This document shows positions 1 through 64,000 of a stretch of DNA of 64,000 nucleotides, one piece after another. Every line of letters starts with the position of its first letter. Within the stretch, counting starts at the first letter, position 1. A program made the translations under genes and the position numbers. The DNA lies in NCBI GenBank assembly GCA_046563655.1, contig CM102285.1, positions 5,890,001 through 5,954,000 of the forward strand. The letters run 5' to 3'. The notes beneath the pieces were generated by a model that was not told where the DNA came from, did not search any database, and saw only the letters and a list, made by a program, of their open reading frames with translations. The DNA is from Yuukianura sp. NJ FZ-2021 (lineage: Eukaryota).

Positions 1-228
1 TTTGATTGCAGTGTATTTAGGGATTAGAACGGACTCCACTATTGCAGAACAAAGTGCCAAAGGACAACTAGCAGGCAGTAGTAAGAGTACAAACAATATT
101 CTGGATTCCAGGCTCAATTTGCTCGGCCCTCCAATTGGCGTACCGTCAGAAAAAGTACTTCCTATCCTAGCCTGGTTTCTCGTATCCATGTAAGAAGAAA
201 TACTCACACGACTAATCATAACACCAGA
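1..228 (-). CDS. Possible exon of an unknown membrane protein running off the window edge
   Basis: Minus-strand frame open to base 1: MDTRNQARIG...SRILFVLLLLPASCPLALCSAIVESVLIPKY, with a hydrophobic stretch; no recognised motif. Confidence 0.2.
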
Positions 229-249
229 TTAAGGATTTGACGACATTAT

Positions 250-425
250 TTAGGTTGAGGATAGATGATTTGAGGTTTTAAGGATTGGGATACAATTGAG
301 GATGAGGTTTTGAAGATTTGAGGACTAGAAATCGAGTGAGGATAGAGGAGAAGAGTACTTGAGGATCGGGAATCGATTGAGGATAGAGGATTTGAGGACG
401 TCCTCTTTGAGGATGCCTGAGGGCA
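250..425. repeat. Degenerate (T)GAGGA-motif array, probable transposon subterminal repeat
   Basis: About a dozen irregularly spaced TGAGGA/GAGGAT motifs; no partner end identified. Confidence 0.4.
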
Positions 426-729
426 AACAAAAAAAATATGCAAATGGATACGAAAGAAATACACATCAAGAGAATACAAATCATAAAACTATTATGAAAT
501 TACATTGTACTTTTTTTTTCAGCATGTCAAACTTTCCTCGTCAACAGACCAAAAACTATCTGAAAAAATCACCTAAATTCCGAGATATTTTGTGAAACTA
601 TTATAAACAGGTATGGATTTTACCTTGATCCGGAGTCAAAAATGTCTTGGCGTTGATTTCTACATTAGAATTTGGTTTTATATTTGTTACGTTTTTGTCG
701 GTAATACCTAAAAAGCTGAGGATTGTTTT

Positions 730-1400
730 CAAAAAATTTATTTTGAAGCTGAATTGAAATAACAAATATGAAACCACATCCACGAATAGATAATCGCCAT
801 AAGATGCCAAAAATGGAAAATACGTCTCCACAGCCATCACAAGTTTATAGTTTTTATGTCTAATTTTCTGCCTATGTGTATTTTGTCTGAAGTTCACGAT
901 AGGAATGGACTCTTGTCCAGCAGAAGATGCGTCTTATCCAAACTTTCAATCAAAACCTAAAAAAGGGAACGTTTTTATCAAACTATTGTGTTGTAACCGT
1001 TGGTGTTCCTTTTAATTTTTGATGTCAAGGCAACTTAACTATTAAGTTGTTTTATTATCATCGTATTTACAAATGCCATAATTATTATGCCAGATTATGA
1101 TTATGTTATGTCATTGAGGAAATTCCAATTTGGCTGAGTTTCTTAACATAGTCAAACTTTTCCCAGTTTTGACACGCCCTACCTCAATTAAAAGTTAGTA
1201 CAAACAAAAATGGACAAATCGTTACAAAAGTAGCAAAAATACGTTAGAACAGAACCAACATGAGCAGCACAATGCAAAGGCAAAAAAGGAGGTTGGTAAT
1301 ATCCTAGTTTTTAAACGAAGGTGATGAAACTTATGTTAGTGAATAAAGCTAAGTTGTGTAAAACTTATGCAAATTTGTAATTGGTAAATGGTTATTTTCG
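730..1400 (-). pseudogene. Decayed gustatory-receptor-like (7TM chemoreceptor) relic, copy 1
   Basis: C-terminal frame KLVMAVETYFPFLASYGDYLFVDVVSYLLFQFSFK resembles the GR TM7 region; upstream hydrophobic frames contain stops; paralogous to 4652-5250. Confidence 0.4.
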
Positions 1401-1521
1401 TATTACGGATAATAGGATTTTTAAACTAAAACGCAAATTTTTTTTTGAAACTTTTGGAGGTAATTATAGAGAACTCAAAGGTGCGGAAAATTTGAATTAG
1501 AATGTGTGTTCGTGTTACATC

Positions 1522-1652
1522 AAAGACAAATGTCAATTAATTGGGGCACTTTTGTTGCCATCCGCTCGTCTTTTAAAGCTTCAAAACTCTTTTCTACTTT
1601 TGAGAGCAAGTTCCCGCCAGTGCGGACTGTGGGCGAGAGGAACACGTCTTTG
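1522..1652 (-). pseudogene. Orphan frameshifted terminal exon of a MATH-BTB gene
   Basis: SPHWRELALKSRKEF / DERMATKVPQLIDI aligns with the terminal exon at 7545-7685 but changes frame. Confidence 0.7.
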
Positions 1653-1668
1653 CTTTAAAAAATATTTT

Positions 1669-2124
1669 TTTTTTTTTGCGGGGTTTATTGACTTTAGCAT
1701 ATGCTCTATCAACAAGGGTTAGGGAATTTCTGGGTTGGGTTGAGGTCCTATGAGGTGGGGCGGTGGTACAGTCAGATAGTTGGCGAGAAGTACTGAGGGA
1801 AGGACGAAAGGCTTTCTGCTAGAGCTGAACGGGCTAGGGCCCTACCACATATCACAGCTCCAGGCAAGTGACAGGAACAGCATCGTACGCATACCGGCCC
1901 ACGACCCCCCTCCACAACAGCAACTACTGACCTCTTCACACGCACCCATAACCCCCCAAACTGACCTATCATCCGAACACCCCATCTGGGCTAGGAAAGT
2001 GGAAAAACCATTTCTGGAAAACGACTTTCGTGTCGGCGACGCCGGGACTCGAACCCGCGCCCGTCCAAGGTGTTAGTGGGATAGAGCCGGAGCTCTAGTC
2101 CCCCCGGCCTACGGGCCTTGGACT
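1669..2124 (-). mobile_element. tRNA-derived SINE
   Basis: GC-rich head with B-box GGTTCGAGTCC on minus (about 2044-2056); poly(A) tail seen as a T run ending at 1677; 15-bp TSD TTTAAAAAATATTTT at 1654-1668 and 2125-2139. Confidence 0.8.
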
Positions 2125-2223
2125 TTTAAAAAATATTTTGAAAAGTTAATTTAGTTATTTTTTTGAAATACATATTTGAAACATAATTCGAAACAAAACC
2201 ATTGTGAAAAAAAATCAATACTT

Positions 2224-4047
2224 TTATTTCCCTGCTGTTGCTTTAAGAAGTTCAAGAAACTCCTTCAAATTTGTGCGCGCAATTCCTTCCAATCCAGGAT
2301 TGTCAGCGATTGGCACATCGTTTCTACAAAAAGAGAATTAAGAATAAAAAGCAGAAGATAGGTGAGACTGAGTTTTGGAAATTCTTTTCAATTGCAATTT
2401 TCTTCAGCACTTACTGGAGAATGAACTGAATTGCCATTGATTTGAGACGGACAAGATTAAGGATGATTGCGTGCTTGACTATTTCAACTGCATTTTCCAT
2501 TGTCAAATTTTTTCCCAAAATGGACTCAGCTTCAAATTTTAACTTGTCCAGGTTGTAGTAATCTGCAATTTGTAGAAACTCTGAAGCTAATGCTGGTGTT
2601 TGGTGTTACCACAGTGAGATCATCAGAGTACAAGTACTTCAACATTCCCTGGACAACTTCCGGACAGAATTCATCAATTTTGATGCAGCTGGATGCAGCT
2701 TCTTTCATTGGCGCCTCTAACATGGCTCTGAACACTTTACTTCGTGCTAAAAATTTCGGAGTGAAATCAATTTGTTTGTTTTTTTACAAAGAAATTTGAT
2801 ATGAAGACTTGCGCCAAGCGTTTGCGTATTAGTGAGCTGGAAAAGAAGGAATACTCACCAGCTAGTACGAGTTTGTGAGCTGGAAATGTTTCTTCACCAG
2901 AGCAAATTGTGACGTCAAATAAAGTTGGATTTTGCAAGAATGCGGTAATATCAGAAGTCCAACCCGAAGCGTCATTGTCACTGATATTTGTTCCTAGTCC
3001 GGTTTGATTCACTGGCCTTTTCACCAAGCGTAATTGGATTCTGAGGTTGTGTGAGAATGCAAAAGTAAGGTTGGCAGCAGCGTTAGCCACTGCACCATGG
3101 TTACCTCCTGGCCCACTGGAGGCCAACAACCAGACTTTGCATTCTCGATGTGACTGGCCTAGTCACATCTACTCGGCTTCCCCACATCCTCCCCCGCTTT
3201 AAGACGTGGCCCCCACGTCTACCACCAGTCTACCTCCTCTCAGTTGCCATTGTGCAGTAACGAGTCCAGTCTGTGGCAGATGCTAAATATAACTTTAACC
3301 GTCGACGTAATTCTTTCATCCGCAGAACTAATATCCTTTCCTTTGATAACAAGAAAGAATATTTATATATCAAAATGCATCATAACACATGAATTTCACA
3401 TCAGCACACAATAAAGCGATGCTACCAATAAAGTAATGAAGGTAATATCATAAAAAGGGAAATTCCACATAACTTATTACAGTATTATCTACGAACCTTG
3501 CTGATATCTGTCTGGATCGAATATTTTTCCGTGCTTATCCAGAACGTGTATGACGGGTCTAACCCATACAGTGCCATCCTCGTCTACCAAAGCGAAAGAA
3601 ATGTTATCTCTTACATATTATTGTTTTCGAATATTTTTGCGTGAGACTTATTTTCTTACCGCCATTCTGGTAGATCAAAGATATATATTGGCTGGTTTGC
3701 CCTAGCAAGCGCAGACGAAGCTTCCTATGAAATTTACGAAAAAATTATTTGGAGTATAATAAATAATTATATTAGTTATTATAAAATATGATGTATAAGT
3801 CTTCACCAGGCATTTCCTTGATCGTCATAGAAACAAGCCGATTCAAGCGAAAAGTCAGGATCGGGCATTTTAAAATCAAGACAAGTCCAGATATGTATAA
3901 AGTCTTTTGGCTGAATAACCTAACAGCATAATAGCCCAAAATACAAATAAAATTTCGAAAATGACCCACATTTGAAGAATTGTGTTAGATTTTGAAAATT
4001 ATTAATTTTAGTTACTGACTAACCTTTGTCCAACTAGCAGTGCTCAT
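2224..4047 (-). pseudogene. MATH-BTB (SPOP-like) gene copy A, disrupted
   Basis: Exon 1 MSTASWTK|gt; BTB motifs FDVTICSGEETFPAHKLVLA and VFRAMLEAPMKE...MLKYLYSDD; frameshift after VVTP; solo LTR inside an exon. Confidence 0.85.
3050..3242. mobile_element. Solo LTR (193 bp) inserted in an exon of copy A
   Basis: TGTGAG...CTCTCA termini; 4-bp TSD GTTG (3046-3049, 3243-3246); removal restores ATTCTGAGGTTGCCATTGTGCAG as in the paralog at about 9160. Confidence 0.8.
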
Positions 4048-4651
4048 GTCTATCACTGATTCTTGGGCAGTTCTGCGCGATTCCAAAAGTGCGCTTTGGT
4101 TATTTTGTGGAAAAAATGGAAACTTAACTTTGCAAGTAGTGTTATCTTACTAAAAGATAAATGTGGTGTCGCAGTTTCGGTTAACGTTCAAGTGGAAATT
4201 GAACAAAGGGCGAGCTCAGTTTGTTTTCAGAAATTGAAACAGAACGCGAATAAGTTGAAAGGTATTTCTAAAATGGGTTTTAGGATTCACAGAATCGTTT
4301 CTTTACTACGTTTGGATGTTAAATTTTCGTCGTAAAGTTTTGTGTGCGTTTATGTTTATGCGTTTGAATTTTTAGGTTCCTATTGTTTTCAAAACTAAAG
4401 GGTTCTCTGCAAGCGTTTGGCGAGAGAAGCGTATTGATTAGATTTGCCGAGTATTGGTTTTTTTATGCTCAAATTTAACCGAAGAATCAGTCTGAATTTA
4501 TTACACTGATCATTAAAATAATTCAAAGTTATTATAATGTAGACGTGGATAAAAAAAAGTCAAATAGAAAAGAAAAAGATGTTTTGCAAAAGCCTTGTGC
4601 ATTTAGTACAAATGTGTCCTATGTGCTGACAATTTCCAAGAAGATTTCTTT

Positions 4652-5250
4652 TCAAAAATTTATTTTGAAGCTGAATAAAAGTAACAAAAATGAAACCACA
4701 GTCCCAAAAAGATAACCTCCATAAGACGCCAAAAACGGAAAATACGACTTCACTCCCATCACAAGTTTATAGTTTTTCGAATTCTTTGATTCCTAAGTCG
4801 TTTTTGTCTGAAATCCGGAATAGGAATGGCCTTTTGTATACCAAATGCGTACTTTAAGAGTCTTTTGTGAATTTGGGTGAAAACTTCGTGGTGGTAACAC
4901 TTGGTTAGTGTTTACAAATGTCGTAATCTTTATGTCCAATGTGATGCTACGCAATAACGTCATTTAGGAAATTCCGTTTTGGCTGAGTTTCTTAACCTAG
5001 TCAAAACTTCTGCAAATCTTGACAAGCCGTGACCTCAATTTCAAAAGTAGCAGAAACCAAAAATGGAAAAATTACTACAAAAATCGACAAACTTACTATT
5101 AGTTAATAAATAAGTCAAAGTATAAGCAACATGTATTGCATAACGCAAAAAAAAATATTGACAAAAACATTGTTAGAAATGGAGTTGATGAAACTTAAAT
5201 TAGTCAATGCTTGTGTAAGTTGTGTAAATATTGAAAATTTTTACTAAATG
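4652..5250 (-). pseudogene. Decayed gustatory-receptor-like relic, copy 2
   Basis: KLVMGVKSYFPFLASYGGYLFGTVVSFLLLLFSFKINF*; synonymous differences versus copy 1; stops in upstream hydrophobic frames. Confidence 0.4.
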
Positions 5251-5377
5251 TTTTTCGAATTACAGATAAATGGATTTTTGACACAATATAAATTTTAAGT
5301 TATCAATATGTTACTCGGTTTTTAATAAATATAACATTCAGATATTTTAAAACTTAAGATTTTGAAATTTACATTAC

Positions 5378-5400
5378 CTGAGTCCAACTGGCAGTGTTAA
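5378..5400 (-). pseudogene. Orphan first exon of a lost MATH-BTB copy
   Basis: NTASWTQ|GTAATG matches exon 1 of the paralogs (MSTASWTK, MDVASWTE) but lacks the ATG and downstream exons. Confidence 0.55.
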
Positions 5401-5817
5401 TTTCTTCTACTAATTGACTGATCGAACTAAAAACCGCTTTAATTTCAAGTAACTATATGACTTGCCCTTCGATTTTAACGTAGCTTTTCTTTAAACTTTT
5501 TTTTAACTTTAACTGTGACTAAAAACCCCGGCAAAAACAGAAAAAACGACACAGAAAAGAGTCAAGTCCAGGACATCCAGAAGTTTTCATTGAAATTTTA
5601 TGATTACCAGTTCCAAAGTGAATATTTTTTTGTTGATATTTTTAGACTCTCAATTTTTGTTGGAAATTTTTGTGTTTCTTTTTTTGCTTTTGTAATGCTT
5701 TGTTTTCTAAAAACGTCCAGGCTTGAGGTGTACCTTGACGATGAATTTTACCAATTGTGTTACATTACATGCAACTGCTGAACAAAGGCACTCTACTTTT
5801 TCATGTTAAATTGAAAC

Positions 5818-6228
5818 TAGTGCTTCAAGTTCGGGCCAAAAATGAAAAGTTCGAACTTCGAACCTAAGTTCGAACTTTCTGAAGAGCAAGTTCGAACTTT
5901 CGAACCTTTTTTTACATGCAAAAAGCAAGGGGCGGTGAAAAAAATGGCGAGGGTGATAAATTTCGCAATTCACATCCGAAGTGCATTTCCCCCTGTATTT
6001 GAATTTTTTTCAAAAACTAACTTAAAACAATAGGTTTAAAGTGAACTAAAACTACTTTCTGAGGGAATATGCCTCGGTTTTTGTTGAAATCCATGCATTG
6101 TTGAATTATTTGCCAATATTAGCGGGTAACTTCGAACTTTTTTGGCTGGGGTTTGAACTTCGAACCTATGAAAACACCCAGGTTCGAGTTCGGAAGTTCG
6201 AACTCTAAAGTTCGAACTTGAAGCACTA
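5818..6228. mobile_element. hAT-type MITE
   Basis: TIR TAGTGCTTCAAGTTCG...CGAACTTGAAGCACTA; 8-bp TSD ATTGAAAC; TTCGAA subterminal repeats. Confidence 0.9.
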
Positions 6229-6595
6229 ATTGAAACGCATTTGAAATTCTTATTTTCTGAAAACCTAAGATTAAGTTTGATTAATTTTGGATTGTCAATG
6301 GTTAGAGACGGGGGTTTGACACAATGGACGTATTTTTTGACCTTATGAGAAATGATGAGAAGAAAGGCTGAAATTTTCTCAAGAACATTTCCGATTGATA
6401 AATTTTGTACTTCAAAATGAAGTCCACACCAAATTTTCGTTTGTCCGGACTGTTTAAATTTGTAGTCTCAATTCCGTAATAGTCTGGATTTGTTTCTGCC
6501 GTAGCAGATCTAAATGATACTTAGTGATAGACGGTTGGTTTCATATTTACAGATAAAAGAATTTTTTGAACAAATAAAAACAAGTTCGATTGAGT

Positions 6596-7440
6596 GGGAG
6601 CACGCGATTGGTTCAAATGAATTGGTTCTAAACACTTTGGTTCGAAGGAATTGGTTCAAATCGAATTGGTTTTAAAGGTAAATTGGTTCTAACGGTAAAT
6701 TGGTTCAAACAAAATTGGTTCTAAAAAAATTGGTTCTAAAGGTAAATTGGTTCTAAAGGTAAATTGCTTCAAATCATGTTGGTTCTAAAAGAATTGTTTC
6801 CAACGCCGAATTGCTTCTAAAAAAATTTCGAATTTGCGTACTAGTTCGTAATTTAGTTGTTTGTTGCAAAAATGTTTATTTTAACAAAATCAAATATCAT
6901 TATGAAAAATGTTTGAAAACCAAGAAATTAGCAACAATGGCCATCAGGAGTAAAAAAGCGCGTAACGAAAAAACACAATTCAACTCTAGTTCAGTTTCTA
7001 AAACTAATTTCAAATTACCCAATTAGACTATAAATACTAACCTATAAGCTTAACAAAGTAATACCAAACATTACAAAACTAAAACTATCAGTAGGACGCA
7101 TGAGAATTAACCAGAAAGTAATTTAAACATAAAACCCAATGTTGTGGGCAACACCTTCCAAATAATCTGTAACTGGCAAATTCATTTTGTGAAGAACTTT
7201 TTAATATTTTTTGAAGCAAATTACCTTTAGAACCAATTTGGGTTTAGAAACAATTTTTTTTAGAAGCAATTCGGCGTTGGAAACAATTCTTTTAGAACCA
7301 ACATGATTTGAAGCAATTTACCTTTAGAACCAATTTTTTTACAACCAATTTTGTTTGAACCAATTTACCTTTAGAACCAATTCGATTTGAACCAATTCCT
7401 TCGAACCAAAGTTTTTAGAACCAATTCATTTGACCCAATG
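6596..7440. mobile_element. Foldback Mutator-like non-autonomous element (AATTGGTTC arrays)
   Basis: Inverted arrays of AATTGGTTC/GAACCAATT; left end GGGAGCACGC shared with the element at 50315; flanking direct repeat GATTGAGT. Confidence 0.75.
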
Positions 7441-7544
7441 GATTGAGTTGCTTCAGGAATTAAGTCGATTAGTAGAAACTTCTGTCAGTAATTGGAAAAC
7501 TCAAAATTTCTAAAAATGTGAATTGAATTGTGTTAAATTTAAAT

Positions 7545-9682
7545 TTAAGCCTGAAGAAGAATATCAACTAATTGAGGCACTTTCGTTGACATCCGCTCGT
7601 CCTTAACAAGTTCCAGAAACTCTTTCCTACTTTTCAGCGCCAGTTCCTGTAGATGTGGACTCCTGGCAACGACGACATTTTTACTTTGAAAAATCAGAAA
7701 AGGATAATTATTGATTTTGAAATTATAAGTATATAACTTTTTATAGTATTTTTGGAAATTGTACTTTAATTAAATAGTCGGTCTTACCTACCGATGAACT
7801 CAATTGCACATGATTTGAGGCTGTCAAGTCGGTAGTTTGTTGCCAGCGTGAGATACTCGGCGGCATTTATGAGTGTCAGAGATTTGGCCATAATTGACTC
7901 AGCTTCACACTTCAATTTGTCCGGGTTGAAGAAATCTGCAATTTGCAGACATTCAGAAGCGAGTGCTGGAGTAACAACAGTGACGTCATCGGAGCACAAG
8001 TACTTCAGCATTTCCCTCACAACTGGTGCAGAAAACTCTTCAATTTTGATGCTGTTGGATGCCGATTCTTTCATCGGTGTTTCCAGCCAGACATGGGAAA
8101 GGGTACCAATTTTGGCTACCCGCCCTCTCATTTCGCGAATAAGGTATCAATTTTCGATACCCACCCTCCCAGCTAATTTTTAAAAAATACCCTACCCTAC
8201 CCTACCCTACCCTATTGGAAATTCACAAAAAAATACCCGCCCTCCCAACAGGGTCCCATCAAGGCCCTGAAATACCCTGGTCGCATTTTTCCCTAGACAT
8301 CTAAGATGTTAATGTACTAGAAGTTAACAAACAATAATAACATATAATAAAATACGTATAAAATAATAATCCACATAATATATAATATTACTACGTAATA
8401 TAAATATAAAATATAATAATAATAAATAATTATTATATAAAAAATATAATAATAGTATCCTTTACGAGTATACAGGTAGAAAAAACATGTCATGGACTTA
8501 TGCTACACAAATATATTTAGGCAGATGTATGAAACAAGGTAAATATGATACATTTCTATGGCGCCGCATTGACTTTCTACTCTTCTACTCAAGGGAAGAA
8601 GGAGAAATTGAAAAAAATAAATTCAACAGGGTATTTCAGGGTACCCTTACCCAATTCAAAAATTACCCTACCCTGCTCGATTTTAAAATTTAAAACACCC
8701 TACCTTACCCTACCCTATTCGATTTGCTACCCTACCCACCCAAGCCCTATAGGGTATGGGAGGGTACAGGGTAACCCTGTTCAACAGGGCCCCTTTCCCA
8801 TGTCTGTTTCCAGCATAGCCTTGAAAACTGGACTTCGTGCTGAAAATTTTGGCGGGAAAAAGTTTTCTTTAAATGTTTCAAAATTTTAAATTGAAACCGC
8901 TACAGCGTTATTCAGTACTTTAGGTTTCTAGAGTCTCTTTGTCTAAATCTGGCTAGTGAAGTACTTTACCTGCAAGTATGGGTTTGTGCGCTTGAAATTT
9001 TTCTGTTCCGGAACAAATCGTTAAGTCAAAAAAAAATCCCATTTTCATAAAGTGAACTGAAATCGGACATGAAAGGAGATGGCGCATTGTTGTCAACTTC
9101 ACGTTCTTTTAAGCCCAGTCCTGATTGGCGCACTAGATCCTTCAACAAGCGAAGTTGAATTCTGAGGTTGCCATTGTGCAGTAACAATCCCAATTTATCC
9201 TTGAGATCAAATCCAAGTTTAAAGGGTACGCTAGACTTTGTACTGAAGTTGACCGGAGTTGCTACTTAGAAAGCAAACATTCGAGAGTAAACAATAATTA
9301 AATTAAAATCATACACATCGTAATAAAAATCATAAAAATTGTAGTATCTACCTTCACTCCACCCTTCTGCTTCAAAGATATTTCCGTTCTTGTCCAGTAA
9401 GTTTATAGCAGGCGTAATTGTAATTTTTCCTAGGTAGTAAAAAGTTGTTTTCAAAAGTTTTTGCACATATATTTGCAATAGTATATTAATAGTATTTATA
9501 GAAATTATTTATGCGTGTGTTACCTGTGGCGTTGTAAACTAAACCAATGAAATAGGAAATAGGAAATCCTCGTGAAACAGTTCCAGTTGCCTAAATCAAC
9601 ATACTTCCTTGATTTTGTGTTGAGTACTTAGAGGGGGAATTGGTTTATGAACAGACTTGCCATAAATATTTAGTTCCCATGC
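7545..9682 (-). pseudogene. MATH-BTB gene copy B, BTB exon split by a MITE
   Basis: Exons AWELNIY.., ITPAINLLDKNGNIFE, HNGNLRIQLRL...QAHKPILA, ARSPVFKAMLE|TPMKES...AIEFIG and terminal SKNVVVARSPHLQ...LLQA*; exons 1-2 not found. Confidence 0.85.
8088..8806. mobile_element. hAT-type MITE in a coding exon
   Basis: TIR CAGACATGGGAAAGGG...CCCTTTCCCATGTCTG; 8-bp TSD TTTCCAGC; TACCC subterminal repeats. Confidence 0.92.
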
Positions 9683-10522
9683 CTGTAATGTTAACAAAAT
9701 CAATATTTCGGGTCCTTCCGTTGTAAGTAAGTAAACTGAAAGTTGTATTTTAATTTAAACCAAACTGGTGATTTTTTTAACGTTGACTTTTAACTAAAAT
9801 CCCGCCAACCCACGAAAAAATATAGACGTATTTTCATCTAAGTTGAGTTTAATCTACGCGGATGTATGAATGTGTTGAAAAGTCCTTAGGGTTGGCTTAG
9901 GTTGTTTCGGAAAAATTTCTGCAAAACCATGAAGTAAACTGTGAAGGTTTCCTTTGAAACAGGATTAACAGTTCGAAATGGACCTTTTTTGGTAGATATT
10001 CTTGGAAATTCAGTTTTTAGAAGTTCAAAAAGTTTTATGCATGAGTATGGGTTTTAACACTTTAACCTTCGGTTTACCTGAAACTCTTTAACTTAACTAC
10101 TTAACAATAAATAATAAATCATTGCTTACAGAAAATAAAAAAAAATCAGAGAAGCTTGAAAGAATTTTTTCTTTTTGTTATTTTTAGTAACGCCAATTTT
10201 TTCGGAATTAGTTTTCAGTTATTGCTGCTGCTACTTCTACTAACTACTTGAAGTTAAATTTATTGTACAATATTTTTTAGAACTGTCAATTCGGTCACAT
10301 TGAGGTATTCCTTAGTACTAAATTATAGAAGAAAAACAATTCCACAAAACGAAACTCTTGGTTTACTCAACGAAACCAATAATCAAAACAACTTACCAGA
10401 GTTTACATAAGCTTACATAGTTACATTAGTAATATAAATTCAAAGATAATTCTTTGTTACTTATTAATTGAACATCACCACTCATGTTCTTGCGGCAGTT
10501 AAGTTGACATTTCGTCTTTAAA

Positions 10523-12539
10523 TTAAGTTTCAGAAACTTTTCGTTTTCTGGAGTGCTTCCTAGCTTCAATTGCTAGGACAGGAGACTGCCCTGATTTAAA
10601 AGTTTCTCATTTTTTTGTGTACAGATTTTTCGGATTCATTTAATTAGATAGTGACTCACCCTTTAACGATCTGGAAACCTTAGTAGCGATGCTAATTAAT
10701 TCCGAGACTTTTGTTGAAAACCGATCATCTTTAACGAGTTCTAAAAAGTCCGCCAAATTTTCGCGCGCATGCTGTTCCAATTCCGGACTGTCGGCGACGA
10801 CAACGTTTTCGCTTTAAGAAAATATAAAAAAAATCAAATTAGAAACTTTTAATTTTGTTAAGACTTTCCCTTGGGAACTGTGTGGAATTTTGAAGTTATG
10901 AAAATTTTGAAAGAGCTAACCGAACAATGAAGTCAATTGTATATGACTTGAGGCTGTCAAGTCTGTAGGTTATGGCCTGAGTGAGAACCTCTGCTACGTT
11001 TTCCTGAGTTAAATTCTTAGACAAAATGGACTCCGCCTCCGATTTTAATTTGTCCAGGCAGTGAAAATCTGCAATTTGTATAAATGCTGGAGCCACTGCT
11101 GGAGTGACAACAGTCACATCATCTGAGTACAAGTACTTCAACATTCCCCTCCCCATTTCTGGAGAGAAGTCATCAATTCTGATGCAGTTTGTTTCAGCTT
11201 CCTTCATTGGAGCTTCCAGCATGGCCTTGAACACTGAACTAAATTAAATTTGCAAAAAAAAAACGTTAAATAAAACGTTTAAAAAAAATTTAAAGCTGTT
11301 GCGAAAAAAGGTCGAACTAAGACGATAATGAAATACTCACCGGCTAGTATCGCTTTGTGCGCTGGGAATGTTTGCAATCCGAAGCGAATTGAAACGTCAG
11401 AAAAAGTGGCATTTTGAAAAATTAAATTCAAATCGGAACTCAACGTAAACGGAGCATTGCTTTCGAGCACTTCTGATCCTAGTACGGATTGTTGCACTGG
11501 ACTCCTCAGCATGCGTAACTGGATTCTGAGGTTGCCAGTGTGCAGTAAACATTCCAATCGGTCATTCACGTCAAATTTGAGTTTAGCCCACCAAATGTTG
11601 CCGCTATCACTAAGTTGGACAGGACTTTCTTTTTAAAATAAAAAAAAGAGGTAAATATTACGACGCATGAGTTGTACATAAGTACAAGCTAAAATGATAC
11701 TACAATACCTAATATTATACATAGTATTAGATATTGTAGTATTGTTTTATTATATACCACAGAGTTATGTAATGCCACAAAAGTGAAACTATATTTTTTA
11801 TAATAACGAGTTATTATAAGAACCTGGTTGATATCCTTCTTCAAATATTCTCCCGTGCTTATCCAAAAAGTGAATCACAGGTAGGTTAGGTTAGGTTAGG
11901 CTGATCTGAAAAAGCAAAAAAAATTTCACATATACATTCACTATATGTATGCCTTGCCTTTTTAGCAAGGCAACGTTTTTCCAAAATTAAAAATTAAATA
12001 AGTACTTATATGTGTTAAATATTAATAATAATAATAGACTAATAATAATAATACCAATAATAAATAATAATAATAATAATAATATAAGTATAATTATGAA
12101 TATGATATGTTTTAAACTGTAATGTACTTTACCGCCATTCATGTACGTCAAACCTATGATTTGTTTTGAGTTGTCCAAATCAAAAAAAAGCTTCCTAAAT
12201 AAGTTACAATAATTTTTCCAAGTAAGTAAAGAATAATATTGGTAATTCTAAAGAACGAATTATTCATCTTTACCATAACAACTTTTGATCGTCATAAAAA
12301 CAAGTCGATTCAAGTACAATGTGATGGTTGGGAATGGTACAGTCAAGACAAGTCCAGACATGTACAAAGTCTTTCGGCTGAGTAACCTAACAGTGATGAC
12401 AGAAAAGAGAAAACACAAAGGAAATGTTTAAATTAAATTTTGAATTTCAAAAATGTTTAACTTTTGTGGAATTGATGCTAGATTTTGAGTATCGTAAACT
12501 TTAGTTCATACAACCTTTAGTCCAACTGGCGCTGCTCAT
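10523..12539 (-). pseudogene. MATH-BTB gene copy C, probably pseudogenised
   Basis: Full exon set: MATH-like KDFVHVWTC..LESTCF..W, intact BTB exons, and an extra terminal exon GQSPVLAIEARKHSRKRKVSET* (basic NLS-like tail). Exon 1 is out of phase by 1 nt and exon 4 has a TTAGG run that introduces stops. Confidence 0.75.
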
Positions 12540-12725
12540 CACTGGTTATTTTGTGGAAAAATTAACAAATTGAGTTTTCAGATAACGTTATAATATTTAA
12601 GATGTATTGAATGCCTTTGTGCTAGTTACCTTTCAATTGCAAACTAAACAAAAGAAGAGAAACTGGACAGTTTTTTTCAGAAAACGGAGCAGAATGGTAA
12701 TAAAAGTTGAAAGGGCATGCTGAAG

Positions 12726-13127
12726 GGTTCCAGGTCATAGCCGCCAATCCAAAAGCGGCCAATCCCATAGGAGCCAATCAATAGCGGCCAATTTCTAAAG
12801 CCGCCAATTCCTCAGCGGCCAATCCCAAAGCAGCCAACGTCAATAGCCGCCAATGATTAAAGCCGACAAAATTAGAAACTGCTGATTATAAGGTAAGGTA
12901 ATCACCCTGCGTGGTAATTCACATTAGCGTGACCTAACCAAACAACCTATGTTAATCAAGCATAACACAACCTAAATAACCTAACCTAATTAAATTAAAA
13001 CCAGTTTTTAGTTTTGTTGGCTTTAATCATTGGCGGCTATTGACGTTGGCTGCTTTGGGATTGGCCGCTAAGGAATTGTCGGCTTTAGAAATTGGCCGCT
13101 TTAGGATTGGCGGCTATGACCTGCTAC
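12726..13127. mobile_element. Foldback Mutator-like MITE (GCCGCCAAT arrays)
   Basis: Inverted GCCGCCAAT/ATTGGCGGC arrays; 9-bp TSD ATGCTGAAG/GTGCTGAAG; absent from the homologous upstream region of copy A (about 4260). Confidence 0.8.
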
Positions 13128-14688
13128 GTGCTGAAGTGGCTTAAAAGGATTCTAGGAACGGAACGTTTTCCTTTTATTTTGGGATGTTCAATTTTGGTTT
13201 TCAAGTTTTGTGTGTATAATTTTCAAAGCATACTTTTCAAAACTTAAAGCTTTTCTGATTGGGTTTGACTAGGGAAGGGTACATACGAATTGATTAGAAT
13301 TTCGAGTCCTACATTTTCTAGTGCTCAGATTTACTAAAAGATCGGCCTGAATTTTGAAACTTGAAAGTTATGATTTAGGCGTGTAGAAAAAAAGAGAACA
13401 GAAAAAAAAGAAAAAAAGAAATAGAAAAGCTCTCCTTAGCGAAAATCTAGTAAAATACGTTGTGTATGCTATGCCGTTGGTCGTATTATGGTCAAAAACA
13501 ATTTGGCTTGGCACAATTGAATGCGTAAATGAATCCGTTCAAGGTCAATTCCTTTGCCAAAATTGCACAACACAGCTCTTGAAAAATATATCCCTCCAGT
13601 AAAAAAAAATTAAATGAGTTGTCTCCCTTTCAGTCACAAAAAAAAAAGTTAAATTGAAGGCAGTTGGTCAAAGTGTACAAAATTCTGCACTTATTTAGTG
13701 TTCCGAGTTTTTAGTGCTACTTTTTTCTACCGTGTACACTAAACAATTTTCATTGTTTTTGAAAACTGTACTTAAATGACGCATTAGATTTTTTTGGTCC
13801 AACTCAGTAATTACAAGATTCAGTGGTAGATAAATTTGAAAGTCAAGGTGATATTTTCAACATTGACAAAAACACTTCAAAACATGTACAATTGTAGGCA
13901 CTAAAACAAAATTTAGGTACGCCGCAATTGGCAAAAACTATTTCATTTTTTGAAAAATAAAGTAATTCAATTTTGGTGTTATCTTTCCAGCTAGCTAAGT
14001 TCAGAAGTTAATTTTAATTCCGACATAGTGCAACTGAACACTTTCCAGTGATACCAACAGTCAGTTTTAAGTTTCACATTTTAAAAATAACTTCTAAAAG
14101 GCCGACGTAGTTCGCTTATCGGCGACAGCCCATCCGTTCGATTTGTCTGAAAATTTGCACAGTTGATCTCGAGGTCAATATGAGCAACTTTTGTACAGGG
14201 TCCAGATGGGGCATCAAGCGGTTTGACCTCCAGGGGTCACCAAAGGTCATGGGGGTCATCCTATGACGACCCCCCTCAAGTTAGGTGTTGTTAGAAAGCT
14301 GTTGATCTGCTGATTCCAAAAATGTATGGGTATCTATACTTTGGTTCAACCGCTTAGCCGATATAGGTCAAGAAAGGTCATGCTTTCCGTTGGAGTTGTG
14401 CAACATATTTAAATGAGACATTTGTTGACCCATATCCGTTACGCGGTTAAACCAAAGTATGGGTACCCATATATTTTTGGAATCAGCAGATCAACAGCTT
14501 TCTAACAACACCTAACTTGAGGGGGGTCGTCATAGGATGACCCCCATGACCTTTGGTGACCCCTGGAGGTCAAACCGCTTGATGCCCCATCTGGACCCTG
14601 TACAAAAGTTGCTCATATTGACCTCGAGATCAACTGTGCAAATTTTCAGACAAATCGAACGGATGGGCTGTCGCCGATAAGCGAACTA

Positions 14689-16920
14689 GGGTCAGTGCAC
14701 CTAAGTGTGATCGTTTTTTCTGAGTTTCGACTTTGAGCTCCGAAATCTCTCAATCTAAACGGATTTTGACAAATCCAAAGCATCAGTTCTGAAGTGCAAC
14801 TAGTCCCCAATGGGATAAACTAATTTTTTCTTTGAATCTTGCAGCTTAACTTTGTTTTAACGAATTTTTAAAAAATTTGAACAGCCAATCACACTTTCCC
14901 CCAAAATGGGGCAAGTGTGATTTTTCTGTGGGAAAGTGTGATCTATTGAAAAGCATTATGTATTCAAGTTTTTTAATTTTACATTAACACAAAACACTGC
15001 AACTCACACGTTTAGGTATTCTGTAGGCTGTTTGACTCACTCGAAATTCCAGTGTAGTATCGGATATTCCGCATTTCTCGAACCCTTTTTTGATAATGTT
15101 CGGACTTACTGCGCTCCATGTTTTCCTGAAGATATTAGGCAAAACCTGACTTCGGTAACGTTCTATAGTTATGTCGTGCCCATTCCGCCATTATCATTTC
15201 TAGCCTAGCCTATCATTTGCAATTAACACCTTAAAAAACTAACGTCGAGCGGTTGAAGGATAGAAGTGTGAGGTTGCAATTACAAAATTGCAACATTGAC
15301 AACTTCCTTCCCCACTCCAAATCCCCATTTGCTCATCGTTTTCAGCACGTCCGAAAGTTCTTTCTCCTTGTCAATTGAAATCAGAGGTGGTAGCCTGCAA
15401 CTATTTTCCCCAACCTGCCCCGCCTGCACTGCAGGAATTTTTAGCCTGCACGCCTGCAGCCTGCAAAATTATCGAAAATCGGCAGCCTGCACGCCTGCAC
15501 CTGCAAGGCTCTTTGGCAGGCCAGCCTGCAGCCTGCGCAGGCTGCCTGCAGTTAGCCTGCAATTTTTTTATACGAACTGTAATCTGCGAAAATTTTAATA
15601 TACACTTACAACTACTGCGTAAATTCGTTTGCGTATAATGGCAATTACTCAATCACCCTCGATTATCTGTCGGTTGTCCTTTCCAAACACGTAGGGAGAA
15701 AAATTCCTAGTAATAAATTGTTTGCGACACTGCTACCTTACTTTTGGTTTGTTTAACTTTTAAAAATTCATGATCCTTGCACATAAAAAAAATCCGCAAA
15801 AGTTATACTGTCAAATTTTGCGTTGTCTACACGTGTAAGTGTAACGCCAACTTTACTTAACCATATTTCTTCTGCCTCCGGAATCATTATTTATTGTTTA
15901 AAAGCCCTATAGTGCAACTAATGTGCAGCAAAAAGTTTGCATTAGTTCCATTGACTTTAATTCTTCAACATTCCGAAGTAATTTTTCTATTCGTTTCTAT
16001 CTTTTCTTGAAATTTCTGAGAATAAAACTCTCAAAAAATCACAACCCGCAGCCTGCATGCCAACTGCAGGCGCCTGCAGAGGATTGCAGGCGCCTGCAGA
16101 GCATTGCAGGCTGAACCCGCTCGCCTGCAACATTTCCAAATAAAAACCTGCACGCCTGTAGCCTGCAAAAATCCACCGCAGGTTGAGCCCGCCTGCACGT
16201 GCTGCAGGTTGGCCTGCAACCTGCGCAGGTTTACCTGCAGGCTACCACCTCTGATTGAAATGCTTGCCAATCTGCCTCCTCCACATACGCTTTCGAGTGC
16301 TGACTTCCTGCCTTTCCTACCTTTCGTTTTCAATATGAGTGCAGTTTTTGGTAGGCCGAATTTGGAACACGGCTTTAGCAATTAGAAGTGCATTTTGTAC
16401 CGCTTCATGTGTCCAGGCGCCTCCACATCCCCTGTTTGTCTTTTGTACGTTAATTTCCTACCATTTAGTACAGAATCATAAGTTAGTTTTATCAGTTTTC
16501 CCTTCTGGTTTCGGTAATCACACTTCCCCCAGTTTTTGAAAAATCGGGGGGAAAGTGTGATTCCAGTGCTGTTAAACACTGGAGTATCGTACCACTCGAA
16601 ACTCGACGTACATTGTTACTTAACGCTTTGGAGAAGAGAATTGTCGGAACAGCTGATTCCTGACCTCAAGGTTTGACCTTTTAAATTCCAACTCTCTTTG
16701 GAAAATGAGAATTAGAAAGTAAAGTTTAGAGTTGGTCCACAAATAAAACCCACCTTTTCTTATATGCAAATTAGCTGATAAAATCCCGCGAGCACTAAAT
16801 CTTGTAGCACGTTACCCCCTGAACAACGTGTACTTTTTAGAATTTTAAAATTCATTACCCCTGTGATGCTATAAGCTGCGATCACAATTGCCCCGCAATC
16901 ACACTTAGGTGCACTGACCC
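14689..16920 (-). mobile_element. Internally deleted pogo/Tigger-like DNA transposon
   Basis: TIR GGGTCAGTGCACCTAAGTGTGAT; TA TSD; minus-strand relics LQPHTSILQPLDV (DDE_1 motif, about 15240-15280) and HTH-like KFGLPKTAL / MSKWGFG. Confidence 0.85.
15382..16253. mobile_element. hAT-type MITE nested in the pogo-like element
   Basis: TIR CAGAGGTGGTAGCCTGCA; 8-bp TSD ATTGAAAT; GCCTGCA subterminal arrays. Confidence 0.92.
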
Positions 16921-16948
16921 TACGTCGGCCTTTTAAAAGTTTTGAAAA

Positions 16949-19900
16949 ATGTGGCTGGCCATATTCCTTTCTATTTTGGGTCTCGGACTACTCGGCGTGC
17001 TTTTGTTATTTTTACACGACGCTAGGCAACGGTCAATTTATGAAGCCAAGGGCTTCCACTATTTTGGAAATGCAATGAACCGTCTTTTGAAAAATAGTTT
17101 CAAAAAAGTTACCATTTTTGATGACATTGCATGGCAGTACAGAACCTTGAAAAGTTCGGGAAAAAAGATCGGAATGGCAAAGGACTTTGGAATCACATCA
17201 TTCATTGTGACGGATCCGGACTTGATCAAATCCATTTTGGTCAAAGATTTTGACCACTTTGTTGATCGCCGTAAACTTGCAACTGGAAAAACAGATTATC
17301 TTTTTTCAAAAATGCTTTTTACGATGTCTGGCGATAGATGGAGGCAACTTAGAGCAAAAATGAGTCCAACTTTTACGACTGGCAAGATTAAACGGATGTT
17401 TAAACTTTTTGACCAAAGTGGACTCAAGTTCATAAAATTTTTGAATTCGGAAATTGAGCGAACGGGAAACGAAGAAATTGAGTTGACGGAAGGATATTCC
17501 AAATTTACGATGGATATTATTGCTTCTGCTGCGTGTGGAATTGACAGCCAAGCGTTCAACCAAAAAGAGCCATCGCTTTTTGAAAAAATGGGACAAGGAT
17601 TGCAACTGGAATTTGGTGGATTTCAAATGCTAAAATTTTTTGCAATGATTCTTCTACCGCTCAAAATCGTAGATTTACTTGGACTTTCGTTTTTTCCAAA
17701 AAATGTGAGTAAACTAAAAAATAACCACAAGAAAATTATTCTATTCGAAATACGATTTTCAAAAAACTTTGCTTTTCGTTTGTTTTTTTTTTGAAATTCT
17801 TGCAAAATATATTTTCAGTTTTATTTTGTGGTAAATTTTTAGATTCAAGATTTTTTCTCTGGAGCTGTCAAAGGAGTGATCAAACAACGCGAAACTACTG
17901 GGGTACAACGAGACGATTTTGTGCAATTGATGCTTGAGGCGAGAGCGGGAACTTTGAAAACAGAAGAAAGTGAATTGGAAGCATTTGAAAAAGACGCCAT
18001 GCTGAAAGACGCCACTGACAAAAAGGCCACCATGGCTTCTGATTTGTTAGATGATGATGGAATTGTTGCCAATTGCGTTTTGTTCATGCTGGCTGGATTC
18101 GATACGACTCAGTCGCTTCTTCTCTTCTGCGCATACGCACTGGCGTTGAATCCCGAAATCCAAAAGAAACTGCGTTCAGAAGTGGATTCCGTCTTGGAGG
18201 AAAATGGGGGGCAGTTCACTTACGACGGACTGAACAAAATGACGTTTTTGGACATGGTTATCAACGGTAGTTTTTTTTTAACTGCTGCGATTGTGATGAA
18301 AGAAAACAGTTTTTGACAAACTTTTTTTTGAAAACAACTTTTGTCTTAAGACAAAAAAGCGTTTCTAAAAAAAATTTTTTTTAGAAACGCTTCGATTCTA
18401 CCCGCCAGTGGCAGCTATGGATCGTTCTTGCACAATGGAGTACAAAATTCCTGGAACAAATCACATGATGAAAAAGGGAGAAGCGTTTATTTTCCCAACA
18501 GTTGGGATTCACAAGGATCCAGACTTTTATCCAGAACCGGAAAAATTTGATCCAGAACGATTTTCGCCTCAGCATAAAAGCAAAATCAACCCATACACTT
18601 TTCTACCATTTGGACAAGGACCACGCAATTGCATTGGTCAGTTTCACACTTTGCCATGAAATGCTTGTAATTACGAACTATGAACTACTAATTAGTTAAT
18701 TTTGAATTACAGGCATGAGATTTGCCTTGACGGAGGCCAAAGTTGTCATAGCATATTTAGTCCACCATTTCCAAATTGAACCTTCTGCTAAAACGTTGAT
18801 TCCAATGAAATTGTTGGGAGCTGAAATTAGGTTATTTTTTGTAAATTTTAGGTTTTGACTTTTGGTATTTTTTAGAATTTGAGATTTTGAGGGAATGGGA
18901 GAGGGAAATTCAAAATAGCGTTTTTTGTGTGTTATATTTTTAGGTTTTTTTGTTAGAAAAAGTAAGAAAAAGAAGAGAGTCGAATTTTAGATATTCAAGA
19001 GACAGGACCAGTAAGAAAGTGTAAAAAAAGAGTTAATTGGTAAAATAAGTTAAATAAATCGATTATTCAGTAACACAGTCTACGAACAACGAAGGATTCA
19101 GTCATTCTAGCGGGTAGCAGTTGACCATCCTTACATTTTATGGTGACCCTGGTGTAAACTGTGCACTGAAGATCAACGTTGGATACCGAGAGACGATATC
19201 CAGAAGGGAAGAACGGATCATCCGGGCCGAGTGGGACTTCCAATCATCGATTGATACAAACAACCTGCCACTTTGTGGGCCCTACCCTGAGCATTCAGGG
19301 GTAGTTGAGGTGATACCGTTCCGTATCAATATCAGCTGTAAAATTTACTAATTGGGATTTTGTGTTGTTGAATTACAAATTCACAGTTATGGATCGATCC
19401 CAACAAGAACGAAGAGTAGTCAGGATGACGGCAACGAAGACGGTGAAGGATGTTGATGCAGAACTCCAGAAGGAGACGTCGGAAGTAAATGTTAATCTCC
19501 TCAAGGCTAAACTGCTAAGAATCGAACACCTACACGACGAAGTCTGTCGTTTGGACCGAATCATCCTTGACGCCTTACTAGACAATGAATCGACAACTGA
19601 TGAAGAGTTTAACACTGAAACTGAATCTAATGAAGAGTATCTCCAGAAACTAACTATGACAAAGTTGAAGATTGAGGAATTCCTGGAGAAGCAAGAGTCA
19701 ATTCATCACAAGAGTGTCACTCCAGAGAACAGTGTGTACACTTCCGCATCTGGCAGTGCGCAGAGCCGCAAGTTTAAACTGCCGAAGACGGAACTGAAGA
19801 AGTTCAATGGAGAGCTCAAGGAATGGCTCGGTTGGTGGGCACAGTTCCAGAAGATCCACGAAGATCAAACGCTGCATGCCACCGACAAGTTTCAGTATTT

Positions 19901-22900
19901 GTACCAAGCGACTGTGGAAGGATCTCGAGCACGGGAAATCGTGGATGCCTATCCGCAGTCGGAAGAGAATTACCCAAAGGTAATTGAGGCACTGACGTCA
20001 CGATACGGGAAAAAGAAACTTCTCAAGCAGATGTACGTCAGGGAAATGCTGAAGTTAATCAACTCACCAACCAGAAAAGTGGATGGTGTGTCAACATTGT
20101 ACTACAGCCTAGATAGTCACACTAGAGCATTGGAGTCACTTGGAGTGACGTCAGAAGTGGCCACAGAGTTTTTGTATCCTATGGTCGAGTCAGCACTTCC
20201 GGAAGACTTATTGGTGGTTTGGCAGAGGCATCCGAATTACGGCAGAGATGGAAGCAAGGAAGACACGCAAAGGAGTGACTTGTTCTACATCATGGAGTTT
20301 CTCAAGATTAAAGTAGAAAATGCAGAACAACGTCAATTGGTCAAATCAGAAGCAACATCATCTCAGCGGAAAGTGGCCAACAAGCCAAAACAACACGATA
20401 AGAGCCAGGAAGATGTTCCTACGGCATACGGACTCCTGGAACAAAAAGATAAATGTCTATTTTGTGAAAAGTCGAATCACTCCTCACAAGACTGCTTTAG
20501 AGCAGTGAAGATGACACTGGAGGAGAAACGAAAGAAGATTTCGGAAGCAAGGGGATGCTTCATTTGTTTCCGGAAGGGCCACAGTGCGAAATTTTGCAAG
20601 TCTTCAGTCCGTTGTACCGTCTGTCAGAAGAAGCACTATGACGTCATGTGCCCAGATCGTACAAATGAGAAGAAGACAGAGAATAAACAAAAACAGCTGA
20701 CGACACAGGGAGCATCTGAAGCCACTGCATCTCTAAGTGAAATTAAGTGTGGTGGAGAGGTGTTACTAAAAACTGTTTTTGTTCGTGTCTTTGGTAGGAA
20801 CGGGACGAGTATGGTGGCCAGACTACTGTTTGACGAGGGAAGTCAGAGCAGTTACGTTACATCGCATGTGACTTCCGGAATTCAAAGTCAACCAATTGGA
20901 GAAGAGCGGGTCCGGAACGTGATGATTGATGGAACCATCTCAAATTGTGACCGTTTCTTCAAACACAAGTTGATTGTCAGAAGTTTGGATGGAGGACGCA
21001 CAAAGTCACTAGTCCTACGAGAACGTCCAAGAATTGGAGGTGTTCTTCCCAGTGCCAACATTGGGAATTGGATTGGTGAACTGAGGAAGCAGAACATCAC
21101 GATTTTGGATCACAGTGGCAGTGGAATGGAGAGACATGACATTGACCTGTTGGTGGGAAGTGACTATCGTGAACAACTGATGACGGGAAAACGAGTGGAC
21201 TTGAGTGACGGAGTTTTCGCTGTTGAATCAGTTTTCGGTTGGATGCTGTGTGGACCTGTGAAGAGAGCTGAAGTCGCCGCATCCGAAATGGTCATTCAGA
21301 GTTATCTCTCCGGCGACGTTTCACAACTTTGGGATCTGGAACTACTAGGGGTACACGATTCGGCAGAAAAGATGACCGAAGCAGAGAGACAAACCCAAGT
21401 CAAAACGGAATTCCAGAAGAAGGTGAAACGAGACGCAGAAGGGAGATACGTGGTTAACCTACCATGGGTTAATGAAGAGGTCAAGTCACAACTCCCTACC
21501 AACTTGGCAGTTTGCGAAAAACGGCTGAATTTTGCCACTGAAAAGTTAAAGAAGAATCAGAAGTTGGATCTCTACAGTGAAATTTTTCGAGGGTGGGAAG
21601 AGGAAGGATTCATCAGGAAGACGCAACTCGAAAAATGTTCATCTCACTTCCTGCCTCATCGACCAGTGTTCAAGATGGAGAGCACAACGACACCAGTTCG
21701 CCCTGTTTTTGATGCCTCCTGTCGTATTGGAAGATTTCCATCTTTAAATCAGTGTCTGGAGAAAGGCCCTAACATGCTGGAACTAATTCCTTCTATTTTG
21801 TTACGTTTTAGAGTGAAGAAAATTGGGGCAATCTCAGACATCCGCAAAGCTTTTCAGATGATCAGTGTTGCCGAAGAGGACAGAAGTTATCAGAAGTTCC
21901 TTTGGTGGGATAACGAGAAAGAAGACTCCCTTCAAGCCTTTGAACACTGTCGTGTCGTTTTTGGGATGACGTCAAGCCCTTTCGTTTTGGCAGCAGTCTT
22001 GGAACTACATCTGAAGAATGTACATGAGAAATTCCAAGACACCGCTACGCTTCTTCTCCGTTCGCTGTACGTCGACAACTGCGTCATCTCATTCGACACG
22101 GAGGAAGAACACAAGAAGTTCAAGCAGGAAGCCATTGACATTTTGTTAGAAGCGAAGATGGACCTCCGACAGTGGGAGAAGTCAACCGAATTTGACTTTG
22201 ACAAATTCGTCACCAATGTTCTGGGACTCAGATGGGACAAGCGTCAAGATCTTCTTTTTTGTGAAGTACCCAAGGAGCCAGACGTGAAGAAGGTGACGAA
22301 GAGAGAAGTTTTGTCTGTTGCGTCCCAAGTTTTTGATCCAATCGGTTTCACCGCACCAGCCTTAATTCAACCGAAGTTGATGCTGCAGCAGGCATGGGCA
22401 AGTGACCTTGGATGGGATGTCGAGTGGGATGAAGATCAGAAGGAGCCATTTCGTAATTGGTGTACAGAAATGGAATTTCTAGAGAAAATCAAGATCCCAC
22501 GTCATCCATTTGCTGGAGTAAATGTGAAATCAGTCCAACTTCATGTGTTCACGGACGCCAGTCAAGCCGCCTACGCCGGTGTCGTATTCGTGAGGGTGGA
22601 GAGTGACTTGGAAGTTTCAGTTCAGTTGTTGGCAGCAAAGTCACGAGTCGCCCCAATCAGCAGGGAAAACAAGAAGAAAGTGACAATCCCAAGATTAGAG
22701 TTGATGGGATGTCTCATTGGAGCAAGATTGTTCACTAGTGTCAAGGCGGCTATGACAGTGAACATCGACTCAGTTCATTTTTGGACGGACTCCACCACTG
22801 CTTTAAGTTGGATCCAGCGACAGGAGAATTGGGGAACGTTCGTCGGAAATCGAGTGAAGGAGATAGGGAAGTTGACCAACGTGAACTCTTGGAAGCATGT

Positions 22901-25900
22901 CCCTGGCAATGTCAATCCCGCAGATCTTCCTTCACGGGGATGTTCACCGAGAGAATTACTGGAATCCAAATGGTGGGAAGGCCCAGAATGGCTCAAGGAC
23001 AGAGAAGAAAATTGGCCTAGAGTCTACGCAGACGCAGAAGAACAGATCGTCAACTCAGAAAGACGCAAGACTACTCTAATTGCCAAAGAAACTGAGGTTA
23101 AGGAGCCCCGGTTTGGAGTTTACTTGCAAAATGTTCGTGTGGCTGCCTATGTGAGAAGATTTGTACAGAATCTGCGTCTCAAAATAGAAAATCGAGTGAC
23201 GTCACCACATTTTAGCAAACAAGAGATGTTGAAGGCCGAAGAAGACTTGATTCGTCAACTTCAGAAAGAAAGATTTGGTGATAAGTTGCAGTCGGCTGAT
23301 TGGAAAAATCTGGACGTGAAGAGGAGCGACGGACTGTGGAAAGTGACCTCAAGGCTCCTCTACAAAGATGACACAGAGAACTTCCGGACACCAGTTTTGT
23401 TGCCACGAGGGGATCCGCTAGTTAATCAATTGATTAACCATGTTCATAGGTCCATGGGGCATGCTGGGACTCAAGTCGTACTCGGAAAGTTACGTGAGAG
23501 ATACTGGATACAACAAGGAAGAAAGACGGTGGGAAAAGTTATTCGTCTGTGTGTCATTTGTCGCCGTCATACGTCAAAGAAAACCAATTGTGAATCAGCA
23601 CCACTGCCAAAGGATCGAGTTTCAACGTCATTCGCGTTTCAAACGACAGGAGTGGACTTAGCGGGACCGATCATACTCAAAGGAGGGACCAAGGCATGGA
23701 TTGTGCTGTTCACATGCGCAGTGTATAGGGGAGTACATTTGGACTTGGTCACCTCACTCTCCACTGAAGCATTCTTAGAATCCATTGAGCGCTTCATCAA
23801 TATCATTGGGCGTCCAAACCGGATCTACAGCGACAACGGGACGAATTTTGTTGGCGCTAAAAATCTGATGAAAGAACTCGACTGGAAGACACTAGAGGAA
23901 GAGTTCAAAGTCAAAGAGATCATCTGGACGTTCAATCCTCCAGCAGCACCGTGGTGGGGAGGATTTTGGGAACGTATGGTCAGATCTGTCAAGGAACTAT
24001 TCAGAAGAATGATGGGTAATGCAAAGCTAACCTACGAGCAGTCCCTTACTTGCATCTACTCAATCGCTGGAACAATCAACGATCGGCCATTGACGACTCT
24101 CACAGAAGATGACAACGATCTGACGCCGTTGACACCAAGGATGTTCATGCGGGACTTACCGGTTGGGTGTTTCCCAGAAGGAGATGAAATTGGAGCTGAC
24201 GGTTATAGAAAGGCGTACTCCAAACTACAGACAATGAAAACGACCCTACAAGCAAGATTTCGGAAGGAGTACTTAGCTATGTGTAGTGTATTCACACTTA
24301 TCTTAGTTTTAGTCTCACTAGTTTTAGTCAAAACTATGTCCCAGTATTAGGGTGTCCCCTCCCGGTTCCTGCTCAGCGCCCCCAACGCCCAGAGTAGGTA
24401 CCACGTAAATGTGTGCGACAGACAGAACCCACCCCTGACCCGTTTTGTACATAACACAATTGGCCTTAGTTCTAGAATAAACAATTGTTCATTGTTTACT
24501 TCAGTGTCTACTCGTTGCAAGTCATTTCGTAGACACAACATTTTTGGCGACGAGAGTCATGGCTACAATCGGTACTCTCAAACAGTTCGAGTCATCAGTG
24601 GACGATTTTGAGGTATGGTGTGATGTCTTCTATTCCTTCCTGGTTGCAAATTCTATCGATCAAAAAGAGGATGCTGATAAGTCACGGGCGATCTTCCTGT
24701 CATGTGTTGGAATCCCCACTTACACAGTCCTCGTAAATCTGATTTCGCCAGAGATGCCGAATAAGTTGAAGCTAGACAGAATCATTGAAGTCCTCAAAGC
24801 ACACTACAAGCCTCCACCAAAAGCACTGGCTGAAAGGTTCAAGTTTGCCAGTAGGAAGCAAAACAGTGGTGAAAGTGTTAATGCCTTTTTGGCTGAGTTA
24901 CGCAAGCTAGCAACTACTTGCAAATTTGGAAATGAACTAGAGTCCCGTCTTCGAGATCAGTTCATTTTTGGACTCTCCAGTGAACAGGCACAAAAAGTTA
25001 TTTTTTCCAAGGACGATGCCATTACCCTCTCCGAAACAGTTAAACTAGCGGTGGCTCAGGAAATGGCAAGTACCAGTACTTCACTCGTCCGGGAACAGAA
25101 TGGTCAATCTGCCGAACACGTGTTGAAAACAGTCTCTCAGAAGAAGAACACAAATGATGGTGGTAAAGGTCAATTCAACCGTAAGACCAACAAACCAACA
25201 ACTGGTAAAGGGAAAAAGTCGAATCAGTCAAATTCGTGTCCCAACTGTGGAAATACTTCACATACGAAAGCTAAAGATTGTCCACATAAAAACGTCAAGT
25301 GTCATAACTGTGCAAAATTAGGTCATTTTGCTAAATATTGTCGTTCTGAGTCTTCCAGTTCCAAGCAGAGATCACAGACGAACGATGTCAGTCAAGTCAA
25401 TAATGTCCCTGCTGACAACCAGGACATTATTCGGATTCAAGTGACCATCAATCAAGTCCCTCACGTAATGGAATTTGATACCGGATGTCGTCGCAGTATC
25501 CTATCAGAAGAATTCTGGAAGTCTTCACTTCGTTCTTCACCTCCACTTCAGAAGTCCAATCAATCATTCCGCACCTACACAAATGAAGTGTTTCATCCTA
25601 GTGGAAAAGTTTCAGCCAATCTGGGTTACAAAGATCAAGTGCACCATGTTACACTCAATGTCTCCAAAGGTACGTCACTTTTTGGGAGAGACTTGATTAG
25701 ACTAGTGAAACCGGAATGGAATGATATTGCTGAACAGTGTAACATTGTATCTTCTAATAAACTGAGTTTACAGTCCCTCCTTGCCGACTTCTCCGATATT
25801 TTCAGTGCTCCTAATGGTTGTATCAAGGACTATAAAGCAAAAATCGTACTGAAGGAAGATGCAGTTCCAAAATTCCTAAAGGCTCGACCGATCCCCTTTG

Positions 25901-28900
25901 CTTTACGTCCGAAAGTTGATGCTGAACTTGATTCAATGGAAAAGGCAGGAGTAATTGAACGAGTCGACACCAGTGAATGGGCATCCCCCATCGTCGTTGT
26001 TCCAAAAACTAACGGTAAAGTGAGAATCACTGGTGACTTTAAAAATACAGTCAATTGTCAACTTCATGTTACTCAGTACCCCCTTGCTCGTTCAGAGGAC
26101 TTGTTCAGTGTTATTGCAGGTGGTGAAAAGTTCACACGACTCGACGGTCCCGACGCTTTTCATCAGGTAGAAGTCGATGAACAGTCAAAAAAGTGTTTAG
26201 TGATTAACACTCATCGTGGTCTCTACCGATACCGTGTCCTACCTCAGGGTATAGCCTCCTCACCTGCAATCTTCCAAGAGTGCATGGACAAATTGCTCAA
26301 GGGAATCTCAATGTCCGGTTCGTTTATGGACGATACCCTAGTGAGTGGCAAAAATGATCAAGATCATCTCTCCTCGCTGAAAACAGTTTTTGAGAGGATG
26401 AGAGCTTCCAATTACAAGTTGTCAAGATCAAAGTGTCAGTTTATGGAAAAGTCCCTTGAATTTATTGGTCATGTGATCACTTCGGAAGGTATACACGTCT
26501 CCCCCGAAAAAATTCAAGCATTGTTATCCATACAGCAACCACAAAGTGTAACGGAAGTGAAATCGTTTCTCGGTCTTGTCAATTTTTATTGTCGTTTTGT
26601 TCCTTCACTCTCAGACATCTGCACCCCACTTTACGAACTAACCCGTAAAGATGTCAAGTTCAAATGGTCTAACCAGTGTCAGTCAGCGTTTGACAGAGTG
26701 AAACGTGAACTCTCAAACACTCCAGTACTCGCACACCATGATCAGTCCAAGCCGATCGGGATCAGCTGTGATGCCTCCAAGTTCGGAATCGGTGTTGTTC
26801 TTTTTCACAAGGAAAATGGATTGGAACGACCTATCGCATTCGCTTCAAAAACTCTCACTGCCGCCGAGTCTCGTTATTCACAAATCGAGAAGGAAGCACT
26901 GTCAATTGTTTTTGGAGTGAAAAAGTTTTTTCAGTATTTGTGTGGTCGTACATTTTCTATCGTCACTGATCATAAACCACTTTTGTCTATTTTTGGTTCA
27001 AGTGCAGTTCCTTCGTTTGTGGCTACTCGACTTAACAAGTGGTCACTTTATCTGAGCCAATTTAACTTTGATATTTCTTACAGAAATACCAAGGACCACG
27101 GTAATGCAGACGCACTCTCAAGGTTACCAGTCAAGTCTAATTGTTCCAGTGACGTTCTTGACTGCAGTGATGTTCACTTCCTTGCTGTAGAAAATTCAAA
27201 CACTCTTCCAGTCACCTCCAAGAAAATTCGGAACTTCATTAGTCGTGACATTGTGCTCGGAATTGTTGTACGTTACGTCAAGGACGGATGGCCCAGTCAT
27301 CTTCCAGATTCAGAAAAATACCTACAACCATTTTTCATCCGTCGTCATGAGCTCACCATTGTCCAAGGAATTTTGATGTGGGGAATTCGTGTCGTCATCC
27401 CATCAAAATTGAGACAACAGTTACTGGACGATCTTCATTCTACACACTCTGGCATTGTTCGAATGAAGAGCCTCGCCCGTCAGTTTGTTTGGTGGCCCGA
27501 GATCGACAAGGAAATTGAAAACATTGGCAAGTCATGTCAATCGTGTGGTTCTCAGCGATCAAACCCTCCAAGTGCTCCACTTCACCCGTGGGAATTTCCT
27601 GAGAGACCGTGGCAACGTCTACACGTCGACCTCGCAGGTCCATTTCTTAATCGAATGTGGTTAGTGGTCATGGACGCACATTCGAAATGGCCCGAAGTTT
27701 TTAGTCTGGCCAACAATGCATCAAGCAAATCCGTTATTGCCAAAGTTCGTGAGTGTCTCACTCGTTTTGGAATTCCAGACCAGATTGTAAGCGACAACGG
27801 AAGTCAATTTACGTCTGGCGAATTCAAAACATTCTGTTCTTCGAATGGAATACGTCATTCCACAAGCTCCGCCTACCACCCCCGTTCCAATGGGGAAGCG
27901 GAACGCTTCGTTCGTACCTTCAAGGAAAGTCTGAAGAAATCCACAGGAGATGCAGAACTCTTTCTTCAACGTTTTCTTTTCAACTACCGTATCACCCCTC
28001 ATTCAACTACTGGAGCAGCGCCATGCGAACTCCTGCAGGGAAGGAAGTTGAAATGTTTGTTGGATTTTGTACGTCCCGACGTCCAGCCCTCAGTCTCCAA
28101 CTCCCAACTTAAACAAAAGGAAAAGTTTGACCAAAAGTCAAAACAGCGTCAGTTCACCATTGGTCAACGCGTTTGGGTCCAAACATTTTCTAAAGGAGAG
28201 GAAAAATGGAGTCTGGGCACAATCAAATCTGCAATCGGTCCGGTCACGTACACAGTCGCAACAAATGACAAGGACTACAAACGTCACGTCGATCACATCT
28301 TGGATGCACCTCCACTCAAGAAGGCTGACGCAGTTGCTGAACAGTACGAGTCTCCCGCAGTAGAAGATCCACCTTTGACCTTCTCTCCGCTTAAGGCCCA
28401 ACCAGCGATCACACTCAACCCCAGTCCGGAAGTTCCAGTTCCACGTCCCGTTCCAACACAACCGACAGTCTCAGTCCCAGTTCCGGTACAACAGGCACCG
28501 ACGCCCGTCACTACCCGTCCTGTACTCCGACGCTCACAACGCCTCTTGGACAAGACACTCAACAACAGTCTCACCCAAAACAAGTGAAGGAAGGGATGGT
28601 GTAGTGTATTCACACTTATCTTAGTTTTAGTCTCACTAGTTTTAGTCAAAACTATGTCCCAGTATTAGGGTGTCCCCTCCCGGTTCCTGCTCAGCGCCCC
28701 CAACGCCCAGAGTAGGTACCACGTAAATGTGTGCGACAGACAGAACCCACCCCTGACCCGTTTTGTACATAACACAATTGGCCTTAGTTCTAGAATAAAC
28801 AATTGTTCATTGTTTAATTCAGTGTCTACTCGTTGCAAGTCATTTCGTAGACACAACACTATGCTAGTGCAGAAATCATCTGAAGGAAGTACCACTCTCA

Positions 28901-29778
28901 AAGTGGGTGACATCGTTCTCGTCGGAGCCGAATGGAAGAAACGTTTCCAATGGCCCTTGGGAAAAATCATGGAACTCATTCCTGGAAAAGATGGAAAAAT
29001 TCGGGTGGTCAAGGTCAAAGTCTCCAACGCATCCAGTGAGAAGAAGGATTTCGGATGTCACATCTTGACTCGCCCAATCCAGCGGATCTACCCATTGGAA
29101 ATTTCAAGTCCACCAGCGGAAATCACTAAAGACAAAGTTCGGAGTTTGAAAAAGCGGTCGACTAAAGTCGCTGAGCCGGAGAAGGACCAATCAGAGGAGC
29201 CTGACGAAGACATCAAAGAAACGAGATCAGGACGTAAGGTCAAGAAGCCAACTCGGTATGGATATGGATCATGGACATATTAGGATTATTAGGTTAAGTT
29301 CATGGATTATACTAGGTTAATTTTAGTGTACGACTAGTTTTAAAAGTTTCACTTTTAAAAGGTGGGAAAAAATGTTGGGAGCTGAAATTAGGTTATTTTT
29401 TGTAAATTTTAGGTTTTGACTTTTGGTATTTTTTAGAATTTGAGATTTTGAGGGAATGGGAGAGGGAAATTCAAAATAGCGTTTTTTGTGTGTTATATTT
29501 TTAGGTTTTTTTGTTAGAAAAAGTAAGAAAAAGAAGAGAGTCGAATTTTAGATATTCAAGAGACAGGACCAGTAAGAAAGTGTAAAAAAAGAGTTAATTG
29601 GTAAAATAAGTTAAATAAATCGATTATTCAGTAACACAGTCTACGAACAACGAAGGATTCAGTCATTCTAGCGGGTAGCAGTTGACCATCCTTACAGAAA
29701 TATTCAAACACGAGTTCTCTAAAACCCCAAAGAGGAATGTATCTTCGGCTAAAGAAAATCCAAAATTCATCCAACTGA
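16949..29778 (+). CDS. Cytochrome P450, clan 3 (CYP6/CYP9-like); last exon interrupted by an LTR retrotransposon
   Basis: Exons 16949-17704, 17843-18266, 18385-18636 and 18713-18811 + 29702-29778 (535 aa when restored), with GT-AG introns. N-terminal anchor, WRQLR, AGFDTT, ETLR, PERF, FGQGPRNCIG. The current allele stops inside the LTR at 18858 (525 aa). Confidence 0.93.
19389..29283 (+). CDS. BEL/Pao gag-pol polyprotein, split by the Gypsy insertion
   Basis: Gag with three Cys/His knuckles, protease LFDEGSQ, RT YVDN, RNase H FTDAS/TIPRLEL, integrase SDNGTNF/WWGGFWER. Joining 24281 to 28864 gives EYLAM-LVQK...VGDIVLV...WPLGKI, about 1770 aa. Confidence 0.93.
24282..28858 (+). mobile_element. 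Ty3/Gypsy (Mag-like) LTR retrotransposon, intact, copy 1
   Basis: 259-bp LTRs at 24282-24540 and 28600-28858 (one mismatch seen); 5-bp TSD CTATG; PBS TGGCGACGAG (tRNA-Ser-like); PPT GAAGGAAGGGATGG. Confidence 0.96.
24559..28587 (+). CDS. Gypsy single-ORF gag-pol (1342 aa from the first ATG)
   Basis: Two zinc knuckles, protease FDTG, RT WASPIV/LPQG/FMDD, RNase H CDAS/YSQIEKEAL, integrase H2C2 plus HVD/SDNG/AER. Confidence 0.95.
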   Translation: MATIGTLKQFESSVDDFEVWCDVFYSFLVANSIDQKEDADKSRAIFLSCVGIPTYTVLVNLISPEMPNKLKLDRIIEVLKAHYKPPPKALAERFKFASRKQNSGESVNAFLAELRKLATTCKFGNELESRLRDQFIFGLSSEQAQKVIFSKDDAITLSETVKLAVAQEMASTSTSLVREQNGQSAEHVLKTVSQKKNTNDGGKGQFNRKTNKPTTGKGKKSNQSNSCPNCGNTSHTKAKDCPHKNVKCHNCAKLGHFAKYCRSESSSSKQRSQTNDVSQVNNVPADNQDIIRIQVTINQVPHVMEFDTGCRRSILSEEFWKSSLRSSPPLQKSNQSFRTYTNEVFHPSGKVSANLGYKDQVHHVTLNVSKGTSLFGRDLIRLVKPEWNDIAEQCNIVSSNKLSLQSLLADFSDIFSAPNGCIKDYKAKIVLKEDAVPKFLKARPIPFALRPKVDAELDSMEKAGVIERVDTSEWASPIVVVPKTNGKVRITGDFKNTVNCQLHVTQYPLARSEDLFSVIAGGEKFTRLDGPDAFHQVEVDEQSKKCLVINTHRGLYRYRVLPQGIASSPAIFQECMDKLLKGISMSGSFMDDTLVSGKNDQDHLSSLKTVFERMRASNYKLSRSKCQFMEKSLEFIGHVITSEGIHVSPEKIQALLSIQQPQSVTEVKSFLGLVNFYCRFVPSLSDICTPLYELTRKDVKFKWSNQCQSAFDRVKRELSNTPVLAHHDQSKPIGISCDASKFGIGVVLFHKENGLERPIAFASKTLTAAESRYSQIEKEALSIVFGVKKFFQYLCGRTFSIVTDHKPLLSIFGSSAVPSFVATRLNKWSLYLSQFNFDISYRNTKDHGNADALSRLPVKSNCSSDVLDCSDVHFLAVENSNTLPVTSKKIRNFISRDIVLGIVVRYVKDGWPSHLPDSEKYLQPFFIRRHELTIVQGILMWGIRVVIPSKLRQQLLDDLHSTHSGIVRMKSLARQFVWWPEIDKEIENIGKSCQSCGSQRSNPPSAPLHPWEFPERPWQRLHVDLAGPFLNRMWLVVMDAHSKWPEVFSLANNASSKSVIAKVRECLTRFGIPDQIVSDNGSQFTSGEFKTFCSSNGIRHSTSSAYHPRSNGEAERFVRTFKESLKKSTGDAELFLQRFLFNYRITPHSTTGAAPCELLQGRKLKCLLDFVRPDVQPSVSNSQLKQKEKFDQKSKQRQFTIGQRVWVQTFSKGEEKWSLGTIKSAIGPVTYTVATNDKDYKRHVDHILDAPPLKKADAVAEQYESPAVEDPPLTFSPLKAQPAITLNPSPEVPVPRPVPTQPTVSVPVPVQQAPTPVTTRPVLRRSQRLLDKTLNNSLTQNK

Positions 29779-30059
29779 AAAAAAATTCAACATGCTTCCA
29801 GCATTAGTTAAAGAATTAACAGTCGAATTGTTTTTAAAATTTTGAATTTCATATCAAAGAAACGGGAATTATTGTCTGCTGTGAATCACCATAATTAGAA
29901 AATAGTCAAAATAAGTTCTATTTGGAATAGAAAATGAAGTTTTATTAAGCTTCAAAAGTGAATTTCTGAATTAGGAGTTGGATGAAGAATTAAAGTGAAC
30001 TTTTAGCAAGTAGAAAAACTAAATACTTGAGCGATCAAAATACTAAACCTTGCCTTCTG

Positions 30060-30177
30060 TATAAGAATGTCAATTAATTGCGGCACTTTTTTGTCATCTG
30101 CTCGTCCTTAACTTAAGTTCCAAAAATACGTCCATAGATTTGTGATCGCAAGTCTTCATTAGGAAGACGTCATTGCT
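30060..30177 (-). pseudogene. Orphan degenerate MATH-BTB terminal exon (duplicate at about 41515-41632)
   Basis: NDVFL...FLEL / DEQMTKKVPQLIDIL with a deletion and frameshift; piggyBac inserted at its acceptor TTAA. Confidence 0.65.
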
Positions 30178-30181
30178 TTAA

Positions 30182-32410
30182 CCCTTTCGCTACGGATGAC
30201 ACGTATATGTGACATTTAAAAACACCCTTCAGGGACGGATGACACGTATATGTGACATTTAAAAACACCCCTCAGAGCCGGATGACACAAATATGTGTCA
30301 TTTAAAAACACTCTTCAGAGCCGGATGACACAAATATGTGTCATTTAAAAACACTTCTCAGGGACGGGTGACACAAATATGTGTCCGGGCAAATTCTACC
30401 CTAAATCCAGTTCGTTTGTGTCAAACTACCAAAATCAAATCAAAATTCAAAATTTCTTTTTTCAAAATTTTGAACGTTTCAACTTTTTTCGAAATTTTCA
30501 ACTTTTTTCAAAATTTTGAACTTGTCAAAATTTTCAACTTTTTTCAAACTTTTCAACTTTTTTCATAATTTTGAACTTTTTTTCAAAACTTTGAACTTTT
30601 TTCAAAACTTTGAACTTTTTTCATAATTTTGAACTTTTTTTCAAAACTTTGAACTTTTTTCATAATTTTGAACTTTTTTTCAAAACTTTGAACTTTTTTC
30701 ATAATTTTGAACTTTTTTTCAAAACTTTGAACTTTTTTCATAATTTTGAACTTTTTTTCAAAACTTTGAACTTTCTTTTTCAAATTTTTTTTTGGAGAGT
30801 TTAATTGACATTAGCATTCAGCTTTATCAACAGGGGCACTATGGGAGATGAGAAGAGAATGTGTAAAAATGGCGTCGGAGCGTTATCGTTGTCACCCAGA
30901 ATACGTATGGACAACGATTTTGAATTTTCGCTAATGTTCGCTAATGTTCGACGTGAAATTTCACGCGCGAACAAAAATGGCAACCACCTGCTGCCAGTGT
31001 CACCAACATAACGTCCACTCAGCGATTTTCCATTTTTTGCGCGCGAATGTCGCCAATTTCGAACATGTCGCGATCCGCGGCGTGAAATTTCGCGTCATAA
31101 ACAAAAATGGAGTCGGAAGGTGCTCGTCGGCACCAGGAATACGTATGGGCAACGTTTTTGGATTTTCGCTGAAATTCGCGAATTTTGCGAATCGCGGATA
31201 TCGCGACGTGGAATTTTACGTGACTCAATCTGTGCACCTCCAGGCGTTTACGGGATCGTTTTTCTCCCGTTTTTTGCATGTGAAAAATTTGAGGTCAAGA
31301 GGTCATACCATATTTTTTTTTAGTGTCTGGGAATAGCCCATCATGTCCCAAAGTAAAAAAAAAACACGATCTTTTTCTTCAAAATTTTATGTTCAAAATT
31401 TTTCGAAAAACGATTTCAAAAATGAAAAATGACTCAATCTGAGTCACCCAGGCCTGTACGGGAACTGTTCGTCAGAATCGACAAGGATTACCAAAGTTTA
31501 CTACCAAACTAAAGAGAGGGAGTGTGAGGTTTAATTTGCTGAAAAACTTTTGTTAGAAAGGTAAGGGATTTATTAAAAAAAATGAAATTTCAAAACCGAA
31601 TATAAAATTTTTTGAATTTTTAGATGGTCAGACAGAAGACAACTTCTGATGCTTTCCTCTTTCCTACCGCATGAAAATTTGCAATTCAACCAATCTGAAA
31701 AACGTTAGACAGAAGGAAATCTACTGAAAATCAACGCATGGGTGGCGTCGACGCAATTGACCAAATTGAATCATTTTACTAGTCGAGTAGAAAATATATC
31801 AAATGGTACAAGAAATTCGCATTTCACCTCATCGACCTGGCTGTATACAATTCATACATTATCTACAACTTCCACCGTGCACCTCAACGGATACACTACA
31901 AGGATTTTCTGGAACTCCTCATCAAGGAAATTTTGGAAAACTTTCCTGTTACAAGGAAAAAGAAAGGCCGACCAATCAAACACCCACTCGCCGTCATTGC
32001 ACAGAAAGAGCACCACTTTCCAATTGAACTTACATATGAAAACGGAAAGCAGCGTCGTTCACGATGTACTATAGGCCAAGCAAACGGGAGAAGACGGTCC
32101 ACTGCTTATGGATGCTTTACATACAAATAACGATTTTGCGTCCGCGGAGACCCATTTTGCTTCAATATCTATCATAACTACTAGTTTTCAAAGTATTTTG
32201 ATTAAAAGATTTGATTTATAGATTATATTCATATATTTTTATCAGCGGATTCTGCTGAAAAAAACTCCGGCTCTGAGGGGCGCATGCGTAAAATAAAGAT
32301 CGTTTTTAAGTGACCCTTCCGATTTTTAATGACGTCCTGAGCGAACACCTGGCAATTAATTAATCCGTCTCCCAGGTGTGAAATAAAAAATTAAATCCGT
32401 ACCGAAAGGG
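30182..32410 (+). mobile_element. Non-autonomous piggyBac element, copy 1
   Basis: TTAA TSD; TIR CCCTTTCGCTACGGAT / ATCCGTACCGAAAGGG; transposase C-terminal relic MGGVDAIDQ..Y*..RKYIKWYKKFAFHLIDLAVYNSYIIY and Cys-rich tail (31738-32180); about 41-bp tandem repeats at 30190-30385; TTTTGAACTTTTTTCA array at 30465-30780. Confidence 0.93.
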
Positions 32411-32982
32411 TTAAAAAAAATAAATTTATTTAATTGAATAAATGTAATAAATTTACCAATCCCCTTCCATCAAATTGCGTTTATGTTAAACTCGGTCTCA
32501 CCAAGGTGGATAAACAAAGAAATACTTATTCTTTAACAGGTTAGGCAATAACTCGAGTTTTAAGTTTTTTGCAAAAAATTTTCAATACTGAATTCACGTA
32601 GTTTCAATCGCAGTTTTATGGTAAACGGAATCAAAAACTTCGGAGAGATGGCTTTTGAATTCAAATTGGCAAACTCAAAGTAGAAAAGAGTAAAAGGTAG
32701 AAAAAACAAAAAATGTAGAAAAACTTGTTTGAGGACTTAGGACTTACGGCCAAACCTCTTAAAGGAAAAGTATTTCGTTGCTATAGCAACCTTGCTCTAA
32801 CCGAACAATGAACTCAGTCATTTCATTCCTTCAAAATCTAAATTTTAAGTGTCACTAATTCAAATTAATGTATACTTTTTCACAAAAACTTATAAGAACA
32901 AGGGCTACTTAATGAACAAAATTATAAATTGTATTTATATAACAAAATTATATTTCCCAGTGATATGTGCGTGGTTGTGTTG

Positions 32983-33851
32983 TTAGGCCGCAATTACTTT
33001 CCTAAGAATCGTAATTAATTTAGGCATTTTCCCTGACATCCGCTCGTCTCCAACAAGTTCCAGGAACTCTTTCAAATGTGCCCGCACAAATTCTTCCAAT
33101 TCAGGACTATCATCGAGCAGGACGTCATTCCTTAAAAAAATAGTTCGCTATTGTTCTAGATGTGTTGAATTGTATTCAAAGCCTTACCAAACAATAAAGT
33201 CAATTGCAAGTGATTTGAGACGTTCGAGTCTAAAAGGAATTGCTTGCCGGAAAGCTTCAATCGCAGTTTCCATTGTTAAGTTTTCGGCCCAAATAAACCC
33301 TGCTTCGAATTTTAACTTATCCAATCCATAGAAATCTGCAATTTGAATAAATTCTGGAGCCAATTCTGCAGTGACAATACTCTTATCGTCGGAGTACAAG
33401 TATTTCAACATCAATTTCACGATTTCTGGACGAAAGTCGTCAATTTTGATGCAGTTTGACCCTGCTTCTATCATTGGCGCCTCTAGCATAGCTCTAAAAA
33501 CTGGGCTACGTGCTATTTTCAAAAAATAGATTTGATAGGATGACTTGGTAGAAAGACAGAGACCTAACGTCATCTGTTAACAATGTTCACGTACTTGTGA
33601 ATGAGGAACGCATGCGTAATACTCACCGGCGAGGATGACCTTGTGTACTTGGTATGTTTCTGCACCGGCGCAAATTGTAACGTCAAAGAAGGATGGATTT
33701 TCAAAAAACAAACTGAGATCAAAATTCAGATCATTAGGCGGGGTAATAATGTGCTTGTGGTCCATCCTCCTTCCCCAATCCCGATACAGCGACTTCACTG
33801 TACGTCAAACGTAGTTGGATTCTGAGGTTGCCATTGTGCCGTAACGAATCC
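32983..33851 (-). pseudogene. 5'-truncated duplicate of MATH-BTB copy D (BTB and terminal exons only)
   Basis: Matches 44435-45303; cut at the duplication junction. Confidence 0.9.
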
Positions 33852-33858
33852 TTGGACC

Positions 33859-36800
33859 TGACCTTGGATGGGATGTCGAGTGGGATGAAGATCAGAAGGA
33901 GCCATTTCGTAATTGGTGTACAGAAATGGAATTTCTAGAGAAAATCAAGATCCCACGTCATCCATTTGCTGGAGTAAATGTGAAATCAGTCCAACTTCAT
34001 GTGTTCACGGACGCCAGTCAAGCCGCCTACGCCGGTGTCGTATTCGTGAGGGTGGAGAGTGACTTGGAAGTTTCAGTTCAGTTGTTGGCAGCAAAGTCAC
34101 GAGTCGCCCCAATCAGCAGGGAAAACAAGAAGAAAGTGACAATCCCAAGATTAGAGTTGATGGGATGTCTCATTGGAGCAAGATTGTTCACTAGTGTCAA
34201 GGCGGCTATGACAGTGAACATCGACTCAGTTCATTTTTGGACGGACTCCACCACTGCTTTAAGTTGGATCCAGCGACAGGAGAATTGGGGAACGTTCGTC
34301 GGAAATCGAGTGAAGGAGATAGGGAAGTTGACCAACGTGAACTCTTGGAAGCATGTCCCTGGCAGTGTCAATCCCGCAGATCTTCCTTCACGGGGATGTT
34401 CACCGAGAGAATTACTGGAATCCAAATGGTGGGAAGGCCCAGAATGGCTCAAGGACAGAGAAGAAAATTGGCCTAGAGTCTACGCAGACGCAGAAGAACA
34501 GATCGTCAACTCAGAAAGACGCAAGACTACTCTAATTGCCAAAGAAACTGAGGTTAAGGAGCCCCGGTTTGGAGTTTACTTGCAAAATGTTCGTGTGGCT
34601 GCCTATGTGAGAAGATTTGTACAGAATCTGCGTCTCAAAATAGAAAATCGAGTGACGTCACCACATTTTAGCAAACAAGAGATGTTGAAGGCCGAAGAAG
34701 ACTTGATTCGTCAACTTCAGAAAGAAAGATTTGGTGATAAGTTGCAGTCGGCTGATTGGAAAAATCTGGACGTGAAGAGGAGCGACGGACTGTGGAAAGT
34801 GACCTCAAGGCTCCTCTACAAAGATGACACAGAGAACTTCCGGACACCAGTTTTGTTGCCACGAGGGGATCCGCTAGTTAATCAATTGATTAACCATGTT
34901 CATAGGTCCATGGGGCATGCTGGGACTCAAGTCGTACTCGGAAAGTTACGTGAGAGATACTGGATACAACAAGGAAGAAAGACGGTGGGAAAAGTTATTC
35001 GTCTGTGTGTCATTTGTCGCCGTCATACGTCAAAGAAAACCAATTGTGAATCAGCACCACTGCCAAAGGATCGAGTTTCAACGTCATTCGCGTTTCAAAC
35101 GACAGGAGTGGACTTAGCGGGACCGATCATACTCAAAGGAGGGACCAAGGCATGGATTGTGCTGTTCACATGCGCAGTGTATAGGGGAGTACATTTGGAC
35201 TTGGTCACCTCACTCTCCACTGAAGCATTCTTAGAATCCATTGAGCGCTTCATCAATATCATTGGGCGTCCAAACCGGATCTACAGCGACAACGGGACGA
35301 ATTTTGTTGGCGCTAAAAATCTGATGAAAGAACTCGACTGGAAGACACTAGAGGAAGAGTTCAAAGTCAAAGAGATCATCTGGACGTTCAATCCTCCAGC
35401 AGCACCGTGGTGGGGAGGATTTTGGGAACGTATGGTCAGATCTGTCAAGGAACTATTCAGAAGAATGATGGGTAATGCAAAGCTAACCTACGAGCAGTCC
35501 CTTACTTGCATCTACTCAATCGCTGGAACAATCAACGATCGGCCATTGACGACTCTCACAGAAGATGACAACGATCTGACGCCGTTGACACCAAGGATGT
35601 TCATGCGGGACTTACCGGTTGGGTGTTTCCCAGAAGGAGATGAAATTGGAGCTGACGGTTATAGAAAGGCGTACTCCAAACTACAGACAATGAAAACGAC
35701 CCTACAAGCAAGATTTCGGAAGGAGTACTTAGCTATGTGTAGTGTATTCACACTTATCTTAGTTTTAGTCTCACTAGTTTTAGTCAAAACTATGTCCCAG
35801 TATTAGGGTGTCCCCTCCCGGTTCCTGCTCAGCGCCCCCAACGCCCAGAGTAGGTACCACGTAAATGTGTGCGACAGACAGAACCCACCCCTGACCCGTT
35901 TTGTACATAACACAATTGGCCTTAGTTCTAGAATAAACAATTGTTCATTGTTTACTTCAGTGTCTACTCGTTGCAAGTCATTTCGTAGACACAACATTTT
36001 TGGCGACGAGAGTCATGGCTACAATCGGTACTCTCAAACAGTTCGAGTCATCAGTGGACGATTTTGAGGTATGGTGTGATGTCTTCTATTCCTTCCTGGT
36101 TGCAAATTCTATCGATCAAAAAGAGGATGCTGATAAGTCACGGGCGATCTTCCTGTCATGTGTTGGAATCCCCACTTACACAGTCCTCGTAAATCTGATT
36201 TCGCCAGAGATGCCGAATAAGTTGAAGCTAGACAGAATCATTGAAGTCCTCAAAGCACACTACAAGCCTCCACCAAAAGCACTGGCTGAAAGGTTCAAGT
36301 TTGCCAGTAGGAAGCAAAACAGTGGTGAAAGTGTTAATGCCTTTTTGGCTGAGTTACGCAAGCTAGCAACTACTTGCAAATTTGGAAATGAACTAGAGTC
36401 CCGTCTTCGAGATCAGTTCATTTTTGGACTCTCCAGTGAACAGGCACAAAAAGTTATTTTTTCCAAGGACGATGCCATTACCCTCTCCGAAACAGTTAAA
36501 CTAGCGGTGGCTCAGGAAATGGCAAGTACCAGTACTTCACTCGTCCGGGAACAGAATGGTCAATCCGCCGAACACGTGTTGAAAACAGTCTCTCAGAAGA
36601 AGAACACAAATGATGGTGGTAAAGGTCAATCCAACCGTAAGACCAACAAACAATCAACTGGTAAAGGGAAAAAGTCGAATCAGTCAAATTCGTGTCCCAA
36701 CTGTGGAAATACTTCACATACAAAAGCTAAAGATTGTCCACATAAAAATGTCAAGTGTCATAACTGTGCAAAATTAGGTCATTTTGCTAAATATTGTCGT

Positions 36801-39800
36801 TCTGAGTCTTCCAGTTCCAAGCAGAGATCACAGACGAACGATGTCAGTCAAGTCAATAATGTCCCTGCTGACAACCAGGACATTATTCGGATTCAAGTGA
36901 CCATCAATCAAGTCCCTCACGTAATGGAATTTGATACCGGATGTCGTCGCAGTATCCTATCAGAAGAATTCTGGAAGTCTTCACTTCGTTCTTCACCTCC
37001 ACTTCAGAAGTCCAATCAATCATTCCGCACCTACACAAATGAAGTGTTTCATCCTAGTGGAAAAGTTTCAGCCAATCTGGGTTACAAAGATCAAGTGCAC
37101 CATGTTACACTCAATGTCTCCAAAGGTACGTCACTTTTTGGGAGAGACTTGATTAGACTAGTGAAACCGGAATGGAATGATATTGCTGAACAGTGTAACA
37201 TTGTATCTTCTAATAAACTGAGTTTACAGTCCCTCCTTGCCGACTTCTCCGATATTTTCAGTGCTCCTAATGGTTGTATCAAGGACTATAAAGCAAAAAT
37301 CGTACTGAAGGAAGATGCAGTTCCAAAATTCCTAAAGGCTCGACCGATCCCCTTTGCTTTACGTCCGAAAGTTGATGCTGAACTTGATTCAATGGAAAAG
37401 GCAGGAGTAATTGAACGAGTCGACACCAGTGAATGGGCATCCCCCATCGTCGTTGTTCCAAAAACTAACGGTAAAGTGAGAATCACTGGTGACTTTAAAA
37501 ATACAGTCAATTGTCAACTTCATGTTACTCAGTACCCCTTGCTCGTTCAGAGGACTTGTTCAGTGTTATTGCAGGTGGTGAAAAGTTCACACGACTCGAC
37601 GGTCCCGACGCTTTTCATCAGGTAGAAGTCGATGAACAGTCAAAAAAGTGTTTAGTGATTAACACTCATCGTGGTCTCTACCGATACCGTGTCCTACCTC
37701 AGGGTATAGCCTCCTCACCTGCAATCTTCCAAGAGTGCATGGACAAATTGCTCAAGGGAATCTCAATGTCCGGTTCGTTTATGGACGATACCCTAGTGAG
37801 TGGCAAAAATGATCAAGATCATCTCTCCTCGCTGAAAACAGTTTTTGAGAGGATGAGAGCTTCCAATTACAAGTTGTCAAGATCAAAGTGTCAGTTTATG
37901 GAAAAGTCCCTTGAATTTATTGGTCATGTGATCACTTCGGAAGGTATACACGTCTCCCCCGAAAAAATTCAAGCATTGTTATCCATACAGCAACCACAAA
38001 GTGTAACGGAAGTGAAATCGTTTCTCGGTCTTGTCAATTTTTATTGTCGTTTTGTTCCTTCACTCTCAGACATCTGCACCCCACTTTACGAACTAACCCG
38101 TAAAGATGTCAAGTTCAAATGGTCTAACCAGTGTCAGTCAGCGTTTGACAGAGTGAAACGTGAACTCTCAAACACTCCAGTACTCGCACACCATGATCAG
38201 TCCAAGCCGATCGGGATCAGCTGTGATGCCTCCAAGTTCGGAATCGGTGTTGTTCTTTTTCACAAGGAAAATGGATTGGAACGACCTATCGCATTCGCTT
38301 CAAAAACTCTCACTGCCGCCGAGTCTCGTTATTCACAAATCGAGAAGGAAGCACTGTCAATTGTTTTTGGAGTGAAAAAGTTTTTTCAGTATTTGTGTGG
38401 TCGTACATTTTCTATCGTCACTGATCATAAACCACTTTTGTCTATTTTTGGTTCAAGTGCAGTTCCTTCGTTTGTGGCTACTCGACTTAACAAGTGGTCA
38501 CTTTATCTGAGCCAATTTAACTTTGATATTTCTTACAGAAATACCAAGGACCACGGTAATGCAGACGCACTCTCAAGGTTACCAGTCAAGTCTAATTGTT
38601 CCAGTGACGTTCTTGACTGCAGTGATGTTCACTTCCTTGCTGTAGAAAATTCAAACACTCTTCCAGTCACCTCCAAGAAAATTCGGAACTTCATTAGTCG
38701 TGACATTGTGCTCGGAATTGTTGTACGTTACGTCAAGGACGGATGGCCCAGTCATCTTCCAGATTCAGAAAAATACCTACAACCATTTTTCATCCGTCGT
38801 CATGAGCTCACCATTGTCCAAGGAATTTTGATGTGGGGAATTCGTGTCGTCATCCCATCAAAATTGAGACAACAGTTACTGGACGATCTTCATTCTACAC
38901 ACTCTGGCATTGTTCGAATGAAGAGCCTCGCCCGTCAGTTTGTTTGGTGGCCCGAGATCGACAAGGAAATTGAAAACATTGGCAAGTCATGTCAATCGTG
39001 TGGTTCTCAGCGATCAAACCCTCCAAGTGCTCCACTTCACCCGTGGGAATTTCCTGAGAGACCGTGGCAACGTCTACACGTCGACCTCGCAGGTCCATTT
39101 CTTAATCGAATGTGGTTAGTGGTCATGGACGCACATTCGAAATGGCCCGAAGTTTTTAGTCTGGCCAACAATGCATCAAGCAAATCCGTTATTGCCAAAG
39201 TTCGTGAGTGTCTCACTCGTTTTGGAATTCCAGACCAGATTGTAAGCGACAACGGAAGTCAATTTACGTCTGGCGAATTCAAAACATTCTGTTCTTCGAA
39301 TGGAATACGTCATTCCACAAGCTCCGCCTACCACCCCCGTTCCAATGGGGAAGCGGAACGCTTCGTTCGTACCTTCAAGGAAAGTCTGAAGAAATCCACA
39401 GGAGATGCAGAACTCTTTCTTCAACGTTTTCTTTTCAACTACCGTATCACCCCTCATTCAACTACTGGAGCAGCGCCATGCGAACTCCTGCAGGGAAGGA
39501 AGTTGAAATGTTTGTTGGATTTTGTACGTCCCGACGTCCAGCCCTCAGTCTCCAACTCCCAACTTAAACAAAAGGAAAAGTTTGACCAAAAGTCAAAACA
39601 GCGTCAGTTCACCATTGGTCAACGCGTTTGGGTCCAAACATTTTCTAAAGGAGAGGAAAAATGGAGTCTGGGCACAATCAAATCTGCAATCGGTCCGGTC
39701 ACGTACACAGTCGCAACAAATGACAAGGACTACAAACGTCACGTCGATCACATCTTGGATGCACCTCCACTCAAGAAGGCTGACGCAGTTGCTGAACAGT

Positions 39801-41151
39801 ACGAGTCTCCCGCAGTAGAAGATCCACCTTTGACCTTCTCTCCGCTTAAGGCCCAACCAGCGATCACACTCAACCCCAGTCCGGAAGTTCCAGTTCCACG
39901 TCCCGTTCCAACACAACCGACAGTCTCAGTCCCAGTTCCGGTACAACAGGCACCGACGCCCGTCACTACCCGTCCTGTACTCCGACGCTCACAACGCCTC
40001 TTGGACAAGACACTCAACAACAGTCTCACCCAAAACAAGTGAAGGAAGGGATGGTGTAGTGTATTCACACTTATCTTAGTTTTAGTCTCACTAGTTTTAG
40101 TCAAAACTATGTCCCAGTATTAGGGTGTCCCCTCCCGGTTCCTGCTCAGCGCCCCCAACGCCCAGAGTAGGTACCACGTAAATGTGTGCGACAGACAGAA
40201 CCCACCCCTGACCCGTTTTGTACATAACACAATTGGCCTTAGTTCTAGAATAAACAATTGTTCATTGTTTAATTCAGTGTCTACTCGTTGCAAGTCATTT
40301 CGTAGACACAACACTATGCTAGTGCAGAAATCATCTGAAGGAAGTACCACTCTCAAAGTGGGTGACATCGTTCTCGTCGGAGCCGAATGGAAGAAACGTT
40401 TCCAATGGCCCTTGGGAAAAATCATGGAACTCATTCCTGGAAAAGATGGAAAAATTCGGGTGGTCAAGGTCAAAGTCTCCAACGCATCCAGTGAGAAGAA
40501 GGATTTCGGATGTCACATCTTGACTCGCCCAATCCAGCGGATCTACCCATTGGAAATTTCAAGTCCACCAGCGGAAATCACTAAAGACAAAGTTCGGAGT
40601 TTGAAAAAGCGGTCGACTAAAGTCGCTGAGCCGGAGAAGGACCAATCAGAGGAGCCTGACGAAGACATCAAAGAAACGAGATCAGGACGTAAGGTCAAGA
40701 AGCCAACTCGGTATGGATATGGATCATGGACATATTAGGATTATTAGGTTAAGTTCATGGATTATACTAGGTTAATTTTAGTGTACGACTAGTTTTAAAA
40801 GTTTCACTTTTAAAAGGTGGGAAAAAATGTTGGGAGCTGAAATTAGGTTATTTTTTGTAAATTTTAGGTTTTGACTTTTGGTATTTTTTAGAATTTGAGA
40901 TTTTGAGGGAATGGGAGAGGGAAATTCAAAATAGCGTTTTTTGTGTGTTATATTTTTAGGTTTTTTTGTTAGAAAAAGTAAGAAAAAGAAGAGAGTCGAA
41001 TTTTAGATATTCAAGAGACAGGACCAGTAAGAAAGTGTAAAAAAAGAGTTAATTGGTAAAATAAGTTAAATAAATCGATTATTCAGTAACACAGTCTACG
41101 AACAACGAAGGATTCAGTCATTCTAGCGGGTAGCAGTTGACCATCCTTACA
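33859..41151 (+). mobile_element. 5'-truncated duplicate of the BEL/Pao element (RNase H, integrase, 3' LTR 40828-41151)
   Basis: ORF 33926-35806 matches the C-terminal part of copy 1 (one N>S change); followed by GAAAT and the duplicated CYP tail. Confidence 0.93.
35738..40313 (+). mobile_element. Gypsy element copy 2 with a 1-bp frameshift
   Basis: LTRs 35738-35996 and 40055-40313; TSD CTATG; C5>C4 at about 37535 splits the ORF into 36000-37625 and 37511-40042. Confidence 0.93.
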
Positions 41152-41636
41152 GAAATATTCAAACACGAGTTCTCTAAAACCCCAAAGAGGAATGTATCTT
41201 CGGCTAAAGAAAATCCAAAATTCATCCAACTGAAAAAAAATTCAACATGCTTCCAGCATTAGTTAAAGAATTAACAGTCGAATTGTTTTTAAAATTTTGA
41301 ATTTCATATCAAAGAAACGGGAATTATTGTCTGCTGTGAATCACCATAATTAGAAAATAGTCAAAATAAGTTCTATTTGGAATAGAAAATGAAGTTTTAT
41401 TAAGCTTCAAAAGTGAATTTCTGAATTAGGAGTTGGATGAAGAATTAAAGTGAACTTTTAGCAAGTAGAAAAACTAAATACTTGAGCGATCAAAATACTA
41501 AACCTTGCCTTCTGTATAAGAATGTCAATTAATTGCGGCACTTTTTTGTCATCTGCTCGTCCTTAACTTAAGTTCCAAAAATACGTCCATAGATTTGTGA
41601 TCGCAAGTCTTCATTAGGAAGACGTCATTGCTTTAA

Positions 41637-43861
41637 CCCTTTCGCTACGGATGACACGTATATGTGACATTTAAAAACACCCTTCAGGGACGGATGACAC
41701 GTATATGTGACATTTAAAAACACCCTTCAGATCCGGATGACACAAATATGTGTCATTTAAAAACACCCTTCAGAGCCGGATGACACAAATATGTGTCATT
41801 TAAAAACACTTCTCAGGGACGGGTGACACAAATATGTGTCCGGGCAAATTCTACCCTAAATCCAGTTCGTTTGTGTCAAACTACCAAAATCAAATCAAAA
41901 TTCAAAATTTCTTTTTTCAAAATTTTGAACGTTTCAACTTTTTTCGAAATTTTCAACTTTTTTCAAAATTTTGAACTTGTCAAAATTTTCAACTTTTTTC
42001 AAACTTTTCAACTTTTTTCATAATTTTGAACTTTTTTTCAAAACTTTGAACTTTTTTCAAAACTTTGAACTTTTTTCATAATTTTGAACTTTTTTTCAAA
42101 ACTTTGAACTTTTTTCATAATTTTGAACTTTTTTTCAAAACTTTGAACTTTTTTCATAATTTTGAACTTTTTTTCAAAACTTTGAACTTTTTTCATAATT
42201 TTGAACTTTTTTCATAATTTTGAACTTTCTTTTTCAAATTTTTTTTGGAGAGTTTAATTGACATTAGCATTCAGCTTTATCAACAGGGGCACTATGGGAG
42301 ATGAGAAGAGAATGTGTAAAAATGGCGTCGGAGCGTTATCGTTGTCACCCAGAATACGTATGGACAACGATTTTGAATTTTCGCTAATGTTCGCTAATGT
42401 TCGACGTGAAATTTCACGCGCGAACAAAAATGGCAACCACCTGCTGCCAGTGTCACCAACATAACGTCCACTCAGCGATTTTCCATTTTTTGCGCGCGAA
42501 TGTCGCCAATTTCGAACATGTCGCGATCCGCGGCGTGAAATTTCGCGTCATAAACAAAAATGGAGTCGGAAGGTGCTCGTCGGCACCAGGAATACGTATG
42601 GGCAACGTTTTTGGATTTTCGCTGAAATTCGCGAATTTTGCGAATCGCGGATATCGCGACGTGGAATTTTACGTGACTCAATCTGTGCACCTCCAGGCGT
42701 TTACGGGATCGTTTTTCTCCCGTTTTTTGCATGTGAAAAATTTGAGGTCAAGAGGTCATACCATATTTTTTTTTAGTGTCGGGGAATAGCCTATCATGTC
42801 CCACTGTAAAAAAATTCGATTTTTTTCTTCAAAATTTTATGTTCAAAATTTTTCGAAAAACGATTTCAAAAATGAAAAATGACTCAATCTGAGTCACCCA
42901 GGCCTGTACGGGAACTGTTCGTCAGAATCGACAAGGATTACCAAAGTTTACTACCAAACTAAAGAGAGGGGAGTGTGAGGTTTAATTTGCTGAAAAACTT
43001 TTGTTAGAAAGGTAAGGGATTTATTAAAAAAAATGAAATTTCAAAACCGAATATAAAATTTTTTGAATTTTTAGATGGTCAGACAGAAGACAACTTCTGA
43101 TGCTTTCCTCTTTCCTACCGCATGAAAATTTGCAATTCAACCAATCTGAAAAACGTTAGACAGAAGGAAATCTACTGAAAATCAACACATGGGTGGCGTC
43201 GACGCAATTGACCAAATTGAATCATTTTACTAGTCGAGTAGAAAATATATCAAATGGTACAAGAAATTCGCATTTCACCTCATCGACCTGGCTGTATACA
43301 ATTCATACATTATCTACAACTTCCACCGTGCACCTCAACGGATACACTACAAGGATTTTCTGGAACTCCTCATCAAGGAAATTTTGGAAAACTTTCCTGT
43401 TACAAGGAAAAAGAAAGGCCGACCAATCAAACACCCACTCGCCGTCATTGCACAGAAAGAGCACCACTTTCCAATTGAACTTACATATGAAAACGGAAAG
43501 CAGCGTCGTTCACGATGTACTATAGGCCAAGCAAACGGGAGAAGACGGTCCACTGCTTATGGATGCTTTACATACAAATAACGATTTTGCGTCCGCGGAG
43601 ACCCATTTTGCTTCAATATCTATCATAACTACTAGTTTTCAAAGTATTTTGATTAAAAGATTTGATTTATAGATTATATTCATATATTTTTATCAGCGGA
43701 TTCTGCTGAAAAAAACTCCGGCTCTGAGGGGCGCATGCGTAAAATAAAGATCGTTTTTAAGTGACCCTTCCGATTTTTAATGACGTCCTGAGCGAACACC
43801 TGGCAATTAATTAATCCGTCTCCCAGGTGTGAAATAAAAAATTAAATCCGTACCGAAAGGG
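41637..43861 (+). mobile_element. Non-autonomous piggyBac element, copy 2
   Basis: Same TIRs and TTAA sites as 30182-32410. Confidence 0.93.
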
Positions 43862-45490
43862 TTAAAAAAAAATAAATTTATTTAATTGAATAAATGTAAT
43901 AAATTTACCAATCCCCTTCCATCAAATTGCGTTTATGTTAAACTCGGTCTCACCAAGGTGGATAAACAAAGAAATACTTATTCTTTAACAGGTTAGGCAA
44001 TAACTCGAGTTTTAAGTTTTTTGCAAAAAATTTTCAATACTGAATTCACGTAGTTTCAATCGCAGTTTTATGGTAAACGGAATCAAAAACTTCGGAGAGA
44101 TGGCTTTTGAATTCAAATTGGCAAACTCAAAGTAGAAAAGAGTAAAAGGTAGAAAAAACAAAAAATGTAGAAAAACTTGTTTGAGGACTTAGGACTTACG
44201 GCCAAACCTCTTAAAGGAAAAGTATTTCGTTGCTATAGCAACCTTGCTCTAACCGAACAATGAACTCAGTCATTTCATTCCTTCAAAATCTAAATTTTAA
44301 GTGTCACTAATTCAAATTAATGTATACTTTTTCACAAAAACTTATAAGAACAAGGGCTACTTAATGAACAAAATTATAAATTGTATTTATATAACAAAAT
44401 TATATTTCCCAGTGATATGTGCGTGGTTGTGTTGTTAGGCCGCAATTACTTTCCTAAGAATCGTAATTAATTTAGGCATTTTCCCTGACATCCGCTCGTC
44501 TCCAACAAGTTCCAGGAACTCTTTCAAATGTGCCCGCACAAATTCTTCCAATTCAGGACTATCATCGAGCAGGACGTCATTCCTTAAAAAAATAGTTCGC
44601 TATTGTTCTAGATGTGTTGAATTGTATTCAAAGCCTTACCAAACAATAAAGTCAATTGCAAGTGATTTGAGACGTTCGAGTCTAAAAGGAATTGCTTGCC
44701 GGAAAGCTTCAATCGCAGTTTCCATTGTTAAGTTTTCGGCCCAAATAAACCCTGCTTCGAATTTTAACTTATCCAATCCATAGAAATCTGCAATTTGAAT
44801 AAATTCTGGAGCCAATTCTGCAGTGACAATACTCTTATCGTCGGAGTACAAGTATTTCAACATCAATTTCACGATTTCTGGACGAAAGTCGTCAATTTTG
44901 ATGCAGTTTGACCCTGCTTCTATCATTGGCGCCTCTAGCATAGCTCTAAAAACTGGGCTACGTGCTATTTTCAAAAAATAGATTTGATAGGATGACTTGG
45001 TAGAAAGACAGAGACCTAACGTCATCTGTTAACAATGTTCACGTACTTGTGAATGAGGAACGCATGCGTAATACTCACCGGCGAGGATGACCTTGTGTAC
45101 TTGGTATGTTTCTGCACCGGCGCAAATTGTAACGTCAAAGAAGGATGGATTTTCAAAAAACAAACTGAGATCAAAATTCAGATCATTAGGCGGGGTAATA
45201 ATGTGCTTGTGGTCCATCCTCCTTCCCCAATCCCGATACAGCGACTTCACTGTACGTCAAACGTAGTTGGATTCTGAGGTTGCCATTGTGCCGTAACGAA
45301 TCCAAGTGATCACGTAGATTAAAGGGGACGTTACAGGGTATCACACAATCGTGGCTAGTAAACGTAACCGCAGTGCCTAATATTTTATACAGTAGGCGTA
45401 TGACATTTAAGCGTATGCCATTATACGATTCGAAAACAATTGATTGGAACTACTTACCTGGTGTCCAAATTCTCGGCTCAAAGATATGAC

Positions 45491-45967
45491 CAGAGATCGG
45501 AAAAGTACGTAAAAATTTTTTTAGGACTTTTAGCACTTTGCGGACTTTTAAAAACTTTTTTGACCATAAAAACTTTTTTAGGACTTTTTTTCCTTAAATA
45601 TGTCAAAAAATGCCAATTTTGTCATCAAAAATGGCAAAAGTTTTCAAAAAAAAATAGACAAATTCGATCGAATTCGGCTGGGAAAAAAAATCACGGAAAA
45701 ACAAAAGTCCAGCTTCAGAAAAGAAAAAAAAAATTTTGAAAAAATATATCAGGTGATGGTCGACAGCGTTTTGTCATAGAAAACTTTGAAGGTTTTGAAT
45801 TTTGAGCTTGCCACGTGGCTTAGGGGGCAATAAATTAATGATATTTCTTATTTTTTGGGACTTTTCGTACATGTTTTCAGAACTTTTTTGGAACTTTTTT
45901 GACCAATTTTTAAGAACTTTTTAAGCGCTTAAAACGCCTTTTTTGGAGCGTACTTATCCGATCCTTG
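45491..45967. mobile_element. hAT-type MITE in a coding exon
   Basis: Imperfect TIR CAGAGATCGGAAAAGTACG / CGTACTTATCCGATCCTTG; 8-bp TSD GATATGAC. Confidence 0.85.
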
Positions 45968-46250
45968 GATATGACCATCCTTGTCCAGAAAGTGGATCTT
46001 GGGTTTAACACTGACATTTAGTTTGCCTAGGAAGGAAAAATGCGTTTGCACCATTCAGGTATATGGCAGAAAAGAAAAGCTTGAAACGTGTAGTAATTAT
46101 GTTTGCAGCAACTCACCATCAGTAACGTGTGTCAAATTCAAGGAATGGGAAGAGCGTGAGTTGAGTGAGGTAAGAGCCAACATCCTAAATGAAAGTTGAA
46201 GGAACTTAATATAAATAAATGTGTTTTGGTAGAATAAATTACGTTTCTTC

Positions 46251-46697
46251 TAGGGCTGCCGTCGTGCGTGTCGTTTCGGTTTTTAGCACAAAAACGGAAA
46301 CGAAACGGAACCGCAGGCCGCAACACCGAAACGGAAACGGACATCAAACAGATAAACTGTAAAACGTTTGCGTGTATAACAAAATTTTAAAAATTGTCTT
46401 CCGTGTTCTGCCTTTCAAAAATCCGCTTCTTGTCATTCTAAATGAGGTCAAAATTGTTAGAGTCGACTCTCACTTTAGCGATTAATCTTAATTTCCCAAA
46501 AATTCAGTACACGGAGGCGTAATTGGCATTTTTCTTGTTTTCTGCTTCCCGTTTCTCGATTTTTGTTTTCGTTTCGTTTTTTGGCGAAAACGGAAACAAA
46601 ATGAAAGGTACCATTTCAAAAAATTCAAACAACGAAAATCGAAAAAACGGAAAGTCTGTTTCGTTTCCCGTTTTACACGCAGACGGCGGCAGCCCTA
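46251..46697. mobile_element. hAT-type MITE at an exon/donor boundary
   Basis: TIR TAGGGCTGCCG...CGGCAGCCCTA; 8-bp TSD GTTTCTTC; AAACGG subterminal repeats. Confidence 0.9.
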
Positions 46698-47399
46698 GTT
46701 TCTTCCGATTCGCAGCATGCTTTGTATTTTGCTTTGAATTGCATTCTCACCAACTATTTCCCTCAGTGTCTTTGAAAATTGGTGACTGGATCATTCGATC
46801 ACTGTTAAATCGAAGGTGGCCGTGAAGTGTAAGCATATCCATCCATGGACAAAGTCTTCTCTTCTGGTAATCTGAAAGTGACAAAGATCATTTACCGGTT
46901 TTTTGGTAATTTAAGATGTCTAACCTAATCAAAATTTTGAATTCAAACTCATATAACCTCTGTCCAGCTGGCGACGTCCATTACTGACATTCGATTGACC
47001 GGAACTAGTGAACTGGAGCTTTGACACCGTGAATTTTTACGTTGATTTCGAGAGTAGAGAAAGTGTGTAATAATGTTACAGTCCTTTTCTCAAAAACACA
47101 AAAATCCCTTTGTAAGATTGGATTTCAAGGCCTCACATAGGATCACAAGGCCTTGAAGTGGGGTCTACTTCTGTTACATCATTCGACGAGTGTCCCTTGA
47201 TCTCTCTCTTCCTTTCTGACTTCAACTGACCACTCAAGACCCTTTGTTCTCCTCTGTATACTTGGAATAATATAGAAAACTAAAACGTCTCAAACAAAGA
47301 GTCTCAAGAGAAGTAATTAAATATTATTTTATTAAGGTATTATTATCTAATATTAATGTCTAATGCTCACAATTGTATGCTATATCAAACTTTACCGTG

Positions 47400-47620
47400 A
47401 GGAGTTGTAAGAACAGACGGTCCTTTCTTTATTACAGCAAACGTTGACCTTTGACCGGTAGGAGTTCACCCAGGGTCACATGACATTCAATAGTGAACAC
47501 CCCCGGGTCACAGAGTGTTCACTAGTAAGAACATGTCATGTTGAACCGATTGCGACATAGTTGTGCTGACGGACGGACAGACAGAGAAGGTTAAACAATA
47601 AAGTAGCGAAGGTTTGCAAA
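47400..47620 (+). mobile_element. Interspersed repeat with GACA/GACG microsatellite (DINE/HINE-like); relatives at about 54095-54250 and 63640-64000
   Basis: Shared GTTGACCTTT(G/A)ACC...GTCA core followed by GACGGACAGACAG; the family assignment is an inference. Confidence 0.45.
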
Positions 47621-48105
47621 CCCGCCAGTAGCAGCTTTGGATTGTTGATGCACAATGGAGTGCAAAATTCCTGAAGCAAATCAAGTGATCAAGTGAGAGA
47701 ACTTTAGTTTTCCTGTAGTGATAATTCGCAAGGATCCAGATTTTTATCCAGAACCGAAGAAATTTGATCCAGAACGATTTTCAACTGAAAACAAAAACAA
47801 AATCAATCCATACACTTTTCTGCCTTTTGGACAAGGACAACGCAATTGCATTGGTCAGTTTCATACTGTGCCGTGAAATACATGTAATTACGAACTATTA
47901 TCTACTAATTACTTAATTTTTAATTTCAAGAATGAGATTTCCTCTTAGGGAGGCCAAAGTTGTCATAGCATATTTGGTTCACCATTTCCAAATTGAACCT
48001 TCGGCTAAAACTTTGATTCCAATAAAATATGCAAGCATGAGTTCTCTAAAACCACAAGGAGGAATGTATCTTCTACTAAAGAAAATCCAAAATTCATCAA
48101 TCTAA
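47621..48105 (+). pseudogene. P450 3' fragment (exons 3-4 paralog)
   Basis: PPVAAL..., FDPERF, PFGQGQRNCIG, same intron position as the 16949 gene; in-frame TGA codons; uninterrupted final exon. Confidence 0.9.
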
Positions 48106-48530
48106 AAAAGTGGAAAATGTTACGTTTTAAAATTTGTTAACAACTATACAGAAGATCAAGTGGTTACAATATAATGTCATGTAAATATCAAGGAAAGTTC
48201 TAAGTCACACAAATTTTATCTGAAAACTATTCATATTTGTGTTTAACAAATGTCAATCCTACTTTTGTTGGAAAGTTACAAAAAAAATATTGTTAGTTTC
48301 GAAAGTGAAATGTTGCGTCAAAAGTCGAAAATATGTTTTTATTAGCGAAAGTCAGAATTTGATCAGTGTTAAAGCATTGTTTTTAGTTGATGAAGGTTAG
48401 ATATTTAAGCAGTAAGTCAAATTTCTTAAGTGTAGTTAAAAAAAATAAGGTGTAGTTATGTTGTGAACTTAACGTTTAAAATTTCAATTCAGCGATTCCT
48501 TGCTCATTGGTCAACTTCGACTTGTCGCAA

Positions 48531-50020
48531 TCATGCAGCCTTGGTAGCGATGTCAATTAATTGCGGCACTTTTGCTACTAGCCGCTTATCTTTAATCAGT
48601 TGTAGAAAATCCTTCAAATTTGTGCGCGCAAACTCTTTCAGCTCTAGAATGTCTTCAAGGAGGACGTCTTCGCTTTAAACATAAATATTGTCCAATTTTT
48701 AGTTAGTCTTTACAATTTCGCATTCAAATATGACTCACCCAGCAATGTATGCAACCGCATGTGACTTCAGACTATCAAGTTTGTAGGTTACGGCGTGCCT
48801 CAAGACTTCAACAACGTTTTCCGCGGTTATATTTGTTGACAAAATGTACTCTGCCTTGCGTTTTAATTTGTCCAGACTGTGCATGTCTGCAATTTGGAGG
48901 AATTGTGTAGCCAGTGTTGGAGTGACAACTGTGACGTCGTCTGAGTACAAGTAGTGCAACATTCCTTTCACAACTTCCACTGAAAAGTCGTGCATCGTTA
49001 AGGAATTTGTAGCTGTTCCTTTCATCGGTGCTTCCAACATAGCTCTGAACACTGGGCTCCGTCCTGTTATTTTTTTTAGTTTGCAAAAATGTATTTAAAA
49101 AATAGGAGTAATTTTTGAAGTCACCGGCAAGTATGGCTTTGTGAGCTGAAAATGTTTCTGATCCAGAGAAAATTGTAATGTCAGCCAACGTTGCATTTTC
49201 AAATAGCATACTTAAATCAGACGCCAAAGTAGACGAGACTTTGCGAATTTTGGTTCCCTCTCCCCCTGTTACCGCTTCTACCAAGCGTAGCTGGATTCTT
49301 AGGTTGCCACCGTACAGTAGCAATTCCAGTTTGTCTTTCGGCGTAAATGGAAATACAGTCGTTACTTCATGATTAATCCCAGGAACAAAAGTTGCTAGAT
49401 GTCCTTTTTGAAGCGAGAATACACGCAAATGCAAATGAGTTGAAGTGGAGAAATAAAAATTAAACACAATACGTACCTGTTTTCCATTGTTTTGATTGAA
49501 AAATTTTACCACCTTTGTCCAAAAAGTGAATGAACGGTATAACCTCTACGGTAGCTGTGTCAAACCAAAAATAAAAAAAATTAAACTACTTCAACAAAAT
49601 CTTTGTCTATTTTAAAACTATATGCATATTTCGTAGCTAACCGTCACTACGGCAGCGCAAAGTGAACAAGTATTGTGATCGGTATAACTGAAAACTCAGG
49701 TTCCTAGAAATAGTGGAAATAAATGATGAACCTAATTCCGACTTGGCTTGTACATTACTGAATTTTGAAATCTCTTACCAGCTACGTCCTATGTCGTCCT
49801 TGAAACTTGGTGATTCAACATAGGGAAAGTTGGTGAGACTGAATGCATCGCATGTCCAGACGTATAAAACGTCTTTTGGGTCAAACACCTAGCAACGACA
49901 CAATCGATTTTATTGTTAAATTTTAAGTTTAAACGTAATTGAAATAATAGATGAATTGAAATTCGATAGTTGCACATTTTCAAATTTTCTAGCAACCTTT
50001 TTCCAACTCCCAGCTTCCAT
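48531..50020 (-). CDS. MATH-BTB (SPOP/roadkill-like) Cullin-3 adaptor, copy E; apparently intact, 7 exons
   Basis: Splices in phase: MEAGSWKK / VFDPKDVLYVWTCDAFS..VESPSFKDDIGRSW / NLSFQLY.. / ATVEVIPFIHFLDKGG.. / GHLATF..ADITIFSGSETFSAHKAILA / GRSPVFRAMLE..MLHYLYSDD.. / EDVLL..ATKAA*. Confidence 0.85.
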
Positions 50021-50314
50021 TGCAGATGACCAGTTGGTTTGAACCGAAGATTCTATATTCCTTGTTACTTTGTAGCAACAAAAAATTAAAAACTAAACTA
50101 AAACAGATTTTATTCTTGTAGGTTATAACAAAACGTAATAAGAGCTCCGAATGTATTGCGCAAATTCAGCAAAAGATTTGAAGTGAATTTATCTCTGTTG
50201 ATTAATTATAACAAGAATTTGAAGAGTGTAGGCCGTTAATTGTATCAAATATTGATAACAAACGAGTCAAACAAACAGAACTTAGAATGGGCCTCTATGA
50301 ACTGTCATTACAAC

Positions 50315-50547
50315 GGGAGCACGCCATTGTTTCACATGAATTGTTTCAAATACGAATTGGTTCAAAAACAAATTGTTTCAAAACACCAGTTGTTTAGTGT
50401 TTAAGGCTTAGATTAGGTAAATTTGGATTAGAATAATTAAGTTTATGTTAGTTATGTAATTTTAGGTTAGGTTAGGTTAGGTATGAAAATTAGGTTTTTG
50501 AAACAATTTTTTTTAAACAATTCGTATTTGAAACAATGGCATGGAAC
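50315..50547. mobile_element. Short foldback Mutator-like MITE
   Basis: Perfect 9-bp TSD CATTACAAC; AATTGTTTC inverted arrays; TTAGG-rich core. Confidence 0.85.
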
Positions 50548-50614
50548 CATTACAACTGCAAAGGTAAGCAGGCAAATCCTTTACCTTTGACTGTAAACCT
50601 TTGATGATCACTGA

Positions 50615-50705
50615 AATTTCAAATTTGAAGAATGCATTTTCGGGTAGTGAAAATCCAAAATTCATCAAACTGATAAATCTGAAAATGTTTCCGGTATTAG
50701 TGATT
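50615..50705 (+). pseudogene. Very short relic of a P450 stop-codon/3'UTR region
   Basis: GAAAATCCAAAATTCATCAAACTGA matches the CYP ends at 29754-29778 and 48081-48105. Confidence 0.6.
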
Positions 50706-50753
50706 CGTTAAATTTTTTTTTGAAAGTTTTTTTTAAATTCTTTACTATGGTGG

Positions 50754-51041
50754 CCCCAGAGTGTCATTGCTGTTTTTGCCATTTTGTAATTTAAAAAGCA
50801 TTTTGAATTGCATTTCAATTTCGATTTCATTTTCAATTGCATTTTGAAATGCATTTTCAAATGCATTTTAATTTCATTTTCAATTGCATTTTGAATTGCA
50901 TTTCAATTGCAGACGCATTTTCATTTGCATTTTAATTTCAAAAGCTTTTTCAATTGCATTTCAATTTGAAATGCATTTTCATTTGCATTTCAAATTCAAA
51001 TTCAATTTGAAAATGAAAATGCATTTGGCACTTCTGGGCTT
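50754..51041. mobile_element. Palindromic MITE-like repeat (TTGCATTTTCAA arrays)
   Basis: Imperfect TIR CCCAGAGTGTCA / TGGCACTTCTGGG around self-complementary repeats; TSD not resolved. Confidence 0.55.
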
Positions 51042-51909
51042 CTTATTCAAAAATTGCAAAAATTGCGCGCTTTCGTGTCATGTGACTTTGTTATATGCGA
51101 AAGCGGAAAAGTCCTGAGTTCCTATAGACATCACTACTGCCAACTCACAAATGGGCAAAAATACATTTCAAATTGACGGATATTTTTTACTTTTTTTTAC
51201 TTTTGGTTAATTAATTATTTATCAATTACTAATTATTTGCGTAGATTATTTCGCTAAAAAAACTACACATCCTTTACGTCATTCCAGCTGATCAGTAACT
51301 TGGCCGGCTCGCAAACTCTGCTTGATGGAGTAAACATTGGATATGGTGTTGATTTTACCAATTTATTAGTATCTTTGCTAATTTAATTATTTTAATCTAA
51401 TTATGCAGAACTTAGAAAGCTTAACCTATGTGTTGTCTGTTTAATGTCTGAATGAAGTCTTATGCTAGGCATACTTATGGGAACCTAGCAATAAGGAAGA
51501 AGAAAAGATAGAATAGCCGAAGGCCAGACACCAGACACTATCGTCGAGCTCCTCATCAACACCCACTACTCACGAACCCGACTTGTGGGAAAGCTAGAAA
51601 TTATACGAGATGCTCTTAACACATTAACCGATAAACTCCTAAAGTCTCATCAAAATCTGAACTTTCGTTTTCTTACAAACTAACAAAATGTAATAAAAAC
51701 ACAGTCCGTTATCCTACAATAACTTTAAGTTGTCATCCTGTAAAACCGAAAGGCCAGACCAAACACTATAATTACTTAAAAACAAAAAAAAATTTAAAAA
51801 CTTTGAAATTAGTAACTTGCATTGATCAATAGCCCAAACCCTATTCTATTTTTTTATTGGAATAGTCACAAAAATGGTGCTAAGGGTATTCTGAGTCTGT
51901 ATATTCTTA

Positions 51910-54540
51910 ACAAATTTAGTGATGAAGGTTTAGCACCGCTGGAATGTTGAAACTGTAACACGAATTGTAAACATCGCTAGCCCAGAGTTCCGATAACTAC
52001 GTTAGCCAAATGGCTAAGCACCCAAAGTCGCGATGAAGCTGACAGTTCTTGAGTAACGAAAGTGAGAATCCAAACTATCGCTCCGTCTTACAGCGTTAGC
52101 GTAGTTTTCAATTGAGGTGCATCAACTCCCAGTACAGAGTTAACCAAATAGTACATGATGGAGTTAAGGCGAACTATTGGTATGAATCGGTTCACTGTGG
52201 CGTCGACTATTGTGGCTGGAATTGTGAATGATTCTTTGTTGAAATACTTGATGATTGGCACCGTGATCTCGTCATATACTCTTTTCTGGGACTCGGTGTC
52301 TTGTAGATGCAAAGCACAGTTGAATTTGTCGTGAATTCCAAAGAGACTGCCAACTACTGCCCAGAGATGCATGTTTGCTTCCATGCCTCTCGTATCACTG
52401 GGGTCAAGACCAAACCGTTTTGGTGAAATCGTTAGCAAACAGGAAAACGAATAGAGTCCTGCAGACGTATCAAACTGGGTGACTCCAGGAGTTCTGTCTA
52501 GCAGCAACTTCTTTAAGCTTTGCGATACTGGAATGTTGGAGGCGTCGTCCAGAAGAGCAGCCAGTAATGTTTTACTGTGTTCAGAAAGTGGTGGTGGTGG
52601 TACTGGAAAGGCATGTACGGGTCCATGCCAATACATCGAAAAAAAGACATCGAAACGAAAGACATTGACACAAAAGACATCGACACGAAAGACATCGACA
52701 ATAGAAACACATCGACAATGAAAGACATCGACAAAAAAGACATCGACCAAAAAGACATCGACAATAGAAACACATCGACACAAAAGACATCGACAATGAA
52801 AACACATTGGCACAAGGGAGATAATCCGTATAATTAAATAAGCAAGGAAGTTTACGTAACCTAAGTGAAAAAAACACGTCTAGCCATACGTCATCAGTAT
52901 TGGTCGATGTCTTTTTTGTCGATGTGTTTTATTGTCGATGTATTTCTATTGTCGATGTCTTGGGTCGATGTCTTTCGTGTCGATGTCTTTTTTTCGATGT
53001 AATGGCGCACTTCGGCATGAACTCTGTGCTGCTGTCTAATATTTCCGTGTGTCTGTTTATCAGTGCCGTCATGTATCTCCTTTCAGTACTGTTTCAGCGT
53101 CTTCAGAAAGTGGTGGCGGTTGGATCGGAAAGCTGAGAACCCTGTGCTGTTCTCCTGACACTTCCATGTTTCGGTTCCGCAGTGCTGTCATGAATCTCCG
53201 CCCAGCCGACTTTTCATCCAGAAGATCTTCTTGCAAAATGGAATTCAGGGTGATCAATCCTCGAGACAGTTTGTGCAATGAGTGCTGCCTGGAATGAAAT
53301 TTTCCGCTCATCAGTTCCGCTTGACGACCACGCGGAGTATCGTTGACCATCAAGCCAATGGCAGCCGAAAGTATCACCGCGACCAAATTGTTCCTGAAAA
53401 AAAACTAGGTATGAGTTTTGTTCACGGTGAAAAAAAATCGACTGACATTTAGTAAACTGCATGGATTTTCACATAAATTAACCCTCTTGTAAACCGGAAT
53501 GTACAAAAGTAGCGAAAGGTGGCGCAGAAATCTCGAACTCCTCCTGCTTACACCAGTGCACTGTGATGAGCAAAGTCCGGTTAAGAAAGTTCCAAGCAAA
53601 AGCGTTTTAAGAACTTTAAAATTTCTTTAAAAAAATATGCCTACATAGCCTTTTAAAAAATTTCCAAAAAAAAAGTTCTAAAAAACTACAAAAATATTGA
53701 TCATCAGTTGGTGAAGCAAGTTCATAACGTGTCATAATGGAAGATTCGAAATTTTCCATTGCCATATTTAACACTTTGCAAAAAGAGGTAGCACGAAATG
53801 AATTTTTGAGGAGAAACAACCTTCAGACCAGACAATTTCCGGCACCAAACTTTGGGTTTCATGAGACAAGTCAAAAACCGTCAAAAAATTCTTGCAGAAC
53901 AATATGTTTTTGGTTAGATTTAGTCAAAATTTTACAAAATCTGAAAAAGTTTGTTAAAAAAGATGATTTATGTTAATTTCTAAAACATTTTCTTCATCAA
54001 AAAAAATTAACAATTTTTCAAAGTTTTTAAAAAATTTACAGGTTTTAAAGTCCTAAATAGGATTTATCTTAATTGTTCGGCTTATAATGTTGAGCTATAG
54101 TACACTATATTTATAACAGACAAAAGTTGACCTTTAACCCAGAGGGAGGTGACTTAGTGTCACATGATATACACAAAAGTTGTTGATCTCATGGAGATGG
54201 AGGCAGACAGATAGACAGCCAGGCTCGATACATGAAGTAGCTTTCGCCATCTAGTTTTCAGATTTATTTGATCCGATAATTTATTGTGTGGTAACCTGGC
54301 AAACATAGTTCCTCTGAGTAGATCTGAATTTCCCCAGCGATCATGTCCTGTTTCACTGATGTTGTAGTTTTCCTTTAGTGTTGTCGATTTTGCCACTTTC
54401 TGCAATCAATTGGTTATAGAAATAACCTGGAGCCAATTGGCCGTTACCCATTGTTCCTTGCAGCTCCATTGATTGAAACCAAATCGTAGCCTTTGTTTTT
54501 GCAAACAAAGCCAACTCAAATAAAAGTAATCATTGCAATC
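51910..54540 (-). pseudogene. mpaB/Lcp-like (ER-bound oxygenase, DUF2236-type) gene, chimeric and MITE-disrupted
   Basis: TQFD..YSFSCLLTISPKRFG..MHLWAVVGSLFGIHDKFNC; the upstream exon ..RWGNSDLLRGTMFAR (donor at 54296) splices to NNLVAVILSA (acceptor about 53394); duplicated segment, frameshift and insertion. Confidence 0.7.
52619..53013. mobile_element. Foldback Mutator-like MITE (GACATCGAC arrays) in a coding exon
   Basis: Inverted AAAGACATCGAC/GTCGATGTCTTT arrays; 9-bp TSD GGCATGTAC/GGCATGAAC. Confidence 0.82.
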
Positions 54541-54790
54541 CTGCGAAAATCAACGAGGATTCTCCGATTTCCTCAAGTTTGATGTCCTAATTTGCGCCCA
54601 GGGTTTTACAATTAAAAATTTGAATCTGGAAAGAGTATTTAAAAAAAAACCTTAAAGAAAAATTCAGAATCCCCAAACGCTGTGTTCAGTTTATGTATGT
54701 TATCTCGCTGTGATTCCGAAATCAATTTACGGTATTCCCATAATGTCACAACCAAGGTTGCTATAGCAACCATTTGTACAAATGGCGTAA

Positions 54791-56389
54791 GAGGTTATGT
54801 CATAATTCCGATTTTCAAAAAAAACAAGGAAAAACAACTTTGGTAGGGTAGGTGGGGGTAACTGTGGTACGGGGTAACTTGTGATAGTCGGCTATAACTT
54901 TGTTATTGTAACGATTTAAGAAAATCTAAAAATTAGCTGAGATAGCTGGGGCTAAGAGCTTCATGGTGGGTAAAGGAGGGAGATAATTAAGTCACATTTT
55001 CTTACTGAAATCAGTGACACAGCTGTTAGACCAACTTACAACTCTTCATCCAAATTCTGATTGCAGATTTTACAATTCAGTTTGCAAGGTCTAAGATACG
55101 ATTTAAACAGTGACTGTTATCTCAACCGACATCATCATTGTGGTAAGTGTTGCAATATGATTAGTTTTTAATTTTAGGTAGTTTCGTTAGTTAGTTAAAC
55201 TGATTACCACAATTTCCCCACAAATTCACGAAAGTGGGGGCAACTGTGGTTTTAACTAAAGAATAGGAGACTGACGCATGATACTATATTTTAGATGGTG
55301 CGAAAATACGTTCGCAAAACGGACAATCGTCAATGGGACAGTGTACTCATACACAAAGCGGAAATGCGGAAACGCTAGAAACGATGAGTCGGTTTTCAGA
55401 AAAAAGAATTCCAGAAATGTGGGGTTTATAATTCCAACCTGGAATTTCCAGTCAATCGGGCTACAATTGATGAATCAAACTTTGATCCTACAAAACTTGA
55501 GCGTTACAAACGAACTGAACTGAACGGCACTGAAATTCCCGAGTTGGTCACAACACCGATTGTGGCTTTCGCTACAAATTGTGTTATTCCTCCTGCTGAA
55601 AACATTTCTTCGGATTTTGCAAAGATTCTTCTGAAAACTGTTTCTCCTCAAATCGCTAACGTCACCACTACTGTGAAGAAAAAACGAATTGATATTGCAG
55701 AGATCATTACAAAGTAGTCATACCTGACGAAAGTAGAGGAAGAAAAACTGATCACAAATTCCAAGAAGATTTCTACTCCAAAAGTGACAAAAGCTAGAGC
55801 TTCAAAAGAAAACAAACCACCACGTGAAAAACAATCGGTCAAAATATGGGATAAGCGATGTCTTTTCTAAATTTAACTGATTTGTGTGTAGCTCACACGC
55901 CCCTGTCACTTAATCGTCGACTTTGGATCAATTAAACTACTTATTCGTACCCAAAATACTACCTACCACAGTTTCCCGCAGACCTACCACAATTACCCCA
56001 TTTTTGCGGGTAACCGTGATAGGTTGTTTTGAAAATTTGAAAATTATTTAAAAATACTTAAGCAGTGAAATTTTTAAAACGTAGGTGGTGGAATTAACTT
56101 AGAACAGTATGTGCTTGGCAAGCGTGGTCTTTAGTTAATTTGTAGTGCTACAAGTTGGGCCATTTAAGACGCAAAAGTCGAAACCGTGAAAAAAACTACC
56201 ACAGTTACCCCCACCTACCCTACGAATTTCATACGAATTTTGTTTTCATAGCAAAAATGTTGGTTTTTTTCTTACGCTTTGCTATAGGAATCTTTAGTTT
56301 TGATTTCGAATTGCTAACGCAACGGAAGTGTGTAAAGGTAGTGCTTCAAAAAATTTAAAATCAAGAAAACTGGAGTTTTGACATAACCT
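54791..56389. mobile_element. MITE-like repeat with AGGTTATGTCA...TGACATAACCT ends, hosting a pogo-like insertion
   Basis: Inverted termini; degenerate relatives at about 32537-32757 and in its duplicate. Confidence 0.55.
54846..56220 (+). mobile_element. Internally deleted pogo-like DNA transposon
   Basis: TIR GGGTAGGTGGGGGTAACTGTGGTA; TA TSD; transposase-start relic MVRKYVRKTDNRQW at about 55295. Confidence 0.85.
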
Positions 56390-56587
56390 TAAGAAGAAAT
56401 AAACAAACTTTCGAGTTAAACAAGCTTGGTCACAGCAATGTCGTCGATTTTACTTTTCTACAGTTCCTTTGATTCATTGTATCAACATAAAAATCAACCT
56501 TGGACGTGTATAAACATGCACAACAATAATTAGTGTTGAGTAGGTAGTAACAGGTCGCAGCATACTCCAGATTGATTCCCAAAACCA

Positions 56588-56822
56588 AAGGTTCCTTGAC
56601 AATGAAGAGTTAATTTTGTTTGACTTTTCTTTAACAGGTTAAGTATTACCTCACTAAAAGTGGACAAAGAAAAATGAAAAATCCAAAAAATTGATAACAA
56701 TATTAACATTGATACGAATTTTTGTTTTTTATTCATTTGTCAACAAGTGAGGCATGAGGTAAGTACTCAACCTGTTTAAAAAAAAGTGAAACAAACTTAA
56801 CTTTTCGTTGTCAAGGAACTTT
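56588..56822. repeat. Degenerate inverted repeat (arms about 65 bp), old MITE
   Basis: GTTCCTTGACAA...TACCTCA versus TGAGGTA...TTGTCAAGGAAC. Confidence 0.65.
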
Positions 56823-56959
56823 CCCCGACGTCACGTAAAAACGTGCAATTTTTTCTAGGTTTTTATGACAATTAAAGAAATTTTGAGTAAAATATTTATA
56901 TTTCTTATAAATGTTTATATAAAATATAAATGTTTCCTGTAAATCAATTTAAATTTTGG

Positions 56960-57951
56960 CAGATAGGTTGTCATCAACATTTAACCAAGTTATCTATAAA
57001 GCCGCTGGAATGTTGAAAATGTAACACAAGTTGTACCTATCTCTAGCCCAGAGTTCCTATAACTACGTTAGCCAAATGGCCAAACAACCCAAAATCGCGA
57101 TGAAGCCGACAGTTCTTGAGTAACGAAAGTCAGAATCCAAACTATCTTCCTGTCGTACAGCGTTAGCGTAGTTTTCAATTGAGGTGCATCGACTCCCAGT
57201 ACAGATTTAACCAAATAGTACATAATTGAGTTAAGGCGAACTATCGCGGTATAAATCGATTAACTGTTGCCTGTTGCGTCTATTCTTGTTGCTGGAATTG
57301 TGAATGATTCTTTGTTGAAATACTTGATGATTGGAACCATGATCTTTTTTATTTTTATTTTTCTCTGTGAATCTGTGTCTTGTAAATGCAAAGGACAGTT
57401 GAATTTGTCGTGAATCCCTAAAAGACTGCCAACTACTGCCCAGAGGTGCATAAACGCTTCCATGCTTCGTGTATCACTGGGGTCAAGGCCAAATCGTTTT
57501 GGTGCAATAGTTAGTAAACAGGAAAACGAATAGTGCGATCCAGATAAATCAAACTGAGTGGCTCCAGGAGAACTGTCCAGCAACAGCTTCGTTATGTTTT
57601 GGGATGGTGGAATGTTGGAGGCATCGTCCAGTAGAGCGTTCAGTATTGTTTCAGCGTCTTCAGAAAGTGGTGGCGGTTGGATCGGAAAGCTGTGAACCAT
57701 GTGCTGTTCTCCTGACACTTCCATGTGTCGGTTCCGCAGTGCTGTCATGAATCTCCGCCCACGTGAGTTTTCATCCAGAAGATCTTCTTGCAAAACTGAA
57801 TTCATTATGCTCAATGCTCGAGACTGTTTCCGCAATGAGTGCTGCCTGGCGTGAAATTTTCCGCTTACCAGTTCTGCTTGACGAATACGCGGAGAATCGA
57901 CGACAAACAAGCTAGTGGGTGCCGAAAGTATCACCGCGAAGAAATTGTTTC
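56960..57951 (-). pseudogene. mpaB/Lcp-like oxygenase-domain gene, paralog 2 (main exon), premature stop
   Basis: ALRNRH, TQFDL, EAFMHLWAVVGSLLGIHDKFNC; a 7-bp duplication at 57264-57277 causes a stop while homology continues downstream; 5' exons not found in the window. Confidence 0.72.
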
Positions 57952-58444
57952 TGGAAAAAAATTAGTATGAGTTTTCAAAAACGAAAGATGGAGCTGCAGT
58001 TTAGAACGGCCGCTAACACCGGGACACTATTATTAGCCATAGTCATTGTTGGTGGACGCTTAAACGTGCAAGGGGCTTAATTGCCACTTCCATTGGATAT
58101 CCACTGGAAGAAACGCACCCCAAATGGGCGAAACTAAGAGTGGACGGAAGAAATCACAAAGGAAGGTTACGGTTTGGTTGTCATTTGGGCCCACAAAAAA
58201 TTGGTGAAGTATGCATTACAACATCACGAAAATTTGACACAACAACCATTATACGATGAGGAAGGGCGTGTCAAATTTTGGTGATGTTGTAAAACGTACG
58301 TATTATAAAGTTTTGTGATTGAAATTCGTCACTTTGGTTGAATAATTTAATTTGTTTGTCACAATCTGAGGAATTCCCATAGTAGCTAATGTTCAACAGC
58401 AATTCTACGTCTCTAAATTGTTGAAAACAATGCGAAACCTCAAA

Positions 58445-58690
58445 AGTTTGGAATGGTGCAGCAAGTAAAACCTAAAAGGGGAATTTGTGTAGGAGAAGAA
58501 CGAAAAAGAGGAGTTTGTGCAGGGAAAAAACGAGAATGTGGAATTGGGGCAAACAGAAAAACCGAAAAGTGGCCGGTTGTGCATCTGAAAAGCTTAATAG
58601 TTTGGAATTGTGCAACATCAAAAACCGGGAAGTTTGAAATTGTACAATATAAAGAACATAGAAGTATGCAGGTGCACAATAAAAGTACAC
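58445..58690 (+). repeat. About 30-bp degenerate tandem array; same-orientation array at 62975-63245
   Basis: Unit like GGAATTTGTGCAATGTAAAAACCCGAAAAGT on both sides of the RT ORF. Confidence 0.75.
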
Positions 58691-58853
58691 TCAAAAACTT
58701 AAGTATTCCCAGGGGGCGGCAAAAATGCCTTAGCGACCAAAACCAATTCTTTATTTGTTTACAATTTCACTCACAGTGACGTCACTCCGAGTGAAAATAC
58801 AGGTTCATCCGAGTTTTTAAGCTATTTTAAAGTTTGCGGCGAAAGTATTGAGA

Positions 58854-61800
58854 CTAAAATGCTGAAAATGCAGCGGCATGCCCGCAGACAATTGCACATG
58901 CGAGAACGTAGGATGAAGCGAAAGTATCCCGACACGTAAAATCCCACGCTAACGAACGACCAGACTTCCAAGGAATTAATGTAATGCCATCCGGTCGTTT
59001 TCCGTCAGATCTCGAACAACCGGGCGGTTCCTTGATGCTTGGAATTCCAGCTGAGCGAAGCGATCTGAAGATTAAGTCGTTGACAGAGTTATGTCTAGAA
59101 TGGCGTCCAGCGCTTTTTAAACAGCTAAGGCCGTGAAGTCCGTCGGTAGAAACTTGAGCTCCGCAAACACATTTGTGTGAAAGGCAGATATCTGAGCCGA
59201 GGCGTAGAGCACATGAGATTCTGAAGCATTCGTTGTTTAGCAGGGTGCCAAGTTGAGGAGAAGGAATCGCGTTCAGCCAGTCACCGGCATGTGGAGAAGC
59301 GACAGCGAGAAGGCGAGCTTTGTCAGTAGGAGTTGAGCACTTGCGAAGCAGCTCGTTGTAGGTACTTTGACTGATTTCAAAGTCCCATTGTCTTTGTATT
59401 TTTGGATTTTCTGGAAGCACGAACCCTTTCTCTAACCATTGTCTTGAAGCCAGATCCACAGACAGATCGGAACGTGACAGATTGCTTGGCAGAAAGAGGT
59501 CGACGAGATCAGAACAGCAGTGGATTGAAGCCAAAAATGAAACGGTAGCACTATCGACTGCATGACAGATTTCCAGACCTCCTTGGGAGACAGGAAGAGA
59601 TGATTGTCGCCAAGAGGAATCTGATACGTTGATGTTCATGATGTTCACTAAGACTTGACGAAGACAATTGTCGTAGGTTGTCAGTAGGTCGTATTCTAAG
59701 AATGATGGGAAGCAACGTAGGAAGTAAATCAGCCTCGGGGTAGAAATAGAAGCTCGTAGGAGAAATAGTGCTGCGTGGGCAGGTAGTAATGAGAGCTTAG
59801 CAGAGAGGCGACTGAAATCCTCCGTTTTCTTTTTGATTATGCGACGGCAGGAAGCAGTGGTTAAAGGTGCACCAAGCAGTTCGGCGTTTTCTTGGTTAGG
59901 GACGCCAATGTCGGCGGCAAACGCGCGAAAAGAATTCACGATGGAGCAACTTTCAGATGGATTTGAGCTGAGGATAATGATTTCACATTTCTTGAAGTTG
60001 AGTTGTAGGCCAAAAGTAGCAGCATCTTCATCAATTCGCTTCAGTTCAGATAAGACGGCATCAGGAGAGTCTCCAATGGTCGCGTCATCAAGATACCAGA
60101 CATTGAATTCCGACTTGATAGAAGTAGCCAGAGGATGGACTGTCAGGGCAAAGAGGGCTGGACTAAGGGGATCCCCCTGCTGCACACCTTGACTGGACTT
60201 GATTCGGGAGGATCCATAGAACAATTCGGAATCCGTTGAGTAGGATTGAGATACGAAATTGTAGAATTCAGGGAAGCTATGCTTGACTGATTGCAGCATT
60301 TTGTCTCTTCGAATAAGATTGAATGCGTTGCGGAAGTCTAACTTGAGCAGCACCTTAGGAGATGGATGAGGAGTATTTGTGTAGATTCTAGCAGCATGGG
60401 CGATTGCTTCTGCTCCGTTTTTCACACCAACGCCAACTTGTGTAGGACTCAAGAATGGGGTAAGATTCTTCATCATTTCGGACAGGACGAGTTTCGAAAC
60501 TAGGCGCCGCCAAACCAAGCCAATAGCAATCGGACGAATGCCTCCAGTTTTCTTCTCAATGGCGACTAGCGAGGCTCCGAAGAATAGTGGACGAATTTGA
60601 TCAGGAAGAGAACCATTAACAACGAGATTGGCTAACTTCGTAATTGAAGATATGAGGTTGATCCCTGCATCTCCCGTTGATTTTCCGATTAGCTCCTTGA
60701 GAATTTGTGGTCGCAAAGAATCTAGGCCTCCTGATGAACCATTCCGGAATGATAGGATTGACTTTGTTATTTGTAGATCATCCAAATGGATTTCGCTTGG
60801 CTGTGTTTGAACAGGAAGTTGCAATGGTTCGGGGTGTTTTGGATGTAGAAGCTGTAGGGCGGCAAGTGTGGCAGTATCTTCGGTAGCCAAAGAGTCGTCG
60901 CAGCAGAGTAGACGAACAGCTCCGTGGATGTCGCCATCAGCAAGCTTGGAGAGAATCCGAGAAGACAATTTAAAGTCTGAAGGTTTTTTCTGACTGGAGT
61001 GGAAGACGGAATTGGAGATTGAAGATGAGTGTAGGTTCAAAGGTAATGATGAAGAGAAGTTAGAAATCTTGTACTTCACCCACGTTGTTAGATTGGGAAC
61101 ATTGTCGGACTTCTTAGGTGAAGACAGGATGAAGAGAGGAAATAATAAAAGGTTTGACCAGGATTCCTTGGAATTACACGAGACGACATCATTGATCAAC
61201 TTGGAAAGGCATTCAGCCGTTGAACGTCTGGCTCCCTTCGGAACATGTTTGAGAGTGGGAACTGATGTTTTCAGATTGGCGAGCAGTAGACCGAGGTCTT
61301 GGTTTTGAGATTTATTAAATTCATTTGACGAAAAGTTTGACCAGGTAATACCACAGTAGGAACGATCAGCATGTCTGCGACCACCGGCACGAGTGATGGT
61401 CAAATCGGGGAATAGTTTGTGTAACTTGGATCCCAGTGTAGCTTCAACAACCGGACGAATCTTGTTTGAATCACTGTACTCACGGTATCTTGATTTGAGG
61501 TCAAGCTTTGTTATCGTAGACCCAGGACATGAATTAATGTTAGATGAAATCCATTCTTCAGTGAGCCTGACGTAGTGTGACGAGTTGGTAAAATTGGGTA
61601 AGGATGGTGAGGAAGTCGAAGTTTGCTGAGATGACACTGGAGGTTCAGTTGATTCACCGTCTTCGGCAACTGGTGAAAAGCTATACGCGGCTTCGTTGGT
61701 TGAAGGAAAGCAAATTTCTGGTACTGAAGTACAGGAACCGTGATTCGATGCCGGAAGTGATGTGGTATAGGCACCGAGCTGATTCGATGCAGGAACTGAT

Positions 61801-62633
61801 GTAGTGCAGGGACCGAACTGATTCGATGCAGGAACTGATGTAGAACAGGAACCGAGTTCGTTCGACGCAGGAACTGATGTAGAACAGGAACCGAGCTGAT
61901 TCGATGCAGGAACTGATGTAGAACAGGAACTGAGATGATGCGATGCAGGAACTGATGTAGAACAGGAACTGAGTTGATTCGATGCAGGAACTGGTGTAGA
62001 ACAGGAACCGATGAGATTTGATGCAGGAATTGGTGTAGTATAAGAACCGAGCTGATTCGATGTAGGAACTGATGTAGAACAGGAACTGAGCTGATTCGAT
62101 GTAGGAATTGATGTAGAATAGGGACCGAGCTGATTCGATGCAGGAACTGATGTAGGACAGGAACTGAGTTGATTCGATGCAGGAACTGATGTAGAATAGG
62201 GACCGAGCTGATTCGATGCAGGAACTGATGTAGGACATGAACTGTGTTGATTCGATGCACGAACTGATGTAGAACAGGAACCGATGAGATTCGGTGCAGG
62301 AATTGAAGTAGTATATGAACCGAGCTGATTCGATGTAGGAACTGATGTAGAACAGGAACTGAGCTGATTCGATGTAGGAATTGATGTAGAATAGGAACCG
62401 AGCTGATTCGATGCAGGAACTGATGTAGGACAGGAACTGAGTTGATTCGATGCAGGAACTGATATAGAACAGGAACCGGTGAGATTCGGTGCAGGAATTG
62501 AAGTAGTATATGAACCGGGCTGATTTGATGATGAAAAACTGCAGATCGATGAATGAAATGGAGAAGAAACGGGAGAAGGAGGAATGGAAGTTGATTTCAT
62601 TTTACTTCTATTTTTTGTTTTTCGCTGAGGCAT
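58854..62633 (-). CDS. CRE-clade-like non-LTR retrotransposon polyprotein: 13-aa repeats, RFX-like winged helix, RT, zinc knuckle, truncated restriction-like endonuclease
   Basis: RT motifs GIRPIAIG, LDFRNAFN, GVQQGDPLSP, WYLDD; C-terminal CVCG..HGLSC..RHSRHN..KEP..KRPDG..AWDFT. 1259 aa from MPQRK; the frame is open up to 62783. Confidence 0.9.
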   Translation of the reverse strand: MPQRKTKNRSKMKSTSIPPSPVSSPFHSSICSFSSSNQPGSYTTSIPAPNLTGSCSISVPASNQLSSCPTSVPASNQLGSYSTSIPTSNQLSSCSTSVPTSNQLGSYTTSIPAPNLIGSCSTSVRASNQHSSCPTSVPASNQLGPYSTSVPASNQLSSCPTSVPASNQLGPYSTSIPTSNQLSSCSTSVPTSNQLGSYTTPIPASNLIGSCSTPVPASNQLSSCSTSVPASHHLSSCSTSVPASNQLGSCSTSVPASNELGSCSTSVPASNQFGPCTTSVPASNQLGAYTTSLPASNHGSCTSVPEICFPSTNEAAYSFSPVAEDGESTEPPVSSQQTSTSSPSLPNFTNSSHYVRLTEEWISSNINSCPGSTITKLDLKSRYREYSDSNKIRPVVEATLGSKLHKLFPDLTITRAGGRRHADRSYCGITWSNFSSNEFNKSQNQDLGLLLANLKTSVPTLKHVPKGARRSTAECLSKLINDVVSCNSKESWSNLLLFPLFILSSPKKSDNVPNLTTWVKYKISNFSSSLPLNLHSSSISNSVFHSSQKKPSDFKLSSRILSKLADGDIHGAVRLLCCDDSLATEDTATLAALQLLHPKHPEPLQLPVQTQPSEIHLDDLQITKSILSFRNGSSGGLDSLRPQILKELIGKSTGDAGINLISSITKLANLVVNGSLPDQIRPLFFGASLVAIEKKTGGIRPIAIGLVWRRLVSKLVLSEMMKNLTPFLSPTQVGVGVKNGAEAIAHAARIYTNTPHPSPKVLLKLDFRNAFNLIRRDKMLQSVKHSFPEFYNFVSQSYSTDSELFYGSSRIKSSQGVQQGDPLSPALFALTVHPLATSIKSEFNVWYLDDATIGDSPDAVLSELKRIDEDAATFGLQLNFKKCEIIILSSNPSESCSIVNSFRAFAADIGVPNQENAELLGAPLTTASCRRIIKKKTEDFSRLSAKLSLLPAHAALFLLRASISTPRLIYFLRCFPSFLEYDLLTTYDNCLRQVLVNIMNINVSDSSWRQSSLPVSQGGLEICHAVDSATVSFLASIHCCSDLVDLFLPSNLSRSDLSVDLASRQWLEKGFVLPENPKIQRQWDFEISQSTYNELLRKCSTPTDKARLLAVASPHAGDWLNAIPSPQLGTLLNNECFRISCALRLGSDICLSHKCVCGAQVSTDGLHGLSCLKSAGRHSRHNSVNDLIFRSLRSAGIPSIKEPPGCSRSDGKRPDGITLIPWKSGRSLAWDFTCRDTFASSYVLACAIVCGHAAAFSAF
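61725..62525 (-). repeat. Coding 39-bp minisatellite, about 20 units (xTSVPASNQLxSC/Y)
   Basis: Unit GAACTGATGTAGAACAGGAACTGAGTTGATTCGATGCAG on plus; in frame with the RT ORF. Confidence 0.95.
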
Positions 62634-64000
62634 GACTGTTGGTATGGAGATGAGGTCAGGGGTCAATCGACTTGTTGAAAACTTTCGGAGTTGTTGGACC
62701 AGAGAAGGTGACCGTGAGACCAAGTGACAAAACTGGTCCGTAGAGGAAGAATTGGCCACGTATCTCTGTGAAACTTGACACAAGTTGATCAGTGGACGAA
62801 GGGCTTTGATGTAGTATAAGAAAAAGTTAGATATGTGACGAATAAAAGCTTAAAAAATTCTGAAAATGAGGAGCAAAATTTTCGTGTTTACACTTTTTCA
62901 CTTTTACACTTTTTCATTTTAAACGACCGTACCTATAAGTATTCTATTTACCTTGAAGTATTCCTACTAAGAAATTGAAAAGGTTGAAAGTTTACAATGC
63001 ACAAATTCAAAAACTTGAAATTGTGCATGTCAAAACTGAACTGGTGTGAAATTATGCAGTCTGGCAACCAAAAAGTTAAGTGTGCAATTTGAAAACCCAT
63101 AAAGATGGTAGATGTGCAATGTAAAAACCCGAAACGTGGAATTTGTGCAATGTAAAAATCCGAAAAGTGGTATTTGTGCATCGTAAAAACACGAAATGTG
63201 GAATTTGTGCACTATGAAAACTAGAAGGTGGAAATTGTGCATTTTAGGAAAACAATTTTGCTATAAGTACACACGGGTTGTGGGCCCAGCAATTTACATG
63301 AAGAGAAGGCGGAATGGGCCCAAAATCAACCAATTCCCGTAGGTGTCCTTTTGAGCGAAATTCAAATCAATCAATACAAATTTAAATTTACGAAATGATA
63401 TCAGAAAGCTTTACTTGCGCGATTATAGTTAATATATTATTCAAAACGTATTTAAAAACAATATACGCATAGTTTTTGAACTGTGTTTTTCACGTTTTTT
63501 AGTTGTTTGTAGTCAGTTAATTCAAATTCAGAGGGCAAAGCTCCACCCCTTTGGATTCATCCATTTCTTCCACTGGATATCCAGCCGTGGATGAAATGTC
63601 GGAAAAGTAGATATCCACCAACACTAATCATAGTATAGTCGACTATAGCTCAGAAATGGTAAAAACGCTAACGTTGACCTTTGACCTCGAGCGACGTCAC
63701 TCAAGGTCATACGCTATCACGCTATACACAAAGGTTGTTGATGCTATACACAAGCCTCGATAGATGAACGACTTTTGCAAATGTAACTTTTCATATTAGC
63801 GGGGGTTGACCTTGACCTTTAACTCGGAAGGAGTTAGTTGACCACTGGTATGATATTCAATTGTGAACATCTCCGGCACCCATGGTGTTGAATGGGGAAA
63901 ATAAATCCGTTTCCGAGATAATTGTGACTAACGGAACGGCCAGACAGGCAGACAGACATGGTAGCTACATAAAATAGCTTTTGCTACTTAATAAAACTAG

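Follow-up and report, generated by a model that had tools for sequence, protein, structure and literature searches.

The locus analysed here raises the question of whether a non-LTR retrotransposon can bear a genuine RFX-type winged-helix domain upstream of its reverse transcriptase (RT) and, if so, how the domain was acquired and what it does for the element. The window, i.e., the whole 64-kb stretch of DNA analysed, had been given a sequence-only reading, which placed such a domain at 61340..61570. The range was right but the frame start was not: the quoted peptide corresponds to aa 410-479 (70 aa, window 61347-61556, minus strand) of a 1309-aa ORF, its frame starting at 61556 and not at 61570, and the range, taken literally, does not follow this frame. 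The features of the element and its flanks are collected in Table 1.

Table 1. Features of the RFX-bearing element and its surroundings, in window positions.
Feature	Position	Strand	Basis or remarks
~31-bp satellite, element's 5' side, minus-strand unit GCACAAATTCCACNTTTCGGGTTTTTACATT	62990..63240	.	repeat and self-match searches
Candidate target-site duplication, 5' copy GGAATACTTCAAGG	62951..62964	-	
Whole element, ~4.24 kb, ends accurate within a few bases	58711..62954	-	lies between two satellite parts; candidate target-site duplication; junction contigs
Probable 5' untranslated region	62634..62954	-	first ATG of the open frame at 62633 (MPQRKTKNRSK...)
Single ORF; 1309 codons counted from the preceding stop codon, 1259 aa if begun at the first ATG	58854..62783	-	
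In-frame 39-bp tandem repeat, 20.3 copies, Ser/Pro/Thr-rich 13-aa unit	61741..62530	-	Tandem Repeats Finder, translation
RFX-type winged-helix domain, aa 408-481	61341..61562	-	Pfam, PDB sequence search, AF2, Foldseek, VIA
Conserved region, RFX to RT (DLG..LA.LK..VPTL+.VPKGAR ... KLADGD ... GSAGGLD)	60561..61298	-	alignment A1
Reverse transcriptase domain, aa 742-966, YLDD at aa 897	59886..60560	-	Pfam RVT_1, E 1.3e-19
CCHC zinc knuckle, C1205-x-C1207-x9-H1217-x3-C1221	59121..59171	-	alignments, R2 superposition
Restriction-like endonuclease, first part (RPDG ... WDFTC), cut short	58857..59120	-	PD and WD motifs invariant
3' untranslated region, AATAAA motif, no poly(A) tail	58711..58853	-	read from sequence
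Candidate target-site duplication, 3' copy GGAATACTTAAG	58698..58709	-	
Same ~31-bp satellite, element's 3' side, more degenerate	58430..58690	.	

No second copy of the element ORF was found in the window by tblastn, and the ends of the element are not repeated elsewhere in it. The short basic N-terminal start is also present in the relatives L065 and L002. The 39-bp repeat has 83% matches and a score of 1048 in Tandem Repeats Finder. The region between RFX and RT aligns in each of the 10 members of A1, and many of its columns are invariant; it is here, at query residues ~500-511, that the tblastn matches of most metagenome relatives begin.

The identity of the domain was addressed by sequence profile, sequence search and structure prediction. 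The Pfam family PF02257 (RFX_DNA_binding) matched with an E-value of 4.5e-9 and 37.2 bits, above the curated gathering cut-off of 27 bits, covering profile positions 4-77 of 79; RFX_DNA_binding and RVT_1 are the only two Pfam families in the window ORF at E<=1. When an 87-aa piece was compared with PDB sequences by phmmer, only two matches were obtained at E<=10, RFX5 (1.6e-5) and RFX1 (2e-4). The AF2 model of the segment had a pLDDT of 86.2, with 71 of 101 residues at >=90, and in Foldseek the predicted structure matched only these same two proteins at E<=1e-3, with target-normalised TM-scores of 0.90 for RFX5 (rmsd 1.2 Å) and 0.89 for RFX1 (rmsd 1.3 Å). VIA, a comparison independent of Foldseek, was run against 48,161 chains and returned three at Z>=8: RFX5 (14.6), RFX1 (12.9) and the phage P4 origin-binding domain (8.3), with superposition rmsd values of 1.3-1.4 Å on RFX5 and RFX1. 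By profile, PDB sequence search and predicted fold, the window encodes here a genuine winged helix of the RFX type, and the match is far beyond chance. The RFX assignment of the sequence-only reading was thus borne out by the profile and structure checks that it had proposed, as well as by the PDB sequence search. No N-terminal C2H2 finger had been visible to that reading, and none was found in the window ORF by Pfam or, over the 495 aa that precede the conserved core, by a regular expression for C2H2 spacing.

The same reading had offered the D5-primase winged helix as an alternative, and D5-type primase-helicases (Pox_D5, 1ka8, ASFV PrimPol) do share a related fold. This candidate is less favoured, since the P4 origin-binding domain (1ka8) reached a Z of only 8.3 against 14.6 and 12.9 for the RFX proteins, and Pox_D5 gave no Pfam match to the window domain at E<=1, the RFX matches being far stronger. 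ASFV PrimPol was among the Foldseek matches of the RFX model at E>0.1, and weak Pox_D5 matches in Pfam are also given by many canonical RFX proteins.

With cellular RFX factors (RFX1 DNA-binding domain, 1dp7; RFX5, 8zjr), the domain shares the Pfam family, the winged-helix fold and the R-x-G-x-R part of the wing. It differs from them in being fused to RT and restriction-like endonuclease (RLE), in its altered wing tip and in the absence from the window ORF, by Pfam, of two domains of the cellular factors, the BCD_RFX dimerisation region and RFX5_N. RFX domains contact DNA through a conserved basic wing. The window domain keeps R-x-G-G-R, and the tip reads RHADR in place of the G(N/Q)SKY of RFX1 and RFX5 (GNSKY/GQSKY), while canonical-like tips are retained in the relatives P0005 (SKY) and L005 (SQY). 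Since the tip is unlike that of canonical RFX, any sequence recognised need not be an X-box, and the sub-lineage of the window may bind DNA in a changed way or not at all. As for a donor, when the RFX segments carried by the elements were compared by BLASTP with 149 representative hits, the nearest were mostly short fragments, none of them allowing an RFX subfamily to be named.

The class of the element was studied through its family, and the endonuclease fold in particular through the closest intact relative, L001. With the relative P0002 as query against PDB sequences, all ten matches at E<=0.01 were non-LTR retrotransposon proteins or reverse transcriptases (three R2, four LINE-1 ORF2p, 8c8j as 'RNA-directed DNA polymerase', and 8gh6 and 8ibw as 'Reverse transcriptase-like protein'), the best being R2 proteins at 7e-9. 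The model of the C-terminal 229 aa of L001 (pLDDT 89.4) matched R2 proteins exclusively, seven of seven both in Foldseek at E<=1e-3 and in VIA at Z>=8 (Z 13.7-15.3, the next fold at 7.4). It superposed with an rmsd of 3.0-3.4 Å over 183-192 residues, covering the C-terminal ~220 residues of R2 (888-1107 of 8gh6), and the CCHC region falls inside the superposed stretch. All four CCHC residues and the PD...WD motif are invariant across the 27 rows of alignment A3, the CCHC residues being invariant or nearly so in A1 too. Together with the RVT_1 match, these sequence and model comparisons support the classification as an R2-like non-LTR retrotransposon with a restriction-like endonuclease, in agreement with the element type first proposed.

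R2 itself carries one or more C2H2 zinc fingers and a Myb domain, inserts into 28S rDNA and has an HDV-like ribozyme. The likeness to R2 proteins (R2Bm, R2Tg, Platysternon R2; 8gh6, 9dou, 9nl2, 9nl3, 8ibw-z) lies in a single ORF with a DNA-binding module N-terminal to the RT, which is followed by a CCHC knuckle and an endonuclease of the same fold. The differences lie in the module, here RFX (with an ING-type PHD finger in relatives), in the location of the copy in a 31-bp satellite and in sequence similarity confined to part of the RT in the P0002 search. Affiliation to the R2 clade proper was not indicated, as neither zinc finger nor Myb was matched by Pfam at E<=1, the flanks are satellite and Rfam at E<=1 over 57500-64000 gave no ribozyme but just two chance-level matches, Xist_exon1 and SNORD15. 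The clade may be HERO, CRE having been assumed in the sequence-only reading; a search of the ESM Atlas with P0002 returned only unnamed RVT_1 clusters (arthropod, sponge, cnidarian and plant labels, best score 0.90), which are uninformative on the clade.

Passages of PMC4640811 describe HERO, CRE and NeSL/Utopia elements as having one ORF of ~1000 aa with RT, RLE and variable N-terminal domains, and several RLE families as targeting repeats or microsatellites. The N-terminal domains that these passages name for RLE clades are zinc fingers and a Ulp1-like protease, with no mention there of RFX or a winged helix; by the same passages, the present element resembles these clades in its RT and RLE and differs from them in its RFX head. 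A LINE-encoded PHD finger is shared with the CR1/L2-type (APE) LINEs, in which, according to PMC3708506, the PHD lies in ORF1p or before the APE domain, whereas in the relatives of the window element an ING-type PHD is located at the N-terminus of a single RT-RLE protein and is followed by RFX.

The flanks were then examined for signs of insertion and mobility. The two satellite parts match at 71% between 58516-58646 and 63113-63241, and, for this one insertion, a candidate duplication of 9-12 nt was delimited, the exact 9-mer GGAATACTT plus AAG being common to both copies. Contigs from runs X1-X3, which represent one sample, possibly the one behind the window assembly, were informative. One contig runs from 58699 across 4 intervening letters to 62961 and so resembles an empty site; in another, 62955 leads back over 7 letters to 58710, giving a head-to-tail junction. 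Over 60627-60927, contig variants with 0 differences in 301 and 28 in 307 positions coexist in one sample. The coexisting variants and the empty-site-like and head-to-tail joints suggest that the element is multicopy and mobile, with recent activity of the family. In the RFX-bearing metagenome loci, no shared target could be read from the flanks, L001 having only an internal in-frame repeat and L002 no tandem repeat. The untranslated regions of these loci are too diverged for alignment. Comparison of the outer flanks gave a single 20-nt inverted match and one local hairpin.

Distribution among relatives was used to evaluate whether the RFX domain is inherited. The nearest named proteins to the window ORF are from Folsomia candida, which makes a springtail the probable host. 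RFX was found by Pfam in 6 of 77 database homologues and by a custom HMM in 5 of 80 metagenome loci; since this HMM had been seeded with 9 of the 12 RFX rows, only L002, L003 and L005 are independent detections, and Pfam confirms RFX in seven of the nine seed rows (window, P0002, P0003, P0004, P0005, P0009 and P0014). The sources of the RFX-bearing sequences include NCBI Folsomia entries, JGI metagenomes and Logan assemblies. In a 68-row tree built with the RFX columns excluded, all 12 RFX rows fall inside one 23-row clade with an SH-like support of 99, from FastTree only and with warnings on long outgroup branches and odd composition that include the window row. At least five changes of the RFX label are required on this tree, as six rows of the clade are N-terminally cut and five are without RFX.

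RFX lies directly upstream of the conserved core in the relatives, usually behind an ING-type PHD finger; for the PHD of L065, the top 20 of 30 PDB matches are all ING, Yng, Png2 or Pho23, with a best E-value of 3.2e-16. Four other members of the same clade (P0010, P0016, P0017 and P0018) have C2H2-like spacing at the RFX position, with motifs below Pfam significance at E<=0.01, and in the 12-row sister clade six rows carry PHD without RFX, at a distance of just 15-27 aa from the core. Because C2H2-like fingers or PHD alone occupy the place of RFX among relatives, the N-terminal binding module has been exchanged during the evolution of the family, as the sequence-only reading had proposed in suggesting that a winged helix was swapped in or captured. 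These sequence comparisons show RFX as inherited within one sub-clade; with 12 sequences in a single clade, a chance fusion in this one copy, which that reading had named as a possible refutation, is not what was found.

It is very improbable that the RFX-RT adjacency is an artefact, be it of mis-assembly, of a host RFX gene exon that happens to adjoin a LINE or of a host gene formed by domestication. The host-gene reading is the one made by annotators, as Folsomia candida database entries with the RFX and RT order are automatically named, e.g., 'RFX-like transcription factor daf-19' (P0009). Against it, both domains lie in one uninterrupted intronless frame, the order recurs in all 12 sequences from different sources within one clade, the BCD_RFX and RFX5_N domains of cellular factors are missing and the element is multicopy with junction contigs. 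The Folsomia candida 'RFX transcription factor' entries are retrotransposon proteins, and they can distort counts of transcription-factor families.

The integrity of the window copy was also assessed. Its homology to full-length relatives ends at residue 900 of 988 of P0002, and the missing last ~88 aa of the endonuclease comprise a nearly invariant K, the ET.G strand and the two helices after the conserved K. In run X1, two contigs follow the element as far as 58869 before passing into unlike sequence, consistent with a deletion whose breakpoint lies close to the stop codon. When P0003-P0005, which carry the PHD, were used as tblastn queries, no PHD remnant was detected upstream. Having lost PHD and these endonuclease residues, the copy is shown by its coding sequence to be non-autonomous; by the same comparison, it is a family member by descent that is defective in its endonuclease.

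These losses could be taken further, RFX being then a decaying relic in the window sub-lineage, where PHD was lost, the wing diverged, the copy was truncated and nothing is functional. The C-terminal truncation, the lack of an upstream PHD remnant and a Pfam score of 37 bits, below the 69.8 bits of P0005, agree with such decay. Nevertheless, the 1309-codon frame is open apart from the truncation, the RFX domain scores above the Pfam cut-off with a confidently predicted fold, and the sisters L001 and L002 retain RFX. In addition, within the repeat region 687, 753 and 597 bases are skipped at the three listed contig joints, each a multiple of 3 that keeps the frame, and near-identical and diverged contig variants exist side by side, suggesting recent activity of the family. 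A relic is, on these grounds, considered improbable.

The reading regarded as probable, with due reserve, is that of an R2-like LINE copy, itself non-autonomous, with a genuine and inherited RFX domain, acquired through exchange of the module, that would anchor the ribonucleoprotein near the insertion site. The N-terminal zinc-finger and Myb domains of R2 hold the protein on its target DNA for nicking and priming. By analogy with them, the RFX helix would most likely fix the ribonucleoprotein to DNA, either at the insertion site or close to it, and it is on this analogy that we infer a role of RFX in target choice.

It is somewhat unlikely, yet worth weighing, that RFX is real and inherited without choosing the site, specificity then residing in the endonuclease and linker; the domain might instead serve as a tether to chromatin or to a host RFX partner, bind the element's own RNA, or act in nuclear import or dimerisation. 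The wing-tip residues unlike RFX1 and RFX5 would be compatible with this, as would the absence of an X-box near the sole insertion studied: the 64-kb window contains no full X-box, and X-box half-sites occur once in ~2 kb of flanks of this one insertion against 0.97 per kb window-wide, i.e., at the background rate. The pairing of RFX with an ING-type PHD in relatives would suit general chromatin tethering, and the HERO clade has many elements that are not target-specific, according to passages of PMC4640811. On the other side, the R-x-G-G-R core of the wing is retained, RFX sits exactly where relatives carry C2H2-like fingers and, as general knowledge, the corresponding N-terminal domains of R2 bind target DNA.

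Returning to RFX as a DNA anchor, the relatives offer an extension of it. ING-type PHD fingers are histone-tail readers, and in these relatives the finger may add recognition of the histone H3 tail. Tentatively, and as an unlikely rather than an expected outcome, PHD and RFX could form a two-part reader, of an H3 tail mark and of DNA, that would have replaced the zinc-finger module of sister lineages and would steer target-primed reverse transcription towards certain kinds of chromatin or sequence.

The relatives' PHD before RFX, the loss of ~88 aa of the endonuclease and the annotated Folsomia candida entries had all been overlooked in the sequence-only reading. In the full-text literature, which was the scope of the search, no paper describing RFX in a retrotransposon was found; entries in Repbase or Dfam, and the inventory of RLE elements by Fell et al., as cited in PMC13580325, may bear on the novelty of the architecture.

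Reviews present R2-like elements as the model of retrotransposition into specific sites and describe their engineering as tools for inserting genes. Target setting by N-terminal domains is central to the R2-based work on gene insertion. If true, the two-part reader would represent a natural retargeting of an R2-like retrotransposon by a swap of its DNA-binding head. Three heads on one RT-RLE body, namely C2H2-like fingers, an ING-type PHD alone and PHD with RFX, would show a naturally swappable module, and the family would offer matched natural variants for the effect of the head on target choice.

An RFX-type winged helix upstream of the reverse transcriptase (RT), as proposed in the sequence-only reading, was borne out, as was the absence of an N-terminal C2H2 finger. 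The RFX_DNA_binding match lies above the Pfam cut-off, and this family and RVT_1 were the only two found in the window ORF at E ≤ 1. A phmmer search of an 87-aa piece against all PDB sequences (E ≤ 10) matched RFX5 (1.6e-5) and RFX1 (2e-4) alone; the resemblance to RFX is not due to chance. No zinc finger was detected by Pfam (E ≤ 1) in the window ORF, nor by the C2H2-spacing pattern upstream of the core, the conserved part shared by the family downstream of the RFX position.

Coordinates of the features in the window
Feature	Position	Strand	Details
Open frame	58854-62783	minus	1309 codons
RFX_DNA_binding	aa 408-481	minus	Pfam E 4.5e-9, 37.2 bits (cut-off 27), profile positions 4-77 of 79
Peptide quoted in the sequence-only reading	61347-61556		ORF aa 410-479
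RVT_1	aa 742-966	minus	Pfam E 1.3e-19
In-frame tandem repeat directly upstream of RFX	61741-62530		39 bp x 20
GGAATACTT(C)AAG at both element ends	62964-62951; 58709-58698
Degenerate satellite flanking both sides	63240-62990; 58690-58430		~31 bp
High-copy sequences on both sides of satellite and element	58007-58213; 63389-63625
Inverted match	58094-58113; 63564-63583		20 nt
BEL/Pao-type and Ty3-like ORF sets	19362-28587; 33926-40042
Partial cytochrome P450 domain	16949-17794		281-aa ORF, E 5.8e-18

The fold of the RFX segment was predicted with AlphaFold2 from an alignment of the window segment and 11 homologous segments (mean pLDDT 86.2, topology H-S-H-H-S-S). The model superposes best on RFX5 and RFX1, with target-normalised TM-scores of 0.90 and 0.89 and rmsd of 1.2 and 1.3 Å, respectively, in Foldseek against the PDB, where these were both the matches at E ≤ 1e-3 and all others had E > 0.1. 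When the model was aligned without Foldseek to 48,161 chains, RFX5 (Z 14.6) and RFX1 (Z 12.9) led, and the phage P4 origin-binding domain (Z 8.3) was the only other chain at Z ≥ 8. Since the P4 domain scores well below both RFX proteins, the D5-primase-type winged helix, also considered in the sequence-only reading, is the more distant likeness; Pfam found no Pox_D5 match in the window ORF (E ≤ 1), and weak Pox_D5 matches are common among canonical RFX proteins.

For P0002, the closest intact relative, all ten PDB sequence matches (E ≤ 0.01) were non-LTR retrotransposon proteins or reverse transcriptases, the best being R2 proteins, and the RT of the element is of non-LTR type as judged by sequence. 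The last 229 aa of L001, the metagenome locus encoding P0002, were modelled from a 27-row alignment (pLDDT 89.4). All seven Foldseek matches (E ≤ 1e-3) and all seven in the independent alignment at Z ≥ 8 (Z 13.7-15.3) were R2 proteins, followed by PA endonuclease and Prp8 at Z 7.4; the R2 region aligned is the C-terminal zinc-knuckle and endonuclease (8gh6 residues 888-1107). Together with CCHC (C-x-C-x9-H-x3-C) and PD...WD motifs invariant in the family alignments, the non-LTR RT and the predicted R2-like fold identify the family as restriction-like-endonuclease LINEs. The element is not R2 proper: unlike in R2, neither a zinc finger nor a Myb domain is present (Pfam, E ≤ 1, window ORF), and there is no rDNA flank and no ribozyme (Rfam, E ≤ 1, 57500-64000). 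The clade may be HERO, or CRE as assumed in the sequence-only reading.

RFX was found by Pfam in 6 of 77 homologous proteins collected at E ≤ 1e-3 (P0002, P0003, P0004, P0005, P0009 and P0014), and PHD in nine. An HMM of the RFX segment matched 5 of 80 metagenome loci kept from 458 relatives (L001, L002, L003, L005 and L065), L001 by construction since it encodes P0002. In a tree of 68 rows and 809 core columns, built without the RFX region and leaving out P0066-P0078, L065 and 76 other loci, all 12 RFX rows fell within one 23-row clade with SH-like support of 99, a result from FastTree alone, with long outgroup branches and odd composition flagged in several rows including the window. RFX is thus a feature of the lineage and not a chance fusion in a single copy. 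Among the 11 rows of this clade without an RFX call, six are cut N-terminally and keep at most 15 residues upstream of the core, P0010, P0016, P0017 and P0018 show C2H2-like spacing instead of RFX, and P0007 has neither. In the 12-row sister clade, six rows carry a PHD just 15-27 aa from the core, too short a spacing to accommodate a winged helix. L065 holds PHD and RFX within one frame, L002 has a PHD upstream in a shifted frame, and L005 begins within the end of a PHD. The L065 PHD belongs to the ING type: of its 30 PDB matches, the best 20 are all ING, Yng, Png2 or Pho23 proteins (lowest E 3.2e-16). The lineage has therefore exchanged its head, the N-terminal binding module, as relatives with C2H2-like spacing or with PHD and no RFX demonstrate; this exchange is shown, as are the identity, position and inheritance of RFX.

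In-frame tandem repeats also lie directly upstream of RFX in L001 (645-1207, 42 bp x 13) and, as Pro-rich repeats, at the N-terminus of P0014 from Folsomia candida; their units and that of the window are different and unrelated in sequence. In two distant members of the RT family, the endonuclease is followed by a domain of deubiquitinase type: UCH in P0026 (aa 1172-1500, E 8e-59), and OTU, a weak match, in P0066 (aa 1807-1883). Gene models may have been fused here, or the domains may be true cargo, in the latter case comparable with the Ulp1 protease of NeSL.

A search of 1.84 billion representative proteins with the RFX profile gave 1832 matches (E ≤ 1e-3). Among the 150 listed, P0002 was the sole full RT protein, and the core-start motif of the family followed RFX in five short proteins (P0090, P0098, P0101, P0111 and P0135), two of them also with PHD. 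The 35 scanned with Pfam were mostly of two kinds, cellular RFX factors that carry BCD_RFX or RFX5_N and proteins in which RFX occurs several times. P0079-P0085 (867-1089 aa) each contain four or five RFX DNA-binding domains in tandem, without any other strong Pfam domain; the number is two or three in P0086-P0092 and P0095. To our knowledge, multi-RFX proteins of this kind have not been described.

The window copy is defective. All full-length relatives extend ~88 aa beyond its stop codon, and the tail that is missing contains one strand and two helices of the nuclease, together with a lysine that is almost invariant; the PHD finger of relatives is also absent. Two contigs of X1, a public sequencing run, match the 3' part as far as 58869 and then differ, as expected if a deletion occurred close to the stop codon.

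By our own arithmetic, two ~60-nt stretches would share an exact 9-mer in roughly one of 70 trials, so the one at both element ends is, taken alone, modest evidence. Contigs of public runs lend further support. In X3, one contig runs from 58699 to 62961 with 4 intervening letters and resembles an empty site; a single contig in each of X1-X3 connects 58677 to 62972 (37 letters between); and in X1 one contig leads from 62955 back to 58710 across 7 letters, which is a junction of two copies arranged head to tail. Since X1-X3 are one sample, possibly the source of the window, these joints are not independent of it. Over several internal segments, at least two contig variants occur within one run, with 10/319 and 39/297 differences (59010-59373) and 0/301 and 28/307 differences (60627-60927) in X1. 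X4, with a different organism label and study, contains relatives at about 86-96% identity. From the variants, the junction contigs and the X4 relatives, the family is multicopy. At 62916, 8-10 contigs per run match outward to the 5' flank with different sequence on the inner side of the element; other sub-families sharing its first ~40 nt, or an overlapping other repeat, may be present. In further contig joints, about 58104-58160 is immediately followed by about 63349-63550, and the LINE and satellite may lie inside a larger TIR-type element with short derivatives.

Elsewhere in the window there are two sets of LTR-retrotransposon ORFs, one BEL/Pao-type (Peptidase_A17, DUF1759, RVT_1, integrase zinc-binding domain) and one Ty3-like (RVT_1, RNase H, rve), parts of which recur at a distance of about 11.4 kb. 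The P450 ORF is probably a host-gene exon.

Full-text literature searches, a scope that does not extend to Repbase, Dfam or the Fell et al. inventory named in PMC13580325, turned up no account of a retrotransposon with an RFX domain. Among the N-terminal domains of RLE elements, PMC4640811 names zinc fingers and a Ulp1-like protease, and PMC3708506 assigns PHD fingers to ORF1p of APE-type LINEs. The RFX and RT architecture is already in Folsomia database records under automatic names. The wing tip of the window domain is unlike RFX1 and RFX5 and no X-box was seen near the one insertion in the window, which counts against a canonical X-box target. In R2, N-terminal zinc-finger and Myb domains hold the protein on target DNA. 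By analogy with these heads, the RFX helix would anchor the element protein on its target DNA, and the ING-type PHD of relatives would read histone H3 tails, as ING fingers do.
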